Source of the DNA: Dictyostelium discoideum | Taxonomy: Eukaryota | Length of the DNA stretch: 64,000 bases | NCBI GenBank assembly: GCA_000004695.1 | Contig: CM000151.3 | Coordinates: 3,456,001 to 3,520,000, forward strand | Direction: 5' to 3' | Part shown: in pieces, positions 1-64,000 of the stretch | Position numbering within the stretch: position 1 is the first letter of the stretch | Layout: the number at the start of each line of letters is the position of its first letter | The notes under the pieces: generated by a model | The model's input: only the letters and a program-made list of their open reading frames with translations | What the model was told of the DNA's origin: nothing | The model's database searches: none | Translations under genes and position numbers: made by a program

Positions 1-168
1 AATTCGAATTTATTATTTATTGAACAATTCATTTATTATTTATTCTTTGTGTAGATAAATATATATATATATATATATACACACAAAATCAAAAAAAAAA
101 AAAAAATAAAATAAAATAAAATAATAAATTTTTTTTTTTTATTTTTATTTTTTTTTAAATTTATTATT

Positions 169-6721
<6,553 letters not shown>

Positions 6722-6860
6722 TCTTTAAGTTTGGGTTTTTTTTTTAAAAAAAAAAAAAAATTAAAAATTTTAATTATATATATATATAAATAAATACAAA
6801 AATAAATAAATAAATGAACGATAAATTTTAAAATTTTAAAAAAATCAATTTCATCTATCG

Positions 6861-6878
6861 TGGTGGTGTGGTGGGGTG
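6861..6878. promoter_or_regulatory. G-box-like G/T-rich element (tggtggtgtggtggggtg) in the ~890-bp divergent promoter between the Sec7 gene and the FNIP gene
   Basis: An isolated G-rich island in otherwise A/T DNA. It resembles Dictyostelium GBF-type G-boxes. Inference only. Confidence 0.3.
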
Positions 6879-7610
6879 AAAAATAAAAAATAAAATTTAT
6901 TAATTTATTAATTATTTAAATAAGGTTCCCAATTCCCTTTTTTTTTTTTTTTTTTTTAATATTAAAAAAAATAGGAATTAATTAAACAATAACAAAAAAA
7001 AAAGATGTTTTTTTTTTTTTTTTTTTGATTAGGGAATGTTATTTTAAAAATATATTGTTGTATTTTTAATTATAAAAAAAATAAAAATTTTCAAAAAAAA
7101 TAAAAAATAAAAAATAAAAAAAAAAAAATTATAAAAAAAAAATAAAAAAAAATAAAAAAAATAAAATTCAAAAAAAAATATTTGAAAATAATTTTTTTAT
7201 TTTGAAGGCTGGTTGGTAATGTCAACGTTGTTCATTTATATTTGGTTATGTTGAGTATTTTAAATAATAAAAAAATAAAAATATTCCATTTTTATTTTTT
7301 TTAAAATCAAAATTTATTTTCATTTAAATGGAATATTAATTTTATTTATTTTATTATTTTTTTAAATATCTTGATTAAAAAAAAAAAAAAAAAAAAAATG
7401 AAGATATTTATTATTTTTTTTTTTTTTTTAATAATTTTTTTTTTTTGAGTGTTTTTAAAAATACTATTTTTTTTTTTTTTTTTTATAATTTTTTTCTTTT
7501 TTATTTCTTATTTATTTTTTATAATTGAAATTTTTATATAAAAATAAATAAAAAAACAAATAAATAAAGTTTTCCTAAACACTTTTTTTTTTTTTTAAAA
7601 TAAAAAAAAA

Positions 7611-9086
7611 ATGGTTGTACTTTCAAAATATAATGAATTTACAATTATTAATCAATTAAATGATGATAATTCAATATTATTTTTTAAAATTTGGAGAAAT
7701 ATTGTATTAAAAAAAAAGATATGGCAAGATGCAATTTTAATATCAAAATATGATATTCAAAATATTAAAGAAATAAAACAATTAAGAGAACATAAATATA
7801 GAGAATATATTAGAACAATTAAATTTGTTGATCATTTCAATGATTTATTAGAAGAAGGTGATATTCCAAACAATGTTTCAACAATTGATTTTGGTGTAGC
7901 ATTTGATACAAGAATTAGTGCTAGAGTTTTACCAAATTCGCTTACAACCCTTGACTTGGGCATACAATTTAATCAATCCATTGATTGTGGTGTTTTACCA
8001 AAAAATTTAAAAAATATTTATTTTAGTCATTTATTCAATAAACCAATACTAGTAAACTCAATTCCAAATAGTGTTAAATTAATTGATTTTAGAAATTCGC
8101 CATCGTTTAATACTGAAATTAAAATTGGATCATTGCCAAACTCATTAACCTCTTTAAATTTAGGGTATAAGTATAATATTAAATTTAAAGAAGGAGTTTT
8201 ACCAAACTCTTTAAAAAAATTAATAATTTCAGAAAATTACAATTTTCCAATTAAAAAAGGTGATTTACCAAATAGTATAACTAGTTTAACATTGGGAAAT
8301 TATGATCAAAATATTAAATCAGATGAGTTACCAGAAAGTTTAAAAGTTTTAATAATGGGCCCACTACAAACAAAACAAATTGAAATTTCAAATTTGAAAT
8401 ATATTGAAAAATTGACATTATCAGATTACTATGATGTTCAATATAAAGATTTTCCAAAATCTTTAAAAATTTTAAATTTAGCTTATAAATATAATAAACC
8501 AATTTTACCAAATTCTATTGACAATATTACTGAAATTACATTTGGTAGTGAATTTAATCAACCTATTGAATTGAGTACATTCAAGTCAATTAAGAAATTA
8601 GTATTTGGTGCTAGATTTAATCAGGAATTGAAGCCATATACTTTGAATGATGGTATTGAGAGTTTATCATTTGGTTATTTTTATAATAAAAAATTTCAAT
8701 CAAATAGTTTACCATCGACATTAACTTATTTAAAACTTGGTAGAGAATTTAATCAAATAGTTGAGCCTGGTATATTCCCAAACTCAATCAAACATTTAAT
8801 CTATAGTAATTTAAATAAATCACCATTGACCATTGGTATATTACCATCATCACTTGAAACTTTAGAATTTTTATTTTTCAATGCACCAATTGAGCCATTT
8901 TCAATTCCAAATGGTTGTAAAAAGATTATTTTAAGTTCACAATTTCAAAATCATTCAATTTCAAATAATGTTATACCAAATACTTGTACTGAATTAACAA
9001 TTTCTGAATTATATAAAAGAGAATTATTAGATTTAAATTCATTACCAAAAGGTTGTAAATTACTATATGCTTTATTAATTAATTAA
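7611..9086 (+). CDS. FNIP-repeat protein (Dictyostelium FNIP repeat family)
   Basis: Single 491-aa ORF with about 15 tandem ~22-aa repeats of the form LPNSLTxLxxGxxFNQPI, which is the FNIP repeat signature. The ATG sits directly after an A-run. Confidence 0.8.
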   Translation: MVVLSKYNEFTIINQLNDDNSILFFKIWRNIVLKKKIWQDAILISKYDIQNIKEIKQLREHKYREYIRTIKFVDHFNDLLEEGDIPNNVSTIDFGVAFDTRISARVLPNSLTTLDLGIQFNQSIDCGVLPKNLKNIYFSHLFNKPILVNSIPNSVKLIDFRNSPSFNTEIKIGSLPNSLTSLNLGYKYNIKFKEGVLPNSLKKLIISENYNFPIKKGDLPNSITSLTLGNYDQNIKSDELPESLKVLIMGPLQTKQIEISNLKYIEKLTLSDYYDVQYKDFPKSLKILNLAYKYNKPILPNSIDNITEITFGSEFNQPIELSTFKSIKKLVFGARFNQELKPYTLNDGIESLSFGYFYNKKFQSNSLPSTLTYLKLGREFNQIVEPGIFPNSIKHLIYSNLNKSPLTIGILPSSLETLEFLFFNAPIEPFSIPNGCKKIILSSQFQNHSISNNVIPNTCTELTISELYKRELLDLNSLPKGCKLLYALLIN

Positions 9087-9225
9087 TTAATTATAAAAAT
9101 AAGAGAATATTTATTTATTTATTTATTTTTAAAAAAAATATATATATAAAAAGTTATTAAATTATAAAATTACAAATAAAGAAATAAAATGTATAAAATA
9201 ATTATTTCTTTTTTTTTTTTTTTTT

Positions 9226-10020
9226 TTATGCTACACATTTAAAATCACTACAATTAATAAAACACTCACCAACTGGGTCAACTCTTTGCCAACGCACTAA
9301 TAAAATTGCATTTGAGAAACGAGTTGGCATATTTAAATTAAAAATATAAGCAGATGTTGAAGAACATGATGGATCACTAATTGAAACACTTGCAGTATTT
9401 GGGAAACTTTGGAATAATGTTAAATGATCCCATGTTAATGGAGTTGTGGTTGGGTTGAAACCTGGTTTACTAACATAGAATTCCCAGAAATTTGGATTAT
9501 GAGAAGCAGTTGCACAGAATTTATAAGTGAAACTAACATTTACAGCATTTGCAGTTGTTGGAATAATTGTTGGTGTCCATGGTGCAACAATTGACATTCC
9601 ACTTTTATCATTTGATGATGTAGTTGCATATGCTGAACATAATGAATTTGGTACTGCTGCTTTTAAAGCACTTGCTCCTTGAGCATAATTTGGAATTAAA
9701 ACTGAAAATTCATTTGATTGAATAAATTGATATTGTGGATTATTTCCTTTTGCTTTTACAAATTGAAAAGCTGAACGACATGCAGCATCAGTAATACCAG
9801 ATCCATCCTCTGGCCACCAAATATTACCTTTTGGACATCTTATTTTAAAAAAAAAAAAAATTTAATAAATTGATATTTTATTGGAATAAAAAAAAAATGA
9901 AAAAATAAATAATTACTTTTGTTGGCGAGCCATTGGATAAATTGCATACCCATGAGAATTAATTAAAGAAATTGAAATCATTGAAATTAATGATAATAGT
10001 AAAAATTTAGAAATATACAT
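9226..10020 (-). CDS. Secreted AA10-type lytic polysaccharide monooxygenase-like protein (chitin-binding domain 3 like); exons 10020-9917 and 9838-9226
   Basis: Exon 1 encodes a signal peptide, MYISKFLLLSLISMISISLINS, ending at donor AA|GTAATT (9916/9915). The acceptor ataag| lies at 9839/9840. The frame then runs open from 9838 through the track ORF 9226-9597. The predicted mature N-terminus is HGYAIYPMARQQKC, which matches the AA10 His1 motif HGYxxxPxSRxxxC. The later segments SHNPNFWEFYVSKPGF and ILLVRWQRVD align to the AA10 second-His region and C-terminal region. Confidence 0.55.
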
Positions 10021-10686
10021 TGTTTTTTTTTTTTTTTTGATTTATTTTTTATTGTTTATTTAGGAATTGAAATTAAAAAAATAAAAATTTATTCAATTGA
10101 TTTAAATACTTAAATTTTTTAAATTGTAATATTATAATTTTTTTTTTTTTTATTTGTTTATTTGAAAAAAAAAAAAAAAAGCCATTCATCTAGTAATAGA
10201 ATTATTTCAATTAATTTTACCAAAACTTTTTTTAAAAAAAAAAAAAAAAAATAGGTTGAAAAAGAATATTGATTACTTATTTAGGATTTCTATATTTAAT
10301 CAATATTCTTTTAAAAAATTATGAAAAAAAATATAAAATCCAATCTTTTTTTTCAACACACAATTCACCACAACAAATTAATAATTATATTTTTTTTTTT
10401 TTTTTTTTGATAAAAAGTGATGGTGAGATGATTAAATAAAAATGATTATTAATATAAAAAAAAAAAAAATTTTTAAATCCAAAAAATCTCACACGATATA
10501 TAATAAATAAATAAAATTAACCCATTTGAATGACAAATTTGAATTTTCTAATAATTAAAACAAGATTTTTAAAATCAATGTTTTTTTTTTTTTTTTATTA
10601 TTACTTTATTATATGTTTACATTATGATATTGATGGGATGAGGAATTTTATAAAATATTGGTTTTAAAAAAAAAAAAAAGAAAAAC

Positions 10687-10721
<35 letters not shown>

Positions 10722-10918
10722 TTTTGTTATAATTATTATGAATTGTGAAAATAAAGAAAAAATAGAAAAAAAAAATTATTGGATATATAGATAAAAAAAT
10801 TATTATTGAATATTGATTTTTGAGTGAACTAAATTATATAATATTTTAAAATATTATAAACTTAATTAAATTAAAATTAGGGGTTTAATCCAATTTTAAA
10901 AGTTGTTTGTTTTTTTGA

Positions 10919-13700
10919 TTATTGTTGTTTTTTATCATGATTATCAACAATTTTAGCAATTGAAAATTGACATAATAAATTTTTAGCAGCATTTGAATGA
11001 GCATAAACTTCACCAGTAAACATTGAAGTTGCATCTTTACCAATACCCATTTTAATGTAAGCTAAACCACCTGGGTGATCATTAACAAAAGATTCGACAT
11101 CTAATACGGTTTTGTTGATTATCATTAACTTTTTATTTTCTTTTTCAACCAAATTATTAAATTCATCGATTGTCATTGATGGTAAATCTTCTTTATTGAT
11201 ACCCCAATAGATTGATTGTTTCTTTGCGTCTAAATGTTTTTGGTGCATTTGAATCATACCTTTTTCAATTTCATTTTTGGAGAAAGTTTTCAAATCATAA
11301 GCCAAGCCTAAATAATACATTGCAGAGATCAACCATTTAGTTGGATCATATTGATAGAATTTATAAGCGTTTCTATAGTCATTTGGGAATTCATGATGGA
11401 AGTTATGATAACCTTCACCAAATGTTAATATAGCAGTCACAACTGAATCCTTTGGAGTATGTTCATCATCGTATGGAGAGTCACCTAAATAATGAGCCAA
11501 TGAATTGACCAAGAATGTGGAATGTTGAACTGTAACGAGACGAAGTACACCAGAGTAGAAATAACCACCAGCCCAATCACCCCAACCTAAACCAGCTACC
11601 AATGTTGGGAAAACGAGACCCATAAAAGTGGCGATTTTAATGTAATGTTTATGTTGCCACATAACCCATGGATCGGCGTTAAGGTCGTCAATGTTTGCTC
11701 TACCGATTTTCTTTGGATCTTGTTTGAACATTAACCAAATGAAATGGGAATGCCAGAAACCCAATGAAGCTGAATATGGATCTTTATCAGTATCGAGATA
11801 ACGATGATGAGCACGATGATCTCTTGACCACCAACGACATGAACCTTCGACAGCACCTGCACCAAATAGCAACAAGATAATACGAACTGGTAAAACTGCA
11901 CTATAAGCCTTATGAGCCCAAAGTCTATGATAACCTGCTGTAATACCCATACCAGTGAAATGATAATAAATAAATGACCAAATAAATGTTTTCAATGAAC
12001 ACTCTACATTAATTAGACCATAGAGACCAATGAATGGAATACCAATTAAAATGATAACATGTAACCAATTGATTGATTTTAAAAATTCTTTAACAGTACG
12101 ACTTGTACGACTATTTGAAACGGCTTCAGCGGTTGCTTCTGCTTTCTTTTCTTGATCTGGTACCAATGGAGCTGAATCAAATGGTGAGAAAATTTCATTT
12201 GAAAAGTTTTCACTACGGATAATTAATTCTTTAAATAATTCAGTTTCAAATGTACATTCATAAATATATTCACCCCAACTCTTTTTAAATGAATTATAAG
12301 CTTTTCTTAGATTATAATGTGGAATTGAAACTGCAATTTGTCTTGGTAATGAAAAATTAATATCTTTAACAATAAATTCAAACCATTGTGGATATGTAAT
12401 ATGTACTAAATATTTTTCAACTTCAGATGATTTCTTATCACCTTTGTTATTGTTATTATTATTATTTGATTTTTCTAATTTTGAAGCAACTTGTAATTCT
12501 TCATAAAATGGAATTGATGGTAATAATGAAGCAGTTGAAAGTAAGAAATGTAAAACTAACCATGGTGCGAACCAATAATTAAGGAATCCACTTACACCTA
12601 CAAATTTAAACATCATTGGGAAGAAAATAAATCCAAAAATGTAAACAATTGCAATTGAAACGATTGCTTTGGTTTTATCTTTTTTATCTGATAAATTTTT
12701 AGTTGAGAAATAATTTTCAGACCAATTAATAATTGATAAAATCCAAAAGAATTTACCAGTTGCCCATTGTCTAATTGGATTTGTACTTTCGGTTGTGGTA
12801 TGTGCATTAATCTTGAATTGTTCACCATTTAAAACAGCTGTCGATTTCTTTTCTGCATTATTCTTTTCTGAAATCTTGTAAGATTGGAATGGATATAACA
12901 ATGGTAACATTACAATTGTTCCAATAATTGAATTAACTAATGGATTCTTTGAAAAAGTTTTATGAATACAATCATTACCAATTACCATTAACTATTAGTG
13001 TGAGAGGTTGTCATATTTTAAAAGATATTAAAAAAAAAAAAAAAATAAAAAATAAAAAAAAAGTTTTGTTGGGTTAGTGATTAGATATTTTGGAAAAAAA
13101 AAAAAAAAGATGCAAATAAAAAAAAAAAATTTTAATTATTTTTAATTATTATTTTTTTTTTTTTTTTGTTTTTGTAAAATGGGTGCTTTTTTTTTTTTGA
13201 TGGTAATCAAAAAAAAAATAAAATAACAATCATTGTGATTGAAAAAAAAAATTTGGTAGTCTGGAACTGTGACGGTTTTTTTTTTTTCCCACTTGAAAAT
13301 TTCAAGTCACTTTCAGAAAAAAAAAAAAAAAAAAAATTTTGTTTAAAAAAAATAAAAAAAAAGTGAAAATGGAAATAATAAAAAATGAATGAATAATAAT
13401 TGTATTACTTACACCAGTAACTGAGGCACCCATTAACATCCAACCAATTGGGGTTAAGTAAGATGGCATGAGAGTAATGAATGTTGCACTTAAACCAATG
13501 AATAAGATTGTTATTAAAAGTGAACATGCTGATTTAAAATTACTTGTTTCAAAAACTTCTTTTGGAAGAGATTGTAAAATTTGATCAATAGTTAATTCTT
13601 TTGGTAATGATTTTGGTTGTTTTCTAATTGGTTTAATATTTCCATACATAACAGATGGATAAACTTTCTCCTTTAAAGGAGCTCCACTTCCTTTACCCAT
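10919..13700 (-). CDS. Tri-domain membrane desaturase: N-terminal FAD2-like domain lacking all three His boxes, then an OLE1-type delta-9 (stearoyl-CoA) desaturase, then a C-terminal cytochrome b5; exons 13700-13413 and 12991-10919; ~786 aa
   Basis: Exon 1 (within ORF 13302-13700) resembles the FAD2 N-terminus and first TM (KQPKSLPKELTIDQIL...WMLMGASVTG), with donor GGT|GTAAGT at 13412. The acceptor ctaatag| at 12992 joins in phase 0 to the 689-aa ORF. The joined sequence VTG|LMVIGNDCIHKTFS aligns without a gap to FAD2 LTGIWVIAHECGHHAFS. The positions of His box 2 (PFQSYKISEKN versus PYFSWKYSHRRHH) and His box 3 (RQIAVSIPHYNL versus HVAHHLFSTMPHYN) are likewise non-His. Downstream, in the same ORF, the classic SCD motifs are all present: HRLWAH, HRAHHR, HNFHHEFP, then a b5 heme motif HPGG. 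Residues ~310-689 align over their full length to yeast OLE1. Confidence 0.6.
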
Positions 13701-15005
13701 TTTTTATCTATAATTTTTTTTTAAATTTTATTTATATTTAGATTTTTTTTTTTTTTTTTTTTTTTTTATTAATATTTTATATTTTGGATTTTATTTTTTT
13801 AAAAAAAAAAGATATTTTTATTTAAGTAATTACTTTTTTTTTTTTTTTTACTTTACAATTAATTTAATTTTTTTTATTTTATTTTTAAATAAATAAAAAA
13901 AAAAATTATGTGGAAAGATAGGTATGAATTAAAAAAAGAAAAAAAAAAAAAAAAAAAAAGGTAAAATAAAAAAAATAAAAGAAAAAAAAAAAAAAAAAAA
14001 AAAATAATAAAAAATAAAATAAAATATTAAATAGCAACATTTAATCATATGATGGTGGGAATTCAGGTGGAACATGAAACCAAATTTTTTTTTTTTTTTT
14101 ATTTTCGGGATTATAAAAAATATCTTTATGAAAAAAAAAAAAAAAAAAATTTCCCCGTTTCTTATTTTTTTAATAATCTAAAAATAACAAGCAAAAAAAA
14201 AAAAAAAAAAAAAAAGCACCTGCATGCCATTTTGAATCCCATTCGCCGTAAAATTATCTATTTAAAAAATTATGATTCAAAATGTATATCTTTCGAAAGG
14301 AAAAAAAAAATGAAATCCAATTGAAAAAATATTACTGAATCTTACCACACAATGAAAAAAAAAAAAAAAAATTAATTATTAAAAGAACAAATAATAAATA
14401 GAATAGAAAAAAAAAAAAAAATTAATTTATCTAAAAAATCTTTTTATTATTATTTTTCTTTTAATTGGAACTTTAAATGACCTTTTACTTTCAAAATGAC
14501 GAATTTTCATTCACATTTTATTTTTAAAATTATAATAAAAAAAAATTTAAAAATTGGATATTTTAAATAAAATTTTATAAAAGAAACGATTAAAAAAAAA
14601 AATAAAAAAAAAAAAAAGAAGAAAAATAATAAAAAGTTTAATTTATATTAGATTTTTTTTTTTTTTTTTTTTTTTTAAATACTTGTTTTATCTTTATTCT
14701 TTTCATTTCATTCACCAAATTATTTTGATCTGAGATTAAATAATTACTTAATTTTTTTTTTTTTTTTCTTTTATTATTACCAACCTGTTAAACACAAAAA
14801 ACAAATTACTAGGAGTTTTAAAAATTATGGTCAAACTTTTTCCTTATTTTTTCTGTTTAATAATTATTATTATTATTATTTTTTTTATTTTTATTTTTAT
14901 TTTTTTTTTTGTTTAGAAAAATTATTTTTATTATTTATTATTTTAAAATTATTTTTATTATTTATTATTTTTATTTTTTTTATTTATTTATTTTTTTTTA
15001 TTTTT

Positions 15006-18000
15006 TTACTTTTTAAATTTGTTTAAAGTACTTGTACTTGTATTTAAATCTAATAAAGTTGAAGTTAATTGATTAACCATTGAAGTTAATTGTGAATCAG
15101 AGTCAGAATCTTTTTCATCAGAAGCAGCTTTAACACTTGATAAAATTTTAAATTGACAACTTAGTGTTTGTAAAACACCAATACCATGACTACATCTTGT
15201 TTGTAACATTTTATTTGAAGTTGGAGTTGATTTAATATTATTTGAAACCTCTGTTGAATATTTATTTAAAAGTATAGATATATTTCTACCACATAATAAA
15301 ATTTGTTTTTTATCACCAATTTTAATTGCATTTGCATAAGCTTCCAATTCTTTACCAATTGTACCAAGTTGTTCATTACCTGATATATTTGACATTTGAT
15401 TTGCTGCATTAATACATGAATCTTCTAATGATGCACCTTTATCACTTGGTTTAAAAGTATTAATTGGTTGTGGTGTTTTATTTGGTATTGGTTTTGTTGC
15501 TGTTGTAGTTGCTTCTGTAGTAGTAGTTGTTGTTGGTGGTACAGTTTTAGGATTTGTAGATTGAGGTTGAGTTGTTAATTTAATTGGTACTCTAGTTTCA
15601 ATTGGTCTAATTGGTTTTGTAATTGTAATATTATTTGTATTTGTTAAAATTGGTTTTTGAGGTTGTGAAGATGATCTTGGTTTATAATTTACTTGAGCTG
15701 TTGAAATGATTTTACCATTATTTGATGATGATGATGAAAATATTGGTTTAGTTGAATTTGTTTGAATTGAAACATAACGTTCAATTTTATTTGGTGATTC
15801 AACAATTGGCAATAGATTATTTGACTTAATTGAATCAACCAATTGTTTAATATCTTTTGATTTTGATTGAGAGGATTGTGATAGTTTGATACGATTATCT
15901 TCAATCTTTGGTTGATTAATACTTTGAATTGAATTTATTAAATTACAAAGTGAAGAGATTGACATATCCTTCTCAGCTTTAATTGTGTCTGTCAATTTAG
16001 ACTGTTTCAAATTCTTTAAATAATCTTTTGAAATTGAGTTAACATCAGATAATTTAGATTTCAATTGTGATTCAAATTCTTTTAATTCTTTTTCATTTAA
16101 ACCTTGTTGTTTCAATAATGGTATTAAATGATTTGATTGTAAATTTGATAGTTTTGAAATATATTCATCAATTTGTTTTGAATTATCATTGGTCACTGTT
16201 GAAACATCAATTGAATCATTTAATTTAATTAAAGTTGCTTGATATTGTTTAATTGCATTTTTAAATTGGAATATAGGATCAATTGAATCTAATTGATTTA
16301 AAATTTCATAAATTGGTGATTCAATTTTAGTTTGTAAATTCTCTAATAATTCTCTCTTCTTTTGATCATTATTATTATCATTTAAACAATTATTTGATGC
16401 AACAATTAATTGAGGTGTTAAAGTTTCAATTTCTTTTAATGATTTACCAATTATTAATTTTTTACTTTCATTTAATTTTATATCATTATTAATTAATTGT
16501 TGTTTTAATTTTGAATAATTTTCTAAAATTTTTTTTGTAGTTTCTTGAATTTTTACATTATTATTAGCATTATTATTATTATTAATTGGTTGTTGAGTTG
16601 ATTGTCTTGATAATTTTTGAATTAAATTTGAATGATTTAATAATAATTGTAATGGTGTTGATAATTGTTCATTAATTAAATTATCTAAAGTTTGTTGGAA
16701 TTGTGATCTAACTTTTTCAAATTGTTCTCTTGAAATTGGATTTAGGGGTTGTTTTAAATATTGATTAATTTTATTTGATAAATCATCGGTGGAATCATTA
16801 TTTTTACCATTTAATTTATTTTCTAATTTATTAATTGCATCTCTAATTCTTTGTTGTCTTTCTTTATCTAAATAAGATTGTTGTCTTGATAAATCGAAAT
16901 TTGAAGAATCTATACATTTTCCAGCCAATTTCTCTAAACGTTTTAAATTTACTTTAAATTGATTTTCATCTTTAATTAACATACCATTATTATCGATTTT
17001 ATTTGAAAGTTTTTTAAATTGGTCAGAGTAATAAGGTGTTTTAGAAATTAATTTATAATTTGAATTATTATTTGAAGATTGTTTTTCAATTTCATTTAAG
17101 TTTCTTTTAATTTGATTATTAATGAAACCAACTTTCTTTTGATAGGATGCTTCGGTTGGTATATCTTTTGATTGTAACATTGATTTAATAGTTTGTAATT
17201 GTAATGGTATTAATGTTGATAATTCTTTTGAACATTCTTTAATTATTAAATTTCTTTCAAAATCTGCATTATTTTGATTAGCATCAATTAATACTGCCGT
17301 TGAACTTGTTAATGAATCTGCTAATGATAATATTTCTTGATGTAATTTAACTAATGATCTTGATGATTCAACAACACCTTTTGAATCTGAATCTAATGCA
17401 TTTGATTCTAATTTATCTAATTCTTTCTTTTCATCATTAATTAATTTTTTAATCTTTTTATCTTCTTCTTCATCATCATCATCATCATTATTATTATTAT
17501 TATCATTGTTATTATTATTATTATTATTTTCAATATTTTCTTTATCAATTATTTGATTAATATTTGGATTTAAAATTAATTGTTCTAATGGTTGAATAAT
17601 TTGATCTAATAATTGTTGATGTTTTTTCTCTAATTCTTTATCATTTGGATTTGATTGTAATTGTGTTGCTTGTAATGTTAATGTTGGTATAATTGAATTT
17701 ATTGATTGTTTAATTGTATTTTGAGAGATTGTAGTTGGTGATAAATCTTGTTGTTGTTTACCTTTACCAGTTGCAAAGAAAATTGATTTTGAACAATTAT
17801 CAACACTCTCTGAAACTGTATCTAGGATTGTTAAAAGTTTTTCAATTTGATCATCACTTTTTTCACTCTCCAAGAATGATAAAGCAGCTTCAACTTGATC
17901 AACGATAGATTTCTTTACAGTTTCCAAGGAATTTGCTAAAAGTAATTGAATATTTGGATCCAAGGTTTCAGAAACTTCTTTTGAAGTCAAATGATTTGAA

Positions 18001-20756
18001 GCCAATTTCAATAGTTCACTTTGTTGATAAACTATTTTTTCAATTGATTGAGATATTAAATCATCTTTACCAACTTGATAAGCAGTTTCAATATAATATC
18101 TTGAATTAATTTGATGTTCTTTAAAACCTTTAATTATATTCTCATTAATTGGGTGTGGTTTTAATAATAAAGCTTGTTGATATGATGATAATTCTTCAAT
18201 TAATGGATTTAATTTTAATAATCTTGTTAATTCAATTATTGATTTTTTAACAGTTTTACAAGCTTTTGTTAATTGTGGATCATCATTAATTTTTGCAGTT
18301 TTACCAGCCAATGCGATTGAAGAGGATATTGAATTTTTAAATAGATTTATTGAAGAATCAATTTGATCTTTAAAATCTTGACTATTTGAATTTTGTTTAA
18401 TTTCATTACCCAATTGAATTAGTTTATCTTGCTCACCAATTAATTGTTTCAATGTAACAACTGATTTATTTGCTTCATTATTCTTTAAATATTGAATTAA
18501 ATCATTAAATAATTTTAAAAGTTTTTGGTCATTTGATAGATTTTCCAATTGTTTCAATTCTTCTAATCTTTCATTATCTCTTTTAATTTCATTTTCTTTA
18601 TTTTCTTTAATAATCTCTTTATTAATCTCTTCATTAATTCCATCAATAATTTCATCATTTAAATTTTCAATTGGTATAATTACTTGACGACCACCACCAT
18701 CACCATCATTAGTGGAGGAAGATGGTAAATTTGATAAATTTGATATATTATTAATTATATTATCTAAAATATATGATAAATTATCTTTTGAACCATTTAA
18801 ATCTTTTGATAATTCTTGATTTAATTGATTTTGATAAGATTCTAATTGTTTAATTTGATTTTCAATTAATGGTTGATCAAGCATTTGATCTTTGTAATTA
18901 TAAATTATAGAATTAATTCTATTATTTATATCTTTTTGAGTTGATTGTAATTTTGGTGAATTTGGTGTAACCGATTGTGGATGGCAATTTAATAATTGTA
19001 ATTTTAATAATGGTACAACTTCAAATGATTTCAAACAATCAATTAATGATTTTGATAAATCTGATATCAATTGATTTGATTTTAAAAACTCTTGTTTTAC
19101 ATCCTTATCAAATGGTGATTTTGAAAATTTATTCATACCAATATCTCTTCTATTTTGAACTTCTTTTAAAAGTTGATCAATTGTTTTCTTTACAAATTCT
19201 TTTAATAATGTATCATTTGATAATACTAATTCAGATTCAATTAATCCAACTAAATTTGCATTATCATTTTCTAAATCTTTTAATAATTTATCAATTAGTT
19301 TTGAATTTTCTTCAATATTATTATTATTATTATTGTTACTATTGTTGTTGATATTATTTAATAAAACTTGATTTGAAGAATTTTCTTGTTTTGATAATAA
19401 TTCATTTGAATCTGAAATTGTTGATGGTTCCATTAATGATTGAATCTTTGATAATGGTAATTTCATTGAATTTGAAATATCAGTAAATTGTTTTCTATTT
19501 TCAAGATTTGTTGAATCTTTTAAGTAAAGTTTTGCAGCTTGAATTTGTAATGGTAATAATTCTGATAATTTTGAAACTGCTTCATTAATTTCTGGATTAA
19601 TTGAACTATTATTATTATTATTATTATCATCATCTGGTGTTGTTGATGTACTTGTTATTAATGCTTCAATTTGATGTTGATTCTTTGCTAAGTGTTTTAA
19701 TGTACCAACTATTGCTTGAGTATTATTTGCAATTGAATGATCTGATAAAATGGTTAAAACATCTTCTTTTGCTTTAATTGCATTTAAAAATTGATCTTCT
19801 TTTGTTGAAACTATACCATCGATTGAATTTAAACAATCTTGAATTGATTCTAAACCTTCAATCATTTTATTAATTTCATCATTCTTTACATTTTGATTAC
19901 CTGATGATCTTGTTACTAATGTTGCTGATTGAATATATTTTTGAATTAAATCATTCTTTAATTTATTTATTGATTTTTCTAAAATCTCTTTTTCATTTTT
20001 ATTAATATTATTATTATTCTTTATATGTTGATTTAAAGTATCATTTAAAATTGGTATTAATTGTTGAATTGAATTTGAAATTGTTTCAGTTGCCATTGGA
20101 TCACCTCTACATGCTGCTCTTAATTCTTCAATACAACTTTTAGAAATACCTCTTATTAAATCATTTAGTAAATTATTATTTTCATTCTTATCAATATTAT
20201 TATTATTATTAATTTCATTATTAATTTCAATACTATTATTATTATTATTATTATTACTATTATTATTATCATTATAAATTGTTTTAATATTTGAAGTTGA
20301 ATATTGTGATGGAATTGGTGATTGAATATAATTATTTACATTTGTAAATTCTGGTAATGATAAAGTTGGTGAATTTGTTTGGATTAAATTAAAAGTATGA
20401 TTTAATTGATTTAATAATGAATTTTGATGATTTATAAATTTTTGTTTTTGTGATGGATCGTCTAAATCTGAAAAGATATCATTAACAATATCAATTAAAC
20501 GATTGGCATCCTCTACCAATTGTTGTGATAATTTAATAATATCATCGTCATCGTCATCTATAAATTGATTTTGTAATGGAGATGATAATTGATTCTCCTT
20601 TGCTTTAACTTCTAAACATGATGAATATTCAATTAAATTTGAAATAGTTTGATTTACTAATTCTCCAAATCCATTAAACTCTTCTCTATCAATCATACCA
20701 AATGAATTTTCATTATTTTTAAATTGATTTTTACAAGTTTCAATTAAATGTTTTAA

Positions 20757-20796
<40 letters not shown>

Positions 20797-21455
20797 TGTT
20801 TAGAAAAATAATATTAGTAATTATAAATTATTAATAAATTTATTGTTTATTTTTTTTATTTTTTTTATTTACCTTTTAATATCTGCATCATAAATTACTT
20901 TTAAAATTTTATAAGTTTCATTTGCAATATTTTTACAAGATTGAATTAAGTTTGACCAAGATAATTGTTTATTAGTTGTTGTTTGAAAGTTTGCAATACA
21001 ATCAATTGTGGTTTTTTTAATTGTTGACATATTTGTTGTTGTATTAATAATTTCATTATAGATACTTGGATAATTTGAATATTCTGCATCTGCTAATTTA
21101 ATTGCAATATCTGATATTGATGATGCTGCATTTGCAATTGCTGTCTGGTATTATTAAAAAAAAAACATTTAGTATCCACTATTCAATATATAAAAATAAT
21201 ATTAATAAATAATAATGTATTTATACATACAACTTCTACAACTGGTAAATTTGCATTTTTATCTTTTAATTCTAAAACTGTTAAAATAAGTTGACTAACA
21301 TTCTCTGAAAGTTGTTCTAACATTTGTTGTGCTGTTTAGATATTTATTTTACAATTTGGTAAGAATTTTTTATTTTTTTTTTATTTTTATTTTTTTTTTT
21401 ATTTTTTTATTTTTTTTGACTATTTCAAAGTTAAACTTACCAAAAGATTTTTCCA

Positions 21456-21456
<1 letters not shown>
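15006..21456 (-). CDS. Large (~2040 aa) alpha-helical/coiled-coil protein with Asn/Gln-rich tracts, possibly vinculin/talin-rod-like helical bundles; exons 21456-21441, 21331-21231, 21144-20873 and 20757-15006
   Basis: 1896-aa ORF plus three short 5' exons found by hand. Exon 1 is ATGGAAAAATCTTTTG followed by GTAAGT. The donor/acceptor pairs used are 21440/21332, 21230/21145 and 20872/20758, and all phases are consistent. The composition is helical and heptad-like. C-terminal segments such as KQILLCGRNISILLNKYSTEV loosely resemble vinculin-family tails. Family assignment is uncertain. Confidence 0.55.
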
Positions 21457-21487
<31 letters not shown>

Positions 21488-21891
21488 ATAATGTACAATA
21501 AAGGTTATTTTTATTTCTTATTTCTTATTTCTTAATTCTTATTTCTTAATTGGTGAATTTTTTTTTTTTTTTTTTTTTTTTTTGTGAAGGGTTTTTTTTT
21601 TTTTTTTTTTTTTTATTTTTTTTTCTTTTATGTACAAAAATAATTGAATTAATAAAAAAATTAAAAAAAATTATTAAATAAAAAAAAAATAGATAAATAT
21701 TAAAACCTCTAAATATAGATTATGTACAACACAACAATAATAAAAAAAAAAAAAAAAAAAAAAAATTAAAAAAATGAAAAAAAAAAAATGAAAAAAAAAA
21801 AAAAAAATGGCTTTTAATATAGATATTTATTGACCCAACAGATAAAAACAACAAATGTTCAGGCTGAAAAAATTAAAAAAAAAAAAAAAAT

Positions 21892-21931
<40 letters not shown>

Positions 21932-22326
21932 TTAATATGGATTGGTTTATTTTCAGAAAACAAATAAAACATTCACTTATGAAAAGTATTACAACTCTGT
22001 AAAAAAAAAAAAGTTGTCCGAACATTTTTTTTTTTTAACCCAATTAAAAATTTTCAAATAATAATTTGTTTTTTTTTAATTTTTTATTTTTTTTTTTTTT
22101 ATTTTTTTTTTTTTGATCCGACATATACACTTTTTTTTTATTTTATTTATTTTTTTAATATCATGGCTTTATCTGAATTAAAATTTAACTATTTGAACTA
22201 AAAATTTTGGTTTTTTTTTTATTTTTTTTTTATTTTACATATTTCCAATTATAAACTGAAACAATATTTTTAATTAAAATTAATTAAAATTTTGATTCAA
22301 AATATGTAAAAATTTAAACATTACTG

Positions 22327-22361
<35 letters not shown>

Positions 22362-22560
22362 CCAAAAAACAATTAAATATATTTAATTTTGGATAAATAA
22401 ATCCATATTCCTTAAAATAATAATATTCAAATTGAGTTGTTTTATTTTAATTTTTTTAATTTTTTTTTTTTTTTTTTATTAAAATTATTTTTAATTTTTA
22501 ATTTTTTTTTTATTTTTATTTTTATTTTTAATATTGTATTTTCAAAACGATTTCGAAGAC

Positions 22561-23769
<1,209 letters not shown>

Positions 23770-23933
23770 AATTAAAATAATTAGAAAAAAAAAAAAAAAA
23801 AAAAATAACACATGGTATATACCTTTGTTTTTCACACCACCCAATTATTCTTTTAGAAAAGTATGGAAAAATAATTACTTTTTTTAAGAATTGTTTTTTC
23901 CTAAATTTTATTAAAAAAAAGGTAATGAATAGA

Positions 23934-24013
<80 letters not shown>
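23934..24013. repeat. (AAT)n intergenic microsatellite
   Basis: Seen directly. Confidence 0.9.
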
Positions 24014-24015
<2 letters not shown>

Positions 24016-24606
24016 TAATAATATAATATTAAACTCAACTGAATTGTATATTTCAAAATAAAAATAAAAAATAAATAAAATAAAATAAAAAGATTTTAAT
24101 TAAAAAAAAAAAAAAATAAACAAATAGAAAAAATTAAATTAATTAAAATCTGAATCTTTTTTTTATTTTTTATTTTTTTTTATTTTTTTATTAATTAAAA
24201 TATCATAATAATATATTTTTAGAATTAAAAAAGGGACATTCCTTTTTTATGTAAGGATAGTTATAGTGCAATAATTTATTTTTTTCCTTTTGTAATACCA
24301 TTAGTAATGTTTCATATGATGACAGAAACGAAAAAGTTTTTCTAACCACTTTTAGTTTTGTTTTGAAAAAACTGTAAAAAAATTACTAAAAAAAGTCATA
24401 AAAACTATTTTTATTTTTTTTTTTTATTTTTTTTTTATTTTTTTTTTATTTTTTTTTTTCGGGGTCAAAACCATAGTTATTTTAAAAAAGGAAAAAAAAA
24501 GATTTATAATTAATTTATTTATTATTTATTTTTTTTTTTTAATTTCTCAATAAAAGAGTGTTTTTAATTTTCTATTTTCTTTTTTTTTTTTTCTATAAAC
24601 TAATAT

Positions 24607-24637
<31 letters not shown>

Positions 24638-24658
24638 TTCTAAAAAATTTAAAAATAA

Positions 24659-24690
<32 letters not shown>

Positions 24691-24747
24691 TAATAATAAT
24701 TTCATTATCATATTTAAATAATTATAATTATATTTTAATGTATTAAA

Positions 24748-24779
<32 letters not shown>

Positions 24780-24799
24780 TAATAATTAATTTATTAAAA

Positions 24800-25378
24800 A
24801 TGAATTCTCCATCAACATTTTCAGGTGGTCGTAGAGGATCATTTTCAGAGACCAAATATATTTATAATAAATCAAGAACTGGACCATATCCAGCAAGAAA
24901 TGTATCAAGACAACAAAGAAGTTTAACATTTAATGAAACTTTTAGAGCATTATTTCCAGCAGTATTTGCAGTATTACTCTCTTTAATGGTATTATCAGCA
25001 TTCAATCATTTACATGGTAACAAAGTTATAGAGTGGATCAATGATAATGCTATAAGTATCCCAGGTTATCGTAAACATTCAACAACCGATTTAATGGAAA
25101 GACCAACAACTGAAATTATGAAAATCGATGGAGTTGGAAAACCACCCTTTGATTTGGCTGAATATGAAAAATTGGGTCCAAAAACATCTGGTTCCTACTG
25201 GGCAAATAAAGGACGTGGTCAAGAATATCAAAATATGAAAAATAGAAAAATTGACTACAAATCAATGATAAATACAAAATATCAAAGTTATGGTCCATTT
25301 GCTTCATCTTCTTATTATGAAAATATTGGTAAAATGAAAGAATATGAAGATAGAAAAATTTCAAACCAATTTAATTAA
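24800..25378 (+). CDS. Hypothetical single-pass membrane protein (192 aa)
   Basis: ATG-initiated ORF with an A-rich leader and one hydrophobic segment (ALFPAVFAVLLSLMVLSAF). I recognised no family. Confidence 0.4.
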   Translation: MNSPSTFSGGRRGSFSETKYIYNKSRTGPYPARNVSRQQRSLTFNETFRALFPAVFAVLLSLMVLSAFNHLHGNKVIEWINDNAISIPGYRKHSTTDLMERPTTEIMKIDGVGKPPFDLAEYEKLGPKTSGSYWANKGRGQEYQNMKNRKIDYKSMINTKYQSYGPFASSSYYENIGKMKEYEDRKISNQFN

Positions 25379-26181
25379 ATTAAAATAATAATAATAATAA
25401 AAAAAAACAAATAATATAAAAAAAAAAAAATTAAAAAAATTAAAAAAAAAAAAAAATTTAAAATAAAATAAAATAAAATAAAATACTTTAATTTTAATTA
25501 AAAAAAAATAAAAAAAATTAAAAATTAAAATAAAAAATACCCAATTAAAGTTTAATAATATAAATAAAACTTTCCTTTTGAAGTTATTTTTTAAATCTAA
25601 TTTTAAATCCTTGTTTTTTTTTTGATAAAAAAAAAAAAAAAAAAAAAAAGTTTACATTTTCCAAAATAAAATTTAAAATAAATATGAATATCCAATTAAA
25701 AACAAATAAAGTTTTTTAAAAATATAAATATAATAACATTTTTATCTAACATATAGTTTTAATCTAGTTTTAAAATCTGTGTTTCTATTTTAACTCATGA
25801 TAGAAAAAAATAAAAAAAAAAAAAAAAAAAGAAATATAAAATATTACTTGAAAATGAAATAAATTTTTACAAAATAATACATTCATACATCCACTACTAA
25901 AACCATCCATTTATTTAATTTCTTTTTTTTTATTTATGATAATTATTTATTAATTTTTTTTTTTTTACTTTTAATTAATTTAATTTTTTTTATATAAAAA
26001 AATATAAAAAAAAGAATAAAAGAATAAAAAGTTTTTATTTTATTTTTCCATTTTTAATCAAATATTATTAAAAAAAAAACAAAATTTTAAAAAATGGTAA
26101 CTTTGATATTTTAGAATTTCATATTTAAATATAAAAATATATATTAATAATTCCAAATAAAAAAAATAAATAATAAAATAA

Positions 26182-26388
26182 TAGAAAAAATTATTTTTAT
26201 TAATTTTAGTATTATTATTGTCATTAAATATTTCGTGGGTAGTATCAGAAAATAAATATGAAGTGCAATGTGTTCTTGATTGTCTTGATCATGACCCAAA
26301 TTATACAATTGATTGTACAGACGTTTATAAAGGAACTGCTTGTAAAAATATTATTAGAAGATGCAAAGCTAGTTGCGCAAAACATTAA
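26182..26388 (+). CDS. Small secreted 6-Cys protein, paralogue of 27399-27608; the 5' end and start codon are unresolved, so this is a possible pseudogene
   Basis: The frame LILVLLLSLNISWVVSENKYEVQCVLDCLDHDPNYTIDCTDVYKGTACKNIIRRCKASCAKH* aligns residue by residue with the neighbouring paralogue, including the signal peptide and all six Cys. This frame has no in-frame Met. The track ORF 26258-26473 is in the +1 frame. A candidate one-codon first exon, ATG|GTAACT near 26093, has an incompatible phase. Confidence 0.35.
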
Positions 26389-26597
26389 TAATTTTAAAAA
26401 TTTAAATTTTAAAATTATAAAAATTAAAAATAATAAAAATTTTTATTACTTTAATTATTTTAATTTAATTTAATTATTTAATTTTAATAAAAAAAAAAAT
26501 AAGAAAACCTTTTTCAATATTAATTATAATAATTATTATTATTATCATTATTATTATTTTTATTATCATTATTTTTATTTTTATTATTACTATTATT

Positions 26598-26657
<60 letters not shown>

Positions 26658-27398
26658 ATTAGTAGTATAATTATTAGTAGTATTATTATTATTATTATTG
26701 GTAGTATTATTATTTATATTATTATTATTATTATTTTTTTTATTATTTTTATTATTTCTATTCTAAGTATTTTAATTTTTAATTGCAAATAAAATAATCT
26801 TATCAAAGATATTTTAAATTTTAAGATTTAATTTACATTTTTGTAAATATTTAAAAATGGAAATAAAAATTTAAAATAAATTAGATTTGTAATCAAAACC
26901 CATACCCATACCACATGTGATAATTTTTTATATTTAGTTTTTGCCAACCAAATCCAAAAAACAAATGGTTTATATAGGGAAAATAAAATTAAGTTATAAT
27001 TAAAAATAAAAAATAAAAAAATATAAAAAAACTTAAAATCATGTGTGGTGTTTGTGGGAGTTGAATAAAAAACAGACCTATTTTTAATTTTAATGTCGGG
27101 TTTCATACACCAACACATTCATACATTGCCCTATCTTTTATCCGATATTGGTTTATTTTACAATTTTAATTGTTTTTTTTTTTTTTTATTATATTTTATT
27201 ATTTTATCGTTTTTTTTTTTTGTATATAAATTGGATACTATTTTTTTTATTATTAAAAAATCGGAATATAATTTAAAAAAGGTAAAAAATAAATAAATAT
27301 ATCAAAAAAAACTTTAAAAAAAAATTTTATTTATATATATTAATATATATATATTTTTATGGTTTTTTATAAAAAAAGATAAAAAATAAAAAATAATC

Positions 27399-27608
27399 AT
27401 GTTAAAATTTTTAATAGCTATTTTAGTGATTTTCTCATTACTTTCAAATTTAAATGCAGTAAATGGGAAAGATATTACCTGTTTCGTAGATTGTATTAAT
27501 AAAGAACCAAATTTTTATAAAGATTGTCCAAAAGGAGCATTATTAAATCCAAAATGTAGAGCAGTTTTAAAAAATTGTAAAGATGAATGCAATTATAAAA
27601 ATAATTAA
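27399..27608 (+). CDS. Small secreted cysteine-rich protein (69 aa, 6 Cys)
   Basis: Signal peptide MLKFLIAILVIFSLLSNLNA followed by the pattern CxxxC...PNF..DC...C....C...C. It is a paralogue of the 26.2-kb copy. Confidence 0.55.
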   Translation: MLKFLIAILVIFSLLSNLNAVNGKDITCFVDCINKEPNFYKDCPKGALLNPKCRAVLKNCKDECNYKNN

Positions 27609-28396
27609 TAAACTTGTAATAAAATTTATTAATAATATTATTTGTTATTATCATTTTTCCCCAAAAATTTTTAAAATAATTTTTTTTTTTTTTATTATTT
27701 AATTAATCTTCAAATTTTTTTCATTATTTTTTTTATTATTTAATTAATCATCAAAAAATTGTCTAAAATGATACATTTATCTTTTTTTTTTTTTTTTTTT
27801 TTAATTTTATTTATTTTTAATAAATTAATTATCTTATTTTTTTAAAAAATAAATATTTGTTTTAAACTTGAATGTATTTATAAAAAAAAAAAAAAATATA
27901 TCTACGCTTCTGTCTGTTTTTTTATTTTTATTTTTTTTTTTTGAATGAAAAAAAAAAGTTAATTATAACCTAAAATGAAATGTGTCTTTTCAAAAGGTTT
28001 CTCTTTATATTCTCTGTCTTCCCCTTTGCGACCTAAAAAAACTAAAATAATAATTTAATTAATTTTTTTTTTTTTTTTTTCATTCTTTCGTTAAAAAAAA
28101 ACAAAAAATATCAAGATATTTTGAAAAAATGAAAAATAAAAAGAAATTTTTCATCACAGGTCTGAAATTCTTGAAGCTTTATTACCACTTTGGTCGTGCC
28201 TTTTAAAAATAAAATCAAAAACTCATTTTCTTTTAAAAAATAAAAAAATAAACAGTTATTTCTTTTTTTAAAAAAAAAAACTATTTAAGTTTATAAAAAA
28301 AAAAAAAAAAAAAAAAAATATTATAATAACTAAACAAAACAAATAGAAACACATACACACGCAATATATATATAAAAATAAAATAAAAAATAAAAA

Positions 28397-29149
28397 ATGA
28401 AACAAATAATTTCACCATTACTTTTAATAGTATTATTATTAATTAGTTTTTCAAATGCATATCAAAAATTATATGTAAATTTCATTCCATTTGAAAGTGT
28501 ACAATGTAGTGGAAATCCATCAGGTATTGGTTATGGCGGTTTAATTAATACTTGTTTCACTTTTGATAATTCTAGAAATTGGTTATTTAAATATTTAGAA
28601 CAAGAAAATTCAATAAGTTTTACTCAATACTATAACAAAGGAGGTGTAACAGAACTTTGTGAAATTAAATCAATGAAAACTCGTACTGCTTTAATTGGTG
28701 AATGTGTCTCTGGTAAAGATTTAGTATTCAACTCATTTTATCAATCAGTAAATTATGATTCATCATCCTCCTCATCATCCTCATCATCAACACCAGAAAT
28801 TTATTATCTCATTCAAATTACCAAGGATCAACCATTCATTGCACCAAGTTCAACTGTTGTATCACATAACTATGGTGATTGTACTGATGGCGATAGTGAT
28901 ATTATATATTATGAAACCTTTTCAAATCAAACTCAAGTTTTTATCCCAATCTTTGGTACAGTTAGTGAATTTTACTGTTTAAATAATACCCCAATGGCAA
29001 TGACCTGTGAAAATAATGGAAGTAATTGTACTAATCCACAAGACCAAACTACGATTTGTGAAGCCGTTTCTCCATTCTTTAATACTACTGCCTCTGATAT
29101 GAGTTCAGGTGATACATTATATACATTTAATAATTATTGTAGTTATTAA
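28397..29149 (+). CDS. Secreted protein, unknown family (250 aa, signal peptide, poly-Ser tract, about 10 Cys)
   Basis: ATG after an A-run, N-terminal signal peptide, no C-terminal hydrophobic anchor. Confidence 0.5.
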   Translation: MKQIISPLLLIVLLLISFSNAYQKLYVNFIPFESVQCSGNPSGIGYGGLINTCFTFDNSRNWLFKYLEQENSISFTQYYNKGGVTELCEIKSMKTRTALIGECVSGKDLVFNSFYQSVNYDSSSSSSSSSSTPEIYYLIQITKDQPFIAPSSTVVSHNYGDCTDGDSDIIYYETFSNQTQVFIPIFGTVSEFYCLNNTPMAMTCENNGSNCTNPQDQTTICEAVSPFFNTTASDMSSGDTLYTFNNYCSY

Positions 29150-29256
29150 ATAAAATTATAAATTTAATAAAAAATAATTTTTTTTTTTTTTTTAATCAAA
29201 TATTTTCTTTTTCATTTTACACATTAACTTTTTTTTTTTTTTTTTTTTTTTTATTA

Positions 29257-29787
29257 TTATTTTTGTTTTTGTTTTTCTTCTTGTTGTAGTTCTGGTGGTG
29301 GTTGTGGTTGTAGTTCTAGTAATTGTATATCTTCTTGTTCTTTGAATTTTTCTTTTTGGAGTTTTGACAGGTTGGAGATAATAAAGTCTTTACAGAGGAG
29401 TGATTCATCTGGTTCCCAATTATCATCAAGGTCAACGAATGTGAATGATATTGATTCTGGGCTGTCATCTTTTAATTTGACTAACTTTTGAGAGAGTTCT
29501 TTAGGCATTGCTTTCATGAATTGTTTAGGGTTCATTTGTAATTTTGAAGAGATTTTAATAATTGTTGAATTTTTTACAGCAGCATCATTGAAATCTCTCA
29601 TTGCATATCTTACAGTTTGAATATTATCTGTTAATAAACTTACCCAACCTGATTTACCTGTCACTAATGTGTCTGGTGGGTTCCCATATTTAATTGTAAT
29701 ATCTCTTTCTTTTATATATACTAAATATTTCTTTGGTATTGATGCTAGATATGATCTATTTAACCACTGCGAAATAGCGTTTGACAT
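29257..29787 (-). CDS. Hypothetical soluble protein (176 aa) with an acidic, Gln-rich C-terminus
   Basis: Clean ATG-to-stop ORF with coding-like composition. I could not recognise a family from the sequence. Confidence 0.45.
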   Translation of the reverse strand: MSNAISQWLNRSYLASIPKKYLVYIKERDITIKYGNPPDTLVTGKSGWVSLLTDNIQTVRYAMRDFNDAAVKNSTIIKISSKLQMNPKQFMKAMPKELSQKLVKLKDDSPESISFTFVDLDDNWEPDESLLCKDFIISNLSKLQKEKFKEQEDIQLLELQPQPPPELQQEEKQKQK

Positions 29788-30159
29788 TATTTTTATTTCT
29801 TTTTTGTTTTTATTTTTTTTTTTATTTTTTTATTTTAAAGTGAAATAATAACTATAAATAAAAACAAAAAAGGGGGAGGGGTACAGGGGTACAGGGGTGT
29901 GTTTATAAACGAATATTCTCTGAATTTTTTTTTAATTTAATTTATTTTAATTTTATTTTTTATTTAATATTCATGTTATATAAAATAAAAATAAATAAAT
30001 CTTTTTTTTTTAATTTTTTTTTTAATTTCCAAAATTTTTTTTTTTATTTTTTTTATTTTTTTTATTTTTTATTTTTTTTTCATAGATTGTGTGTACAGAA
30101 CCCCGCTTATAATTTTATTTTTTATTTGTATTTCATAAAAATTGTATATTTAAAATAGT

Positions 30160-31074
30160 ATGGAATCATCATCATCATCATTATTAGATAAAAAAGTTAT
30201 AATATTTTCAGGTGGTACAGATGGTATTGGTCGTAATTCATTAAATTATTTAATTTTAGAAGATAATTTAAAATTTATATTACCAGTTAGAAATATTGAA
30301 AAAGGTGAAAAAGTTGTAAAAGAATTAAAAGAAATTAAAGCAAATGTTGATATAAAATTAATGAAAATGGATTTATCATCATTTGAATCAATTAAAGAAT
30401 TTGTTAAAGAATTTAATGAATTGAATGAACCATTGGATATATTAGTTAACAATGCAGGTTTAATCAATACGGAATTTAAAACCACATCAGACGGTTACGA
30501 ATCGACAATGGGTGTAAATCATTTGGGTCCATCATTATTAACACTTTTATTATTACCAAAATTAAATCAATCAAAGCATGGTGGTAATATAGTATTCGTC
30601 GCATCGAAAATGCATGACAGAGTGACACAATTGGATTTTGAGCAAACTTTAGGCAAAGAAGATAAAAACAATACTGATTTCTCAAGTAGTAATTATGAAT
30701 ATTCCAAATCTAAATTATATAATATTTTATTCTCTAAAGAGTTACAAAATAAATTAATTGAAAAGGGTAGTGATATTAAAGTGAATTCACTACATCCTGG
30801 TTTCGCTGTAACTCATTTATTCGAAAAGCATGGTTGGTTTGCAAATAATTTAGTTTTACCAGTGTTGGTTTATTTCAAAGGTAATAAATTAGATGATATG
30901 GGTAGTGCTTTAGCAAATTTAACTTTAAATAAATTAAATGAAAAAGGTAAATACTTTACTTTAACAAAAATTACTGAACCTTCAAAATTTGCTTCAAATC
31001 CAAATAATACTATTAATTTATGGAATAAAACTTGTAAATTATTATCAATTGATTTTAATAAAATTAATTTATAA
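30160..31074 (+). CDS. Short-chain dehydrogenase/reductase (SDR; retinol-dehydrogenase/WWOX-like)
   Basis: Cofactor motif SGGTDGIGR (the TGxxxGxG variant), NNAG, and a catalytic YxxxK (YEYSKSK). 304 aa. Confidence 0.8.
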   Translation: MESSSSSLLDKKVIIFSGGTDGIGRNSLNYLILEDNLKFILPVRNIEKGEKVVKELKEIKANVDIKLMKMDLSSFESIKEFVKEFNELNEPLDILVNNAGLINTEFKTTSDGYESTMGVNHLGPSLLTLLLLPKLNQSKHGGNIVFVASKMHDRVTQLDFEQTLGKEDKNNTDFSSSNYEYSKSKLYNILFSKELQNKLIEKGSDIKVNSLHPGFAVTHLFEKHGWFANNLVLPVLVYFKGNKLDDMGSALANLTLNKLNEKGKYFTLTKITEPSKFASNPNNTINLWNKTCKLLSIDFNKINL

Positions 31075-31450
31075 AAAAAAAAAAAAAAAGTAAGATGTTT
31101 TTGAAATAATAAAAAAAAAAAATAAACAAATAAACAATTTTCTTTTTTTTAAGAATTTATTTTTATTTTTTTATTTTTTTTTATTATTTTTTTATTTTTT
31201 TTTTACTACCTTTCTAATATAAATTTTTTTTTTTAAATTATAAATATTAGATGTAATCAAAAAATATAAAAATAAAAATAGACATTTTTTTCAAATTTCC
31301 AAGAATTCAAAAAAAAAAAACACCAAATTCTGGATACACTATTTTTTTGTTTTTTTTTTTATTGGTTTTTTTTTAAAATTTTTTTTTTTTTTTTCATTTT
31401 TATTAACCTCATAAATACAATCACCAAAATAGTAATAGAGATAATAATAA

Positions 31451-31482
<32 letters not shown>

Positions 31483-31558
31483 TAATAATAATAAACCTTT
31501 GAAAAAAAAAAAAAAAGAAAAATAATAATAAAAAATAATAATAAAAAAAAAGAAGAGA

Positions 31559-34500
31559 ATGAATTCATTATTAAATAATTTAATAATTGATTATGAATAT
31601 GACTTAATTAAAGTTCATCATCATATTCAAAAAAATATTTTTATTTTCCCATTTAAAAAACAACATTATCATTCAACTGTACTTGAATGTTTAATTAATT
31701 TATGTAGTAAATTAAAATATGACGAAAATGAAAATTTAAATTCATTAGATCAATTTAAAATAATTTTTTATAATGAAAGGTAATAAAAATATATAATTTT
31801 TTTATAACTTTTTTAATTTAATAATATAATATAATTAAACAAATTAAAAAAAAAAAAGTAAATTTTTAAATAAAAATTTAAAAGAATATTTAGAAATTTT
31901 AAAAAATTCAAAAGAAATTAATAAACATGTAATTTGTGATTATTTTGAAAAAGATAATAATGGTAGCGAAGAAAAGAATCAAAATTCATCAATTGTTTTT
32001 AATTTTTTAAATTGTTTTAAAGATTATTTATCAATGGATATTATTGAATTTATTGTTAGAGGTATTTCATTTCAAGTACGTAGTTATTGTAATCTTATTA
32101 AACCAATCGAGCAATGGAAACAAAAAACCTATCAACAAAGATATCAACAATTCAAGAAAGCATTGCATTTAAATAATGAAGTTTATAAAAGAATCGTTTG
32201 TAATGGCGTTTGGAAATCGGAGAAATTAGATTACATTTATCGTTATAAAAGTGACCAGTTATCATTGGTTGGTATAATTGAAAGTGATTGCTCAGATTTA
32301 TTCATTTCAACATTATTAATCGATTCAAATAGTTATGAACAATTGGAGAATGTTTGGAGATTAATTTGTAATTTTGATTCATTTTCAATTGCTTCCAAAT
32401 TTTTAATTGAATTTTTCAAATTGGATAAGGTTAATAATAAATTAAATTTTTCAATTCATCCATCATCAGATGCAAATGAAAATTATAAAAGAACTAAAAC
32501 ATCAACCAATTCAAATTTATCGATTGATCTCGTTAGATTATTAGAGTTTACAACTACAAACTTTAGTATCAATGTTGCAAAACTTTTAATTTCAAAATTC
32601 CCAACATTTATAACTTCAATACCATCAAGAAATAGTTTATGGGGTATTGAATCAAGATCTTCGCTAAATCCAATTGAAAATCATTTTAGAATTTTAAATT
32701 GTTCTTTTGATTTTAATAATCATCAAATTCCAATTGATAAACAAAAAGATTATATTAATTTATTTACAAAAAATTTAATTCATTTTAATACTGAAATTAA
32801 TGAAATTGAAGATTTAATTTTAAAAGAACGATATCATATATCAATTAGATCAATTAATAATAATAATCATGATGATGATGATTATGATGATTATGATGAT
32901 GATGATGATCATCATTCTGGTTGTAACAATAATAATAATAATAATAATGATGGTGATCATAATGAAGATGAAAATAGTATTAAAGAAGAAAGTTTAATAG
33001 AATTTTCAAATTATAAAGTTGATTCAATGATTTCAAGATTATTAAAATATAATGCACCGTCAACAACTATTATTGCTTTATTATCAAATTTAGTTTGTAA
33101 TCATATGGGTGTTTCTCAAAGAATTTTAATACTTTCAACATTAATTGAAGAAATTCAAATGATAGAATCATTATTAGTTCAAAATGATAGTTTTAAAACT
33201 TTTATGCTTTGCGAATCAATGGTTTCAACACCAAATAGATGGAGTAAACAAAGTATTCCATTGGTTTTCTTTGCTTATATTGGTAGTGATATTTTAAATT
33301 TAAAAGAACGTCCAATGTTTTATAAATTCTTTGATTTAAATCCAAGATTATTATTATCAATCATACCAGTACCATTAATTTTTAAAACTTTTTTAAGTTG
33401 TTCAGATATAATTAGAAATAATTTTGAAGATGATTTAATTAATTTTGAAGATGATGATTCAAGTAGTGTTAATTTCTTTGGTTTCACTTCAAACTTTTCA
33501 AATTCTGATCAAGATTATTTGTCGGCTTTAGAAACTTGTTTTGAAAATTCAAATGTTTTCAATGATCAACAATTAAAACAAATGGCAAGAAAGCTATTAA
33601 CTTTTTCAAAGAGAGAAAATCAATCTAGAATCGCTGAATCTGAACTATTGGAAGAGTTGGAACTTGAAGAAAAAAGAAAGAAACAAAAACAACAAGAAAA
33701 AATTAAAAAAAGATTAAAAAGAGAGAAAAGATTAAAAGAAAAACAAGACTTACTCTTAATTAAACTTGAAAAACAAAAAGAAAAACAACTTGAAGAACAA
33801 ATGAAAAAAAGAGAAAAGAAACTACAAAAATTGGAAAGAAAAAGATTATATAAAAAACTTCAAGATGATGAAAAACAAAAATTAATTGAAAAACAAAAAC
33901 AAAAAGAAAAAGAAAAAGAATTATCAAAACAAAAAGAAAAAGAATTTGAATTATTAAAACAAAAAGAAATTGATGAAATTAAACAAAAAAGTATTCAAGA
34001 AATTGATGAAATTAATAAAAATATTCAACAAAATCAATTAAAAATTGATGAAATTAATAAAAAATTAGAAATTAAAGAAATTCAAAATTTTCAATTACCA
34101 TTATTAAATCAACAACAACAACAACCACCACCACTTCAATTATTAAAACAACAGCAACAACAACCATCATCATCATTAACTATTCAATTAGAATCAATAA
34201 CACCAATTTTAGAACCAAAAAATGATAATGTAGTTTTATTAAAATCATCAATTGAAACTCCAATTGATTCTGTAAAGAAAATTCAATCAATTATTGAAAT
34301 TCAATTAGAAGAAGAAAATCAAAAGAAAAAAGAAATGGAAACAATTGATGAATATGAAGAGATTAATATTAATAAAAAACAAATTAATAGTAATATGAAA
34401 TGGGGTGGAATTGGTGAACCATCTTGGATTTCTGTTAAAAAGGATAATAAAAAATCAAAATCAACAATAACAACATCAACAACACCAACAACAACAACAC

Positions 34501-34587
34501 CAGCAAAAGTAATTACATCACAATTCAAAAATGAACAAACTAAAAAATTAATAATTGAAAATAATAAAAAACAAAATTTAATCAATG

Positions 34588-34659
<72 letters not shown>

Positions 34660-35984
34660 TAAATAATATAATTCAAGATGAAGATTTTGTATCAATTGGT
34701 AAATTTAAATTTAATAGAAATGAATCAAATATATTAGGTAGAGGTTCAAATGGTACATTAGTATTTAAAGGTTTATGGAGTGATAAAATACCAGTTGCAA
34801 TTAAACAAATGCAAAAAGCATTCAATCCACTTATCAATAAAGAAGTTGAAGCATTAATTTCATTAACAAGTAAAAATTGTTCAAATATGATTAGATATAT
34901 TGATAAAGAGGAAGATAAACTTCATGTATATTTAGGTTTAACATTATGTGATGGATCATTACAGAATTTAGTTGAAAGTGGTAAATTAAATGATTTTGTT
35001 ATTTCATCAAACAAATCAATTATTGAACTTGCAAAAGATATTCTCTTTGGTATTCAATTCCTTCATTCTCATGATATTGTTCATAATGATTTAAATCCAC
35101 GTAATATTTTAACATTAATTGGTAAAACTAGTAATAATAATAATAGTTCAAATAACTCATTCATTATATCAGATCTTGGATTAAGTAAAATGGAAGTTGA
35201 ATCATCATATTCATTTACAAGTAATATACCAACAGGTCAAGGTGGTTATCATCCATTTGAAGTATTACAAAGTAAAAGAATGACAAAATCTGTCGATATA
35301 TTTTCATTGGGTTGTATTTTATTTTATCTTTTAACAAATGGTCAACATCCATTTGGTAATGATAAATTATTTCGTATAGTTAATATAATTTCAAATAAAA
35401 TGAATCTAACTCCATTGAATTCAAATCAATTGGCTTGTACTTTAATTAAATCAATGATTTCAAAAGATGAATCAATTAGACCAACCATCCAAAATGTTTT
35501 AAATCATCCATTGTTTTGGAATTTAGAAAAGAAAATACAATTCATTGATGCAGCTTTAAATTTAATTAAAGAACCTTCAAACTCAAGTTACAATTCAAAG
35601 TTAACAAAACAATTAAATCATTGTGATGATAATGATGAACCATTTTTAAATGATTCTTGGAATCATTTAATTGATGTAACCAATCTTTTAACACCAACAA
35701 AAGGTTCAAAAATAACCATTTCATATCAATATGATAAAGTTAGAGATTTAATTAGATTCATTAGAAATACAATTGCTCATCATAAAGAAATTAAAAGAGC
35801 AATCATTCAACAATTTCAAAATCAACAATCACGTCCAAATTTAGAAGTTTTAGAGTATTTATCAAGTCAAGATTCTATCTTATTATATTTTGAATCAAAA
35901 ATTCCAAATTTAATTCATCATATTTATCAACAATTAAAACAATATTCTTTAACTATTGATTATTTATTTAATTTTTATAATTAA
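31559..35984 (+). CDS. IRE1-like protein kinase with C-terminal KEN (RNase-like) domain, Dictyostelium irl-type, no luminal sensor domain; exons 31559-31779 and 31859-35984
   Basis: Track ORF 31559-31783 is exon 1, with donor AG|GTAATA at 31780. The acceptor aaaag| at 31858 restores the frame into the 1316-aa ORF; the upstream stretch 31860-32033 is open in that frame. The product has a K/E-rich coiled-coil middle. The kinase domain carries [14 protein letters not shown] and DLG. The C-terminus, [23 protein letters not shown]...[18 protein letters not shown], aligns to the IRE1/RNase L KEN-domain start. Confidence 0.65.
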
Positions 35985-36273
35985 AAAAAAAAAATAATAA
36001 ATAAATAAATAAATTCTAATCAAGAATTAATAAATCAAAAAAAAAAAAAAAAAGTGAATAAATAAATAAATAAAAAGTGAATAAATAAATAAAAAAGTGT
36101 AGATTTTTTTTTTTTTAGGGTAACATTTTGTTTTTATTTTTTAATAACTCTTTTTCAAACTTTATATATACAAATTCATTATTCAAACAATTACTATTTA
36201 TATTTTATTATATTTTTATTATTTTTATTATTATTATTTTTTATTGCTATATATATTTTTTTTTATTTTTTTT

Positions 36274-36930
36274 TTATAAATCAATTCTAAAAAATTTTCT
36301 TTCAAAACCATATAACATTTCTTGATGATAATATTTAAGACCAGCTTTTTGAATAATTGATAAAGAACCAAAATTATCAATTCTGGCAGTTGCATAAATT
36401 GTATATAATGGTTTTCCAATTAAACCTGGACCGGTTGAAATTAAATGATTTTCTTTTTTAATTGCATCAGACATACAATGTACTAATACTTCTAACATTT
36501 CTGAACCATAACCTTTACCCCAATGATTTTTATCTATTATAATTGCCAATTCAGCTTCACCATCAACTTTACCATACATAAACATTACATGACCAATGAA
36601 ATCATTATTTAATTTATTAAATACCATTAAACCATTACAAACATCTTGATTTTTCCAACCTTCTATCCATTGATCAACATCTTGGTCAACTTGCTCCTTT
36701 GTTTGAACTCCATAGCCATATTTAACTGTATTCACTGGATCACATAATAATTGATAAAAAGTTTCTCTATCTTTAATATCATTAGTTATATTTCTAATTA
36801 ATAATCTATCTGTAATAATTTTAACATTTAATCCTTTTTTTTCTGATTCATCAACTTTATCATCAATATAAAATTCAACTGTAGATTCATTAATTTTATT
36901 ATTATAATTTTTATAATTATAAATTGTCAT
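36274..36930 (-). CDS. GNAT-family N-acetyltransferase (RimJ/RimL-like)
   Basis: The motif HWGKGYGSEMLEVLV is an acetyl-CoA binding motif A. 218 aa, ATG after an A-run. Confidence 0.7.
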   Translation of the reverse strand: MTIYNYKNYNNKINESTVEFYIDDKVDESEKKGLNVKIITDRLLIRNITNDIKDRETFYQLLCDPVNTVKYGYGVQTKEQVDQDVDQWIEGWKNQDVCNGLMVFNKLNNDFIGHVMFMYGKVDGEAELAIIIDKNHWGKGYGSEMLEVLVHCMSDAIKKENHLISTGPGLIGKPLYTIYATARIDNFGSLSIIQKAGLKYYHQEMLYGFERKFFRIDL

Positions 36931-37444
36931 TGTTTTTTTATTTTTTTTTATTTTTTTTAAATATCAATGTTTAAACTATATATAAAATTATTATATATAA
37001 ATAAATTTTTCAGAATTTGTCGTTCGTTTTTTTTTTAAAGTTTGTTTTCGAGTTTTAAAAAAAAAAAATTAAAAAATAAAATAAAAAATTATTTAAAAAA
37101 AAAAACAAAACAAAAAATGTTAAAAATATGGATATTTGCTGATATTAAAATGAAAAGAATAATTTTTTCAATTGAAATTTCAAACAAAATTATTATTGAT
37201 TTGTTTAAAAAATCTTGGTGGTATAATTTCCCAAAAAAAAAAAAAATTAATTTTAGAATTTAATTATTTTTTTTTTGCCTGTTTTTGTTTTAATTTATTT
37301 TTTTTTTTTGACCAAAACACCTAGTTTTTTTACTTTTCAGATTTAATAAAAAAAAAATATATATATATATTTACTACAACATAATATATAGTTATTTCTT
37401 TTTTTTTTGTTTTTAAAAAAATTACAACTTTTTTTATTTATTTA

Positions 37445-37473
<29 letters not shown>

Positions 37474-37479
<6 letters not shown>

Positions 37480-38770
37480 AATTTTTCTAATCCATTCCTT
37501 ATGATCAATAAGAGTTATATCTTCTTCATTTGAAATTGATTTTAAATATTTTGTTAGATGGAATAAGACATTATCACCATACTTTTTAGCATCTTTAATT
37601 TTAAAAGGTGGAACATGTACACCATTCTTTGGATTCATTGCAAAGTTTTTGGAGAGATCATCAACATGTAAAGTATTTTTCATACTAAAGAATTTACCTA
37701 AATGTTGATGTTTCCAAATTACTTCCAATGCTTTTACATTATGTTTAATTTTAGTTCTCTCTTTACCATTGATGGTTCTATAGGTTGTTACCTTAAACAT
37801 TAATGTTTGATCCATTACAAAACAAATTTTAAAACGTGGATTAGTTAATAATCCCAACTCTGTTAATTTAATTTCAATCCATTTCCAACTAGTTTGAGAC
37901 CAAATTCCAATATCATAATGTTGATAGGATTGTACTAAAAATTCTTCTAAATGTGGTCTTTTCATATCTATATTTATTTAAAAAAAAAAAAAAAATTAAT
38001 TATTTATTTTATTTTATTATATTATTTTATTTTATTTATTTTATTTTATTTTATTTTTATTTACTTTCAACATCTTGATCTTTAAAATCTAAAATTGTAT
38101 GATCTAAATCTAAAACTAATAATTTTTTATTTGGTCTTGGGTCATTAATTAAAGAGATATCATTTGAACGTTCAATCATTGCAAGTAATTGATTTTTATT
38201 TTTTTCAATATGAGAGATTTCATCAGAATCTGGGATATAATCAAATTCGAAATCATTGAATACCTCATCGGTATCACCACTTGTTTTTGGAACGTCAGCA
38301 ATAATATTTGACTCTGGTGTACCCATCATAATGATACTATGATTATCTTGAATTGATAATGATTCTATTATCATTTCATCAGTTGGTTGTTTACCTTTTG
38401 ATAATCCTAAAATTTTTTGTCTCTTTGATAATACATTTGTCATTGTTTCCAATTGTCTCTTTAAATCAAAAACTGTTGAACTCTTTGAAATCAATACTTT
38501 ATATTCTTTACCATTCCATTTGGTTTTTATTGTAATTTTTGAATTTTCTTCATTTATTATTGTTGTTGTTGTTGTGGTTGTTTTTGTTTTTAAATCAGAG
38601 TCATTTATAATATTAGTTGTTGTTGTTGTTGTAGTTGTAGTAGTGGTATTAGTTGTAGTGTTATCATTTGTGTTATTACTATTAGAATCTGTTGTTGTTA
38701 TTATACTATTTATTGTTGACTCTGTTGTTGTTGGTGGATTAGTTGTTGAGGATGAAACTATTGTATCCAT
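37474..38770 (-). CDS. Ubiquitin-like domain-containing CTD phosphatase (UBLCP1 homologue); exons 38770-38065 and 37967-37474
   Basis: Exon 1 holds a Thr/Asn-rich N-terminus, a UBL domain (KWNGKEYKVLISKSSTVFDLKRQLE) and the HAD motif LLVLDLDHTILDF. Donor A|GTAAAT at 38064 and acceptor aaatatag| at 37968, phase 1. Exon 2 (MKRPHLEEFLVQSYQHYDIGIWSQTSWKWIE...) matches human UBLCP1 [30 protein letters not shown]. Confidence 0.75.
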
Positions 38771-39248
38771 TTTTTTTTTTTTTTTTTAAATTGAAATATT
38801 GAGTTTTATTTTATATTGTTTTTATAAAAAATAAAAAAAAAAAATTTAAAAAAGAAAAATGAAATAAAAAAAATTATGTGTGCTTTCTTTTTTTTTTTTT
38901 TTTTTAATTATTTTTTATTTTTTAATTATTTTTGTTAATTGTTCATGGGGTTAGAAAAAAAAAAAAAAAAAAAAATTTATTAAATTAAAAAAAAAAAAAT
39001 GAAAAAAAAAAAAAACTATTTTTTAAAAAAAAAAATAAAAAAAAATAAAATAAAAAAAGATAATTTAAATTAATAAAAAAAAAAAAAAGAAATAAGGGAA
39101 ATAAAATATTAAAAAAACTAATTCTATTAATAGGATTAACTAAGTTTTTTTTTTTTTTTTTTTTTTTTTTATAAATTTAATCTAATCCTTTGGATTTCAA
39201 ATAACAATTTTAAATTTTTTTAATTTTATTTTTATTTTTATTTTTATT

Positions 39249-39291
<43 letters not shown>

Positions 39292-39453
39292 AAAATTTTT
39301 TTTTTTTTTTTTTTGAAAATTTTATTTGTATTACACCACAAAATTAGTTTTAAAAAAAAAAAAAAATATCAACAACCTTATACCTACCCTATAAATCAAT
39401 AATTATTGAAATTTAATATTAAACAAATACACATATATATATAAATTTAGAAA

Positions 39454-39886
39454 ATGTCTGAAACTAAAGTAAGTATTTTTTTTTTTTTTTTTTTTTTTAA
39501 AAATCTATTTTTATAAGTGCATTGTTTTTTTTGTGAACTTACACCCCCTTTCCCCTATTTAAATTTAATAAAGGGAAATAGAAATTATTTTATATTAATA
39601 ATAAACTATTTTATATTATTTTATAGCCAATGACCGAAGAAGAAAAGAAATTTTTTGATAAATATGGAAGATTACCAACTCCATCAACACTTTTATCAAA
39701 AAGAGTTTGTATTACAGTTTTAATCTTTATCCCTCCCCTTTTACTTTTATTTAAATATGTTGGATATTAATACAGGTATTCTTTCACTTTTTTTTTTTTT
39801 TATTTATTTTAGGATAAAAAATATTTTGACTCTGCAGATTGGGCAAAGGGTCAACAAACTGATGCAAAAGAAGTTAAACAACCAGA
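39454..39886 (+). CDS. Endosulfine/ARPP-19/Igo-family micro-protein (58 aa); exons 39454-39468, 39627-39704 and 39803-39886
   Basis: Not in the ORF track. ATGTCTGAAACTAAA|GTAAGT; acceptor ttttatag|CCAATG; donor AGA|GTTTGT; acceptor tttttag|GAT. The product contains KYGRLPTPSTLLSKR and KYFDSADWAKGQ, which matches the conserved endosulfine core (KYFDSGDY, the Greatwall site). Confidence 0.55.
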
Positions 39887-40265
39887 AACCAAATAAATTT
39901 AACAAAAGAATAAAACATTAAAAAAATAAAAAAATAAAAAATAAAAAAAAAAAATAAAAAATTAAAATGAAAAAAAAAAGTTAAAAGTAAAAAAAAAAAA
40001 ATAAAAGAAAAAAGAGTAGTATAGGAAAGATTCAAAAAGAAGTAAATATAAAAGTTTGGTTTTTTTTTTTTTTTTCTCAAAAATAATAAATGAATTCAAT
40101 TGCCATAATAATTAATAATAATAATAAAAAAAAAAAAAAAAAATTAAAAGTAATTCTAATTGTGAAACTTTTTTTTTTTTTTTTTTTTTTTTTGGTATAA
40201 ACAAATAATAAAAATATAAAAAAAAGAATTATTATTTTCAATTTTTAAACCCCCTGTCTCCTCCC

Positions 40266-40302
<37 letters not shown>

Positions 40303-40360
40303 AAACCAGTTTCTTTGAAAATAAAACAATTTCAAATTTGAGCTTCAAAATCTTTTAAAA

Positions 40361-40396
<36 letters not shown>

Positions 40397-41428
40397 CAAT
40401 TATTTTTTTTAATTAAAACAAGATATGTCAGATTGAGGAAATGAAAGTATCTTGTTAAAAAATAAATTTTAAAGAAGATATTAAAAAATTGGTTGGAAAA
40501 TATTATATAAAAATAAATAAATAAATTAATAAATAAATAAATAAAAATAAAAAAAGAAATTCCAATAATCAAAAAAATAAAAAAATAAAAAATAAGAATA
40601 AATCTTTTGTTTTATTTATTCTTTTCCTTTTTATATTTTATTAAATAAATAAATTTTTTTATAATTTTTTTTTTTTATTGTTAAAAATAAATTTAAATTT
40701 ATTTCTATTAGAAATATTTAAAGGAAAGGATTAATATCTTCACATTGTTCATGTTTCTTCGTTTGGGAATTCTTGATCTATTTCACTACAACATAGCACT
40801 TTTATTGAATTGAAAAGCTTGGTTTTTTATTTTTATTATTATTAATATTATTACTATTATTTTTATTATTTTTATAATTAATAATACTATTATTGAAATA
40901 TTGCGAACTTGAATTATAATTTCGAGAAATAGAAACAATTAATTGATGAATCTAATTTACATAATTAAGAAAAAAAAAAATATTTTAATTTTCATTAAGA
41001 ATTCAATAAATTAAGATTTCTATTTCTTAAATAATAAATTTTTTTTTTTTATTATTGTTTTTTATAATTTTGGATCCCAAAAAAGCATCAAAAAAAAAAA
41101 GGAAAAAAATAAAAAAAAAAGATAAAAATAAATAAAAAAAAGGATAAAAATAAATTAAAAAAAAAAAAAAAAAAAAAAGAGTGGGATTATTTTTTTTTTT
41201 TTTTTTTTTTACAGTAGTTTATATTTTATTATTTTTGTTTTTTGTTTGTTTTTATAAAAGATTTGAAAAAGTCTAATTTCTTAATTTTAAACTATCTATT
41301 TAAAGAATTTAAAAAAGACTGATAAGACTAAAATTAAACCAAGTGTTGAATATAAAACGATTCTAAATAATAAAAAAATTAAAAAAGAATACATAAAGGA
41401 ATTAGTTTTTTTTTTTTTTTTTTTTTTT

Positions 41429-43044
41429 TTATATATAGTTTAATAAAACATACTTTTGATTTCTTTCATCTAAATTTTTCATTGGCGTCTTTTGAATAAT
41501 TTCTAAAGTTTTATCTTGAACTAAAATAGTATTACATTTAATAGTATTGCTAATTGTATTGAATTTATTTTTAATAGTATTTTGTTTAGTAGTAGTTGTT
41601 GTTGTTTGTTGATTGCTTTGTTGTTGTTGTTGTTGTTGTTGTTTTAATTTATCATTTAAAATTACAGATTCATAAGAAGGTGGTGGTGGTAATGGTTTTG
41701 ATCTATTAATTACAGTATTTGAATTTAAAACTACTGAACCAGAGTCATTGTTATTACTAGTGATTGTATTATGAATTACGACTGAACCAGTATCAATTGA
41801 ACCACTGAAAACATTTGGTTTATAAATTACAGAACCAGAAGTAGTTTCACCAATATCATTACTACTATTTGAGTTATTATTTAATAATTTACTTAAAAAT
41901 TGTGGTTTATTATTATTATTATTATTATTATTATCATTTGGTTGTTGTTTTGGTGAAACTGAAGGACCAATTGATTTTCTTTTTTTTGATTTTAATTTTA
42001 TAGCCATTTGAGTTAATTCTTTTAATGCATCTGGTTTTGCACTTTTAATAAAAGGATGATCTAATAATTGAGAAGGTGACCATCTTTCATTGATATCTTT
42101 AGTTAAACATTTATCAACGAATGATACAAACTCTGGTGACCATTTCTTTGGATCTTTAAAAGTTGGTGGAGGTCTTCTACCAATCATATACATGGCTCTC
42201 ATTGGATTAACCTCGGAAAGTGGTGGTTCACCATCGGCCAATTCAATGGCAACTATACCTAATGACCAAACATCGATTTTATTATTGTAATCGGTTTGAT
42301 TTAGAATTTCAGGTGCCATCCAATAGGGCGTACCTGCGATTGAACCTTTGGAAAAAGTGGATTGGATTTGTTGAGAGACGCCAAAATCTGCGATTTTCAC
42401 TTGACCAGTTTCATCCAATAGAATATTTGCCGATTTAATATCACGATGTATGATTTGTTTAGAATGTAAATAAACCAAACCCAATAATGATTGTTGAAGA
42501 ATCAATGAGATCTCTTTCTCTTTAAAAGTTTTACCAATCGATTGCATAATATCATTAAAAGAGGAAAGTGAACAATAATCCATCAAGATCCAATATTTAT
42601 TCTTTAACATTATCGATCCAAAATAACTAACAACATATGGATTATTACATTTCTTTAGAATTTGAATCTCTTTACTAATTGGTTCAACATCATTTGCTTC
42701 GAAAATTTCAAATTCTTTAATTGCAATCGATGTATTTGATGATTTATGAATTGCTCTATAAACTGATCCAAATGATCCTTCTCCTAATTTCTCTTGAATT
42801 TCAAATGATGTTTCACCTCCTGAACTCCAATTTAAATCTAAATCAACATGAACTTTATGTACTAATGAATTTGGTTGTGATATATCAATTTCTTTAAATA
42901 ATTAAAAAAATAAAAAATTAAAAAAAAAAAAAAAGTTAATAATAAAAAAAAAAAAAAAAAAAAAAATTGAAAAAAAAATTAAAAAAAAATTTTAGATTAT
43001 AATTTACCTTTTGGGTTTGATCCACTTCTAAATAATCTAACCAT
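41429..43044 (-). CDS. STE20-family (MST/GCK-like) serine/threonine protein kinase; exons 43044-43008 and 42891-41429
   Basis: Exon 1 ATGGTTAGATTATTTAGAAGTGGATCAAACCCAAAAG|GTAAAT; acceptor tttaaag| at 42892, phase 1. The kinase motifs GEGSFGSVY, AIKEF, HRDIKSANILL, DFGVS and GTPYWMAPE are present, followed by a low-complexity C-terminus. A possible extra 3' exon is described in the findings. Confidence 0.7.
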
Positions 43045-43368
43045 ATTTAAAAATAAGGTTTTAATGAATTAAAATTGGAGAAAAAAAATAAAAAAAAAAA
43101 ATAAAACAAAAAAAAAAAAATAAAGGAGAAAAAAGTTTTTTTATAAAAAAAAAAAAATATTTGCATGCCAAAAAAAAAATTATAAAAAAAAAAAAAAAAA
43201 AATCAAAAAAAAAAAAAATTAAAAATCAAAAAAAATTAAAAATTAAAAAAAATTAAACCAACTGACTATTCTAAAAATAGGAAAATATCTTTTTTTTTTT
43301 TTTATTTTTTTTTCAAATTTAAAATTTCCATTGTTTTTTTTTTTTTTATAAAATATATTTATAGATTT

Positions 43369-44451
43369 TTAATAATCATTGATATCTTGATATACATAAT
43401 GTAATTGAATTGGTTCTGTTAATTCCAAAGGGGTGTGACAACAACCAGTTTTTGGAGAGCAAGAATCAATTGTACAATCATTACCATCATCACAAGAAAT
43501 TGGAGAATGACAACAACCAGTTGTTGGAGAACAAGAATCTATAGTGCAAGCATTACCATCATCACATGAAATTGGTGAATGACAACAACCAGTTTCCATT
43601 GAACAAGAATCTGCAGTACATTGATTACCATCATCACAACTAATTTGATTATGACAACAACCAGTTGAAGGGGAACAAGAATCGGTAGTACATTGATTAC
43701 CATCGTCACAAGAAATTGGAGAATTACAACAACCAGTTTCAATTGAACAAGAATCGGTAGTACATTGATTACCATCATCACAGGTTATTTGATTATGACA
43801 ACAGCCAGTTGAAGGCGAACAAGAATCAAAAGTACATTGATTACCATCATCACAAGTTATTTCATTATGACAACAACCAGTAGACTCTAAACATGAATCA
43901 GTGGTACATTGATTATTATCATCACATGAAATTGGTAAATTACAACAAGCACCAGTTGAATTTGAACAAGTATCAGTGGTACATTGATTAATATCATCAC
44001 AAGAAATTGGAGAATAACAACATTCACCAGTTGAAGGTAAACAAGAATCAACAGTACAAGCATTACCATCACAACATTCTACATTTGTATGGGTACAACA
44101 ACCAGTTTCTTTTAAACAACCATCATTGGTACAAGCATTACCATCATCACATGAAATTGGGGAATAAAAACAACCACTAGATTTTGAACAACCATCAATG
44201 GTACAAGCATCACCATCATTACATTCAATATTGATATGTGTACATCCAGTTTCAATTGAACAACCATCAGTAGTACAATGATTACCATCATCACAATTTA
44301 TTTCAATATGGGTGCAACATCCTTGAATACATAAATCTGTTGTACATTGATCACAATCATCACAATCTAAATTACAATCACATAATTCTTGGCAATTAAT
44401 AATTAAAATTATTATTAAAATTATTAAAATAAAAAAATATTTTTTAATCAT
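43369..44451 (-). CDS. Secreted cysteine-rich protein made of about 13 tandem Dictyostelium CTDC-type repeats (extracellular matrix/spore-coat-like)
   Basis: Signal peptide, then ~24-aa repeats C(D/N)DGNxCTxDxCxxxTGCCHxxIx. The DNA shows 72-bp periodicity. Confidence 0.7.
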   Translation of the reverse strand: MIKKYFFILIILIIILIINCQELCDCNLDCDDCDQCTTDLCIQGCCTHIEINCDDGNHCTTDGCSIETGCTHINIECNDGDACTIDGCSKSSGCFYSPISCDDGNACTNDGCLKETGCCTHTNVECCDGNACTVDSCLPSTGECCYSPISCDDINQCTTDTCSNSTGACCNLPISCDDNNQCTTDSCLESTGCCHNEITCDDGNQCTFDSCSPSTGCCHNQITCDDGNQCTTDSCSIETGCCNSPISCDDGNQCTTDSCSPSTGCCHNQISCDDGNQCTADSCSMETGCCHSPISCDDGNACTIDSCSPTTGCCHSPISCDDGNDCTIDSCSPKTGCCHTPLELTEPIQLHYVYQDINDY

Positions 44452-45161
44452 TTTATTTGTTTATATTTATATTTAATTTATTTGTATTTATTTATTTGTA
44501 ATTATATTTTAATATTATAATTATTATTAATAAAATTATTTTTTTAATTTTTTTTTATTTTTTTTATCAATTTATATTTAAAAAAGATAAGTTGACATAT
44601 TTTCTTAAATTAATAAATTTTCTATTTATTTTATAATTTATTTTATAATTACTTTATTAATATAAATTATTAATTTATTATTTTAAATATTTTTTATTTA
44701 AAAATTTTTCCAATTCCAGTCATTTTTAATAAAACAATATTTTAATTTCTTAAATAATCCATTTTAAGTTTGTTTTATAATAAAATGATACTTTTGAATG
44801 AATTTAATTGTTTTTTTTATTTTTATCACTTTGAAATTCTTTTTTTATTCATTTTTTTTTTTTTTATTTATTTTATCACTTTCATTTTTATTCATTTTTT
44901 TTTTTTTTTTATTTTTTATTTTTTTTTTTTTTTTTTTAATTTTTTTAATTTATTTTTATTTTTATTTTTATTTTTATTTTTTATTTTGTTATTCATTATT
45001 TTTTTTATTATTTTTTTATTATTTATTTTTTATTTTTTCACACTCACACTCTTATTTTTTTATTATTTATTTTTTATTTTTTCACATTCACCCAAAAAAA
45101 AAAAAAATTTGGCACATTAACAGTATTATTAATAATTTCAAAATTTTCAAAAATTCATCAA

Positions 45162-45588
45162 ATGTTAAATCATAACCAAGAAGAAAATGATATTCAAGAA
45201 ATAATATCTGATACTGATTCAGAAACGGAATCAGAATCTGATTCAGATTCAGAGAGGAATAAAGGAAAATTCAGACATAATAGTAGATTTGAATCATGTA
45301 AAAGATTTAAATCAAAAGCAAGTAAATTTAATATTAATAATAGAAAAGAAGTTATTGAAATTAGTGATGATGATGATACAGAAGATGAAGATCTTCAAAA
45401 AGCAATAGCATTTTCTTTAGGTACAACTACTATCGGAAATAATAATAATAATAATCGTTCACATATATTATCAATGATTAGAAATAAAAATAATTCTTCA
45501 CCACCTTTACTTGAAAATTCAATTGATAGAAATCAATTTTATTCAAATAAAAAATCATCATCATCATATAATAATTTTAACAATAATT

Positions 45589-45670
<82 letters not shown>

Positions 45671-45675
45671 TAATA

Positions 45676-45710
<35 letters not shown>

Positions 45711-46199
45711 GATAAAAAAGAGAGTGGTACAATTATTGGTGGAGTTTTAATTGATAAAAATGAGAATTATAAATTTAAACCAAATTCATTTTATTTAAAT
45801 TCAACAAATGAACAACCTAGAATTTGTACAATTAATACATTATCATTTAAAGATTTAATAAAGAAACCGGGAATGGTTGGAGCATTGGTAAGTGGATTTG
45901 CACTTGATCCAGAATGGGTAATAAAAGAGATACGAAAAGAACATGGTAACAAAGTTAAATTTACATTTGTAAAGAATTATAGTAAACCTGAAACAAAAGG
46001 TCGCCATGCTATTAATGATTTCATTACAGTTATTAATCCACCATTATTTAATTATCAACTATATCATTCAAAATTAATGATTTTCACGTTTGTTGATTTA
46101 GTTAGAGTTGTAATACCATCTTCAAATCCAACAAAATTTGATTATTCAGGTTGGGGTCAAACAATTTGGTTTCAAGATTTTTTAAAAAAACAACCAAAC

Positions 46200-46276
<77 letters not shown>

Positions 46277-46506
46277 AACAACAACCACAACAACAACTAC
46301 TACTACTACTACAACTGCAACTGCAACAAATAATTCAAATTCAAATTCAAATAATGAATTGGGTATTGAATTTTTAAATGGTTTAAAACACTTTTTAAAA
46401 AGTTCTGGTGTTGAAGAGTTTGCTTTTTTGGATGATTTTGATTATTCAAATTGTGCAGTTAAATTAATAACATCAATCCCAGGAATTTATAAATTAGAAA
46501 AATCAA

Positions 46507-46569
<63 letters not shown>

Positions 46570-47047
46570 GTAATGATGAAAATGTTGATAAAACAAGTTC
46601 AAGTTTTGGTAGTGGTATTTATACATTACAAAAATATTTAAATCAATATTACAAGGATCAAGAAAATAATACAGTAGTAAATGAAAATCAATCACCTCCA
46701 TATAAATATGTAAAGGATTTATATTGTCAAACATCATCTTTAGGTGGTGATAGAAGTGATTTTAGAAATGTTTTTACAAATTACGTACTATGCAATAATC
46801 AAAATCAAAATTCAAATAATCAAAAAAGAAATAAAAGTGTATTGAGTGACAAGCCATTACATATTATTTTTCCAACTAAAAATTGGATAAGAGGTAATCC
46901 AATTAGAGCTATGACTTCAGGTTGTTTATTTTTATCAGTTAAAAACTATGATAATGATAATTCATCTTTTAGTCATTTTTCTTCAAAATATTTTTATCGT
47001 AAAGATTTAGTTCATCATAGTAAAATTATGGTTGGTACAACTACCTT

Positions 47048-47087
<40 letters not shown>

Positions 47088-47366
47088 AATAATAATAATT
47101 ATAATAATAATGATGATAGAATAAAATATGATTGGGTATATACTGGTAGTCATAATTTTTCTTTATCAGCTTGGGGTGCTTTCCAAAAGAATGAAAGTCA
47201 AGTATCAATTTCAAATTTTGAAATTGGTGTTTTATTATTGAATCCAAATCCATCATTAAATGATTTCACTTTACCTGATTGGGTGAGAAATATTCCTTTC
47301 AATATACCATCAAATTTTTATAAACCAAATGAAGTTCCATTCATTCAAGAAGTAGAATTTAATTAA
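45162..47366 (+). CDS. tdp1: Tyrosyl-DNA phosphodiesterase 1 (TDP1) with an N-terminal UIM-like motif and three polyAsn tracts
   Basis: Two HKN motifs: YHSKLMIF with LVRVVIPSSN...WGQTIWFQDF, and HHSKIMV with GSHNFSLSAWG. These align to human TDP1 H263/K265 and H493/K495. DEDLQKAIAFSLG near the N-terminus is UIM-like. Confidence 0.75.
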
Positions 47367-48468
47367 TTTTAATTTTTTAACAAAAAAAAAAAAAAAAAAA
47401 TAAAAAAAAAACTAAATTAACCATTATTTTAAAATTGTTTGTAAATAAAAAAAAATAAATAAAGAGAATAAAAAAAAAGATTAAAATAACAATTGTTAAA
47501 ATAAGGAAAAAACTAAGATTATATTAAAATAATACCCCTTTTACGATTTTCCTATTTTGAATATTTTCAGATTAGGGAATTTTCTTTTTGGCTATTGGAT
47601 TTTACTTAAAATAGTAAAAATTCCTTTTTAAAATTTCAAATAATTTTTAAAATTGAAAAATGATCGAGTATAAAAAGAATAAACTTTTTTGAAAATAAAA
47701 AAAAAAATAATCACTCAAACAAATGTAAAAAAAATAAAAAATAGCAAATAGAAAAAAAAAGTAAACCTGACTCTTTTTAAAAAGGTTTAGATAAAAGTTG
47801 ATTGATTATTTAAATTAAAAAAGAAAAAGGTAAAGTAACTATTAATCTAACTTAAAATTTTTTTTTTTATTTTATTGAAAAAAAAAAAAAAGAAAAAATG
47901 TTTTTCATTATAACAATTATAATCTTGATAATAATATTATATGAATCAATACTAATCAAATGATAGAGAAAGGAAAGATTTATCTATGCACTATATCATA
48001 AAGATCATATAAATATTATTTTCAAAATAATAAAATGAACCAACACCAATCAAATGTAAGAGAAAGGATAGATTTATCTATACACTATGGCATTTTGAGA
48101 AGATGATTTCATTTAAAAAATTAAAACTAAAAAACTAAAAAAAAAGTAAAAATTTTTTTTTTCATTGTTATTTAATTAATTTCCAAATTAGAATAATAAG
48201 AACAAATTTTTTTTTTATTTTTATATTTTTTTTTTTTTTTTTTTATTGAAAGAATTAAAAAAGAGTTGATTCTATCAGAAACATCTTTTTTTTAATTAAT
48301 GAATTATACTTTTGTTATTTTTATTTTTTTTTTTTTTATTTTTTATTTTTTTTTTTTTATTTTTTTCACTTTTTTTTTTTTTTTTTTTTTGAATTTTTTT
48401 TTTTAATAATTAAATAATACTTTGTACTTTTTTTTTTTTTTAATCAATTATTTAAAATAAAATTTAAA

Positions 48469-49086
48469 ATGGATAGTTGTGATTATAAATCATATGCACA
48501 GGCATTAGATTTAGTTAATGATAAAGAATTAATTGAAGAATATAAGAAATATCATAAAAATGTTTGGAAAGAAGTAAATGAAGCATTATGCTCAATAGGA
48601 ATTAAAAAAATGAAGGTAAATTTTACAATTATAATAATTGATTTCATTTATTATTTATTATTTATTATTTTTAATTTAATTATCCATAAAAATTTATTTT
48701 CTAATTTTTTTTTTTTTTTTTTTTTTTCTAAATTTAGATTTTTTTACTTGGAACCCATCTTTTTATGTATTATGAAGCAAGAGCTGATTTTGATCCAAAA
48801 ATTGATTTCCAAAAATATACAGAATTAACACCAAAAGCAAATGAATGGGATAACTTAATGAGGTAAATTTAGATCTTTTTTTTTTTTTTTTTTTTTTTTT
48901 TTATTCCTATAATATTTATTAAATATTATTTTTTTTATTAATGTTGTATAAAATTTATATTTTTTATTTTTAAAAAAAAGAAAATTTCAACAAAAAATAT
49001 CTGATATTCCAGAAAATCAATTAGGTGAATGGTGGAGTCCAATGGATTTAGTTTATGATTTGGATTGGTTTAAACAACAACAATAA
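48469..49086 (+). CDS. L-rhamnose mutarotase-like (RhaM/YiiL, DUF718) protein; exons 48469-48615, 48738-48862 and 48981-49086
   Basis: Donors AAG|GTAAAT and AG|GTAAAT; acceptors atttag| and aaaaag|. The product (EEYKKYHKNVWKEV, IFLLGTHLFMYYEA, WWSPM) parallels the RhaM family from memory. ~125 aa. Confidence 0.45.
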
Positions 49087-49654
49087 AAAATTAAAAATAA
49101 TTAATTAAAAAAAGTAATAATAAAAATGATAATTAATATTTTTTTTTTTTTTTTTTTTTTTAAAATAAAATAAATTTAACTTTTTAAACACACACAAAAC
49201 AAAAAAGAGGATAGATAAATGTTATTTTTTTAATTTTATTATTACTATATCTTGATATTATAAAATTACTATAAAATAATATAATAAATAATAATAATAA
49301 TAATAATAAATTTTAATATTTATATTTTTTTTTATTTATTCTTTTTTTTTTTTTTACAGATAAATCCATTTTTTTTATTTTATTTTTTTTTTTTTTTTTC
49401 TTTTTTTTTAAATTAAAAATTAAATCCACCTTCTTTTTTTTTTTTTTTATTTTTTTATTTTTTTAATTTTTTTTTTTTTTTTTTTTATTATTATTTTTTT
49501 ATTTTTTTATTTTTTTTTTTTGTTGTTATTGTTTTTTTTCTTTATTCTTAAAAACAGCTAAATAAATTATTTAGTTCAATTATATATATATAAAATTAAT
49601 CATATAATAATAAATTCATTAATTCAAACAGAAGAATCTTTAGATGATGATCAA

Positions 49655-51927
<2,273 letters not shown>

Positions 51928-52571
51928 AAAAAAAAATAATAAAAATAAAAAATAAAATTAAATTTCAAATTTTTTTTTTTTTTTTTTTTATATATATTTT
52001 TTTATTTTTTTTTAGGGTACTTTATGATAAACTTCAAAACAACTAGGATTCATAGGTTTGCCATGTTGGCATTCAAATCTTGTTTGAATTTTGCAATTTG
52101 GACGACATTGGAATTTTTTAGAGGTATTAAATGGGGTGATATGTAAAATGGTCACCACATGTATCTTTTCTCAAAGAATTGTTTTAGAAGTTCTGATAGG
52201 TACTCAAGATAGTCTATGGGGTTATTTTTTTTTTATGTATTAAATAACTATATTCAATATAAACATTCTTCAATATTGAAAACCCACCATTTATATGATT
52301 TATGAGAATGGCTATACATTTGAGCCAATTTGTTGAAAGTAAATATAGAATAGAATCATTATTCCCATTACAAGCAAATATATACTCATCAATAGAATAT
52401 ATTTGGCTTGGTGAAATCAATGATTGGGTGTTTTTTTCAAACAAACTCAAAAAATCTCAAATATTATATGTTAATTTAGGTATTTTATAATTTGTAATTC
52501 GTGTATATCACATGTTAAAATTTAAAAAATTTATTTATTTTTATTTAAAAGAAATAAAATTATTTATTTTT

Positions 52572-53483
52572 TTAAATGGATGATCCACTTCCTGTACCAC
52601 TTCCACTTGCACTTCCACTATTACTACTTCCACTATTACCACTTCCACTATTACTACTTCCACTATTACTTCCACTATTACTACTTCCACTATTACTACT
52701 TCCACTATTACTGCTTCCACTATTACTACCAGATGCACTACCAGATGCACTACCAGAAGCACTACCAGATGCACTACCAGAGGATGTTGAACAACCACTA
52801 CCAGATCCATAAAAATCTAAATCAACACTAACACCACATTGATTTGTATTGCCAATATATTGTTTCATTGCTGGTGAAGTCCAACCACCAAATTCATAAA
52901 AAGCGGTATCGGAAAAAGATGGATTATCATCATAATGAGCATACCAAAGTGGATATTGACTTAGAGTTGATAAATTACCAACAGTTTGTGGCCATTCTCC
53001 TTCACTACTGTATACACCTACTAGAACACCAAGACCTTGTGCAGTTTCAACAGCTTCTTGAACATAATCGGCATTATCACTCTCTGCTCCCCAACAACCA
53101 TCACATTGTTCAACATCAATCCATAACATATTGAAATTGATACCATCGGATTTTAAACTAGAAACTAAACTTTGAATTGCACTTGATGCTGGATAATTAC
53201 CATCACATTCACTACATAAAAATGCATAAAGATCAATATTATCGAAACCAGCTTGTTCTGCTGCCGATACAACAGATGAAATATTTGAATTATATTGACC
53301 ACCTCCTGACCACACTTGAATTATAACTCTTTGATTATTACTAGCTAAACATGACCATTGAGAATCTGAAATTCCAACTGAAATCTCTGATGAGAAATCA
53401 ATGGCACATTCACCACTGACGAAAATAACAATAGATAAAATAATACTTGATATTATTAAAAAAATATTATTCATTTTATTCAT
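52572..53483 (-). CDS. Secreted GH25-like lysozyme/muramidase with a Ser/Gly/Asn-rich C-terminal tail
   Basis: Signal peptide. The segments NMLWIDVE, YPLWYAHY, FGGWTSPAMKQY and VDLDFY resemble the GH25 core. The tail is a (SGSxSG)n repeat. Confidence 0.5.
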   Translation of the reverse strand: MNKMNNIFLIISSIILSIVIFVSGECAIDFSSEISVGISDSQWSCLASNNQRVIIQVWSGGGQYNSNISSVVSAAEQAGFDNIDLYAFLCSECDGNYPASSAIQSLVSSLKSDGINFNMLWIDVEQCDGCWGAESDNADYVQEAVETAQGLGVLVGVYSSEGEWPQTVGNLSTLSQYPLWYAHYDDNPSFSDTAFYEFGGWTSPAMKQYIGNTNQCGVSVDLDFYGSGSGCSTSSGSASGSASGSASGSASGSNSGSSNSGSSNSGSSNSGSNSGSSNSGSGNSGSSNSGSASGSGTGSGSSI

Positions 53484-54355
53484 TTTTTAAAATATGTATA
53501 AAAATAAAAATAATTAAAATTTGGGTGTGATTTAAATAGTTTTTTTTTTTTTTTTTTTTTTCAAAAAAAAAATTCTAAAATATCTAAAAATATCACAAAA
53601 TATCAAAAAAAAAAAAAAAAAAAAAAATATCTAGAGAAAATTTTAAAAAAAAAAAATTAATATATTAAAATTAAAATTTTAAAATATTATTATTTAAATT
53701 ATCCTAAATTTTTAATTATTTTAAAACAAGTCCCTGGTGACTTTACCAATATTAAAAATAAATTTTAATTAAAAAATAATATTTTTTTTTTAGTTTTAAA
53801 ATTTGATTTTCTTTTTTTTTTTTTTTTTTAATAAAAATCGATGGAAAATTATTTTTAATATAAACAAAACCAATTTTATTAAATTAAAAAAGTAAATTTT
53901 GTTAAATAGTTTGAAAAAAAGGTGGAACAATTGTAACATGTTCAAATGTTTCATTTATTATAATTTTTTTTTTTTTAATATTGATTAATCACTTTTTAAC
54001 TATTAAATCAAATATTCAGTAATTTATAGGATTATAATCCTACACATACCGAATTTCTCAAATTCTGTAGCTCTATTAGACATAGAATTCAAAGACCAAG
54101 AATCTAGGCAATCAATAAATCCAAAAGAAGAGAAGAGACAATAAGAGCTAAGGATACATCCCTCAAATTCATTTTGAAAAAAAGATACTATTATTTTTAT
54201 TGTTATTTTTTTTTTCAGTTTTAAAATTAAATCAATATTTTTTTTTTTTTTTTTTTACCTGTGATCAGACCTTCAAGGAATGTCCTTGTGTCTTTTCGGC
54301 GGTGTTTGTTAAACGGTTTTATTTTTATTATTCAATTGTATTAAATTTTTTAAAC

Positions 54356-54430
<75 letters not shown>

Positions 54431-54435
54431 ACTAC

Positions 54436-57400
54436 TTAAATTGGAAGAGGGTTCGGAGCTGCTGGGGTTTGCCAGGCTTTGTTGAATTTGTATTTGTGAA
54501 GATCTTGATTGGTGTTTTTTAGTATTGCTTCGTCGTGTTTGATTTTCTTTAGTGTGATGAATTTTTCAGTTTCGATGAGATTTAGTAATTCTGTTTCTAT
54601 GACCTTTTGCTCGAATTTTGGCTCTGGTTTGCTTTCATCAGTGTTGAACAATTTGTGACAGATTATCTTCCATAATTGGTGTGCTATTATTCCTATGAGA
54701 TTGGGGAAGATTCTCTCAGTTCTGTTGTATTTTGATATGTCTAAGGTATCCATTGACCATCTTTGGATTTTGATGAATGATAATTTGTTAACTGTTGATA
54801 TGATGGTTTTTTCAATATCTAGGATATCTTGGCATAGAGTGAAGAGGTGAGAATAAGGGTCTCTGAATAGGTGGCCACAGATCTTGCATCTGGTGTCTCT
54901 TTCGTGGTTGATACCTGGAAGTGATCTTGAGAAGAATCTGAAGAGGGTGTTTCTACCTTTTTGGTGAGAAATGCTGTTGATGTTTATGAATACTTTGGGT
55001 ATTGCTGTGTTGTATCTCACCGCCCATAACTTCTGCCATTCTGTTCTTCTTGGTGTTGGGTGTCTGTCTTTGATCATGAGTTCGTAAATTTCTTTCAGTT
55101 TTAGTGGTTCATCATTGTCGTTTCTTATACAGTCTGGAAGTTCATTTATCTTTGGATGGTTTTGGTAAAATTTGACTCTGAATACACCCCAGTGTCTGCA
55201 CATATCGTTGAGGGTTGAAGTGTGGGCTTTTTTCTACTTAATTGCTCCATGTACCATTCTTGTAAGGTATTGTTGTTGTTGTTGTAGTTGTTATGGAGTA
55301 GCCTGTTCATGTACCAGATTTTGAATGCTATATGTCTTAGTTCTATATCCCATAATTTTATGCCTCCTTCTTTCCAATCTGCATATGCTCTGTCTATTTT
55401 CATCATAGTTTTGTATTTTCTCTCTTCTGTATATGTATTCTTAACTGAGGAGAATAAGAACCATCTGGTCATGTTATTGATTTCCTCAATTTGTTCTTCA
55501 TTTAGATTATCCATGTATTGATGGTATGTTAATTTGGATAGAACGTATGTTTTGAGAATTGTCATCTTTGCCTTCATCGTTATTGCTTGTGATTTCCATT
55601 TGATTAGATTGTTTTTCATTTCTTGGATTAAAGTGTTGTATTTTGAATTTAAACCTGTTTTGGTGAAATTGAGGCCAAGATATCTTTCTGGGACTGTACT
55701 CTCTTGGAATGGTAGATCGTGTGGTTTATCTCCTATTGCTATCATTACTGTTTTCTCTTTGTTTAACGATGATGACGTTGCTGAGCAGTACTTTTGGATT
55801 TTAGTATTAATTTTCATTAGTTCTTCTGTGGAGTTTGTAAAGGTTGCTATGTCGTCAGCAAATGCAGTGAGTTTTAATGATTTGGAATTTGGTAGAGTGA
55901 AGCCTTTGATTGTATTATCATTGATGATATCTATTAGAAGTGGTTCTAAAACTAGAGCAAAGATTGTTGGTGATATTGGGTCTCCTTGTTTTGTTCCTGT
56001 TCTGATTGTTATTCCATTGACTAAAAAGTCGTTGATCTTTATTTTGTTTTTAGTATCTTTGAGTAGGTTTAGTAGGATCGCTGTGAATTTTGGGGGGATA
56101 CCAATATGCTCTAATGTTCTTGTGATACTCTTGTGGCTGATTGAATCGAATGCTTTGTTAAAATCGTAAAAGGTAATGAGTGTATTGTTCTTTCTTTTGT
56201 TACTTATTTCTATTACTTCCTTCATGATCTGAATATTGTCTTGGATGAACCTGTTTGGAACAAAGCCGTTTTGAAATTTGTTGATAATTTTACTGGTGAT
56301 ATCTAATAATCTACTGTTGAGAATTTTGCTTAAAATTTTGTAATCTGTATTGAGAAGGGTGATTGGTCTTCTATTTGAAATGTTTAGTTCATCTCCTTTT
56401 TTGAATATTGTTGTTATTACTCCTTCTTTGAATTTTGTGGGGATTTCTTTCTTATTTGTGAGGAGGTCGTTGAAAGCTATAGTCAATATTCTTGCTATTG
56501 AGTTGATGTGGTACTTGTAGAATAGTGCATTGATACCGTCTAAACCTGGAGATTTGTGGATACTTGAAGTTTTGATTGCTTTGGTCACTTCATGTATTCT
56601 TATCGGTCTGTCTATCTCGAGTTTCTTGATTAAATCAACGTCTACTTCCCATTTTTCTAATAACTTCTTGTGGGTTTCTTCGTTATCTTCTTTCTCTTCA
56701 TATTGATCTTGATAGAATTCAACAAATCTTTTTGCTATGTTCTCTTTATCTGATATGGTCTTATTATCTTTATCTTTTATTTGGAATATTGATTTATCTT
56801 TGGCTCTGGATTTAAGGATACTTGTGAGGTATTTGCTTGGTGTTTCTTGATGCAGGTGGAGTTTTAATTTTATATCCCATGCTTTTACCTTTCTTTCTTC
56901 TTCTAATATTCTACTTATTTCTTCATTGAGTTCTTTTCTCATCTTTGGAATGATATCACTATTTCCAAGTAATTTGTGGATTACGTATTTTCTTTTGTTC
57001 TTTTCTTTCTTTATTTTGTTTTGTTCTTTTTTTAAATAATCTCTGATGACATTATTTTTAAATTTCGTCCATTCCTCCACTGATTTGATCTTATCTTTGT
57101 TCTTACTGATTAATTCTGATAACCCATCATGTATATGTTTGTTGTTGAGAATTTCTTTACATAATGTCCAAGGGAGTCTTTCTAGTTTGGTTGTTGTTGT
57201 TGTTGTTGTTGTTTCTCTGTTGGTTTGTATTGTGATTGTGATGGGAAAGTGATCTGATTTGTTGAATACTGTGTTGTGGACTACCAGTTTTGAATTTTGG
57301 TTTAGTAGTGTTGGATGACAGTAGATTCTATCTAGTCTCTTCATTGATCTTGGAAATGTTGGAGTGTTTTCTTCAATACCAGTATCTAGTAGCATGTCTT

Positions 57401-57881
57401 GGTCTATTATTTTACGTAATTCAGTACCGAAGAAGCTGTTGCAATCGTGGTTGTTATTGAAGTCGCCTGCTATTATTTGATGGTTGATTGAATTATATTT
57501 TTTAAACAGTGATTTTGAGTTGATTATGAAGGTGTTTCTTTCAGATATAGTCGCTGGAGCATTGATCAATAATATGTTGATAGAATTAAAGGAATTGTAT
57601 TTAATTGATAGTATTCTACCATCATCGTCTTTGAAGTTTATTGATATGTGGCCTTTTCTTGTATCTCTATTTTCTATTGCTATGCCAGTTCCTTTACCTG
57701 AACCATGATCTATTCTTTCAAAGTTGAACATTGTTTTGTGGTGGTTGAATCCATTGAAATTAGTTTCAGTTAGGAGTGTTAATTGAGTGCCAATTCTTTT
57801 TATCGTTTCTTCTGTTTTATTCTTAGCGTTGGTTGATTGATTACCTCTGCAGTTCCATAGTAATAATTTTAATTGTTCCAT
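54436..57881 (-). CDS. Retrotransposon ORF2 (AP endonuclease plus reverse transcriptase plus Cys-rich C-terminus), interrupted by a frame change at 55146-55203
   Basis: Track ORFs 55146-57881 (911 aa) and 54436-55203 (255 aa) overlap in different frames. Together they form a typical LINE ORF2. Confidence 0.6.
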
Positions 57882-57950
57882 TATTTTCTAATACTACTGG
57901 CAATTGGAAACTTGGTACCATTGCTTGTAGTAATTTTATTGATAGGTTTT

Positions 57951-57985
<35 letters not shown>

Positions 57986-58762
57986 TTTGTTTAGGTTGTT
58001 GATTGTTGTATTGCTTGTTGGTAATTGATGTGTGATTGTTGTTGGTGTGGTTGTTGTTTGTGTGGTTGTTATTGGTGTGGTTGTTATTGGTGTGGTTGTT
58101 GATGCATTAGTTGTTGGTGGAGTTGATGGTATTGGTTTAGTTGTATTTGTAGTTGTTGGTTGTTGATTTTTATTACTTGTGTTTTTTTTTTTTCTAACAT
58201 CTCTTATTTCTTTATTGTTATATTCAGAGATGAAGGCTCTTATTGGATGCTTACTACCTTTTATAGCATCAATGTTTGTTTTAATGATTGAGATATCATC
58301 TTCTTTGTTAAATAATAGAATGCATGAATATCTAATCACATCTGGTAGCATTACTATGTTGCATTCATCTATTAGTAATGGCTCCAATCCCCAGTTTTCT
58401 TTTACCATTTGATTGTTTATTTTTTTTATTATGTTTTTTGTAAATGTGTAAAAGTGGACATAGTGATATCCTGGGGTGTAAAGTATGAATTTTTGCAGTG
58501 GGAAATCTTCATACTTGAAAGTGCTGTAACACTCGTGTAATAATGTGAATTTTTCTTTTAGTATTCTACCAAATACTGTTATACCTTTTTGTCTTCTGAC
58601 AATGTTAAGAGTACCATTAACTATGAAATTATCTATTAATTTTGTTGAATTACTATTTAATTCCAAGGTATGTGGGTAGAATAACCTTATTTGAATAGTT
58701 TTTTTATTTAACTCTTCTTCGCCTAAGTTGAGTTCACCTTTAAGTTTATCGAAAAAATTCAT
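57881..58762 (-). CDS. Retrotransposon ORF1 (Thr-rich C-terminus)
   Basis: 293-aa ORF immediately 5' of the AP-endonuclease/RT ORF, overlapping it by 1 nt. Confidence 0.6.
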
Positions 58763-59054
58763 TTTTTTTTTTTTTTTTTTTTTTTTAGATTATTTTTATT
58801 ATTTTTTTTTTTTAATTATGTGTTTATATAAAAATATTTTTGATTTTTATTTTTATTTTTTTTTTTCTTTATCGTTTATTCAGATCTATTCTTATTCCCA
58901 ATCCAAGGATTGAAGGAATTAGTGTGTAGAGTAGATAGATTGAATGTAGTTGATGTTAGATTGATGGATATGTTTTTCTGTATCTAGTATCCGTTTGATC
59001 AACTGTAGGCTTTTAATTTTTTTAAAATTAAATCAATATGGAATTTAATTCTTT

Positions 59055-59468
59055 AAAATAGGAATCGAACTAGCGACATATTCTGTATAATTTTAAAATT
59101 TAGCTTCTCTAGGTTTCGATCCTAGGACCTCGAGGTTATGGGCCTCGCACTCTACCCCTGAGTTAAGAAGCTGTCGATTCAAGCTAACGAATCTTATGAT
59201 TTTTCTGTAATAAAGTTACTCTATAAAATTAATAGATATTAAATATGCATATTACATTACTAATTATAGTTGACACACATTTAAATAATATAATAATAAT
59301 AATAATAATACTGTCAACTCATTATAAATAATATAAATACTAAAGAATAATTTTATAAACAATATTGAATATTATAAATATAAACTAATATTAAATAAAG
59401 ATAACAAAGTATTATTCAATTATATAATTATTAATTATATATTTATAAAGCTAACAAGCTTTATTACA
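59055..59468. repeat. Inverted-duplication arm A (tRNAi-Met plus ~300 bp 5' flank plus ~45 bp 3' flank)
   Basis: Reverse complement matches 62201-62625 with few mismatches. Confidence 0.75.
59101..59172 (-). tRNA. Initiator tRNA-Met (anticodon CAT), copy A
   Basis: Minus strand AGCTTCT-TA-ACTC-AGGGGTA-GAGT-G-CGAGG-CCCATAA-CCTCG-AGGTC-CTAGG-ATCGAAA-CCTAG-AGAAGCT-A. All four stems pair perfectly. A1:T72, A54 and A60 (ATCGAAA in place of TTCGA) are eukaryotic initiator hallmarks. The anticodon stem is GC-rich and the loop carries CAT. Confidence 0.8.
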
Positions 59469-59616
59469 TTTCATATCAAATAACTAAATGTTGTCTGAAG
59501 TGTTCTAAAAAAAAAAAAAGGTAAACCAACCCCTCTTTTAGGGACCCTGTAAAAAAAAAATAAAATAAAATGAGATCTAGCATCTCAAGGAGAAGCAAAT
59601 AATTGCGTTATCCAAT

Positions 59617-59931
59617 TCAAAAAAAAAAAAAAAGTCTGAAGTGTTCCGGGATGTTTATGGTCATGAGTTTCGATTTCCAGTTGTGACTGAATTTTTCGAG
59701 TCTTCTTTTTATTGATGCGGTCCTATTGATTGACTCTCGGTTATCAGTGCATCTTAGTTCTTGACGTAGTTGCTTTTCTACTATCTTTCTTGTTCTATCC
59801 CATTCGGCATCTCTCGCTTTTTTGATTTTATGAATTATTTGGTTCTCTGTTATTATTGTAGTGTTATCGTTGAATTTTATTTGGTTTCTTCTGTACCATA
59901 TCGATTCCATAATGGCTGTCTTTTTTTCCAA
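59617..59931 (-). pseudogene. Retroelement-like ORF fragment A, a diverged direct repeat of 61877-62200
   Basis: The peptides LEKFSHNWKSKLMTINIPEHF (A) and LERFSKHWNSPLHTVALPSNL (B) and their DNA align on the same strand. Fragment A ends in an oligo-T/A run and lies next to the tRNA 5' flank. Confidence 0.4.
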
Positions 59932-60291
59932 GATATTCTAATTTGGAGAAAAAAATTTGATAAATCCTGAACATTCACTGAATGAATAGTGCATTTTTGT
60001 TGTTACAGATCCTTTCTCAAACAGGGATGAAAACTATATATGTTAATATATGTCGCTTATTCATTGGCGATTATTACATTTTCATCATTTGGATATACAA
60101 TCTTAAGAGAGATATACAAAAACAACCAACAAAAACAACTTCTTTTTGATTATTTCATTTTTCATATAAAAAGACTTAAAAACAAATAAATAAAGTCACT
60201 TATTTAAAAAAGCCATCTTTTTATTTTATTTTAATTTATTTTTTTTTTTTTGAAAATTTTGATTGGTGTAAACTTCTATTGGGGTTGGCGC

Positions 60292-60330
<39 letters not shown>

Positions 60331-60403
60331 TTTTTTTTTGCTCAAACTATTATATTTTGTTCCCTTTAAAAATGAAATAAAAAAGAAATATTGAAAAAAC
60401 GAA

Positions 60404-60404
<1 letters not shown>

Positions 60405-60502
<98 letters not shown>
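60405..60502. repeat. (AAT)n intergenic microsatellite
   Basis: Seen directly. Confidence 0.9.
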
Positions 60503-60599
60503 TAATTATAGCATCAGCATCAGTTAAAGGTATTGAATGGGATGAAATTCTATACAATTGAAGCATTGGATACTTGTTTTGTCATCAGTATTACCAAAA

Positions 60600-60878
60600 T
60601 TATAATGACTTGAACCATAACTTAAATGGAATATTCAATTGATCTCCATTTTTTTTTGATTTTTTACCTCTAAATGATTCTCTGGGATAACGTTTACAGT
60701 GATCCATTATAACTTTATTAACATTAACTTGTTGATGAATACTACTACAATGTCTGGAGTAGTGTGTTTTAAATTGCCCACAATCCAAACAATAACTATC
60801 TTCATCATAAAGATCATCTTCAATTGAAATAGATTTAACTTCTTTTTTAATTAATTGTTCATCTTCTTCCTTTATCAT
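60600..60878 (-). CDS. Hypothetical small acidic protein with a CxxC...HC zinc-ribbon-like motif (92 aa)
   Basis: ATG ORF; CLDCGQFKTHYSRHC. I recognised no family, and the surrounding context is repeat-rich. Confidence 0.3.
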   Translation of the reverse strand: MIKEEDEQLIKKEVKSISIEDDLYDEDSYCLDCGQFKTHYSRHCSSIHQQVNVNKVIMDHCKRYPRESFRGKKSKKNGDQLNIPFKLWFKSL

Positions 60879-61236
60879 TACTTTAATACAAAAAATACAA
60901 ACTCCAAGATCTCAATTATAAAATATTGATTGTGAACACATTATAGTACATACTTTACATTTAATTAAATCTTTAAAACTTCTAAAAATAAAAAAAAAAA
61001 ATAAAAAAAAAAAAAATTAATATGTGTAAATATTTAATAAAATATATTATATTTATATTAAAATAATATTTAAAATTTATATTATATTTATTTTTAAATA
61101 ATAATTAATAAAAAAAAAAAATTTTGAAAATATATAAAAAAAAAAAAAAGAGTTATTGCAATAGAAAATTATGATTTTTTTTAAAAAAAAAAAAAAAAGG
61201 TATTTTGGTGATCTAAATTTAAAAAATTCGTTTCTT

Positions 61237-61766
61237 TATAAAATTAATTTTAGTATAAATAGTTTAAATAAAATAAAGATAAACATTATTTTTAGTAGTA
61301 AAAGAGATAAATATATTATATATATAAATTATTATTATTATTATTTCTGTGTGTTCACGTATATTATGTATTTTATACAAGTTTCAAAATGTTTTTTACT
61401 TTTATTAATTTTTTTCTTTTTTTGTGAATCTTGAATAATGGAAATTATTATATATTCAAATGATGAAAAATGTAATAATCGCGAATAATTAAGCGACATA
61501 AATTTATATTTAAGTTTTTATCCCTGGTAAAATACAAATATAGAAATAGATCTGTAGCTGAAAAGACGTTAACAAATACAAGATTCTTACTTTATTCTCA
61601 GAAATTTTAGTAAAATTTATTTTAGTATAAATAGTAAATAAAATAAAAATTCATTGTTGTTTTATTCCAAATTGTGCACAAACTAAACTTATAATTTTTA
61701 TATAAGAGATATAATATTATTTTTTTTTTATTATTTATTATTAATTATTTCTGTGTGTTCAAGGGT
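61237..61766. repeat. Two diverged direct copies (61237-61358 and 61607-61766) of a ~130-160 bp element
   Basis: Shared motifs ttttagtataaatagt(t)taaataaaataaa and ttatttctgtgtgttca in the same order. Possible LTR/transposon relic. Confidence 0.4.
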
Positions 61767-61876
61767 CAAATTATTAAAAGTATTTAATAGGAATTTTTTT
61801 TTTTGAATGGAATAACGCAATTTTTAGTTGCTTCTTCTTGAGATATAACTCATTTTATTAATTTTATTATTAGATA

Positions 61877-61901
61877 TTACAGGTGCCTTTTAAGGTTGTA
61901 T

Positions 61902-61954
<53 letters not shown>

Positions 61955-62200
61955 TTGGGGGGTGTAGAGTGTGTTTAGTGACGTAATATATTTGTTGAGG
62001 TTTGATGGTAGTGCTACTGTGTGTAGTGGTGAGTTCCAGTGTTTGCTAAATCTTTCGAGTTGTAGGGAGATGATGTTTTTGAATTTTTTTGTTTGTTCGT
62101 TGTTGGTTGCTTTTTTTTCTTGTCTGATTAGTTTGTATATGTTGTTTTTTGTTTTTCCCAGGCTGCTGTTATTTAATAGAAATTGGAATACGACGTTCAT
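61877..62200 (-). pseudogene. Retroelement-like ORF fragment B, truncated exactly at the inverted-duplication junction (62200/62201)
   Basis: See fragment A. The A30 run at 61905-61950 lies inside it. Confidence 0.4.
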
Positions 62201-62625
62201 TACACAAATGTAATAAAGCTTGTTAGCTTTATAAATATATATAATTAATAATTATATAATTGAATAATACTTTGTTATCTTTATTTAATATTAGTTTATA
62301 TTTAATATTCAATATTGTTTATAAAATTATTCTTTAGTATTTATATTATTTATAATGAGTTGACAGTATTATTATTATTATTATTATTATATTATTTAAA
62401 TGTGTGTCAACTAAAATTAGTAATGTAATATGCATATTTAATATGTATTAATTTTATAGAGTAACTTTATTACAACAAAATCATAAGATTCGTTAGCTTG
62501 AATCGACAGCTTCTTAACTCAGGGGTAGAGTGCGAGGCCCATAACCTCGAGGTCCTAGGATCGAAACCTAGAGAAGCTAAATTTTAAAATTATATAGAAT
62601 ATGTCGCTAGTTCGATTCCTATTTC
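62201..62625. repeat. Inverted-duplication arm B
   Basis: Matches the reverse complement of 59055-59468. It ends in a 15-bp perfect hairpin (62604-62618 / 62635-62649). Confidence 0.75.
62508..62579 (+). tRNA. Initiator tRNA-Met (anticodon CAT), copy B, identical sequence in inverted orientation
   Basis: Exact reverse complement of copy A, sitting inside an inverted duplicated block. Confidence 0.8.
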
Positions 62626-62889
62626 ATTTATTCAGAATCGAACTAGCGAGAACTTATAATTATCCAAACGGTTTTAAGAATTTATTGAAATTAATTTTTA
62701 TTATTCATGAACATGGTTTAATAACATTGATCAAAAAAAAAAAAAAAAAAAACCAATAATATTAATACAATATTTTACAATTAAAATTTTTAATTTGATT
62801 ATTTAAATTGAAAAAAGAATAATAAATTTAAATTTTAAAATTCAAAAATATTAAAAAAAAATTGATATTTTAGATAAACTAATTAATCA

Positions 62890-62928
<39 letters not shown>

Positions 62929-63163
62929 ATTTTAATCAACTGTATTAAAATATTTTTAATTTTTTAATATAAAATTAAAAAAATATAATTTTCTTTAGTT
63001 AGATTCCTCAATAATAATTATAGCTTTTAAAAAGATAAATAAAAAAAGAAATATATAAATTAAAAGACTAAACATAAAAATTAAATTATAAAAAAGAAAA
63101 TATTTTATTAAATAATTATTAAATTATAAAAATAAAATCCAAACAAAAAAAAAAAAATTGATT

Positions 63164-63196
<33 letters not shown>

Positions 63197-63294
63197 TTAA
63201 ACCCCAAAAAGTAAAAAGATTTTTTTTTTTTTTTTGTTTTCTTTTAAAAGTTTGAGATTATTTTAAAATTGGGAAATTTCACTTGCCCCCAATA

Positions 63295-63326
<32 letters not shown>

Positions 63327-63559
63327 TTAGTTTTTAAAAAATCAAATCTTTGCAAAAATAAATTTAAACAATGATTACTTTTTTGTCAATTTACAAAAAA
63401 AATTAAAAATAATTAAATTTAAAAAATAAAAAAAAAAAAAAAAAAAACCAATTAAAAAAAGAAAAAGTATAAAAAGAAAAAAAATTTTTAATTAAAATCA
63501 TTAAATTGAAAAATTAAAATTTCATACAAATTATCTTTTTAAATAATAAAATTTATAAA

Positions 63560-64000
63560 ATGTCTACCCAAGGTTTAGTTCAACTTATCTCAAATGCTCA
63601 ATGTCATTTAAGAACCTCAACCAATTACAATGATGTCCACACTCAATTTAATGCTGTTTTAAACTATAAAAACAAAGGTACCAATACTATTGATGGTTCA
63701 GAAGCTTGGTGTTCATCAATCGTAGATACCAACCAATACATTGTTGCTGGTTGTGAAGTTCCACGTACTTTTATGTGTGTTGCTCTCCAAGGTCGTGGTG
63801 ATCATGATCAATGGGTTACATCATACAAAATCCGTTATTCATTAGATAATGTTACCTGGTCTGAATATCGTAATGGTGCTGCTATTACTGGTGTAACTGA
63901 TCGTAACACTGTTGTTAATCATTTCTTTGATACTCCAATTAGAGCTCGTTCAATTGCTATCCACCCATTAACCTGGAATAACCACATTTCATTAAGATGT
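63560..64000 (+). CDS. dsc: Discoidin I (discoidin-domain lectin), 5' part; the CDS runs off the window end
   Basis: [147 protein letters not shown] is recognisably discoidin I. GC-richer codons are typical of a highly expressed gene. It is absent from the ORF track because there is no stop before the window edge. Confidence 0.8.

Follow-up and report, generated by a model that had tools for sequence, protein, structure and literature searches.

A predicted fusolin-like AA10 lytic polysaccharide monooxygenase in Dictyostelium discoideum

The Dictyostelium discoideum gene DDB_G0273103 most probably encodes a small, secreted lytic polysaccharide monooxygenase (LPMO) that has a single AA10 domain, belongs to the fusolin-like subgroup and is predicted to be a copper enzyme, a reading to which we assign a probability of about 0.85. 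The gene lies on an 8.48-Mb contig, within the 64,000-nucleotide stretch of DNA analysed here (the window), where an initial annotation had proposed a secreted AA10-like protein from an amoeba. The host is indeed an amoeba: the spliced product of 238 amino acids matches DDB_G0273103 of D. discoideum AX4 along its whole length at 100% identity. This protein is labeled 'hypothetical protein' by NCBI and 'Chitin-binding type-4 domain-containing protein' by UniProt, and its PF03067 match is precomputed. The domain has been annotated already, the link between an amoeba and fusolin was published in 2015, and the observation is not new.

Gene structure, family membership and fold

The flagged interval, 9226-10020, corresponds exactly to a two-exon gene on the minus strand, running from the stop codon to the ATG (Table 1). 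In the unspliced frame a TAA stands right after ...ARQQK, and the intron is therefore needed for a full-length product. The LPMO genes of D. purpureum, H. album and P. violaceum lack the intron, which makes it specific to the D. discoideum lineage. A tblastn search of the window found the gene in single copy, with no further copies or paralogues, and no CAZyme cluster was found around it in the window.

Table 1. Coordinates of the gene, its exons and the predicted features of its product, in window positions
Feature	Position	Strand	Remarks
Exon 1	9917..10020	-	ATG 10018-10020; signal peptide and 12 and 2/3 mature codons: HGYAIYPMARQQ + 2 nt of Lys35
Spliceosomal intron	9839..9916	-	78 nt; GT..AG (GTAATT...AAG); 7.7% GC; phase 2 within the Lys35 codon
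Exon 2	9226..9838	-	residues 35 (third base) to 238; TAA stop 9226-9228
Signal peptide (predicted)	9955..10020	-	residues 1-22 (MYISK / FLLLSLISMISISLI / NS); predicted cleavage between Ser22 and His23
LPMO_10 (AA10) catalytic domain	9241..9954, intron inside	-	residues 23-234; PF03067, AlphaFold, Foldseek
His23, predicted His1 of the mature protein	CAT codon 9952..9954	-	aligns to Pfam profile position 1
His148, predicted second brace histidine, motif T145-A146-S147-H148	CAT codon 9499..9501	-	invariant in the 24-sequence alignment
C-terminal active-site strand R217-W218-Q219-R220-V-D222-P-V-G225-E226-C227-F228	9259..9294	-	predicted axial Phe228; predicted second-sphere Glu226 and Arg220

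A profile search gives a full-length match to Pfam PF03067 (LPMO_10), with residues 23-234 aligned to profile positions 1-183 of 183 (E 1.1e-35; 124.4 bits against a cutoff of 23), and the AA10 core proposed at the outset is borne out by this match. In a phmmer search of PDB sequences, four entomopoxvirus fusolin chains lead (E 1e-45 to 9e-41), and their His1 aligns with His23. They are followed by AsLPMO10B (7okr; E 1e-24) and ~20 more AA10s, with CBP21 as a marginal match at E 0.15. LPMO_10 is the sole domain found in the amoebal protein, with no GbpA_2, chitin-binding or cellulose-binding module detected.

The AlphaFold2 model of the mature protein, built from 24 homologues, has a pLDDT of 89.5 and a pTM of 0.88. 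In both the model and the Foldseek comparison the predicted fold is the immunoglobulin/FnIII-like beta-sandwich, with its flat binding face, known from AA10 enzymes, and the structure prediction thus agrees with the proposed family. Fusolins are the top Foldseek matches in the PDB (TM 0.90, rmsd 2.4 Å, 35-38% identity), matches 1-39 are all AA10 enzymes, and those from AA9 and AA11 reach no better than E 5e-4.

By sequence and by structure, then, the nearest solved relatives are the entomopoxvirus fusolins, or spindolins (PDB 4ow5, 4x27, 4x29, 4yn1 and 4yn2). Both proteins have the HGY...ARQ..C start, the His/His/Phe metal site, the L2 Trp and the Cys143/Cys193 pair, and they differ locally in GECFI (dictyostelids) versus GEGFY (fusolins). 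Only fusolin carries a long C-terminal extension, through which it forms domain-swapped dimers and in vivo crystals (spindles) (PMC5094447). The amoebal protein stops at residue 238, four residues past the domain, whereas fusolin chains have 313-370 residues; because it lacks the extension, it is predicted to act as a soluble monomeric enzyme. The two also differ in setting, since fusolin is the product of an insect-virus gene and acts on the chitinous lining of the host gut, whereas the amoebal gene is cellular, contains an intron and is developmentally regulated. Baculovirus GP37, or spindle-like protein, falls in the fusolin subclade and is similar in size (about 240-370 amino acids), but is viral. 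We conclude that the amoebal catalytic domain is the same as that of fusolin in all testable respects and would work like it, and that the protein is neither a spindle protein nor the product of a viral gene.

The next-best match is AsLPMO10B of Aliivibrio salmonicida (Foldseek E 2e-15, 32% identity), considered here together with the GbpA-type gammaproteobacterial AA10s; the L2 Trp and the Glu-x-Phe strand of the active site are found both there and in the amoebal protein (PMC9361615). The bacterial enzymes combine several modules, among them GbpA_2, CBM5/12 or CBM73, PKD/Ig and in some cases GH18, and the Cys143/Cys193 pair with its insertion is absent from them, whereas the amoebal protein consists of the catalytic domain alone.

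The initial annotation had drawn its comparison with CBP21 (SmAA10A), the archetypal chitin-active AA10, and had quoted the N-terminus of that protein correctly (HGYVESPASRAYQC, a 100% match to 2bem_A). The likeness holds for the HGY N-terminus, the T-A-x-H motif, the axial Phe and the overall fold. It does not extend to close kinship: Foldseek identity to CBP21 is 15%, an hhalign profile alignment covers the C-terminal 110 columns only, and the second-shell Glu of CBP21 comes from another strand, with Asn185 where the amoebal protein has Glu226. With its marginal phmmer score and an alignment confined to the C-terminal half, CBP21 was ruled out as the closest model. The closest relatives are the viral fusolins and GP37 and the GbpA-type bacterial LPMOs, and both fusolins and AsLPMO10B stand far nearer than CBP21.

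Signal peptide and predicted copper site

Hydropathy of the N-terminus follows the n-h-c layout of a signal peptide, in which an n-region with Lys precedes 15 hydrophobic core residues and I-N-S forms the c-region. The sequence I-N-S|H fits the -3/-1 rule, and the pattern is kept in 13 dictyostelid homologues: the residue just ahead of the His is invariably Ser or Gly, and Ile, Val or Thr fills position -3 except in one model, truncated at its N-terminus, that has Gly there. An alternative site after Ser18 also fits the rule and is not conserved; the site that exposes His23 is the only one conserved across the dictyostelid homologues. The mature fusolin chains of the crystal structures begin at the equivalent residue. 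The rule and the homologues together predict that His23 is residue 1 of the mature protein, as had been proposed. All the peptides first quoted are found in the product, namely MYISKFLLLSLISMISISLINS followed by HGYAIYPMARQQKC, with the K codon split by the intron, SHNPNFWEFYVSKPGF and the C-terminal RWQRVDPVGECFINCSD.

The predicted active site is conserved at two scales. In the 24-sequence alignment, H148, F228, E226, R220, Q219, W218, D222, A146 and G225 are invariant, and H23 is lost only in truncated models. An exhaustive HMMER search yielded 259 representative clusters at E <= 1e-3, from which 129 full-domain relatives make up a wider family set. Here the H23 column holds His in 122/129 sequences, the H148 column His in 126/129 and the F228 column Phe in 126/129, and the strand residues W, Q, R, D, G, E and F are each found in at least 121/129. 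The second-histidine and C-terminal regions thus align as the initial annotation had stated, with H148 and the predicted axial F228 both conserved. H148 aligns to the His of CBP21 'TARH' and of fusolin 'TAIHEP', and F228 to fusolin Phe225 and to the Phe of CBP21 'NAFY'. Trp42 corresponds to Trp20 of fusolin and Trp46 of AsLPMO10B, both substrate-facing, and Glu226 stands two residues ahead of Phe228, like Glu206 in AsLPMO10B (PMC9361615).

From this column-by-column conservation with solved AA10s we infer a histidine-brace copper site, and a mechanism can be proposed. The 22-residue signal peptide would direct the protein into the ER and probably be cut between Ser22 and His23. The mature protein is predicted to fold as an AA10 beta-sandwich with a helical L2 region. 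Conservation suggests that it would be held by two family-wide disulfides, probably C36-C55 and C102-C231, by a third, probably C143-C193, that is specific to dictyostelids plus fusolin/GP37, and perhaps by C227-C236. One copper would be bound in the brace by the free amine and imidazole of His23 and by His148, with Phe228 in the axial position and Glu226, Arg220 and Ala146 in the second shell. The reduced Cu(I) enzyme would then use H2O2 or O2 to oxidize C1 of a beta-1,4 glycosidic bond on a crystalline polysaccharide surface, so that chains are nicked; C1-oxidizing chemistry would be expected here because it follows from the established chemistry of the family.

Substrate and biological role

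Chitin is the most likely in vitro substrate, with about an even chance of being the right one, because every informative relative has a chitin context. One paper (PMC9361615) describes AsLPMO10B and fusolin as active on chitin or as targeting a chitin matrix, and the LPMO activity of fusolin was without biochemical demonstration as of a 2016 review (PMC5094447). Among the ten nearest multidomain relatives, GbpA_2 is present in nine, CBM5/12 in seven and a fusion to a GH18 chitinase in one. We know of no report of chitin in D. discoideum itself. Chitobiase-like GH18 genes have been reported from this species, but no classical chitinase or chitolectin genes (PMC1945033), which also speaks for cellulose as the substrate. 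No endogenous chitin substrate, and no partner chitinase, is therefore apparent.

The L2 motif takes a chitin type, Y/W-EPQSVE, and a cellulose type, Y/W-NWFGVL (PMC6771041). A substrate call from this motif was dropped, as the region is not reliably alignable to CBP21, and for that reason the likeness of 'QSNE' in the amoebal protein to the chitin-type 'QSVE' is just a lead. Cellulose is the main alternative in vitro substrate, a tentative one that we consider possible, and another substrate or none at all takes up the remaining probability.

The cellulose alternative has a biological counterpart, in which the protein would be a cellulose-active LPMO that loosens or remodels the amoeba's own extracellular matrix (slime sheath, stalk tube and spore coat) during multicellular development. 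D. discoideum is well known for making a crystalline beta-1,4 polymer, the cellulose of its slime sheath, stalk and spore coat, and the Arg/Glu-x-Phe arrangement of the amoebal active-site strand is found in cellulose-active AA10s as well, ScLPMO10C for example. AA10 specificity is also known to switch within clades (PMC6771041). Expression points the same way: DDB_G0273103 is assigned to UP_Hr11_gradual, for filter development, in sheet filter_UP (Rosengarten 2015; PMC4403905 Additional file 7), as one entry in one differential-expression list whose column was assigned by tab-separated field count. The up-regulation at 11 h is relative to 2-4 h earlier and falls at the aggregate-to-mound transition, around mound formation. 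Against remodeling of the amoeba's own matrix stand the chitin context of all informative relatives, the reliance on that single list entry, the lack of an appended cellulose-binding module and the L2 region, in which a hydrophobic W-N-W-F-G-V-L-type motif is not visible and the equivalent stretch is polar (YQFIQSNE). We regard this role as rather unlikely. Up-regulation in cells that are starving and not feeding fits remodeling of a cellulose matrix at least as well as it fits degradation of chitin.

The sole expression record found, a rise at ~11 h of development, suggests an extracellular role in the multicellular stage and not in feeding. The idea that the enzyme serves bacterial cell-wall processing, raised in the initial annotation, finds no support in a record that places up-regulation in multicellular development. 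DDB_G0273103 is not in the supplements of Sillo 2008, Kjellin 2019, Lamrabet 2020, Kin 2018 or Gloeckner 2016, a text search of the literature for the gene identifier returned nothing, and our literature search found no dictyostelid LPMO that has been studied by biochemistry or genetics.

A broader form of the feeding idea makes the protein an extracellular weapon or digestive aid, directed at fungal, nematode or arthropod chitin or at bacterial peptidoglycan in bacterivory. To our knowledge, no LPMO has been rigorously shown to cleave peptidoglycan, which counts against the bacterial version. The nearest relatives are virulence or matrix-breaching factors, namely fusolin/GP37, directed at the peritrophic matrix of insects, and AsLPMO10B, with a part in the infection of fish (PMC9361615; PMC4411684), the GH18 chitobiases of D. 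discoideum have been proposed to process GlcNAc-MurNAc (PMC1945033), and the protein is small and predicted to be secreted. However, the gene is up-regulated in starving cells, and three studies of the response to bacteria or of phagocytosis do not list it in their supplements, a weak point because the files may be incomplete and the gene probably lies in the part of chromosome 2 that is duplicated in AX4. We consider such a role unlikely.

Degeneration of the predicted metal site has a precedent within the clade itself. His1 and the axial Phe are both lost in CYY_005017 of P. violaceum and DICPUDRAFT_79382 of D. purpureum, and LPMO-like copper-acquisition proteins exist (BIM1/X325), with a weak BIM1-like match in one bacterial relative, so that DDB_G0273103 might be a non-catalytic carbohydrate-binding or copper-handling protein with an LPMO fold, a pseudo-LPMO or lectin. 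In DDB_G0273103 and its orthologues, however, the catalytic and second-shell residues are all intact and conserved, which would be unexpected for a mere binder, and we judge this explanation very improbable.

Evolutionary placement and residence in the amoebal genome

Homologues of the predicted AA10 enzyme were named in at least six dictyostelid genera, including several species of Dictyostelium as well as Polysphondylium, Heterostelium, Tieghemostelium and Acytostelium, often with more than one paralogue. Annotators of two of these genomes noticed the same similarity, and the names in use are 'enhancing factor precursor' in Heterostelium and 'fusolin precursor' in Tieghemostelium. In neighbor-joining (NJ) trees the dictyostelid homologues form one clade with bootstrap 92, and the adjacent clade (bootstrap 60) comprises entomopoxvirus fusolins, baculovirus GP37 and further contigs. 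One contig in the viral clade, of 34 kb, has densely packed ORFs with no Pfam matches. The gammaproteobacterial multidomain LPMOs fall outside both clades, no dictyostelid sequence is nested in the viral clade and no viral sequence in the dictyostelid one.

An exclusive grouping of the dictyostelid and viral clades receives a weak NJ bootstrap of 37. The Cys143/Cys193 pair and its insertion are present in 16/16 dictyostelid and 13/13 viral-clade sequences and in 5/100 other full-domain relatives, and the insertion that carries Cys193 is missing in 86/100 of those others. The grouping is better supported by this shared derived Cys pair and insertion than by the bootstrap. The placement beside fusolin and GP37 reproduces that of Thézé et al. 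2015, in whose listing 'Unicellular eukaryote (Amoebozoa)' stands nearest to fusolin/gp37 among cellular relatives. A family scan of IMG/VR found 55 loci in viruses, with identities of 31-40%. Most lie on genomes of 100-170 kb or on contigs of 100-250 kb, a size that matches baculovirus and entomopoxvirus genomes, and none of these 55 loci is marked as an amoeba-infecting virus, so that the scan gave no link to amoebal giant viruses.

Eukaryotic AA10s are rare. Ustilago maydis UmAA10 and fern Tma12 are thought to be horizontally acquired, and amoebae are missing from the AA10-bearing taxa named in the same source (PMC10617569). The fungal AA10s cluster within a bacterial clade (PMC10617569), whereas the dictyostelid clade adjoins fusolin/GP37. 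A bolder reading would hold both that dictyostelid AA10s are developmental enzymes acting on the organism's own cellulose matrix and that the amoebozoan lineage, not bacteria, was the source of poxvirus and baculovirus fusolin/GP37; we think it distinctly unlikely that both parts hold.

The genomic setting is that of an ordinary host gene. The coding sequence has 31.9% G+C and a GC3 of 11.3%, its neighbors have a GC3 of 10-20%, the window as a whole has 21.7% G+C, and the flanks are AT-rich, as is typical of the host. The gene lies between an FNIP-repeat gene and a gene for a delta-9-type desaturase fused to cytochrome b5, both ordinary eukaryotic genes, with a Sec7/BIG ArfGEF gene also nearby. 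The D. purpureum orthologue is likewise directly downstream of the desaturase-cytochrome b5 gene on the same strand, an instance of conserved synteny. An AA10 gene might be suspected of being a bacterial or viral contaminant, or of having been transferred only very recently, given that the family is mainly bacterial and viral and that the nearest non-amoebal relatives are viruses and gammaproteobacteria, but this is excluded by the spliceosomal intron, host-like codon usage, the D. purpureum synteny and the single well-supported clade of dictyostelid genera. With its intron, codon usage and synteny, DDB_G0273103 is a long-resident cellular gene.

As a known member of a known family, DDB_G0273103 is of modest interest in itself. 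Its setting nevertheless matters in two respects. Among cellular genes it is the nearest counterpart to fusolin and GP37, virulence factors of insect viruses, and so bears on the origin of those viral genes. D. discoideum is also genetically tractable, builds cellulose structures and eats microbes, and its intact single-domain AA10 should be easy to knock out and to express, which may give access to in vivo roles of LPMOs beyond biomass decay. If the enzyme does act on the amoeba's own matrix, it would be a self-directed, morphogenetic LPMO in a non-fungal eukaryote.

Gene neighbourhood and the active-site strand

The immediate upstream neighbour of the LPMO gene, with the same orientation, is a gene encoding a fatty-acid desaturase with a fused C-terminal cytochrome b5 domain. 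This arrangement occurs in D. discoideum and D. purpureum alike and is a case of conserved microsynteny. Also in the neighbourhood of the D. discoideum gene are genes for an FNIP-repeat protein and a Sec7/BIG-type ArfGEF, together with an ORF of 1896 aa. Elsewhere in the window, two tRNA-Met (CAT) genes are separated by 3.3 kb and have opposite orientations.

Coordinates of the features discussed
Feature	Sequence	Position	Strand
Sec7/BIG-type ArfGEF gene	window	493-4965	-
FNIP-repeat protein gene (7 repeats, E 5e-84)	window	7611-9086	+
Ile229 codon	window	9256-9258	
Cys227 codon	window	9262-9264	
Desaturase-cytochrome b5 gene	window	10919-12988	-
1896-aa ORF, no match in Pfam	window	15006-20696	-
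tRNA-Met (CAT) gene	window	59101-59172	-
tRNA-Met (CAT) gene	window	62508-62579	+
D. purpureum desaturase-cytochrome b5 gene	L002	1-2291	
P. violaceum LPMO_10 array	L004	5265-8405	
Degenerate P. violaceum copy, CYY_005017	L004	7677-8405	

The active-site strand reads G-E-C-F-I in dictyostelids and G-E-G-F-Y in viral and bacterial relatives. Of the 16 dictyostelid sequences, 14 contain Cys227. Its candidate partner, Cys236, is confined to D. discoideum and the two species nearest to it, so in most species Cys227 may remain a free thiol beside the predicted copper site.

Degenerate paralogues

Three LPMO_10 genes form a head-to-tail tandem array in Polysphondylium violaceum; all are intronless, with products of 246, 246 and 242 aa, and the third is a degenerate copy. 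This protein (P0031) has Arg in place of His1 and Glu in place of the axial Phe, and D. purpureum DICPUDRAFT_79382 (P0048) has Asn and Ile at these positions and lacks the second His. These two dictyostelid paralogues have thus lost the catalytic residues; the cysteines of the fold are retained in both, and they are probably non-catalytic pseudo-LPMOs.

Viral relatives and C-terminal tails

Within the fusolin clade, the 282-aa LPMO P0036 is encoded amid densely packed ORFs on a 34-kb contig (Logan SRR18067410_9355), where the surrounding ORFs have no Pfam matches; this contig probably derives from an undescribed large DNA virus. Fusolin/GP37-like LPMOs with 34-35% identity to the D. discoideum protein are also encoded on two metagenome-derived viral contigs, IMGVR_UViG_3300036772_000153 (64.9 kb) and L055. 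These two stand apart from the remaining viral matches, which are mostly on genomes of 100-170 kb. Loss of catalytic residues is also seen in a viral-clade sequence, P0093, which lacks both histidines.

Some dictyostelid AA10s, namely P0006 (Heterostelium album), P0014 (EukProt) and P0009 (Tieghemostelium lacteum), have either a hydrophobic C-terminal tail, resembling a GPI anchor or TM segment and preceded by a linker rich in Ser and Thr, or a Cys-rich end (…CMCPCACSA); the D. discoideum sequence has no tail of this kind. Such endings suggest LPMOs tethered at the cell surface.

Follow-up and report, generated by a model that had tools for sequence, protein, structure and literature searches.

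What does a desaturase fold without iron do, if it has apparently been kept by selection over hundreds of millions of years? To our knowledge, membrane desaturases are textbook single-site enzymes, which are known as fusions to cytochrome b5 and not to each other. The question is raised by a gene of Dictyostelium discoideum, in which a desaturase-like domain with replaced histidine boxes stands in one frame before an intact delta-9 desaturase and a cytochrome b5. The gene lies in the 64,000 nucleotides of DNA analysed here (contig CM000151.3, positions 3,456,001 to 3,520,000), called the window in the following. On the evidence discussed below, we regard it as likely that the product is a single-chain delta-9 enzyme with a non-catalytic, lipid-binding or scaffolding N-domain, left from an ancestral tandem enzyme for delta-9 and omega-6 desaturation.

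Gene structure and encoded protein

In our reading of the window, the gene occupies positions 10919..13700 of the minus strand, which also holds all features given below, and its two exons and one intron encode 786 amino acids. Exon 1 (13413..13700) comprises 96 codons for the N-terminal tail and the first membrane-helix pair of the N-domain (residues 1-96) and ends at the donor GTAAGT of a phase 0 intron of 421 nt (12992..13412), which closes with AATAG. Exon 2 (10919..12991) encodes residues 97-786 and the stop codon TAA, i.e. the rest of the N-domain, the linker, the delta-9 domain and the cytochrome b5 without interruption. The exon join is supported by the shared intron position, by the conserved block at the junction, TG/L.VIG.DC (the slash marks the join), and by orthologues from transcripts, which read continuously across it. 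An intron at this codon is also present in D. purpureum (L003, 244 nt) and in a second assembly of D. discoideum (L002, 448 nt), both of which have an exon 1 of 288 nt as well. The Acytostelium gene apparently agrees with them in intron position, as its first open reading frame stops at the equivalent conserved ...ASITG. The same continuous reading frame as in exon 2 occurs in Acytostelium (L001, 8715-10457), and the model of the second D. discoideum assembly (P0006, 786 amino acids) is 98% identical to the window protein.

Hence, the coordinates, the strand and the splice 13413/12991 proposed in an earlier sequence-only reading of the locus were right, given the GT..AG intron and its shared position, and the single frame without a stop between the desaturase-like part and the delta-9 part is borne out by the exon 2 reading frame. 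The outcome predicted there for a HMMER search, FA_desaturase twice plus Cyt-b5, was obtained as well. The predicted product is a single chain of approximately 91 kDa, which would consist of a dead omega-6 domain, a flexible linker of approximately 35 residues, an active di-iron delta-9 domain and a cytochrome b5. The linker (residues 366-400, 12080..12184) is poorly conserved according to dN/dS, predicted to be disordered from pLDDT, and devoid of methionine.

The intron is unusually long, and an Rfam scan of 10400-14400 on both strands at a permissive threshold gave no match to a known RNA. In the intron alignment, a G+C-richer island and a palindrome are common only to the near-identical D. 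discoideum assembly and not to D. purpureum. The neighbouring genes, which encode an FNIP-repeat protein, an LPMO_10-like protein, a Sec7/BIG GEF and a large protein without Pfam domain, have no apparent functional link to the desaturase gene.

The delta-9 desaturase and its cytochrome b5

An intact OLE1/SCD-type delta-9 acyl-CoA desaturase domain covers residues 401-690 (11210..12079), as defined by Pfam and by the alignment to mouse SCD1 (4YMK, E 2e-58). All histidine motifs of SCD1 are aligned: HRLWAH at residues 451-456 (11912-11929), HRAHH at residues 488-492 (11804-11818), NSLAH at residues 592-596 in the fourth membrane helix and HNFHH at residues 625-629 (11393-11407). They are invariant in the 40 full-length fused proteins of our alignment set. 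The cytochrome b5 domain (residues 711-777, 10949..11149) scored 48.3 bits with Cyt-b5 (PF00173) against a cut-off of 23.7 and also matches b5 chains in the PDB; its haem-binding motif HPGG (residues 735-738, 11066-11077) is invariant in the fused family. Thus, all metal- and haem-binding motifs are kept in these two parts, and the intact OLE1/SCD-type desaturase with a C-terminal b5 that had been recognized before is confirmed.

We infer delta-9 regioselectivity on acyl-CoA from the 53-59% identity to fungal delta-9 enzymes and from the presence of 9-16:1 and 5,9-dienes in D. discoideum, and the gene would accordingly encode the dictyostelid delta-9 desaturase of the stearoyl/palmitoyl-CoA type, a predicted activity. 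A proteome and transcriptome study of D. discoideum discussed SCD, an ER stearoyl-CoA desaturase with a b5 domain, under fatty-acid metabolism (PMC6830349).

The N-domain is related to FAD6 and DesA and has lost its histidine boxes

The N-domain comprises residues 36-365 (12185..13595, a range which includes the intron). When the N-terminal 387 amino acids were searched alone, Pfam FA_desaturase (PF00487) matched residues 82-253 with 43.3 bits (E 5e-11), above the gathering cut-off of 29.7 bits, so that the desaturase similarity claimed earlier for the N-terminal part holds in a profile search. Compared with intact stand-alone desaturases, the N-domain alone gave E values from 9e-54 to 3e-41 at 30-34% identity over 87-88% of its length. 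Its fold, confidently predicted, is that of the desaturase/AlkB type, with a four-helix membrane bundle and a cytosolic cap.

Its relatives are not strictly ER FAD2 enzymes, as had been assumed, but plastid FAD6 and cyanobacterial omega-6 desaturases of the DesA type. FAD6-like proteins were the only matches to the window N-domain, among them its sole PDB sequence match (8XKS chain K), and the intact fused N-domain of the glaucophyte Cyanoptyche is 50-59% identical to FAD6 of Physcomitrium, Spinacia and Dunaliella and to the enzymes of Synechocystis and Calothrix. The motifs also fit FAD6: box 1 has DC and not EC, KDINFSLP corresponds to HDINVHVP, and the conserved IPHYNLRKAY (12296-12325) follows the former box 3. 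By sequence comparison the N-domain is therefore placed nearest to FAD6/DesA rather than to ER FAD2, in a comparison set of FAD6-like and DesA-type sequences. The NCBIfam matches, to the DesA/DesB and GntB models of bacteria, were weak and below threshold and were of no use for classification.

Instead of three boxes with eight ligands, the N-domain displays NDCIH for HDCxH (residues 102-106, 12962..12976), EKNNA for HxxHH (residues 138-142, 12854..12868) and SLPRQ for HxPHH (residues 310-314, 12338..12352), as located by alignment and, for box 2, converted into coordinates by residue-to-base mapping. The sequence-only reading was right that all three boxes are replaced, but its box 3, RQIAV, is three residues away from the aligned one; neither of the two stretches has a histidine. 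One of the eight canonical box ligands is left. Of the 16 columns in which at least 90% of 21 intact FAD6/DesA-type sequences have histidine, the N-domain keeps three and has lost 13. In the mutagenesis of rat SCD by Shanklin et al. in 1994, all eight box histidines were reportedly essential. Since they are essential in this enzyme class, the N-domain would have no di-iron centre and perform no desaturation, and omega-6 (delta-12) desaturation of oleoyl lipids by it is predicted to be absent, its ligands being lost. It should be filed as a homologue of the desaturase superfamily, judged by its sequence, and not as an enzyme. D. discoideum makes 9-16:1, 5,9-16:2 and 5,11-18:2 and, unlike Physarum, no linoleate (PMC11900508), which fits a dead omega-6 domain.

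Distribution and origin of the fusion

The fusion was found in all eight sampled dictyostelid genera, and furthermore in Clastostelium, Diphylleia, Paulinella, Ancoracysta and many environmental eukaryotes. Hence, the search of other genomes suggested earlier was positive throughout Dictyostelia and beyond, and the idea of a recent fusion is refuted, because the same architecture occurs throughout Dictyostelia and in four other eukaryotic lineages at supergroup level. Fused transcript assemblies exist for Clastostelium and Diphylleia (Trinity), Cyanoptyche (MMETSP) and Ancoracysta (TSA). The supposition that the architecture is undescribed stands for the literature searched, since a full-text search, with most subscription journals outside its scope, turned up neither the fusion nor the dead domain. 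It does not stand for the public databases, which already contain fused gene models of 732-786 amino acids from D. discoideum, D. purpureum, Polysphondylium, Cavenderia, Heterostelium and Tieghemostelium; several of these models bear the name 'delta 9 fatty acid desaturase'.

As a side observation, automatic annotation labels the fused proteins 'delta-9 desaturase' or splits them wrongly, as happened with the models of Acytostelium and Synstelium.

When the delta-9-b5 parts were compared in a neighbour-joining tree, the fused proteins including those of glaucophytes were separated from unfused OLE1-type enzymes of fungi and Planoprotostelium in 70 of 100 bootstraps. The corresponding N-domain tree united the fused N-domains in 6 of 100 bootstraps; the glaucophyte N-domains fall in with FAD6-like proteins that stand alone, and the long branches of the degenerate N-domains group together. 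It is thus the delta-9 tree, obtained with a simple distance method, that suggests a single origin of the fusion, the N-domain tree being indecisive on this point because of the long branches of the degenerate domains. From these comparisons we infer that the dead domain has decayed within an old fusion of two desaturases, which is still intact in glaucophytes.

Selection on the dead domain

Compared with D. purpureum, dN/dS amounts to 0.13 for the N-domain, 0.16 for the delta-9 domain, 0.26 for the b5 and 0.59 for the linker, i.e. by this comparison purifying selection on the N-domain is as strong as on the delta-9 domain. Across dictyostelids, identity to the window protein is 63-81% for the N-domain and 67-80% for the delta-9 domain, and in seven dictyostelid sequences 41% and 44% of the columns, respectively, are invariant. 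When the closely related D. discoideum assembly was taken for comparison, 10 non-synonymous and 11 synonymous changes were counted in the N-domain (dN/dS 0.23, compared to 0.04 for the delta-9 domain). The catalytic domain may thus be under somewhat tighter constraint, although these counts are small and include changes in a poly-Asn loop. The N-domain agrees with the concept of a pseudoenzyme: the catalytic residues are lost, while fold and sequence are under purifying selection.

The blocks of the N-domain that are invariant in dictyostelids, VIGNDC.H, GTIVMLPLLYPFQS and KDiNf.lPR..a..IPHYNLRkAY, are those around the former active site in the live enzymes, which speaks for a pocket that has been kept and against a simple membrane anchor.

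Proposed evolution and present role

We propose that the ancestor was a tandem enzyme with two live sites, which would have shared one cytochrome b5 at the cytosolic face of the ER, a live-live state that would persist in the glaucophytes Cyanophora and Cyanoptyche. Each desaturase unit would contribute four membrane helices with both ends cytosolic, so that the fusion would be topologically neutral. In lineages which no longer made linoleate in this way, the omega-6 ligands may have been lost stepwise, starting with box 3, followed by box 2 and finally box 1. At present, the N-domain would act as a non-catalytic module that keeps the cap-and-tunnel architecture and accommodates a lipid or acyl chain, serves as a scaffold for the delta-9 domain, or does both. 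Lipid-binding or scaffolding is probably its role, by analogy, and is the least certain step of this proposal. The full-length AlphaFold model (pTM 0.50) has pLDDT values below 50 at residues 358-393 and predicts no confident contact between the two membrane domains; the disordered linker and the missing contact weaken an intramolecular scaffold, which is still compatible with them. A farther-reaching version, in which a series leads from two-site tandem to cis-fused pseudo-desaturase and the dead domain of Dictyostelium has become an obligatory lipid-binding or regulatory partner of the delta-9 domain, is put forward tentatively, and we lean slightly against it. The regulatory or channelling module considered in the sequence-only reading is possible.

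Several other explanations have to be weighed against this proposal. The N-domain could be a regulatory module, either a sensor of membrane unsaturation or a signal for degradation and turnover, which tunes delta-9 activity or abundance. Rapid turnover of mammalian SCD1 and yeast Ole1 is governed by their N-terminal regions, a ligand-sensing pocket would agree with the strong purifying selection that acts on the blocks of the cytosolic cap around the former active site, and the flexible linker and the absence of a predicted fixed interface fit a regulated rather than a constitutive contact. However, no sequence feature points specifically to regulation, which we consider rather unlikely; sequence data do not separate it from the main explanation, and both could hold together. 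Still less probable is a mere topogenic or ER-anchoring element, on which the delta-9 domain has depended since the fusion and which has no specific ligand or partner. The N-domain does provide the first signal-anchor helices (hydrophobic stretches at approximately 54-100 and 202-233), and the delta-9 domain lacks a separate start codon. But hydrophobicity suffices for anchoring, whereas 41% of the columns do not vary among dictyostelids, and conservation is highest in cap motifs outside the membrane (GNDC.H, LPLLYPFQS and IPHYNLRKAY). Moreover, unfused OLE1-type enzymes insert without any N-domain, and the four-helix unit could be deleted with the topology unchanged.

It is very improbable that a desaturase-like pseudogene and a delta-9 gene are in frame by chance, or that the polypeptide is cleaved into separately acting parts, even if the disordered linker could be accessible to proteases. 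In-frame continuity exists at the DNA level in four genomes (window, L001, L002 and L003) and in transcript assemblies of four distant species, no AT-rich intergenic spacer separates the domains, and the linker offers no methionine for a separate start. The window protein contains no methionine between residues 224 and 443, and none occurs in the 45 residues before the delta-9 domain in any of the seven other dictyostelid sequences checked (six further species and the second D. discoideum), so a product with the delta-9 domain alone cannot begin at an ATG. We give hardly any credence to an N-domain which is still an enzyme with a different metal site or chemistry. Its N102, D103, C104 and H106, which do not vary in dictyostelids, might in principle coordinate one metal ion, but seven of eight canonical ligands and 13 of 16 conserved histidine columns are lost, we know of no membrane desaturase that works without histidine boxes, and D. 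discoideum lacks linoleate (PMC11900508). Likewise, the chance is minimal that the domain is a neutral relic, i.e. a functionless pseudo-domain heading for loss. Its catalytic ligands are gone and a poly-Asn tract, which differs between the D. discoideum assemblies, is inserted in a loop; against this stand the dN/dS of 0.13 to D. purpureum, equal to the catalytic domain, the 63-81% identity across the whole Dictyostelia, the confidently predicted fold, and not a single frameshift or stop in the 40 fused proteins. The neutral relic was rejected, as it is contradicted by the selection data.

Significance and comparison with known desaturases

If the proposed tandem origin and the cis-acting dead domain are true, this family would provide, within the literature searched, the first reported case of two naturally fused membrane desaturases and also the first of a pseudo-desaturase working in cis on a live one. 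Chains with two desaturase folds would then exist as live-live forms in glaucophytes and as dead-live forms in slime moulds and several other protists, and the stepwise loss of histidine boxes across lineages would offer a clean natural case of an enzyme turning into a pseudoenzyme. Such chains also raise the questions whether one b5 can serve two di-iron centres and whether oleate is handed over between the two sites, despite their different types (acyl-CoA and acyl-lipid). Since Dictyostelium is genetically tractable, the dead domain is directly open to deletion and mutation.

Among known systems, fungal OLE1-type enzymes such as Ole1 of S. cerevisiae share with residues 401-786 the domain order and the motifs HRLWAH, HRAHH, NSLAH, HNFHH and HPGG; they are 53-59% identical to the delta-9-b5 half, whose core is as in mammalian SCD1 (PDB 4YMK, 4ZYO). 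However, they begin approximately 50-100 residues before the first membrane helix, where the window protein carries a desaturase-fold domain of approximately 330 residues and the linker, and the fused delta-9 domains cluster apart from the unfused ones. Plastid FAD6 and cyanobacterial DesA are homologous to the N-domain over its whole length, with shared fold, four-helix layout and flanking motifs (TGLxVIGxDC, PLxYP, HDIN-like, IPxYNLR). The window N-domain differs from them in keeping one of eight histidine ligands, in being fused to a delta-9-b5 unit and in having no plastid transit peptide. FAD6 and DesA receive electrons from ferredoxin, whereas cytochrome b5 is the only redox partner in cis of the window protein.

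An iron-free FAD6-like precedent for the N-domain is FAD6a, also named 'FADL' (PDB 8XKS chain K, 8XQW chain M), in the Orf2971(Ycf2)-FtsHi import motor of Chlamydomonas, in which the histidine boxes are partly lost, no iron density was seen and a fatty-acid density lies in the tunnel (bioRxiv 10.1101/2024.09.02.610899). FAD6a is, however, a separate protein of 682 amino acids in the import complex of the chloroplast inner envelope, fused neither to an active desaturase nor to b5, and its loss of ligands would be independent from that of the window N-domain, because the identity is just approximately 20%. Architecture and length are identical in the glaucophytes Cyanophora paradoxa (EP00741_P011027, 777 amino acids) and Cyanoptyche gloeocystis (MMETSP1086 transcript, 776 amino acids), for whose tandem desaturases no paper was found in the literature searched. 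They belong to the same delta-9 cluster and are 60-63% identical to the window protein in the delta-9 domain and 33-34% in the N-domain. Unlike the window protein, they have all three histidine boxes and all 16 conserved histidine columns of the N-domain intact, and hence these glaucophyte fusions are probably bifunctional.

Gene structure and domain composition

The gene studied occupies positions 10919..13700 on the minus strand and starts with an ATG at 13700. Exon 1 comprises 96 codons down to 13413, ends with the residues ASVTG and is followed by GTAAGT, the first bases of a 421 nt intron (13412-12992, 3' end AATAG), while exon 2 begins at 12991 with LMVIGNDC and stays open without internal stop until the TAA at 10919-10921. 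These coordinates, the frame and the splice had been read correctly from the sequence alone. The spliced product comprises 786 residues, and P0006, a database protein deposited for Dictyostelium discoideum, is 98% identical to it. As the sequence-only reading had predicted, Pfam profiles matched two FA_desaturase domains and one Cyt-b5 domain, and the N-terminal part scanned separately (residues 1-387) reached 43.3 bits (E 5e-11; curated threshold 29.7).

The intron is long by Dictyostelium standards. In a window of 21.7% G+C, it holds a comparatively G+C-rich island (especially 13291-13307) with the perfect palindrome ACTTGAAATTTTCAAGT; the island is kept in the second D. discoideum assembly and missing from the 244-nt intron of D. 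purpureum. An Rfam scan of the intron (12992-13412) gave no match.

The surrounding genes comprise a 1896-aa ORF for a large protein without Pfam domain (15006-20696, minus strand), a LPMO_10-like gene (exon 9226-9597, minus strand), a FNIP-repeat protein (7611-9086, plus strand) and a Sec7/BIG-type ARF exchange factor (493-4965, minus strand). None of these four neighbours (493-20696) shows a link to lipid metabolism. D. purpureum has the large gene, the desaturase and LPMO_10 in the same order.

An intact delta-9 desaturase behind a pseudo-desaturase domain

Residues ~401-786 align with mouse SCD1 (4YMK) at E 2e-58, with HRLWAH, HRAHH, NSLAH and HNFHH each opposite the matching SCD1 motif, and the C-terminal cytochrome b5 domain carries HPGG. 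The delta-9 His motifs and HPGG are invariant among 40 aligned proteins of the same architecture. By these features, this half is a complete, ordinary OLE1-type delta-9 desaturase.

The N-terminal half, used as sole query, matched intact stand-alone desaturases at E 9e-54 to 3e-41, which carry HDCGH, HNxHH and HVPHH, some of them with transit-peptide-like extensions. On such similarity, it is a true membrane desaturase homologue. Its alignment to intact relatives places NDCIH, EKNNA and SLPRQ at the box positions, which confirms the earlier claim that a desaturase-like domain has all three His boxes replaced. Among 21 intact FAD6/DesA-type sequences, 16 columns hold His in 90% or more; three of these columns are retained in the D. 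discoideum domain, and of the eight canonical ligands only one. In membrane desaturases of this class all box histidines are required. Since seven canonical ligands are lost, the domain, judged by its residues, cannot hold a di-iron centre, and pseudo-desaturase domain, rather than desaturase, should be the name for this FAD6/DesA homologue without the defining His boxes.

The label FAD2-like given before was right in implying a delta-12/omega-6 type function but wrong in the subfamily. The intact fused N-domain of Cyanoptyche shares 50-59% identity with chloroplast omega-6 desaturases (Physcomitrium, Spinacia, Dunaliella, Marchantia) and with enzymes of Synechocystis, Calothrix and Microcoleus, and the FAD6-like subunit of the Chlamydomonas chloroplast import motor is the sole PDB sequence match and also the top fold match. 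This relationship points to the plastid/cyanobacterial omega-6 type. One loop of the dead domain, short and conserved in intact enzymes, contains a poly-Asn tract (12446-12466, residues 272-278); the tract varies between the two D. discoideum assemblies and is the source of several amino-acid differences.

Age of the fusion and selection on the dead domain

Two ways to dismiss the architecture have to be weighed, namely that two separate genes were joined by mistake, or that the N-domain is a neutral relic. Against separate genes, the intron occupies the same codon position in both D. discoideum assemblies and D. purpureum, apparently also in Acytostelium. Met is absent between residues 224 and 443, and the 45 residues preceding the delta-9 domain contain none in every dictyostelid sequence checked, so that the delta-9 part lacks an own start codon. 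Together, these observations make two genes very unlikely. The neutral relic is very unlikely in view of the conservation of the N-domain: dN/dS against D. purpureum is 0.13, compared with 0.16 for the delta-9 domain, 0.26 for b5 and 0.59 for the linker; identity across dictyostelids is 63-81% (delta-9 domain 67-80%), and 41% of its columns are invariant in seven dictyostelid sequences (delta-9 domain 44%). Against the near-identical D. discoideum assembly, counts are small, with 10 non-synonymous and 11 synonymous changes in the N-domain (dN/dS 0.23) and a dN/dS of 0.04 in the delta-9 domain. The unvarying blocks of the N-domain are VIGNDC.H, GTIVMLPLLYPFQS, NYW.APWL..HFL, KDiNf.lPR..a..IPHYNLRkAY and FSneIFsPFD, the parts of the cap domain that surround the active site of live enzymes. 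From these substitution patterns, the dead domain is under selection.

A recent fusion, as considered in the sequence-only reading, is contradicted by the taxonomic spread, which shows the fusion to be old and widespread. A search with the whole protein, which also answers the proposal made there to look in other dictyostelid and amoebozoan genomes, yielded matches of full length (coverage 95% or more, 700-800 aa) in D. discoideum, D. purpureum, Polysphondylium violaceum, Cavenderia fasciculata, Heterostelium album, Tieghemostelium lacteum and Synstelium polycarpum as well as in the protosteloid amoeba Clastostelium recurvatum. The same architecture occurs outside amoebozoans in Diphylleia rotans, Paulinella micropora, Ancoracysta twista and the glaucophytes Cyanophora paradoxa and Cyanoptyche gloeocystis, and dozens of metagenome/metatranscriptome clusters likewise match full-length. 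A number of these sequences come from transcript assemblies (Trinity, MMETSP, TSA), hence both domains lie on one mRNA in those species. When 1.84 billion cluster representatives were searched exhaustively with residues 97-365, 217 relatives came up (E <=1e-3), of which at least 12, counted at 50% identity, are fused. A neighbour-joining tree built on the delta-9-b5 region places the amoebozoan fused members together and separates all fused proteins from unfused fungal and Planoprotostelium enzymes (70/100 bootstraps); this separation favours a single fusion event. The N-domain tree does not bring all fused proteins into one group: its degenerate domains gather on long branches, and glaucophyte domains fall among stand-alone FAD6-like sequences.

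Some public models deviate. In Acytostelium subglobosum (DF837575.1, locus L001, 8001-10543) a single ORF (8715-10457) continues into delta-9 and b5; the GenBank model P0001 (337 aa, 'partial') adds only a spurious tail after the dead domain and, compared with this ORF, is wrong. The EukProt model P0013 from Synstelium polycarpum reads GTESHHTPTRYLCIVCAGD where other species have box 1 and the junction of exons 1 and 2, probably a mis-predicted splice and not real sequence. The retrieved proteins P0258 (639 aa), P0267 (674 aa) and P0285 (659 aa) have an intact FAD6-like box 3, in P0258 and P0267 also box 1, without delta-9 or b5 motifs; these long proteins may represent distinct fusions in which this desaturase type takes part.

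Graded loss of the His boxes

In glaucophytes all three boxes are intact (16/16 conserved His columns). Diphylleia and one environmental group keep boxes 1 and 2 with xxPHY as box 3 (9-11/16), Clastostelium, Paulinella and large environmental groups only box 1 and one box 2 His (4-6/16), and dictyostelids, Ancoracysta and a few others almost no box His (2-4/16). Box 3 seems to have been lost first, then box 2 and finally box 1. Given this series, the ancestral protein was most likely a two-site enzyme. A desaturase unit, as known from SCD1, spans the membrane with four helices and has its two ends in the cytosol; in tandem units, both active sites and b5 stay on the same membrane side.

The environmental fused proteins P0034, P0037, P0038 and P0039 have boxes 1 and 2 intact, except for HNEQH as box 2 of P0037 (one His replaced), and Q(V/I)PHY as box 3. 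Front-end desaturases typically have Gln as the first residue of box 3, so some activity might persist in this class. The change of HDC to NDC in box 1 occurs in P0019, P0021, P0024, P0026, P0015, P0308 and all dictyostelids, several of these groups lying apart in the trees, which suggests either that single-base changes arose in parallel or that Asn is favoured as the replacement.

Proposed function and comparison with known systems

The gene itself is not new, as models of fused orthologues are public, often labelled 'delta 9 fatty acid desaturase'. A proteome and transcriptome study of D. discoideum treats SCD as an ER stearoyl-CoA desaturase with b5 domain (PMC6830349), and its SCD discussion does not mention a second desaturase domain. 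The earlier view that the architecture is not known as described holds for the full-text literature searched, which contains few of the subscription journals: we found no description of the tandem architecture, its intact glaucophyte form or the conserved dead domain. It does not hold for the databases.

In the proposed working, b5 would hand electrons to the delta-9 di-iron centre as in Ole1, which would desaturate 16:0/18:0-CoA at C9. The lipids of D. discoideum, with 9-16:1 and 5,9- and 5,11-dienes, fit such Ole1-like desaturation, and linoleate, made by Physarum but not by D. discoideum (PMC11900508), matches by its absence a dead omega-6 site. We favour for the dead domain a retained acyl- or lipid-binding pocket in service of the adjacent delta-9 enzyme, possibly by scaffolding it, by holding substrate or product, or by acting as a sensor, because the conserved blocks encircle the former active site and FAD6a offers an analogy. 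The predicted full-length structure has confident domains but a pTM of 0.50, a linker disordered at residues 358-393 and no fixed interface between the domains; hence, we only infer that the pocket would serve the delta-9 domain.

The C-terminal half belongs to the OLE1/SCD family; every defining sequence feature of that family checkable here is present. The best precedent for the dead domain is FAD6a of the Chlamydomonas Orf2971-FtsHi motor, a FAD6 fold with His boxes partly lost and no iron seen, whose tunnel contains a fatty-acid-shaped density where SCD1 holds stearoyl-CoA (bioRxiv 10.1101/2024.09.02.610899).

What the first reader, a model, noticed from the sequence alone, without database searches (positions are those of the whole stretch)
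26090..27608. Pair of paralogous small secreted 6-Cys proteins; the upstream copy has a frame/start conflict
27399-27608 encodes a 69-aa secreted peptide with a CxxxC...PNF..DC...C...C...C scaffold. At 26182-26388 a paralogue with the same signal peptide and all six Cys is in frame, but it has no in-frame Met; the only nearby ATG (26258) is in the +1 frame. A Dictyostelium-style one-codon first exon (aaaaaATG|gtaact at 26093) exists upstream, but its splice phase does not fit. Either the copy is a young pseudogene or it has an unusual 5' structure. Tandem small Cys-rich secreted peptides in amoebae are often antimicrobial-like or signalling peptides.
Basis: seen in the sequence. Interest (0 to 1): 0.5.

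Follow-up and report, generated by a model that had tools for sequence, protein, structure and literature searches.

The report
Two secreted six-cysteine peptide genes
Both copies are intact, conserved Dictyostelium genes for small secreted disulfide-rich peptides of unknown function; the upstream copy's "missing" start codon is a one-codon first exon (ATG) followed by an intron, so it is a mis-annotated gene, not a pseudogene.

Summary
The window is D. discoideum AX4 chromosome 2. The downstream ORF (27399-27608) is DDB_G0273111, 69 aa. The upstream copy is DDB_G0273337. The product is a 68-aa pre-peptide with a normal signal peptide.

The same ATG|GTAA, phase-0 acceptor and open exon 2 occur at the syntenic locus in a divergent D. 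discoideum lineage, D. citrinum, D. dimigraforme and D. firmibasis. Indels fall only inside the intron. dN/dS is 0.12-0.26.

The public three-exon model is not conserved: its ATG is ATA or deleted elsewhere. The +1-frame ORF carries stops in three species.

The pair belongs to a family of at least 13 AX4 genes with no Pfam or PDB sequence match. Signal peptides are about 76% identical and mature peptides about 31%. The predicted fold is a disulfide-locked helical hairpin. It resembles plant alpha-hairpinins only loosely, and UniRef's ShKT label is unsupported.

Both paralogues share a conserved upstream block containing ACATTCATACAT.

Function is untested. The result is a gene-model correction plus an uncharacterised lineage-specific peptide family, of modest interest.

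The parts
25879..25890 (+). ACATTCATACAT core of a conserved upstream block (about 25835-25925), 215 nt before the upstream copy's ATG. Putative shared cis-regulatory element.
   Evidence: This is one of only two exact copies in the window. It is conserved at the orthologous place in L002-L004, with one mismatch in L005. The regulatory function is inferred.
26094..26096 (+). Exon 1 of the upstream gene (DDB_G0273337, re-modelled): the start codon alone, in an aaaaaATG context.
   Evidence: ATG|GTAA is present 71-98 nt upstream of the in-phase acceptor in all five genomes. ATGGTAA is rare in AT-rich DNA of the window, with P about 0.016 per 120 nt.
26097..26184 (+). Phase-0 intron, 88 nt, GTAACT...AATAG, 91% A+T.
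   Evidence: Orthologous introns are 81, 88, 98 and 71 nt, and the length differences are not multiples of 3. All indels of the alignment fall here. Size and composition match D. discoideum introns, which have a median of 103 nt and 89% A+T (PMC2483917).
26185..26388 (+). Exon 2 of the upstream gene: residues 2-68 plus the stop. Together with exon 1 it encodes the signal peptide MKKLFLLILVLLLSLNISWVVS and the 46-aa mature 6-Cys peptide.
   Evidence: Translation. Apart from one extra codon in the D. dimigraforme signal peptide, the alignment is indel-free from the acceptor to the AX4 stop in five genomes, and there is a synonymous TTA>CTA change in codon 4 of the spliced CDS (the third codon of exon 2) in D. 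citrinum. dN/dS is 0.12-0.26.
27032..27071 (+). Conserved G-rich box (ATGTGTGGTGTTTGTGGGAG) about 340 nt upstream of the downstream gene. It contains TGTGTGG, which fits the GBF response-element pattern.
   Evidence: Conserved in five genomes. The pattern (T/G)G(T/G)G(T/G)G(T/G) is quoted in PMC2257962. Binding is not tested.
27087..27186 (+). Conserved upstream block of the downstream gene, containing the second exact ACATTCATACAT (27115-27126). It is paralogous to the block at 25879.
27208..27241 (+). Conserved T-run plus TATAAA, the likely core promoter of the downstream gene.
   Evidence: Conserved block. The promoter function is inferred.
27399..27608 (+). Downstream gene DDB_G0273111: a single exon of 69 aa, with signal peptide MLKFLIAILVIFSLLSNLNAVNG and a 46-aa mature 6-Cys peptide.
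   Evidence: Exact match to P0001. Intact orthologues exist in four other genomes. dN/dS is 0.2-0.5.

Best explanation
Two tandem, same-strand paralogous genes each encode a pre-peptide of about 68 aa. A cleavable N-terminal signal peptide sends it into the secretory pathway. The mature peptide of about 46 aa folds into a helix / short helix / helix hairpin locked by three disulfides. The CxxxC pair on helix 1 faces the CxxxC pair on helix 3, and the third bond closes the loop.

The downstream gene has one exon. The upstream gene starts with a first exon that is only the ATG (26094-26096). An 88-nt phase-0 intron is removed, and exon 2 (26185-26388) supplies everything else. It is a functional gene, not a pseudogene. 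The public three-exon model of DDB_G0273337 is an artefact, most likely because gene finders cannot model a 3-nt initial exon.

Both genes carry the same conserved upstream block, so they are probably co-regulated. The peptides most likely act outside the cell on a specific conserved partner, as a ligand or inhibitor, rather than as broad membrane-active antimicrobials.

Shown here: gene structure, conservation, purifying selection, family membership and the shared upstream block. Inferred: secretion, disulfide pairing, co-regulation and extracellular function. The confidence of 0.8 refers to the gene structure and the claim of functional secreted-peptide genes. The specific extracellular role is much less certain (about 0.3).
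For: Gene model:
- The acceptor at 26184 is in phase with the ATG exon.
- ATG|GTAA, an in-phase AG|AAAAA acceptor and an open exon 2 occur in all five genomes. Intron lengths are 88, 81, 88, 98 and 71 nt.
- Indels are confined to the intron.
- ATGGTAA is rare in AT-rich DNA.
- The re-modelled N-terminus aligns with the family's signal peptide. The annotated protein only matches the family profile from its residue 15.

Against the annotated model:
- Its ATG (25684) is ATA in the ACTFIR lineage and the segment is absent in three species.
- Its 16-nt exon 2 has a 2-nt deletion in ACTFIR.
- The D. citrinum automatic model fuses the ORF to the upstream gene through a 668-nt intron and cuts off that gene's conserved C-terminus.

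Functional constraint:
- Upstream copy: dN/dS is 0.12-0.26, binomial P from 1e-3 to 9e-7.
- Differences by codon position are 54, 54 and 118.
- The +1 frame is broken by stops in three species.

Family: at least 13 AX4 genes share the six-Cys scaffold.

Fold: AlphaFold2 gives mean pLDDT 77 with helices at mature residues 2-12, 16-19 and 28-40.

Co-regulation: the exact 12-mer sits 215 and 284 nt upstream of the two ATGs. These are the only exact copies in the window, inside blocks conserved across species.
Against: - There is no transcript, EST or proteomic evidence. None of the tools gives RNA data, and no searchable paper mentions any family member.
- The donor GTAACT departs from the usual GTAAGT at position +5, and only GTAA is invariant across species.
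- Exon 2's first 25 nt are 96% A+T, so by composition they cannot be told apart from intron.
- The acceptor at 26209 is also conserved, though as coding sequence.
- Signal-peptide cleavage and disulfide pairing were not computed, because there is no SignalP and no model coordinates.
- The preference for a specific partner over an antimicrobial role rests only on purifying selection and modest net charge.
Confidence: 0.8

Rival explanations
1. The upstream copy is a pseudogene that lost its start codon. The open frame is a relic and the ATG|GT upstream is coincidence.
For: There is no in-frame ATG in the ORF. The position homologous to the paralogues' ATG is now TAG/AAA (sequence). Family members do decay: P0012 and P0014 are truncated and L001 carries a stop-interrupted copy.
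Against: The ORF, all six Cys, the ATG|GTAA and the in-phase acceptor are retained in five genomes separated by dS up to about 1.3. dN/dS is 0.12-0.26, significantly below 1.
Confidence: 0.03
2. The public dictyBase/NCBI model is right: three exons (25684-25710, 26015-26030, 26210-26388) giving the 73-aa MNIQLKTNKNKRIKILLLSLNISW... protein.
For: It is the deposited annotation (P0002). It uses GT..AG boundaries and the conserved AG at 26209.
Against: - Its start ATG is ATA in ACTFIR and the whole segment is missing in three species.
- Its second exon is frameshifted by a 2-nt deletion in ACTFIR.
- Its donors are GTTTTT.
- The product lacks the n-region and half the h-region of a signal peptide, and its first 14 residues do not match the family profile.
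Confidence: 0.04
3. The Cys-rich ORF is the last exon of the upstream 192-aa gene, as in the fused models called automatically in D. citrinum and D. firmibasis.
For: Two independent annotations fuse them: 239 aa in L003 and 270 aa in L005.
Against: - The 192-aa protein is conserved through its last residue and stop codon in all genomes.
- The D. citrinum fusion needs a 668-nt intron, discards that conserved C-terminus and enters the ORF in mid signal peptide.
- The AX4, ACTFIR and D. dimigraforme annotations keep the 192-aa gene separate.
Confidence: 0.05
4. The gene structure is as in the best explanation, but the peptides are antimicrobial or defence effectors used against bacteria or competitors.
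For: - The multigene family has a conserved signal peptide and divergent mature peptides (76% versus 31% identity).
- There is birth-and-death turnover.
- The helical hairpin weakly resembles alpha-hairpinin antimicrobial peptides (PMC11591084).
- The downstream copy evolves fast between AX4 and ACTFIR: 10 nonsynonymous against 3 synonymous changes, dN/dS 0.78.
Against: - Net charge of the mature peptides is only -2 to +5, and 0 for the upstream copy.
- The upstream copy is under clear purifying selection with 1:1 orthologues.
- The 0.78 value is not distinguishable from neutrality or from constraint (P = 0.46, 13 changes).
Confidence: 0.25

Closest known systems
Plant alpha-hairpinins (e.g. 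vicilin-buried peptide VBP-10, PDB 6wqj; nigellin-1.1, PDB 2nb2)
ShKT / ShK-toxin domain (Pfam PF01549; the UniRef label on DDB_G0273337)
   Same: Six Cys in about 40 residues, mostly helical, secreted.
   Different: No Pfam ShK hit at E <= 10 for any of 13 members. No ShK structure appears among the fold matches. The Cys spacing ends C-x6-C-x3-C. The predicted hairpin implies C1-C6/C2-C5/C3-C4 rather than ShK's C1-C6/C2-C4/C3-C5 (PMC6409789). That pairing is inferred, not measured.
D. discoideum sigN / HssA-2C-7E small-protein gene families
   Same: Both are lineage-specific multigene families of small proteins clustered on chromosome 2. Both have a very short coding first exon (13 nt in sigN) followed by a small intron, and G-box-like promoter elements (PMC2257962).
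   Different: They are unrelated in sequence. SigN proteins are 87-89 aa and rich in Ser/Gly/Cys, without this six-Cys scaffold. Here the first exon is only 3 nt, and only one lineage of the family has the intron.
Euplotes water-borne pheromones (from my own knowledge, not tested here)
   Same: Protist secreted peptides of about 40 aa with six Cys and three disulfides in a small helical bundle, in which the leader is more conserved than the mature peptide.
   Different: No sequence or fold match was obtained. This is an analogy only.

Membership tests
ShKT domain (PF01549 / PROSITE PS51670) | Significant match to the ShK domain profile | tested here: not met
   hmmscan against Pfam-A at E <= 10 returns no ShK hit for either window protein or for any of 13 family members. 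The PROSITE profile behind UniRef's label could not be run.
ShKT domain (PF01549 / PROSITE PS51670) | Six Cys with C1-C6, C2-C4, C3-C5 connectivity (PMC6409789) | not testable with these tools
   Model coordinates are not returned. The secondary structure, with CxxxC on helix 1 and CxxxC on helix 3, suggests a different pairing.
ShKT domain (PF01549 / PROSITE PS51670) | Fold similarity to solved ShK-type structures | tested here: not met
alpha-hairpinins | Cys motif C1X3C2-X4-20-C3X3C4 (or the 6C form CX3CX3C-X4-20-CX3CX3C) with no Cys in the spacer (PMC11591084) | tested here: not met
   Both CX3C pairs are present, but the spacer is 24-29 residues and contains two Cys (alignment A4).
alpha-hairpinins | Helix-loop-helix fold with antiparallel helices | tested here: inconclusive
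D. discoideum 6-Cys 'MLKFLIAILV' peptide family (unnamed; DDB_G0273111, DDB_G0282455, DDB_G0273241 and others) | Signal peptide followed by the scaffold C-x3-C-x(6-11)-C-x(7-11)-C-x6-C-x3-C, with significant profile similarity | tested here: met
   Both window genes score E = 1e-28 and 8e-23 against the family profile, which included both window genes. All six Cys columns are invariant.
Spliceosomal intron of D. discoideum type | GT..AG boundaries, about 89% A+T, about 100 nt, reading frame restored | tested here: met
   GTAACT..AATAG, 88 nt, 91% A+T, phase 0. Species norms come from PMC2483917. The boundaries are conserved in five genomes. Actual splicing is not testable here.

The most novel reading that the evidence does not exclude
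The pair belongs to a family of secreted, disulfide-locked helical-hairpin peptides restricted to the D. discoideum clade, with a near-invariant leader and divergent mature peptides. These could be diffusible extracellular signals, or lineage-discriminating or competitive effectors, of social amoebae. That would be a peptide-ligand class not yet described in Dictyostelium, loosely analogous to ciliate pheromones. The conserved upstream block and G-box would tie their expression to multicellular development.
Probability: 0.15. Interest if true: 0.65.

Novelty: new member of a known kind. Interest (0 to 1): 0.3.

Why it matters
1. It corrects a public gene model. DDB_G0273337 and its twin DDB_G0273845 gain a proper signal peptide.
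2. It shows how a 3-nt first exon defeats gene finders. Five annotations of the same locus gave one contrived model, two missed genes and two false fusions. Small secreted peptide genes are therefore probably under-counted in dictyostelid genomes.
3. It defines an uncharacterised family of secreted Cys-rich peptides, so far found only in D. discoideum and three close relatives, with a shared conserved upstream element. This gives a concrete set of candidates for extracellular signals or defence molecules in a model social amoeba.

None of this overturns current understanding.

Tried and rejected
- Pfam on both proteins and on all 13 members: nothing relevant.
- PDB sequence profile search: only chance hits with E >= 0.5.
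- Foldseek against PDB with the full-length model: nothing with E < 4.
- Rfam on 24-30 kb, to test whether the conserved intergenic boxes are ncRNA genes: only sub-threshold chance hits.
- Literature search for 16 DDB_G identifiers of the family: no paper.
- Exact look-up of my spliced 68-aa protein among 15 billion proteins: absent, so no annotation anywhere has this model.
- Look-ups of AX4 proteins in the contig index: AX4 is not indexed. This was circumvented through the neighbouring CfaA_B_C gene.
- Searches for published statements on introns directly after the ATG in Dictyostelium: none retrieved.
- P0015 and P0016 from the profile search were judged spurious or doubtful, being a repeat protein and an 8-Cys metagenomic peptide.
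- The idea that the 27043 G-rich box and the 26896 C-rich stretch form a meaningful inverted repeat was dropped. Only the G-rich box is conserved.

Full report
**What is in the sequence**

The window is 78% A+T. Protein searches place it on D. discoideum AX4 chromosome 2.

The ORF at 27399-27608 (+) encodes 69 aa: MLKFLIAILVIFSLLSNLNAVNGKDITCFVDCINKEPNFYKDCPKGALLNPKCRAVLKNCKDECNYKNN. This is identical to DDB_G0273111 and its twin DDB_G0273849 in the AX4 chromosome-2 duplication.

About 1 kb upstream, the frame ending at 26388 is open from 26185. It encodes KKLFLLILVLLLSLNISWVVSENKYEVQCVLDCLDHDPNYTIDCTDVYKGTACKNIIRRCKASCAKH. The two share all six Cys and the PN[FY] motif (27% identity, E = 7e-10). 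A tblastn scan with five family members finds no third copy in the window.

**The start-codon problem**

- The triplet before the open frame (26182-26184) is TAG.
- There is no in-frame ATG. The only ATGs between 26050 and 26260 are 26094 and 26258, the latter in the +1 frame.
- The first is aaaaaATG|GTAACT.
- Listing every AG between 26100 and 26262 shows that the one ending at 26184 (aataatAG|AAAAAA) puts exon 2 at 26185. That is the coding frame, and it fits a phase-0 intron directly after the ATG.
- The next AG, at 26209, is out of phase.
- The intron is 88 nt and 91% A+T. D. discoideum introns have a median of 103 nt and 89% A+T (PMC2483917).
- The spliced product is 68 aa, MKKLFLLILVLLLSLNISWVVS|ENKYEVQC.... 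It has a basic n-region, a 12-residue hydrophobic core, and small residues at -3 and -1. This is my reading; no signal-peptide predictor was available.

**The public model**

DDB_G0273337 (P0002, 73 aa, MNIQLKTNKNKRIKILLLSLNISW...) is built from three exons: 25684-25710, 26015-26030 and 26210-26388. Its donors are GTTTTT, and it loses half of the signal peptide. In the family profile search it aligns only from its residue 15.

**Comparative test**

The neighbouring CfaA_B_C-family gene (28397-29149) gave orthologues in four other assemblies. These gave access to four syntenic loci:

| Locus | Assembly |
|---|---|
| L002 | a lineage labelled D. discoideum (ACTFIR, GCA_054859385.1) |
| L003 | D. 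citrinum |
| L004 | D. dimigraforme |
| L005 | D. firmibasis |

- Both peptide genes are present and intact in all four, in the same order and orientation relative to each other.
- In every genome the upstream gene has A-rich-ATG|GTAA, an intron of 81, 88, 98 or 71 nt, an AG|AAAAA acceptor in phase 0, and an open exon 2 with all six Cys.
- Apart from one extra codon in the D. dimigraforme signal peptide, all indels lie between donor and acceptor, and the length differences are not multiples of three.
- From the acceptor to the AX4 stop there are otherwise none.
- Codon 4 of the spliced CDS (the third codon of exon 2) shows a synonymous TTA>CTA change in D. citrinum.
- ATGGTAA occurs only 8 times in about 30 kb of AT-rich window DNA, counting both strands. 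The chance of one within 120 nt is about 0.016 per genome.

By contrast, the public model is not conserved:

- Its ATG at 25684 is ATA in ACTFIR, and the segment is absent from the three other species.
- Its 16-nt second exon carries a 2-nt deletion in ACTFIR.

The +1-frame ORF from 26258 has stop codons in D. citrinum, D. dimigraforme and D. firmibasis.

The automatic annotations of these genomes either miss the upstream gene (ACTFIR, D. dimigraforme) or fuse it to the preceding 192-aa gene (D. citrinum, D. firmibasis). The D. citrinum fusion needs a 668-nt intron and removes the conserved C-terminus of that gene. My spliced protein is absent from a 15-billion-protein collection. No public annotation therefore has this model.

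**Selection**

| Comparison | dN/dS or counts | Source |
|---|---|---|
| Upstream gene, all pairs | 0.12-0.26 (mature part 0.07-0.32); binomial P from 1e-3 to 9e-7 against neutrality | |
| Upstream gene, differences by codon position 1, 2, 3 | 54, 54, 118 | |
| Downstream gene, between species | 0.19-0.51 | |
| Downstream gene, AX4 vs ACTFIR | 10 nonsynonymous to 3 synonymous; 6 to 0 in the mature part; 0.78; P = 0.46 | |
| Neighbouring genes, AX4 vs ACTFIR | 0.12-0.15, with dS 0.06-0.10 | |

The upstream gene is functional, not a pseudogene. The downstream gene is less constrained. The AX4 versus ACTFIR counts are too few to call.

**The family**

- Profile searches of 1.8 and 5.8 billion proteins find only D. 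discoideum proteins.
- Thirteen AX4 genes are recovered. They lie on the 8.48-Mb contig (chromosome 2) and on two other large contigs, of 6.36 and 3.60 Mb. Three more come from the other assemblies labelled D. discoideum.
- All are called hypothetical. Two AX4 members (P0012, P0014) are truncated, and L001 carries a stop-interrupted copy.
- Among nine full-length AX4 paralogues the signal region is 76% identical and the mature region 31%.
- The upstream gene of this window is the outlier, with 25% identity in the signal region, and is the only member here seen to have the intron.
- Orthologues in three related species exist but are mostly unannotated. The apparent restriction to D. discoideum is therefore partly an annotation effect.

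**Fold and known families**

- Pfam gives nothing for any member, including ShK.
- A PDB sequence profile search gives only chance hits.
- AlphaFold2 on the 13-sequence alignment gives pLDDT 77. The mature peptide has helices at 2-12 (carrying C1xxxC2), 16-19, and 28-40 (carrying C4, C5xxxC6).
- Foldseek finds nothing.
- The family fails the alpha-hairpinin Cys-motif definition, because its spacer is too long and contains two Cys (PMC11591084).
- It shows none of the tested ShKT features. UniRef's 'ShKT domain-containing' label on one member is therefore unsupported here (PMC6409789).
- I treat the fold as 'works like a disulfide-locked helical hairpin', without membership of either family.

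**Regulation**

- The exact 12-mer ACATTCATACAT occurs only twice in the window, 215 and 284 nt upstream of the two ATGs.
- It sits inside blocks of 60-100 nt that are conserved between the paralogues and across all species.
- The downstream gene also has a conserved G-rich box (27032-27071) containing TGTGTGG. This fits the GBF response-element pattern quoted in PMC2257962.
- It has a conserved TATAAA block as well.
- Together these suggest shared, possibly developmental, regulation. That is a lead, not a result.

**Mechanism and confidence**

- I am confident (about 0.8-0.85) in the gene structure and in the statement that both are functional genes for secreted six-Cys peptides.
- The proposed action is an extracellular ligand or inhibitor with a conserved partner. 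It is inferred from purifying selection, 1:1 orthology and unremarkable charge (-2 to +5), and competes with an antimicrobial or defence role.
- No tool here gives expression or activity data.

**Verdict**

The finding is real. What remains is a gene-model correction and an uncharacterised, lineage-specific peptide family of modest interest.

Noticed in passing
window 25879-25890 and 27115-27126 (blocks about 25835-25925 and 27087-27186): The exact 12-mer ACATTCATACAT occurs only twice in the window, once upstream of each paralogue. Both sit inside blocks conserved across five genomes, making this a candidate family-specific cis-regulatory element.
   Followed up: partly
window 27032-27071: A conserved G-rich box (ATGTGTGGTGTTTGTGGGAG) fits the GBF response-element pattern and lies about 340 nt upstream of the downstream gene. 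This hints at post-aggregative expression.
   Followed up: partly
window 26931-26975: A conserved non-coding block (TTTGCCAACCAAATCCAAAAAACAAATGGTTTATAT) lies between the two genes and has no Rfam match. Its function is unknown.
   Followed up: partly
window about 26520-26760: A long (ATT)n/(TTA)n microsatellite of about 240 nt lies in the spacer between the paralogues.
   Followed up: no
window 24800-25378 (+): A 192-aa ORF with no Pfam domain and one hydrophobic stretch is 92-98% identical across four species. It is a highly conserved unknown gene that two automatic annotations wrongly fuse to the peptide gene.
   Followed up: partly
window 28397-29149 (+): A single-exon gene of the CfaA_B_C (counting factor-associated protein) family, Pfam E = 5e-39. 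It is another secreted-protein gene, immediately downstream of the pair.
   Followed up: partly
L002 (GCA_054859385.1, labelled D. discoideum): This assembly differs from AX4 by dS 0.06-0.10 in the neighbouring genes. That is unusually divergent for the same species, so it may be a cryptic lineage.
   Followed up: partly
L001 8626-8727: A second family copy with an in-frame stop (...DPNYN*VCTNGLPGAACR...) lies about 400 nt downstream of ACTFIR_000751. This is a pseudogene and evidence of birth-and-death turnover.
   Followed up: no
window 26230-26238 and orthologues: An N-x-S/T sequon (NIS, NTS or NFS) is conserved in the c-region of the upstream gene's predicted signal peptide in all five genomes. 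Either cleavage occurs earlier than I assume and the mature peptide is N-glycosylated, or the conservation is coincidental.
   Followed up: no
P0006 (ACTFIR_000464, 129 aa): This annotated protein is two tandem family members read as one, another automatic mis-call of this family.
   Followed up: no

Follow-up and report, generated by a model that had tools for sequence, protein, structure and literature searches.

The window, a 64,000-nucleotide stretch of Dictyostelium discoideum DNA, contains on its forward strand a two-exon gene at positions 31559–35984 with an in-frame coding sequence of 4347 nt and a product of 1448 aa (Table 1). The list of open reading frames carries this gene in two pieces, a 74-aa frame at 31559–31783 and a separate 1316-aa frame at 32034–35984. 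When 31559–31779 is spliced to 31859–35984, a 79-nt GT..AG intron is removed and a single in-frame CDS results, the predicted junction 31779/31859 reading ...AATGAAAG joined to TAAATTTTT...

Table 1. Features of the gene, with positions counted from the first letter of the window
Feature	Start	End	Strand	Residues	Details
Exon 1 of irlB	31559	31779	+	1–73 and two bases of codon 74	221 nt
Start codon of exon 1	31559		+		ATG
Intron of irlB	31780	31858	+		79 nt, GTAATA...AAAG, phase 2
Exon 2 of irlB	31859	35984	+	74–1448	Stop codon 35982–35984
N-terminal Irl-specific region	31559	33599	+	1 to ~654	Predicted all-helical
K/E-rich charged helical linker	33600	34127	+	655–830	K+E 44–48% per 50-aa window
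Poly-Asn run	34590	34655	+	985–1006	22 N, just ahead of the kinase domain
Protein kinase domain	34725	35516	+	1030–1293	Pfam Pkinase 5.8e-34, above the curated cut-off
Catalytic loop HNDLNPRN	35082	35105	+	1149–1156	Alignment to yeast Ire1 (IIHRDLKPQN)
DLG replacing DFG	35172	35180	+	1179–1181	Mg-binding Asp kept
KEN (kinase-extension nuclease, HEPN-type) RNase domain	35592	35948	+	1319–1437	
RNase active site	35724	35780	+	Y1363; R1376-N1377-x3-H1381	Y1363 at 35724–35726; Rx4H HEPN motif at 35763–35780

The locus is almost certainly irlB. As neither the 1448-aa nor the 1316-aa product had an exact match in collections that seem to be without the D. discoideum reference proteins, the identity was drawn from the supplement of Goldberg et al. 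(2006, PMC1420674), in which the published IrlB sequence could be compared over its first 399 aa and over segments of the kinase domain. Residues 1–399 of the spliced product were identical to IrlB DDB0220009 (or its chromosome-2 duplicate DDB0217342) and the motif columns VAIK, HNDLNPRN and DLG agreed with the IrlB entry (both in Table S2), as did the kinase numbering (RNESNI at residue 1027 in Fig. S1). The gene, the kinase motifs, the numbering and the two-exon model are thus the same, with no difference detectable over the compared segments. The gene lies in the AX4 chromosome-2 duplication. Goldberg et al. placed IrlB in the IRE family of the "Other" kinase group and reported an RNase(L) domain in the six Irl paralogues, none of which seemed to them to be membrane bound. 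The observation is therefore real but not new, as the gene, its exons, the odd catalytic loop and the absent membrane anchor were all published in 2006. Full-text literature searches for irl gene function returned no experiment on any irl gene and only unrelated acronyms, and a homologue search with the full-length protein gave three matches only, being flooded by low-complexity words.

The C-terminus had been described from the letters alone as a kinase plus a KEN domain, and the Pfam scan bore this out, with Pkinase (5.8e-34) followed directly by Ribonuc_2-5A (1.7e-10; 41.6 bits, cut-off 23.3), the domain order of the kinase-KEN superfamily; both matches exceed the curated cut-offs. The yeast Ire1 structure 3fbv was matched at 1.4e-48 and the KEN region alone matched human IRE1 at 2.4e-6. 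An AlphaFold model of the kinase-KEN part (pLDDT 83, pTM 0.85) could be superposed on the IRE1 kinase-RNase, and the top 50 Foldseek matches to it were all IRE1 kinase-RNase structures (TM 0.69–0.87). The RNase site appears intact, also as first described: in the phmmer alignment, Y1363, R1376, N1377 and H1381 correspond to Y1043, R1056, N1057 and H1061 of yeast Ire1, and the site combines the Rx4-6H motif that defines HEPN domains (PMC3710099) with an upstream Tyr and an Asn after the Arg. The same four residues are retained in the homologues P0001, P0004, P0006 and P0019.

The kinase domain departs from the canonical pattern at the two motifs singled out earlier, HNDLNPRN and DLG, both of which were found in the alignment to yeast Ire1 and stand in place of a canonical HRDxKPxN loop and DFG. 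Asn takes the place of both the HRD Arg and the catalytic-loop Lys (R796 and K799 in yeast), and the loop is separated from DLG by a short insert rich in Asn and Ser. The residues that bind nucleotide and Mg are kept, namely the Gly loop (GRGSNG), the VAIK Lys (K1056), the alphaC Glu, the catalytic Asp (D1151), N1156 and D1179. In PKA terms, the equivalents of K72, D166, D184, G52, E91 and N171 are present and that of K168 is Asn. By its residues, IrlB would thus count as a catalytically competent protein kinase in the sense of Manning and Goldberg, and Goldberg et al. scored it as predicted active ("a") on K72, D166 and D184. Sequence alone does not decide for the pseudokinase reading raised in the preliminary description: IrlB still has the Lys, the alphaC Glu, the catalytic Asp, the Asn and the DFG Asp. 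HNDLNPRN together with D[LM]G is common to the six Irl proteins of D. discoideum and also occurs in D. purpureum and three Acytostelium proteins, and because the Asn/Asn replacement holds across Dictyostelia, we read the variant loop as a fixed family trait and not as decay.

The retained residues leave some room for IrlB being a fully active kinase, possibly dual-specificity or tyrosine-directed, with trans-autophosphorylation or the phosphorylation of other substrates as its main regulatory step or output, as in canonical IRE1, and the RNase subordinate; we consider this possible but doubtful. Besides the VAIK Lys, the catalytic Asp and the DFG Asp, two features would speak for it. An Arg at D+4, as in NPRN, occurs in the HRDLAARN loop of tyrosine kinases. 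The P+1 loop of the Irl clade has no Ser/Thr at the position of PKA residue 201, reading GQGGY, GQEGF or GHGGY in contrast to GT/SxGW in the rest of the family, and Goldberg et al. (PMC1420674) took this absence as a hint of tyrosine-substrate acceptance. The idea of the Arg as a tyrosine-kinase-like compensation is weakened by members with a canonical HRDxKPRN loop (P0010 and P0011) that share it, so the residue is not a specific compensation. The Lys that contacts the gamma-phosphate is replaced by Asn, and in yeast Ire1 the change K799N together with D797N abolishes phosphotransfer. Although kinase-dead, that double mutant, Ire1(D797N,K799N), retains an RNase responsive to nucleotide and stress (Rubio et al. 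2011, PMC3082176), and KEN output can therefore dispense with phosphotransfer. IrlB resembles the mutant in naturally carrying Asn at the K799 position; it differs in keeping the catalytic Asp equivalent to D797, in having the HRD Arg changed as well and in being a natural, conserved variant.

The variant motifs belong to a set of traits by which the dictyostelid Irl subfamily was delimited, namely solubility, HNDLNPRN, D[LM]G, a P+1 loop without Ser/Thr, a C-terminal KEN domain and a phase-2 intron ~221 nt downstream of the ATG. IrlB shows the whole set, and the Irl motifs are common to the six D. discoideum Irl proteins and to P0001, P0004–P0006 and P0019. Against the IrlF-like protein P0019, identity was 78% in the kinase-KEN part and ~28% in the N-terminal region; dN/dS by the Nei–Gojobori method was ~0.54 and 0.92, respectively, values that serve for qualitative use only, being rough at a genome GC content of ~22% and, for the N-terminal region, at an identity of 28%. 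The almost neutral figure for the N-terminal region, the atypical kinase motifs and the high redundancy expected from a six-member expansion and the AX4 chromosome-2 duplication could be taken to mean that IrlB has lost its function and is a duplicate in decay, a pseudokinase with a disused RNase. We regard this as very improbable: the frame of 1448 codons is uninterrupted, all RNase catalytic residues are kept, the kinase-KEN part is both well conserved and confidently modelled, and dictyostelid groups share the same atypical motifs, which are therefore under selection.

The preliminary description took the short upstream frame as a cryptic 5' exon holding the true start. The exon appears genuine; the epithet "cryptic" is misplaced, since it is already exon 1 in the published IrlB model. 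It has a counterpart of 221 nt in D. purpureum and of 224 nt in the P0019 gene, in each case ended by a phase-2 intron at the conserved position (76 and 146 nt long, respectively). A BLASTP alignment to P0019 (E 2e-17, aa 37–389) runs colinearly straight through the junction at aa 74, and a HMMER match (query 8–579, target 7–594) likewise spans it. Codon-usage log-likelihood was +16.9 for the predicted frame of exon 1 and −75 and −94 for the other two, whereas the intron, with a GC content of 5.1% versus 15% in exon 1, gave a coding likelihood below zero in all six frames. The first in-frame stop upstream of the exon 1 ATG lies at 31529. The upstream exon is thus supported as the first exon of irlB by an intron that keeps its position and phase in two homologues, by the colinear homology over the junction and by the codon usage. 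It is hardly credible that the gene instead begins at the Met at 32034 with the 74-aa frame an unrelated chance occurrence: this Met is the first ATG when reading frames are called mechanically, exon 1 has a very high AT content and its peptide by itself aligns weakly to D. purpureum (z = 1.5), but the frame of exon 2 is open from 31848, 186 nt further upstream, and the Met is internal in the spliced product (M133). A bacterial promoter and terminator scan, irrelevant to a eukaryote, gave background-level signal.

The ~1000 aa ahead of the kinase had been characterized as low-complexity and coiled-coil, K/E-rich sequence. Only about aa 655–830 are rich in K and E; this segment may form a coiled coil or a single alpha-helix and is encoded in part by tandem-repeat DNA (33763–34089); homologues have charged or poly-Q linkers of other lengths at the same place. 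The N-terminal 650 aa do not fit the low-complexity label, as aa 1–400 and 450–650 are ordinary non-repetitive sequence with homology to the corresponding part of other Irl proteins; the region is interrupted by the intron and by a D/N-rich run at 32856–32978. The clear low-complexity runs are aa 407–447 (D/N), 822–846 (Q/P) and the poly-N run at 985–1006, the last within an AAT-type triplet array called at 34579–34657 by the tandem-repeat finder. Pfam reported no family for the N-terminal region at E<=0.1 and a word-indexed search with it gave zero matches. When 1.84 billion representatives were searched exhaustively with HMMER, the only matches were the exon-1 ORF itself and an IrlF-like protein of a dictyostelid (E 1e-9), with no ankyrin proteins and no relative detectable outside dictyostelids. 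An AlphaFold model of aa 1–660 from a two-sequence alignment was unusable (pLDDT 34.8). These residues, in which no fold or ligand-binding domain was recognized, are predicted to form a lineage-specific, fast-evolving helical region. Degenerate RNase L-like ankyrin repeats in this part of IrlB are unsupported, as aa 1–660 matched no Ank family even at E<=1 and borderline Ank matches were seen only in the Acytostelium Irl-clade protein P0006.

The absence of a signal peptide, transmembrane segment and luminal sensor, also part of the first description, agrees with the hydropathy and with the conclusion of Goldberg et al. (2006). Residues 1–25 include acidic ones and average −0.24 on the Kyte–Doolittle scale, and Pfam found no luminal-domain family in IrlB. 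That the protein is anchored in a membrane by aa 571–589 and senses stress at the ER or another organelle in a variant way is most improbable: this 19-residue window is the most hydrophobic and at 1.82 exceeds the customary transmembrane threshold of 1.6, but it holds a Lys and two Pro, is not matched by a hydrophobic stretch in P0019 or P0001 when the sequences are read by eye, lies inside a predicted helical domain (in a low-confidence model), is not preceded by a signal peptide and belongs to a family of which no member is membrane bound according to Goldberg et al. (PMC1420674).

With IRE1 (yeast Ire1p, human IRE1alpha and Dictyostelium IreA), IrlB shares a homologous kinase-KEN module (Foldseek TM 0.72–0.87) with conserved RNase Y/R/N/H and nucleotide-binding residues. 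Unlike IRE1, it does not have the type I topology of signal peptide, luminal sensor and single transmembrane segment, its N-terminus being a 1000-aa cytosolic region without detectable relatives outside dictyostelids, and its kinase differs in the two Asn replacements, in DFG → DLG and in P+1 Thr → Gln. In layout IrlB resembles RNase L, which is likewise soluble and cytosolic, with a noncatalytic N-terminus, a kinase-like domain with noncanonical motifs and a C-terminal KEN RNase. The kinase-like domain of RNase L is a nucleotide-binding dimerization scaffold. IrlB differs from RNase L in having no ankyrin-repeat match, and a search of the PDB with its KEN domain returned IRE1 but no RNase L at E<=1; on sequence, the Irl clade groups with IRE1 and not with RNase L.

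Taken overall, the explanation that we favor, and consider reasonably probable, is that the gene is irlB and encodes a soluble, four-part IRE1-like kinase and KEN endoribonuclease gated by self-association and nucleotide. It is one of six IRE1-like paralogues (irlA–F) from a dictyostelid expansion of the IRE family, and its parts are a predicted helical N-terminal region of ~650 aa, the K/E-rich linker, the IRE1-type kinase and an intact KEN/HEPN endoribonuclease. The gating mechanism itself is argued by analogy with IRE1 and RNase L, and we hold it with evenly balanced confidence. In this scheme the kinase domain would serve chiefly as a nucleotide-binding, dimerizing regulatory module whose phosphotransfer may be reduced or altered and which, the kinase being non-RD, is expected to be independent of activation-loop phosphorylation. 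The N-terminal region, the charged linker or both would drive self-association on a cytosolic cue, with the N-terminal region as sensor a conjecture; self-association would pair two KEN domains, and the paired domains would cleave RNA without metal to leave a 2',3'-cyclic phosphate.

A bolder and rather unlikely extension is that the Irl proteins are an amoebozoan counterpart of RNase L, soluble sentinel endoribonucleases whose fast-diverging N-termini each recognize a different cytosolic cue. Candidate cues would be ligands that signal a pathogen or stress, or damaged components of the cell, and the cue would cause dimerization of the conserved, nucleotide-loaded and phosphotransfer-poor kinase-KEN part and thereby RNA cleavage. 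Were this so, the six-fold expansion, with a constant effector and variable N-termini, would mirror the evolution of immune-receptor families. Dictyostelids retain six soluble IRE1 paralogues with an apparently intact RNase site, and these offer a natural test of two questions, whether a KEN nuclease can be controlled independently of 2-5A and of stress in the ER lumen and whether a wild-type IRE1 relative can dispense with phosphotransfer.

IrlB, the product of the irlB gene, is most likely a soluble paralogue of IRE1 in which a cytosolic lineage-specific N-terminal region, together with a charged helical linker, takes the place of the ER-luminal sensor and transmembrane segment. The mechanical ORF list divides the gene between a 74-aa and a 1316-aa ORF, with GT (31780) and AG (last base 31858) dinucleotides in between. 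Excising these 79 nt joins the two exons in frame, giving a CDS of 4347 nt and a protein of 1448 aa; the frame of exon 2 has no stop from 31848 onwards, which makes the Met at 32034 an internal one (M133). The GC content is 15.4% in exon 1, 5.1% in the intron and 10.5% in the upstream spacer. With the codon-usage log-likelihood trained on the window's other ORFs, exon 1 scored +16.9 in the predicted frame versus −75 and −94 in the remaining two, and 31860-32033 scored +23.1; the intron and upstream spacer were negative in all six frames. The intron is conserved: in P0001, the D. purpureum homologue (DICPUDRAFT_80608, locus L001), exon 1 measures exactly 221 nt and precedes a 76-nt phase-2 intron after ...DDFKNHYKE/F, and in P0019, an IrlF-like homologue (assembly GCA_054859355.1, locus L002), an exon 1 of 224 nt precedes a 146-nt phase-2 intron after ...DDFKNHYRE/C, the split before S (.../S) in irlB being the counterpart of both. 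BLASTP of IrlB aa 1-406 against P0019 gave a single colinear alignment (aa 37-389 vs 35-408, E 2e-17) that spans the exon junction at aa 74 unbroken, and the HMMER stretch covers 8-579 vs 7-594. The exon-1 peptide alone aligned weakly to D. purpureum (z = 1.5) and was not used as support. Composition, codon usage, the conserved intron and colinear homology thus uphold the upstream exon proposed in the preliminary description, but it is not cryptic, being exon 1 of the published IrlB model.

A 74-aa public protein, P0018, is the unspliced exon-1 ORF running on into the intron and ending ...YNER, with one difference (I9M); its source is presumably a different D. discoideum strain whose genes were called by a prokaryote-style gene finder. 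Immediately 5' of the irlB ATG lies an A-rich tract of ~125 nt with runs of 25-30 A.

The identification as irlB comes from comparing the sequence with the annotated irl genes in the supplement of "The Dictyostelium Kinome" (Goldberg et al. 2006, PMC1420674): the spliced model matches the Table S2 IrlB exactly across the 399 residues legible there, and the Gly-loop segment, numbered from residue 1027 in Figure S1, has the same position in our model. In the legible part of Table S2, IrlB is DDB0220009, with a chromosome-2 duplicate DDB0217342, and is assigned to group Other, family IRE, with motifs VAIK, HNDLNPRN and DLG and the prediction "a" (active). What the preliminary description observed of the gene was already published there and contained nothing new.

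IrlB belongs to the kinase-KEN superfamily and the dictyostelid Irl subfamily. Pfam recovered the kinase-plus-KEN C-terminus that had been described (Pkinase, 5.8e-34; Ribonuc_2-5A, 1.7e-10, 41.6 bits with a cut-off of 23.3), and the nearest solved relatives are yeast Ire1 (3fbv, 1.4e-48) and human IRE1alpha (~6e-46). The AlphaFold model of aa 1014-1448, made from 14 homologues, had a mean pLDDT of 83 and a pTM of 0.85; searched against the PDB with Foldseek, its best 50 matches were all IRE1 kinase-RNase structures, the first being 4z7g_B (E 9e-26, TM 0.76/0.87). The KEN part alone matched human IRE1 (2.4e-6), and none of its matches at E<=1 was an RNase L chain; the module is therefore IRE1-type, not RNase-L-type, by sequence.

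In the alignment to yeast Ire1, the RNase active-site segment of IrlB pairs with yeast KYHSSKLMDLLRALRNKYHHF, and Y1363, R1376, N1377 and H1381 fall on yeast Y1043, R1056, N1057 and H1061. As these are the yeast catalytic residues and IrlB conforms to the Rx4H motif of HEPN RNases (PMC3710099), the KEN site looks intact, as had been claimed. In P0005, an Acytostelium subglobosum homologue (SAMD00019534_033420), the alignment has a gap at the KEN catalytic RNxxxH segment and the Ribonuc_2-5A match is partial (4.9e-4, profile 89-126), so that either the gene model is wrong or this member of the family is RNase-dead.

The kinase domain retains GRGSNG as its Gly loop, K1056 of VAIK, the Glu residues of alphaC and APE, the Asp residues D1151 (catalytic) and D1179 (DFG), and N1156, the nucleotide-binding residues among them. 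Asn stands in place of the HRD Arg (yeast R796), so that IrlB is a kinase of the non-RD type; Asn likewise replaces the catalytic-loop Lys (yeast K799), DLG stands for DFG, and the Thr of the P+1 loop (position 201 in PKA) is Gln. The HNDLNPRN loop and DLG, both noticed earlier, were found in the Ire1 alignment and in Table S2 alike. As far as the supplement is legible, Table S2 gives both motifs for IrlA to IrlE, and Figure S1 shows them for IrlF (PMC1420674). In our family alignment, HNDLNPRN with D[LM]G also occurs in P0001 and three A. subglobosum proteins (P0004-P0006); the remaining members have HRDxKPxN, with DFG in most and DMG in one. Across the kinase-KEN part, a rough Nei-Gojobori dN/dS between IrlB and P0019 is ~0.54. 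Because the motifs are identical across distant dictyostelid groups, they point to the variant loop being an Irl family trait under selection, not decay.

The sequence is compatible both with reduced or no phosphotransfer and with an active kinase of altered specificity. Rubio et al. could detect no kinase activity in yeast Ire1(D797N,K799N), yet its RNase still responded to nucleotide in vitro and ER stress in vivo (PMC3082176); IrlB has a natural Asn at the K799 position but, in contrast to the mutant, retains the Asp. Goldberg et al. predicted IrlB to be active by the K72/D166/D184 criterion and proposed that, without Ser/Thr at 201, Irl kinases might take tyrosine (PMC1420674). A pseudokinase or altered regulation, as had been suggested, is thus one possible reading: the HRD Arg and catalytic-loop Lys are lost, but the K/D/D residues are kept and IrlB is scored active. 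As regards regulation of the RNase, we lean, only weakly, towards reduced or no phosphotransfer.

A search for a signal peptide in IrlB found none, and the sole hydrophobic peak (KD 1.82, aa 571-589) holds a Lys and two Pro and has, by eye, no hydrophobic counterpart in homologue sequences. This matches the earlier view that the protein has neither signal peptide nor TM segment, and the statement of Goldberg et al. that no Irl protein appears membrane bound (PMC1420674).

The N-terminal ~1000 aa had been called low-complexity and coiled-coil. Only part of this holds: a K/E-rich stretch (44-48% K+E) is limited to aa ~655-830, and D/N (407-447), Q/P (822-846) and poly-N (985-1006) runs overlie tandem-repeat DNA, but aa 1-400 and 450-650 are ordinary sequence and gave no Pfam match. 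An exhaustive HMMER search of 1.84 billion representative proteins with the N-terminal region returned only two matches, P0018 from another assembly (99% identity) and P0019 (E 1e-9); D. purpureum gave a further colinear match, though a weak one (E 2e-5, aa 240-367 vs 237-356). With matches only in dictyostelids, the region is dictyostelid-specific and fast-evolving. Between irlB and L002 3001-7475 (P0019) the evolution is mosaic: identity is 28% in the N-terminal region and 78% (aa) or 87% (nt) in kinase-KEN, with rough estimates of dN/dS 0.92 and dS 0.71 for the former and dS 0.28 for the latter. Gene conversion in the 3' half could account for this, as could a rapidly diversifying 5' half. 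AlphaFold drew helices throughout the N-terminal region at a pLDDT of 34.8, so no fold is assignable. At ~aa 530-545, P0001 has by eye a SWIM zinc finger-like CxC...CxH pattern, CDCQEYKKHQTCIH, which had no Pfam match and is not present in IrlB.

The mechanism of IrlB may be modelled on RNase L as well as on IRE1. RNase output would then need two kinase-KEN modules side by side with nucleotide in the kinase cleft, the self-association signal could be supplied by the N-terminal region and/or the linker, and RNA would be cleaved without metal, leaving 2',3'-cyclic phosphate ends. The sequence itself shows the gene model, the identity of the domains, the kept RNase and nucleotide-binding residues, a variant loop fixed throughout the family and the lack of membrane-targeting features; by analogy we infer nucleotide gating, dimerisation, RNase activity, a trigger and substrates for IrlB. 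The IRE1 side draws on work of Lee (2008) and Korennykh (2009) that PMC3082176 cites. IrlB differs from canonical IRE1 in lacking its defining topology and catalytic-loop features, and from RNase L in lacking ankyrin repeats; in architecture (soluble, with a non-canonical kinase and KEN) it would work as RNase L does, whereas in sequence it is nearer IRE1. In A. subglobosum, P0006 (SAMD00019534_036070) combines the HNDLNPRN loop and KEN with borderline ankyrin-repeat matches (Ank_4 2.3e-5), on sequence an RNase-L-like architecture within the dictyostelid Irl clade. Our literature search brought up no experimental work on irl genes, and a review of ER stress in Dictyostelium and a RIDD paper of 2026 treat IreA only, with no irl gene or paralogue found in either text; what remains of interest is the biology of the expanded Irl family.

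The window is extremely AT-rich (coding ~22-25% GC, spacers ~10%), and among its genes are kinds typical of Dictyostelium, such as those of the FNIP-repeat and counting-factor-associated CfaA/B/C families. The neighbouring ORFs have no obvious functional tie to irlB.

Features of the window, with irlB and its surroundings
Feature	Coordinates	Strand	Remark
Sec7/BIG-type Arf-GEF ORF	493-4965	-	
FNIP-repeat protein ORF	7611-9086	+	
Fatty-acid desaturase fused to cytochrome b5, ORF	10919-12988	-	
1895-aa ORF	15006-20696	-	no Pfam family at E<=1e-4
CfaA/B/C counting-factor-associated family ORF	28397-29149	+	
Short-chain dehydrogenase ORF	30160-31074	+	directly upstream of irlB
A-rich tract	31426-31551		
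irlB	31559-35984	+	
irlB exon 1	31559-31779	+	
74-aa ORF	31559-31783	+	mechanical ORF list
irlB intron	31780-31858	+	
irlB exon 2	31859-35984	+	
1316-aa ORF	32034-35984	+	mechanical ORF list
GNAT acetyltransferase ORF	36274-36930	-	directly downstream of irlB, convergent
Ubiquitin-domain protein ORF	38057-38770	-	
Second protein kinase fragment, ORF	41429-42610	-	without KEN
Tyrosyl-DNA phosphodiesterase ORF	45162-47366	+	
tRNA-Met (CAT)	59101-59172	-	
tRNA-Met (CAT)	62508-62579	+	

The two tRNA-Met (CAT) genes lie ~3.3 kb apart in opposite orientation.

Follow-up and report, generated by a model that had tools for sequence, protein, structure and literature searches.

The window, a 64,000-nt stretch of Dictyostelium discoideum chromosome 2, lies directly upstream of discoidin I C (dscC). 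An exact match to discoidin I C, encoded at its right end, ties the locus to this chromosome. The window contains two initiator tRNA-Met genes, each of 72 nt with a CAT anticodon and a tRNA fold (ARAGORN; Rfam RF00005, 57.7 bits, cutoff 29). The genes are identical and stand head-to-head, with their 5' ends facing, 3.3 kb apart; the right gene is about 1 kb upstream of dscC. An earlier sequence-only reading had reported two identical tRNAi-Met genes in opposite orientation at about this distance (~3.3 kb), and ARAGORN and Rfam both agree with it. D. discoideum has eight initiator tRNA genes in all, of which this pair makes up two (PMC13063481). The initiator marks A1:T72 and GATCGAAAC (A54/A60) can be read in both genes, and the sequence AGCTTCT...GGATCGAAACC...AGAAGCTA has the A1:U72, A54 and A60 of a eukaryotic initiator tRNA-Met. 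Because of the initiator A54/A60 sequence, the internal B box does not fit the consensus GTTCRANNC.

The pair was compared with an independent assembly (L005, GCA_054883475.1), a divergent D. discoideum strain whose flanks are ~89% identical (L006), a further D. discoideum strain (L007), D. cf. discoideum (L008) and the syntenic slot of D. citrinum (L009). Several of the BLAST runs, made without low-complexity filtering, gave mostly AT-rich noise, and of these the top hits alone were used. The features of the locus are as follows.

54239-59019, minus strand: full-length TRE3-type non-LTR retrotransposon; ORF1 ('gag') 57881-58762, ORF2 55146-57881
59056-59471: left arm of the inverted repeat; old core (59056-59203), target-site duplication and solo LTR
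59062-59076, minus strand: putative external B box of the left tRNA gene, 25-39 nt downstream of it; GTTCGATTC at 59062-59070
59101-59172, minus strand: left initiator tRNA-Met(CAT) gene (ARAGORN; Rfam RF00005); orthologues in L005, L006, L008 and L009
59206-59468: left solo LTR, 263 bp, termini TGTAATAAAG...CTTTATTACA; flanked by TTTC at 59202-59205 and 59469-59472
59506-59633, plus strand: severely 5'-truncated TRE5-type element (T, A13, ~100-nt C-module-like tail, A15); 5' end faces the left tRNA gene
59634-59927, minus strand: fragment A, from the C-terminal part of a TRE ORF2, with both ends truncated; homologues P0001-P0004 (tblastn)
60022-61526: ~1.5-kb unit with an 80-bp inverted repeat at either end (85% identical), containing a 92-aa Cys/His-rich ORF (60600-60878, minus strand) and a (TAA)n tract
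61794-62169, minus strand: 5'-truncated TRE5-type element B (ORF2 end, A49, C-module-like tail, A-tail); 5' end faces the right tRNA gene
62206-62624: right arm of the inverted repeat; solo LTR, target-site duplication and old core (62477-62624)
62209-62474: right solo LTR, 266 bp; perfect 5-bp duplication ACAAA at 62204-62208 and 62475-62479
62508-62579, plus strand: right initiator tRNA-Met(CAT) gene (ARAGORN; Rfam); present in L005-L008, absent from L009
62604-62618, plus strand: putative external B box of the right tRNA gene, also the first hairpin arm; GTTCGATTC at 62610-62618, plus strand
62635-62649, minus strand: extra inverted copy of the external-B-box 15-mer, the second hairpin arm; AX4-type lineage only
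63560-64000, plus strand: start of the discoidin I C/B chain gene (dscC); P0042 identical over 147 aa

Age and concerted evolution of the tRNA pair

Each gene is embedded in an arm of an inverted repeat. The ~415-bp blocks that had been proposed as inverted copies are indeed reverse complements on explicit alignment, with coordinates shifted slightly from those first given (59056-59471 against 62624-62206; 97.15% identity over 421 columns, E = 3e-161, BLAST). The arms stand 2.7 kb from each other. In principle the inverted arrangement could stem from a repeat that was collapsed or mis-joined during assembly, and AT-rich, repeat-rich regions are generally prone to misassembly; nothing else was found in favour of this explanation. 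The independent assembly reproduces the whole 9.6 kb at 99.77% identity, with both tRNA genes and both arms. The same head-to-head pair is seen in the divergent strain and in the sibling species, and L007 has both copies. There is almost no chance that the arrangement is an artefact.

The divergent strain has the head-to-head pair 1.56 kb apart and no LTR. The arms of the window match this locus at 59051-59205 and 62477-62629 and nowhere else. In D. cf. discoideum the two tRNA genes likewise stand head-to-head, and neither has an LTR beside it. The arms of L006 measure ~150-180 bp, so the 415-bp block was not the unit that was duplicated. Since the pairs in L006 and L008 are without an LTR beside the tRNA genes, ~265 bp of each arm is a later retroelement insertion. 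The remainder is an old core of ~150 bp per arm, which reaches from 31 bp upstream of the tRNA gene to 45 bp downstream. Beyond 45 bp downstream, with the TRE3 removed, the two arms align no better than shuffles. The insertion site of TRE3 was considered as the outer boundary of the left arm and rejected; the TRE3 target-site duplication begins 16 nt further out.

The syntenic slot of D. citrinum holds the left copy only. This bears out the proposal of a past inverted duplication of the tRNA gene, and as the sole copy in D. citrinum the left gene appears to be the ancestral one and the right gene the derived one. D. citrinum is represented by one locus, where loss of the right copy would give the same result. 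The rearrangement is not recent, as had been suggested; the pair was already present in L006 and L008 and the event is therefore old. L007 carries the two copies in direct orientation because of an inversion. This inversion, of ~10 kb, is polymorphic among D. discoideum strains and flips the discoidin I C/D genes (L007 compared with L005 and L006).

The flanks of the left and right genes differ at one position within the window, two in L006 and two in L008, compared with 9-22 differences between genomes. The pair therefore evolves in concert by gene conversion. The changes T49C/A63G are common to both L008 copies. The outer flanks past CCTATTT remain positionally orthologous and group by side (left or right). 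Other inverted repeats under gene conversion, such as palindrome arms and rDNA palindromes, likewise have paralogous arms that are far nearer to each other than orthologous ones. The converting core differs from these in being very short, ~150 bp centred on a tRNA gene.

Retroelements around the two genes

The LTR unit has TG...CA termini and a 10-bp terminal inverted repeat, and lies exactly 33 bp upstream of its tRNA gene in each arm. DGLT-A has an LTR of 265 bp, is found 13-33 bp upstream of tRNA genes and is represented by 11 solo LTRs (PMC5006619). The unit is most likely the DGLT-A LTR ('H3R', Spaller et al. 2016, PMC5006619), whose solo copies it resembles in length, TG...CA termini, short duplication and tRNA-upstream position; the name DGLT-A, like the names TRE5 and TRE3 used below, rests on length, position, termini, target-site duplications and protein names. 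Neither the window nor 8 loci compared with it contain the published DGLT-A primer-binding site TGGCGACATCGTCTTTC, as expected for solo LTRs. A copy 96-97% identical to the unit is found ~15 bp upstream of tRNA-Ile in L002, where it is split by a TRE insertion. The locus differs from the published solo LTRs in that both members of an inverted tRNA pair carry an LTR, at the same nucleotide.

The inner junction of the arms had been placed at the truncated 5' end of fragment B. It is instead the end of the 263-266-bp LTR-like unit. Fragment B actually ends at ~62169, and the ATG at 62200 is fortuitous, a product of mechanical ORF calling.

Read on the sense strand of the tRNA genes, the target-site duplications are ACAAA/ACAAA on the right and GAAA/GAAA on the left, while the ancestral target site is GAAAA in both L006 copies. 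The LTRs upstream of the two copies most likely represent two separate insertions, each with its own target-site duplication. Three observations count against this. The same nucleotide was hit twice, at the outer limit of the published 13-33 bp range, which would be a coincidence unless the integrase is precisely positioned by identical flanks. The left duplication has 4 bp (GAAA) and the right 5 bp (ACAAA), so that one must have gained or lost an A, and the length is ambiguous. The likeness of the LTR pair also fits one insertion that was copied later.

The alternative is thus a single DGLT-A insertion that was carried to the other arm by gene conversion, or by a second inverted duplication of the LTR together with the core. 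The arms demonstrably undergo gene conversion, and the two LTRs share one position to the nucleotide, 33 bp upstream. The two LTRs differ by 2 substitutions and 3 small indels and are nearer to each other than to the L002 copy. The arms also have AAA in common just past the distal LTR end. Copying is hard to reconcile with the arm-specific duplications, ACAAA/ACAAA and GAAA/GAAA, which are found on both sides of each LTR. The arms also differ at two adjacent positions of the proximal duplication, even though this is embedded midway in the 415-bp homology. In each arm the distal flank is old upstream sequence peculiar to that arm. The two flanks have AAA alone in common, and without homology past it a conversion tract has nothing to resolve in. 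The copying of a single LTR is therefore considered unlikely, and two independent DGLT-A insertions are the preferred reading.

Elements of the TRE5 and TRE3 type were also found. TRE5 elements are known to insert 34-95 bp upstream of tRNA genes with the 5' end facing the gene, and TRE3 elements 40-150 bp downstream in the same orientation (PMC5391098, PMC5006619, PMC5911963). The left TRE5-type element has a 13-bp target-site duplication, GTCTGAAGTGTTC, at 59493-59505 and 59634-59646. It is 74% similar to the tail of fragment B and 92.6% to a copy upstream of tRNA-Leu in L005. Element B is flanked by the duplication TATTTAATAG(G/A)AA at 61781-61793 and 62170-62182. The two elements thus carry the poly(A) tail (A15 and A13) and the 12-16-bp duplication (matching at 13/13 and 12/13 positions) of this type. 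With the LTRs removed, the duplications lie 54-66 bp (left) and 55-67 bp (right) upstream of the genes, in the canonical orientation. Homologous copies occur upstream of tRNA-Ile (L002), tRNA-Leu (L005) and tRNA-Met (L006, L009).

The TRE3-type element, on the minus strand like the left tRNA gene, has its 5' end at ~59019-59023, 78 bp past the 3' end of that gene. A 20-bp target-site duplication, TTTTAAAATTAAATCAATAT, is present at 54219-54238 and 59020-59039. ORF2 matches the Exo_endo_phos (APE) and RVT_1 (RT) domains, the cluster of ORF1 includes the 'gag' protein AAD43058, and the tail consists of A70, a module and A19. The element therefore has the position within 40-150 bp downstream, the shared orientation, the two ORFs, the poly(A) tail and the target-site duplication of a TRE3. 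The TRE5- and TRE3-type elements agree with the known tRNA-targeted non-LTR retrotransposons in orientation, distance, A-tails and 13-20-bp target-site duplications.

Fragment A differs from these in being truncated at both ends. It matches D. discoideum proteins (P0001-P0004), and the source name of P0004 begins 'Reverse transcriptase z'. Its DNA homology to L001 and L002 is confined to 59637-59917, and it abuts the left tRNA flank through a deletion. Pfam found nothing in fragment A, fragment B, the 92-aa ORF or the TRE3 ORF1. Exact-protein look-ups for neighbouring ORFs of the window and for the AX4 gene model P0003 found no record.

External B box and hairpin

There are exactly three occurrences of the 15-mer TCGCTAGTTCGATTC, 59062-59076 (minus strand), 62604-62618 (plus strand) and 62635-62649 (minus strand), where shuffles lead one to expect 0.02. 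The perfect 15-bp hairpin that had been noticed at the right arm is confirmed, and its arm sequence does recur at 59062-59076. The pair 62604/62649 folds stably (-15.4 kcal/mol, z = -7), and the stem has 15 bp and the loop 16 nt. Within the 15-mer, GTTCGATTC fits the B-box consensus GTTCRANNC and is kept in all orthologous copies, which makes it a putative external B box. It resembles the external B box described for Dictyostelium tRNA genes (PMC5911963) as a conserved consensus B box downstream of the gene. It differs in lying ~50 nt from the internal B box, compared with ~100 nt in that review, and in that the AX4-type right copy adds the inverted 15-mer that forms the hairpin. The adjoining stretch 62650-62752 was tried as a truncated TRE3 tail and rejected, since its resemblance to the TRE3 3' module is weak and its A-run is on the wrong side.

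The hairpin had been read as the footprint of a recent fold-back or template-switch duplication of the 415-bp block. In favour of this model are the 97% identity of the arms, the perfect 15-bp inverted repeat at the right arm's outer end and the stop of arm homology within the hairpin loop. A fold-back, however, would centre the palindrome on a short inverted repeat. Here the hairpin is outside the arms, at the outer edge of one of them and away from the symmetry centre. An inverted continuation of the tRNA copy is not found past 62649, where the alignment scores 32, compared with 30 for the 15-mer alone, and does not exceed the best of 200 shuffles. The pair in L006 has neither the LTR nor the second hairpin arm, and that of L008 is without this arm and without an LTR beside either tRNA gene. 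In addition, a dispersed repeat that carries its own target-site duplication makes up 265 bp of each arm. A fold-back origin is therefore very improbable. The second arm is absent from L006, L007 and L008, and so it arose after the pair. It is located where ~50 nt of the ancestral flank is missing, and was probably a templated insertion made during repair of a break. In short, all of the sequence features first described are real, and their interpretation mostly fails.

History and meaning of the locus

An old head-to-head initiator tRNA-Met pair with DGLT-A, TRE5 and TRE3 insertions very probably explains the locus. One inverted duplication would have copied the left gene with at least ~60 bp upstream and 45 bp downstream, ending just past the external B box. 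This duplication predates the split of D. discoideum and D. cf. discoideum; its timing relative to D. citrinum is suggested by the one locus there. Gene conversion between the arms has since then kept the ~150-bp core near-identical in each genome. Both tRNA genes serve as RNA polymerase III landing pads for tRNA-targeted retroelements. The earlier proposal that the locus records retroelement events at a landing pad is thus upheld, except that two tRNA genes are involved and not one.

The TRE5-type elements, with the 5' end towards the tRNA gene, were already in place 54-67 bp upstream of each gene when, in the AX4-type lineage, DGLT-A most likely landed 33 bp upstream of each copy, each insertion then collapsing to a solo LTR. 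A full-length TRE3 also integrated 78 bp downstream of the left gene. As a result the 415-bp 'inverted duplication' consists of the old core plus one solo LTR per arm. The hairpin consists of the putative external B box and a later short inverted copy that arose along with the ~50-nt deletion.

It is also conceivable, at somewhat less than even chances, that the head-to-head pair and its stacked retroelements form an active recombination module. The arms would be continually homogenised, the opposed TRE5 copies at the neighbouring tRNA-Met and tRNA-Leu landing sites would have mediated the ~10-kb inversion, and the AX4-specific hairpin would act as an extra TFIIIC site or a fragile site.

The pair is like known identical tRNA gene pairs that lie a few kb apart with duplicated flanks. 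The strain comparison adds the age of the pair, its concerted evolution and the finding that the shared flank is mostly a later LTR. The locus is known biology, and the same retrotransposon LTR upstream of each tRNA gene is ordinary for this genome; the current understanding of TRE, DGLT-A and tRNA biology is unchanged. An apparent structural rearrangement breaks down into known parts, and near-identical inverted blocks at Dictyostelium tRNA genes can form when the same tRNA-targeted retroelement lands at one and the same position beside two old gene copies. The strain-polymorphic inversion indicates that stacks of tRNA genes and retroelements near the discoidin genes are prone to rearrangement. 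The locus is a clean small example of concerted evolution in a tRNA gene pair.

The inverted tRNA pair and its LTR-like units

The 64-kb window has exactly two tRNA genes, both tRNA-Met(CAT), which were found by ARAGORN and by Rfam, each alone. The two genes are identical, with 5' ends facing each other across 3.3 kb, and a reading of the sequence gives both the initiator marks A1:T72 and GATCGAAAC (A54/A60). The arms that contain them, 59056-59471 and 62624-62206, are inverted and share 97.15% identity over 421 columns in an explicit alignment (E = 3e-161). The sequence-only reading had described two identical initiator genes in opposite orientation inside near-identical inverted blocks, and both descriptions are confirmed.

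Features of the two arms
59101-59172, minus strand: left tRNA-Met(CAT) (ARAGORN, Rfam)
59206-59468, no strand: LTR-like unit of the left arm, 33 bp from the tRNA 5' end
62209-62474, no strand: LTR-like unit of the right arm, 33 bp from the tRNA 5' end
62508-62579, plus strand: right tRNA-Met(CAT) (ARAGORN, Rfam)

Outside its LTR-like unit, each arm holds the tRNA with 31-33 bp of its upstream and 45 bp of its downstream flank. The LTR-like units are 263-266 bp long, have the termini TGTAATAAAG...CTTTATTACA and are each separated by exactly 33 bp from the start of their own tRNA. The inner junction of the arms had been equated with the truncated 5' end of fragment B, a retroelement-like ORF piece in the spacer. 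Since this element ends at 62169, its true 5' end is ~36 bp from the junction, which is the end of the LTR. This was the sole wrong statement about the sequence features, which are otherwise real.

The D. discoideum element DGLT-A has a 265-bp LTR, integrates 13-33 bp upstream of tRNA genes and is represented by eleven solo LTRs, earlier named H3R (PMC5006619). Judged by this published description, the window units (263-266 bp, 33 bp upstream) are like the DGLT-A LTR (265 bp, 13-33 bp). Another locus (L002) carries an LTR-like unit ~15 bp upstream of a tRNA-Ile and oriented to it as the window units are to their tRNAs; this copy is 96-97% identical to the window units and interrupted by a TRE insertion. 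Because unit size, position and the L002 copy fit published DGLT-A, the arm units are read as putative DGLT-A solo LTRs. At L002 7722-9032 the LTR is split ~45 bp upstream of tRNA-Ile(AAT) by a TRE of the fragment A family and is followed by an older C-module remnant, an insertion layering as in the window.

Retroelements around the arms

Elements beside and between the arms
~54239-59019, minus strand: full-length TRE3-type element downstream of the left tRNA
59506-59633, plus strand: TRE5-type remnant, 128 bp, right of the left LTR (A13, C-module-like tail, A15)
59634-59927, minus strand: fragment A, a TRE ORF2 piece cut at both ends (from homologues)
60022-61526, no strand: unclassified unit with 80-bp inverted repeats at its ends
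61794-62169, minus strand: fragment B, a 5'-truncated TRE5-type element left of the right LTR

The 59506-59633 remnant has a perfect 13-bp flanking duplication, GTCTGAAGTGTTC. Fragment B is composed of an ORF2 end, A49, a tail related to that of this remnant and an A-tail, and is flanked by the duplication TATTTAATAG(G/A)AA at 61781-61793 and 62170-62182. With the LTRs subtracted, both remnants point their 5' ends to their own tRNA with target-site duplications 54-67 bp upstream, which fits the canonical TRE5 geometry (PMC5391098; PMC5006619). The orientation of fragment A would fit an origin upstream of the right tRNA as an older insertion; a later deletion, which we infer, would then have reached into the upstream flank of the left tRNA. 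Fragment A matches D. discoideum proteins, among them the AX4 gene model DDB_G0273271. This model splices a 92-aa ORF (60600-60878) onto fragment A, and is a gene prediction assembled from transposon remains.

The TRE3-type element has an ORF1 that groups with the 'gag' AAD43058 and an ORF2 with APE and RT domains. A 20-bp target-site duplication flanks the element, which has the orientation of the left tRNA and is 78 bp away from it, in agreement with published TRE3 behaviour (PMC5911963). Its 3' end (54239-54440) runs ORF2, A70, a ~110-nt module and A19, a layout that parallels the ORF2, A49, C-module and A13 of fragment B.

The ~1.5-kb unit at 60022-61526 has terminal inverted repeats that are 85% identical and begin with CAGGGATRAAAAC; inside it are the 92-aa ORF, which is Cys/His-rich and on the minus strand, and a (TAA)n tract. 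The unit is possibly what is left of a DNA transposon. One copy of a direct repeat (ATTTTAGTATAAATAGT...TTATTTCTGTGTGTTCA) lies inside it, at 61245-61347, and another outside it, at 61616-61763. Downstream of the right tRNA, long A-runs at 62733-62757, 62896-62931 and 63427-63452 are each followed by CCA(A/T)T, and may represent the tails of truncated TRE3-type insertions that were stacked at overlapping target sites.

Age of the pair, the hairpin and the LTR insertions

Orthologous loci in other assemblies were reached through discoidin proteins.

Orthologous loci
L005, D. discoideum GCA_054883475.1: matches the window at 99.77% identity across 9.6 kb; both tRNA copies and both arms; LTR present; second hairpin arm present
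L006, D. discoideum GCA_054859355.1: ~89% flank identity; head-to-head pair, 1.56 kb spacing; no LTR; no second arm
L007, D. discoideum GCA_054859385.1: both copies, in direct orientation via an inversion; no second arm
L008, D. cf. discoideum: head-to-head pair; no LTR beside the tRNAs; no second arm
L009, D. citrinum, syntenic slot: left tRNA-Met copy only

With L005, an assembly artefact can be excluded. In L006 the match to the window arms is confined to 59051-59205 and 62477-62629, and no LTR was seen near the right tRNA-Met copy of L007. Since the pairs of L006 and L008 are without an adjoining LTR and second arm, the tRNA pair is older than the LTRs and the hairpin. L009 has the same three genes on the left, a discoidin gene on the right and a TRE5 upstream of its lone tRNA; a right-hand tRNA-Met before the discoidin gene was not found there. 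The pair probably dates from after the split from D. citrinum, when the left copy was duplicated in inverted orientation.

The lone D. citrinum gene (L009 8304-8377, minus strand) has a compensatory acceptor-stem variant and an external B box, and the TRE5 upstream of it has a C-module. The L008 spacer has, by eye, a degraded LTR-like remnant. Partial copies of the tRNA-Met 5' third with upstream flank (L008 7336-7400, 7510-7570, 7590-7640 and 7960-7990) are stacked between its two intact genes.

The 31-bp upstream and ~45-bp downstream flanks were compared among all copies. The two copies within one genome differ at 1 (window), 2 (L006) and 2 (L008) positions, and copies of different genomes at 9-22. 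Sequence directly outside the arms still clusters by side, left or right, and a compensatory T49C/A63G in the tRNA is common to both L008 copies. The simplest account of these patterns is one old duplication, with gene conversion between the arms continuing since then.

Three copies of the 15-mer TCGCTAGTTCGATTC are present, at 59062-59076 (minus), 62604-62618 (plus) and 62635-62649 (minus), where 0.02 are expected. The copies at 62604-62618 and 62635-62649 pair over 15 bp and enclose a 16-nt loop (-15.4 kcal/mol, z = -7), so the proposed hairpin, with its arm sequence again at 59062-59076, is present. The proposal that this hairpin is the fold-back footprint of the tRNA pair fails on both geometry and timing. 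The downstream arm flank stops just past GTCGCTAGTTCGATTCCTATTT, which includes a consensus B box, GTTCGATTC. An external B box has been described for ~80% of Dictyostelium tRNA genes (PMC5911963), and the GTTCGATTC box of both window genes corresponds to it. Therefore, the first hairpin arm is an ordinary promoter-like element of both copies. The internal B box GATCGAAAC (A54) of 59101-59172 and 62508-62579 fails GTTCRANNC; the external GTTCGATTC at 59062-59070 and 62610-62618 fits it. The predicted external box may carry more than the usual weight in TFIIIC binding at these two genes.

In the AX4-type right flank, GAATCGAACTAGCGA apparently replaces ~50 nt of ancestral sequence, which in a side-by-side reading lies in L006 between CCTATTT...ATTTA and CACTTAAAATTAAAT. 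GAATCGAACTAGCGA repeats, in inverted form, the external B box situated 17-31 nt upstream. Filling a deletion with a short inverted copy of adjacent sequence resembles a templated insertion during break repair. A priming microhomology for this insertion was searched for and not found, so that we only infer a templated origin of the extra 15-mer.

Target sites and flanks are given here in the tRNA sense. Both L006 copies have GAAAA at the ancestral site, 29-33 bp before the tRNA. The left window LTR has GAAA on either side and borders distally on the old upstream sequence (TAGTTATTTGATAT vs TAGTTATTGTATAT in L006). The right LTR has ACAAA on either side and borders distally on GTTCATTACAC, which by eye is similar to the flank of the right copy in L008. 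Between them, the distal flanks have AAA alone in common; therefore, each LTR duplicates the target version of its own arm. A single LTR insertion that was later copied to the other arm would be consistent with the identical position and close similarity of the two LTRs and with the unequal duplication lengths (4 vs 5 bp). However, the duplications are arm-specific, and since the distal flanks share just AAA, a conversion tract would have no distal homology to end in, so this history is unlikely. Two independent LTR integrations at the same nucleotide are the favoured reading of the flanks. Same-nucleotide integration would be expected if, on identical flanks, the integrase takes its position from the RNA polymerase III transcription complex.

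Genomic setting and strain inversion

The GC content of the window is ~22%. Its final 441 bases encode exactly the first 147 residues of the discoidin I C/B chain, which places the locus on chromosome 2, ~1 kb upstream of dscC. In GCA_054859385.1 (L007) a ~10-kb inversion holds the spacer, the right tRNA-Met, dscC and dscD, as seen in L007 17637-20762 and 1406-4341 vs L006 7477-4414 and L005 19319-16463. The breakpoint next to the left tRNA-Met, ~51 bp upstream, falls at the TRE5 landing site; the second is near a tRNA-Leu(TAG). The inversion probably used TRE5 copies in opposite orientation as its substrates.

The structure is real and correctly described, and its explanation is ordinary. Pairs of tRNA genes and retroelements that target tRNA genes are well established in the D. 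discoideum genome (PMC8163159; PMC5006619; PMC5911963). The locus is an old, gene-converting inverted initiator-tRNA pair that has served as a repeated landing pad for putative DGLT-A elements and for TRE5- and TRE3-type elements. The additions are modest and include the evidence for concerted evolution, the favoured double LTR insertion at one nucleotide, and an inversion of the dscC/dscD segment that is polymorphic among D. discoideum strains.
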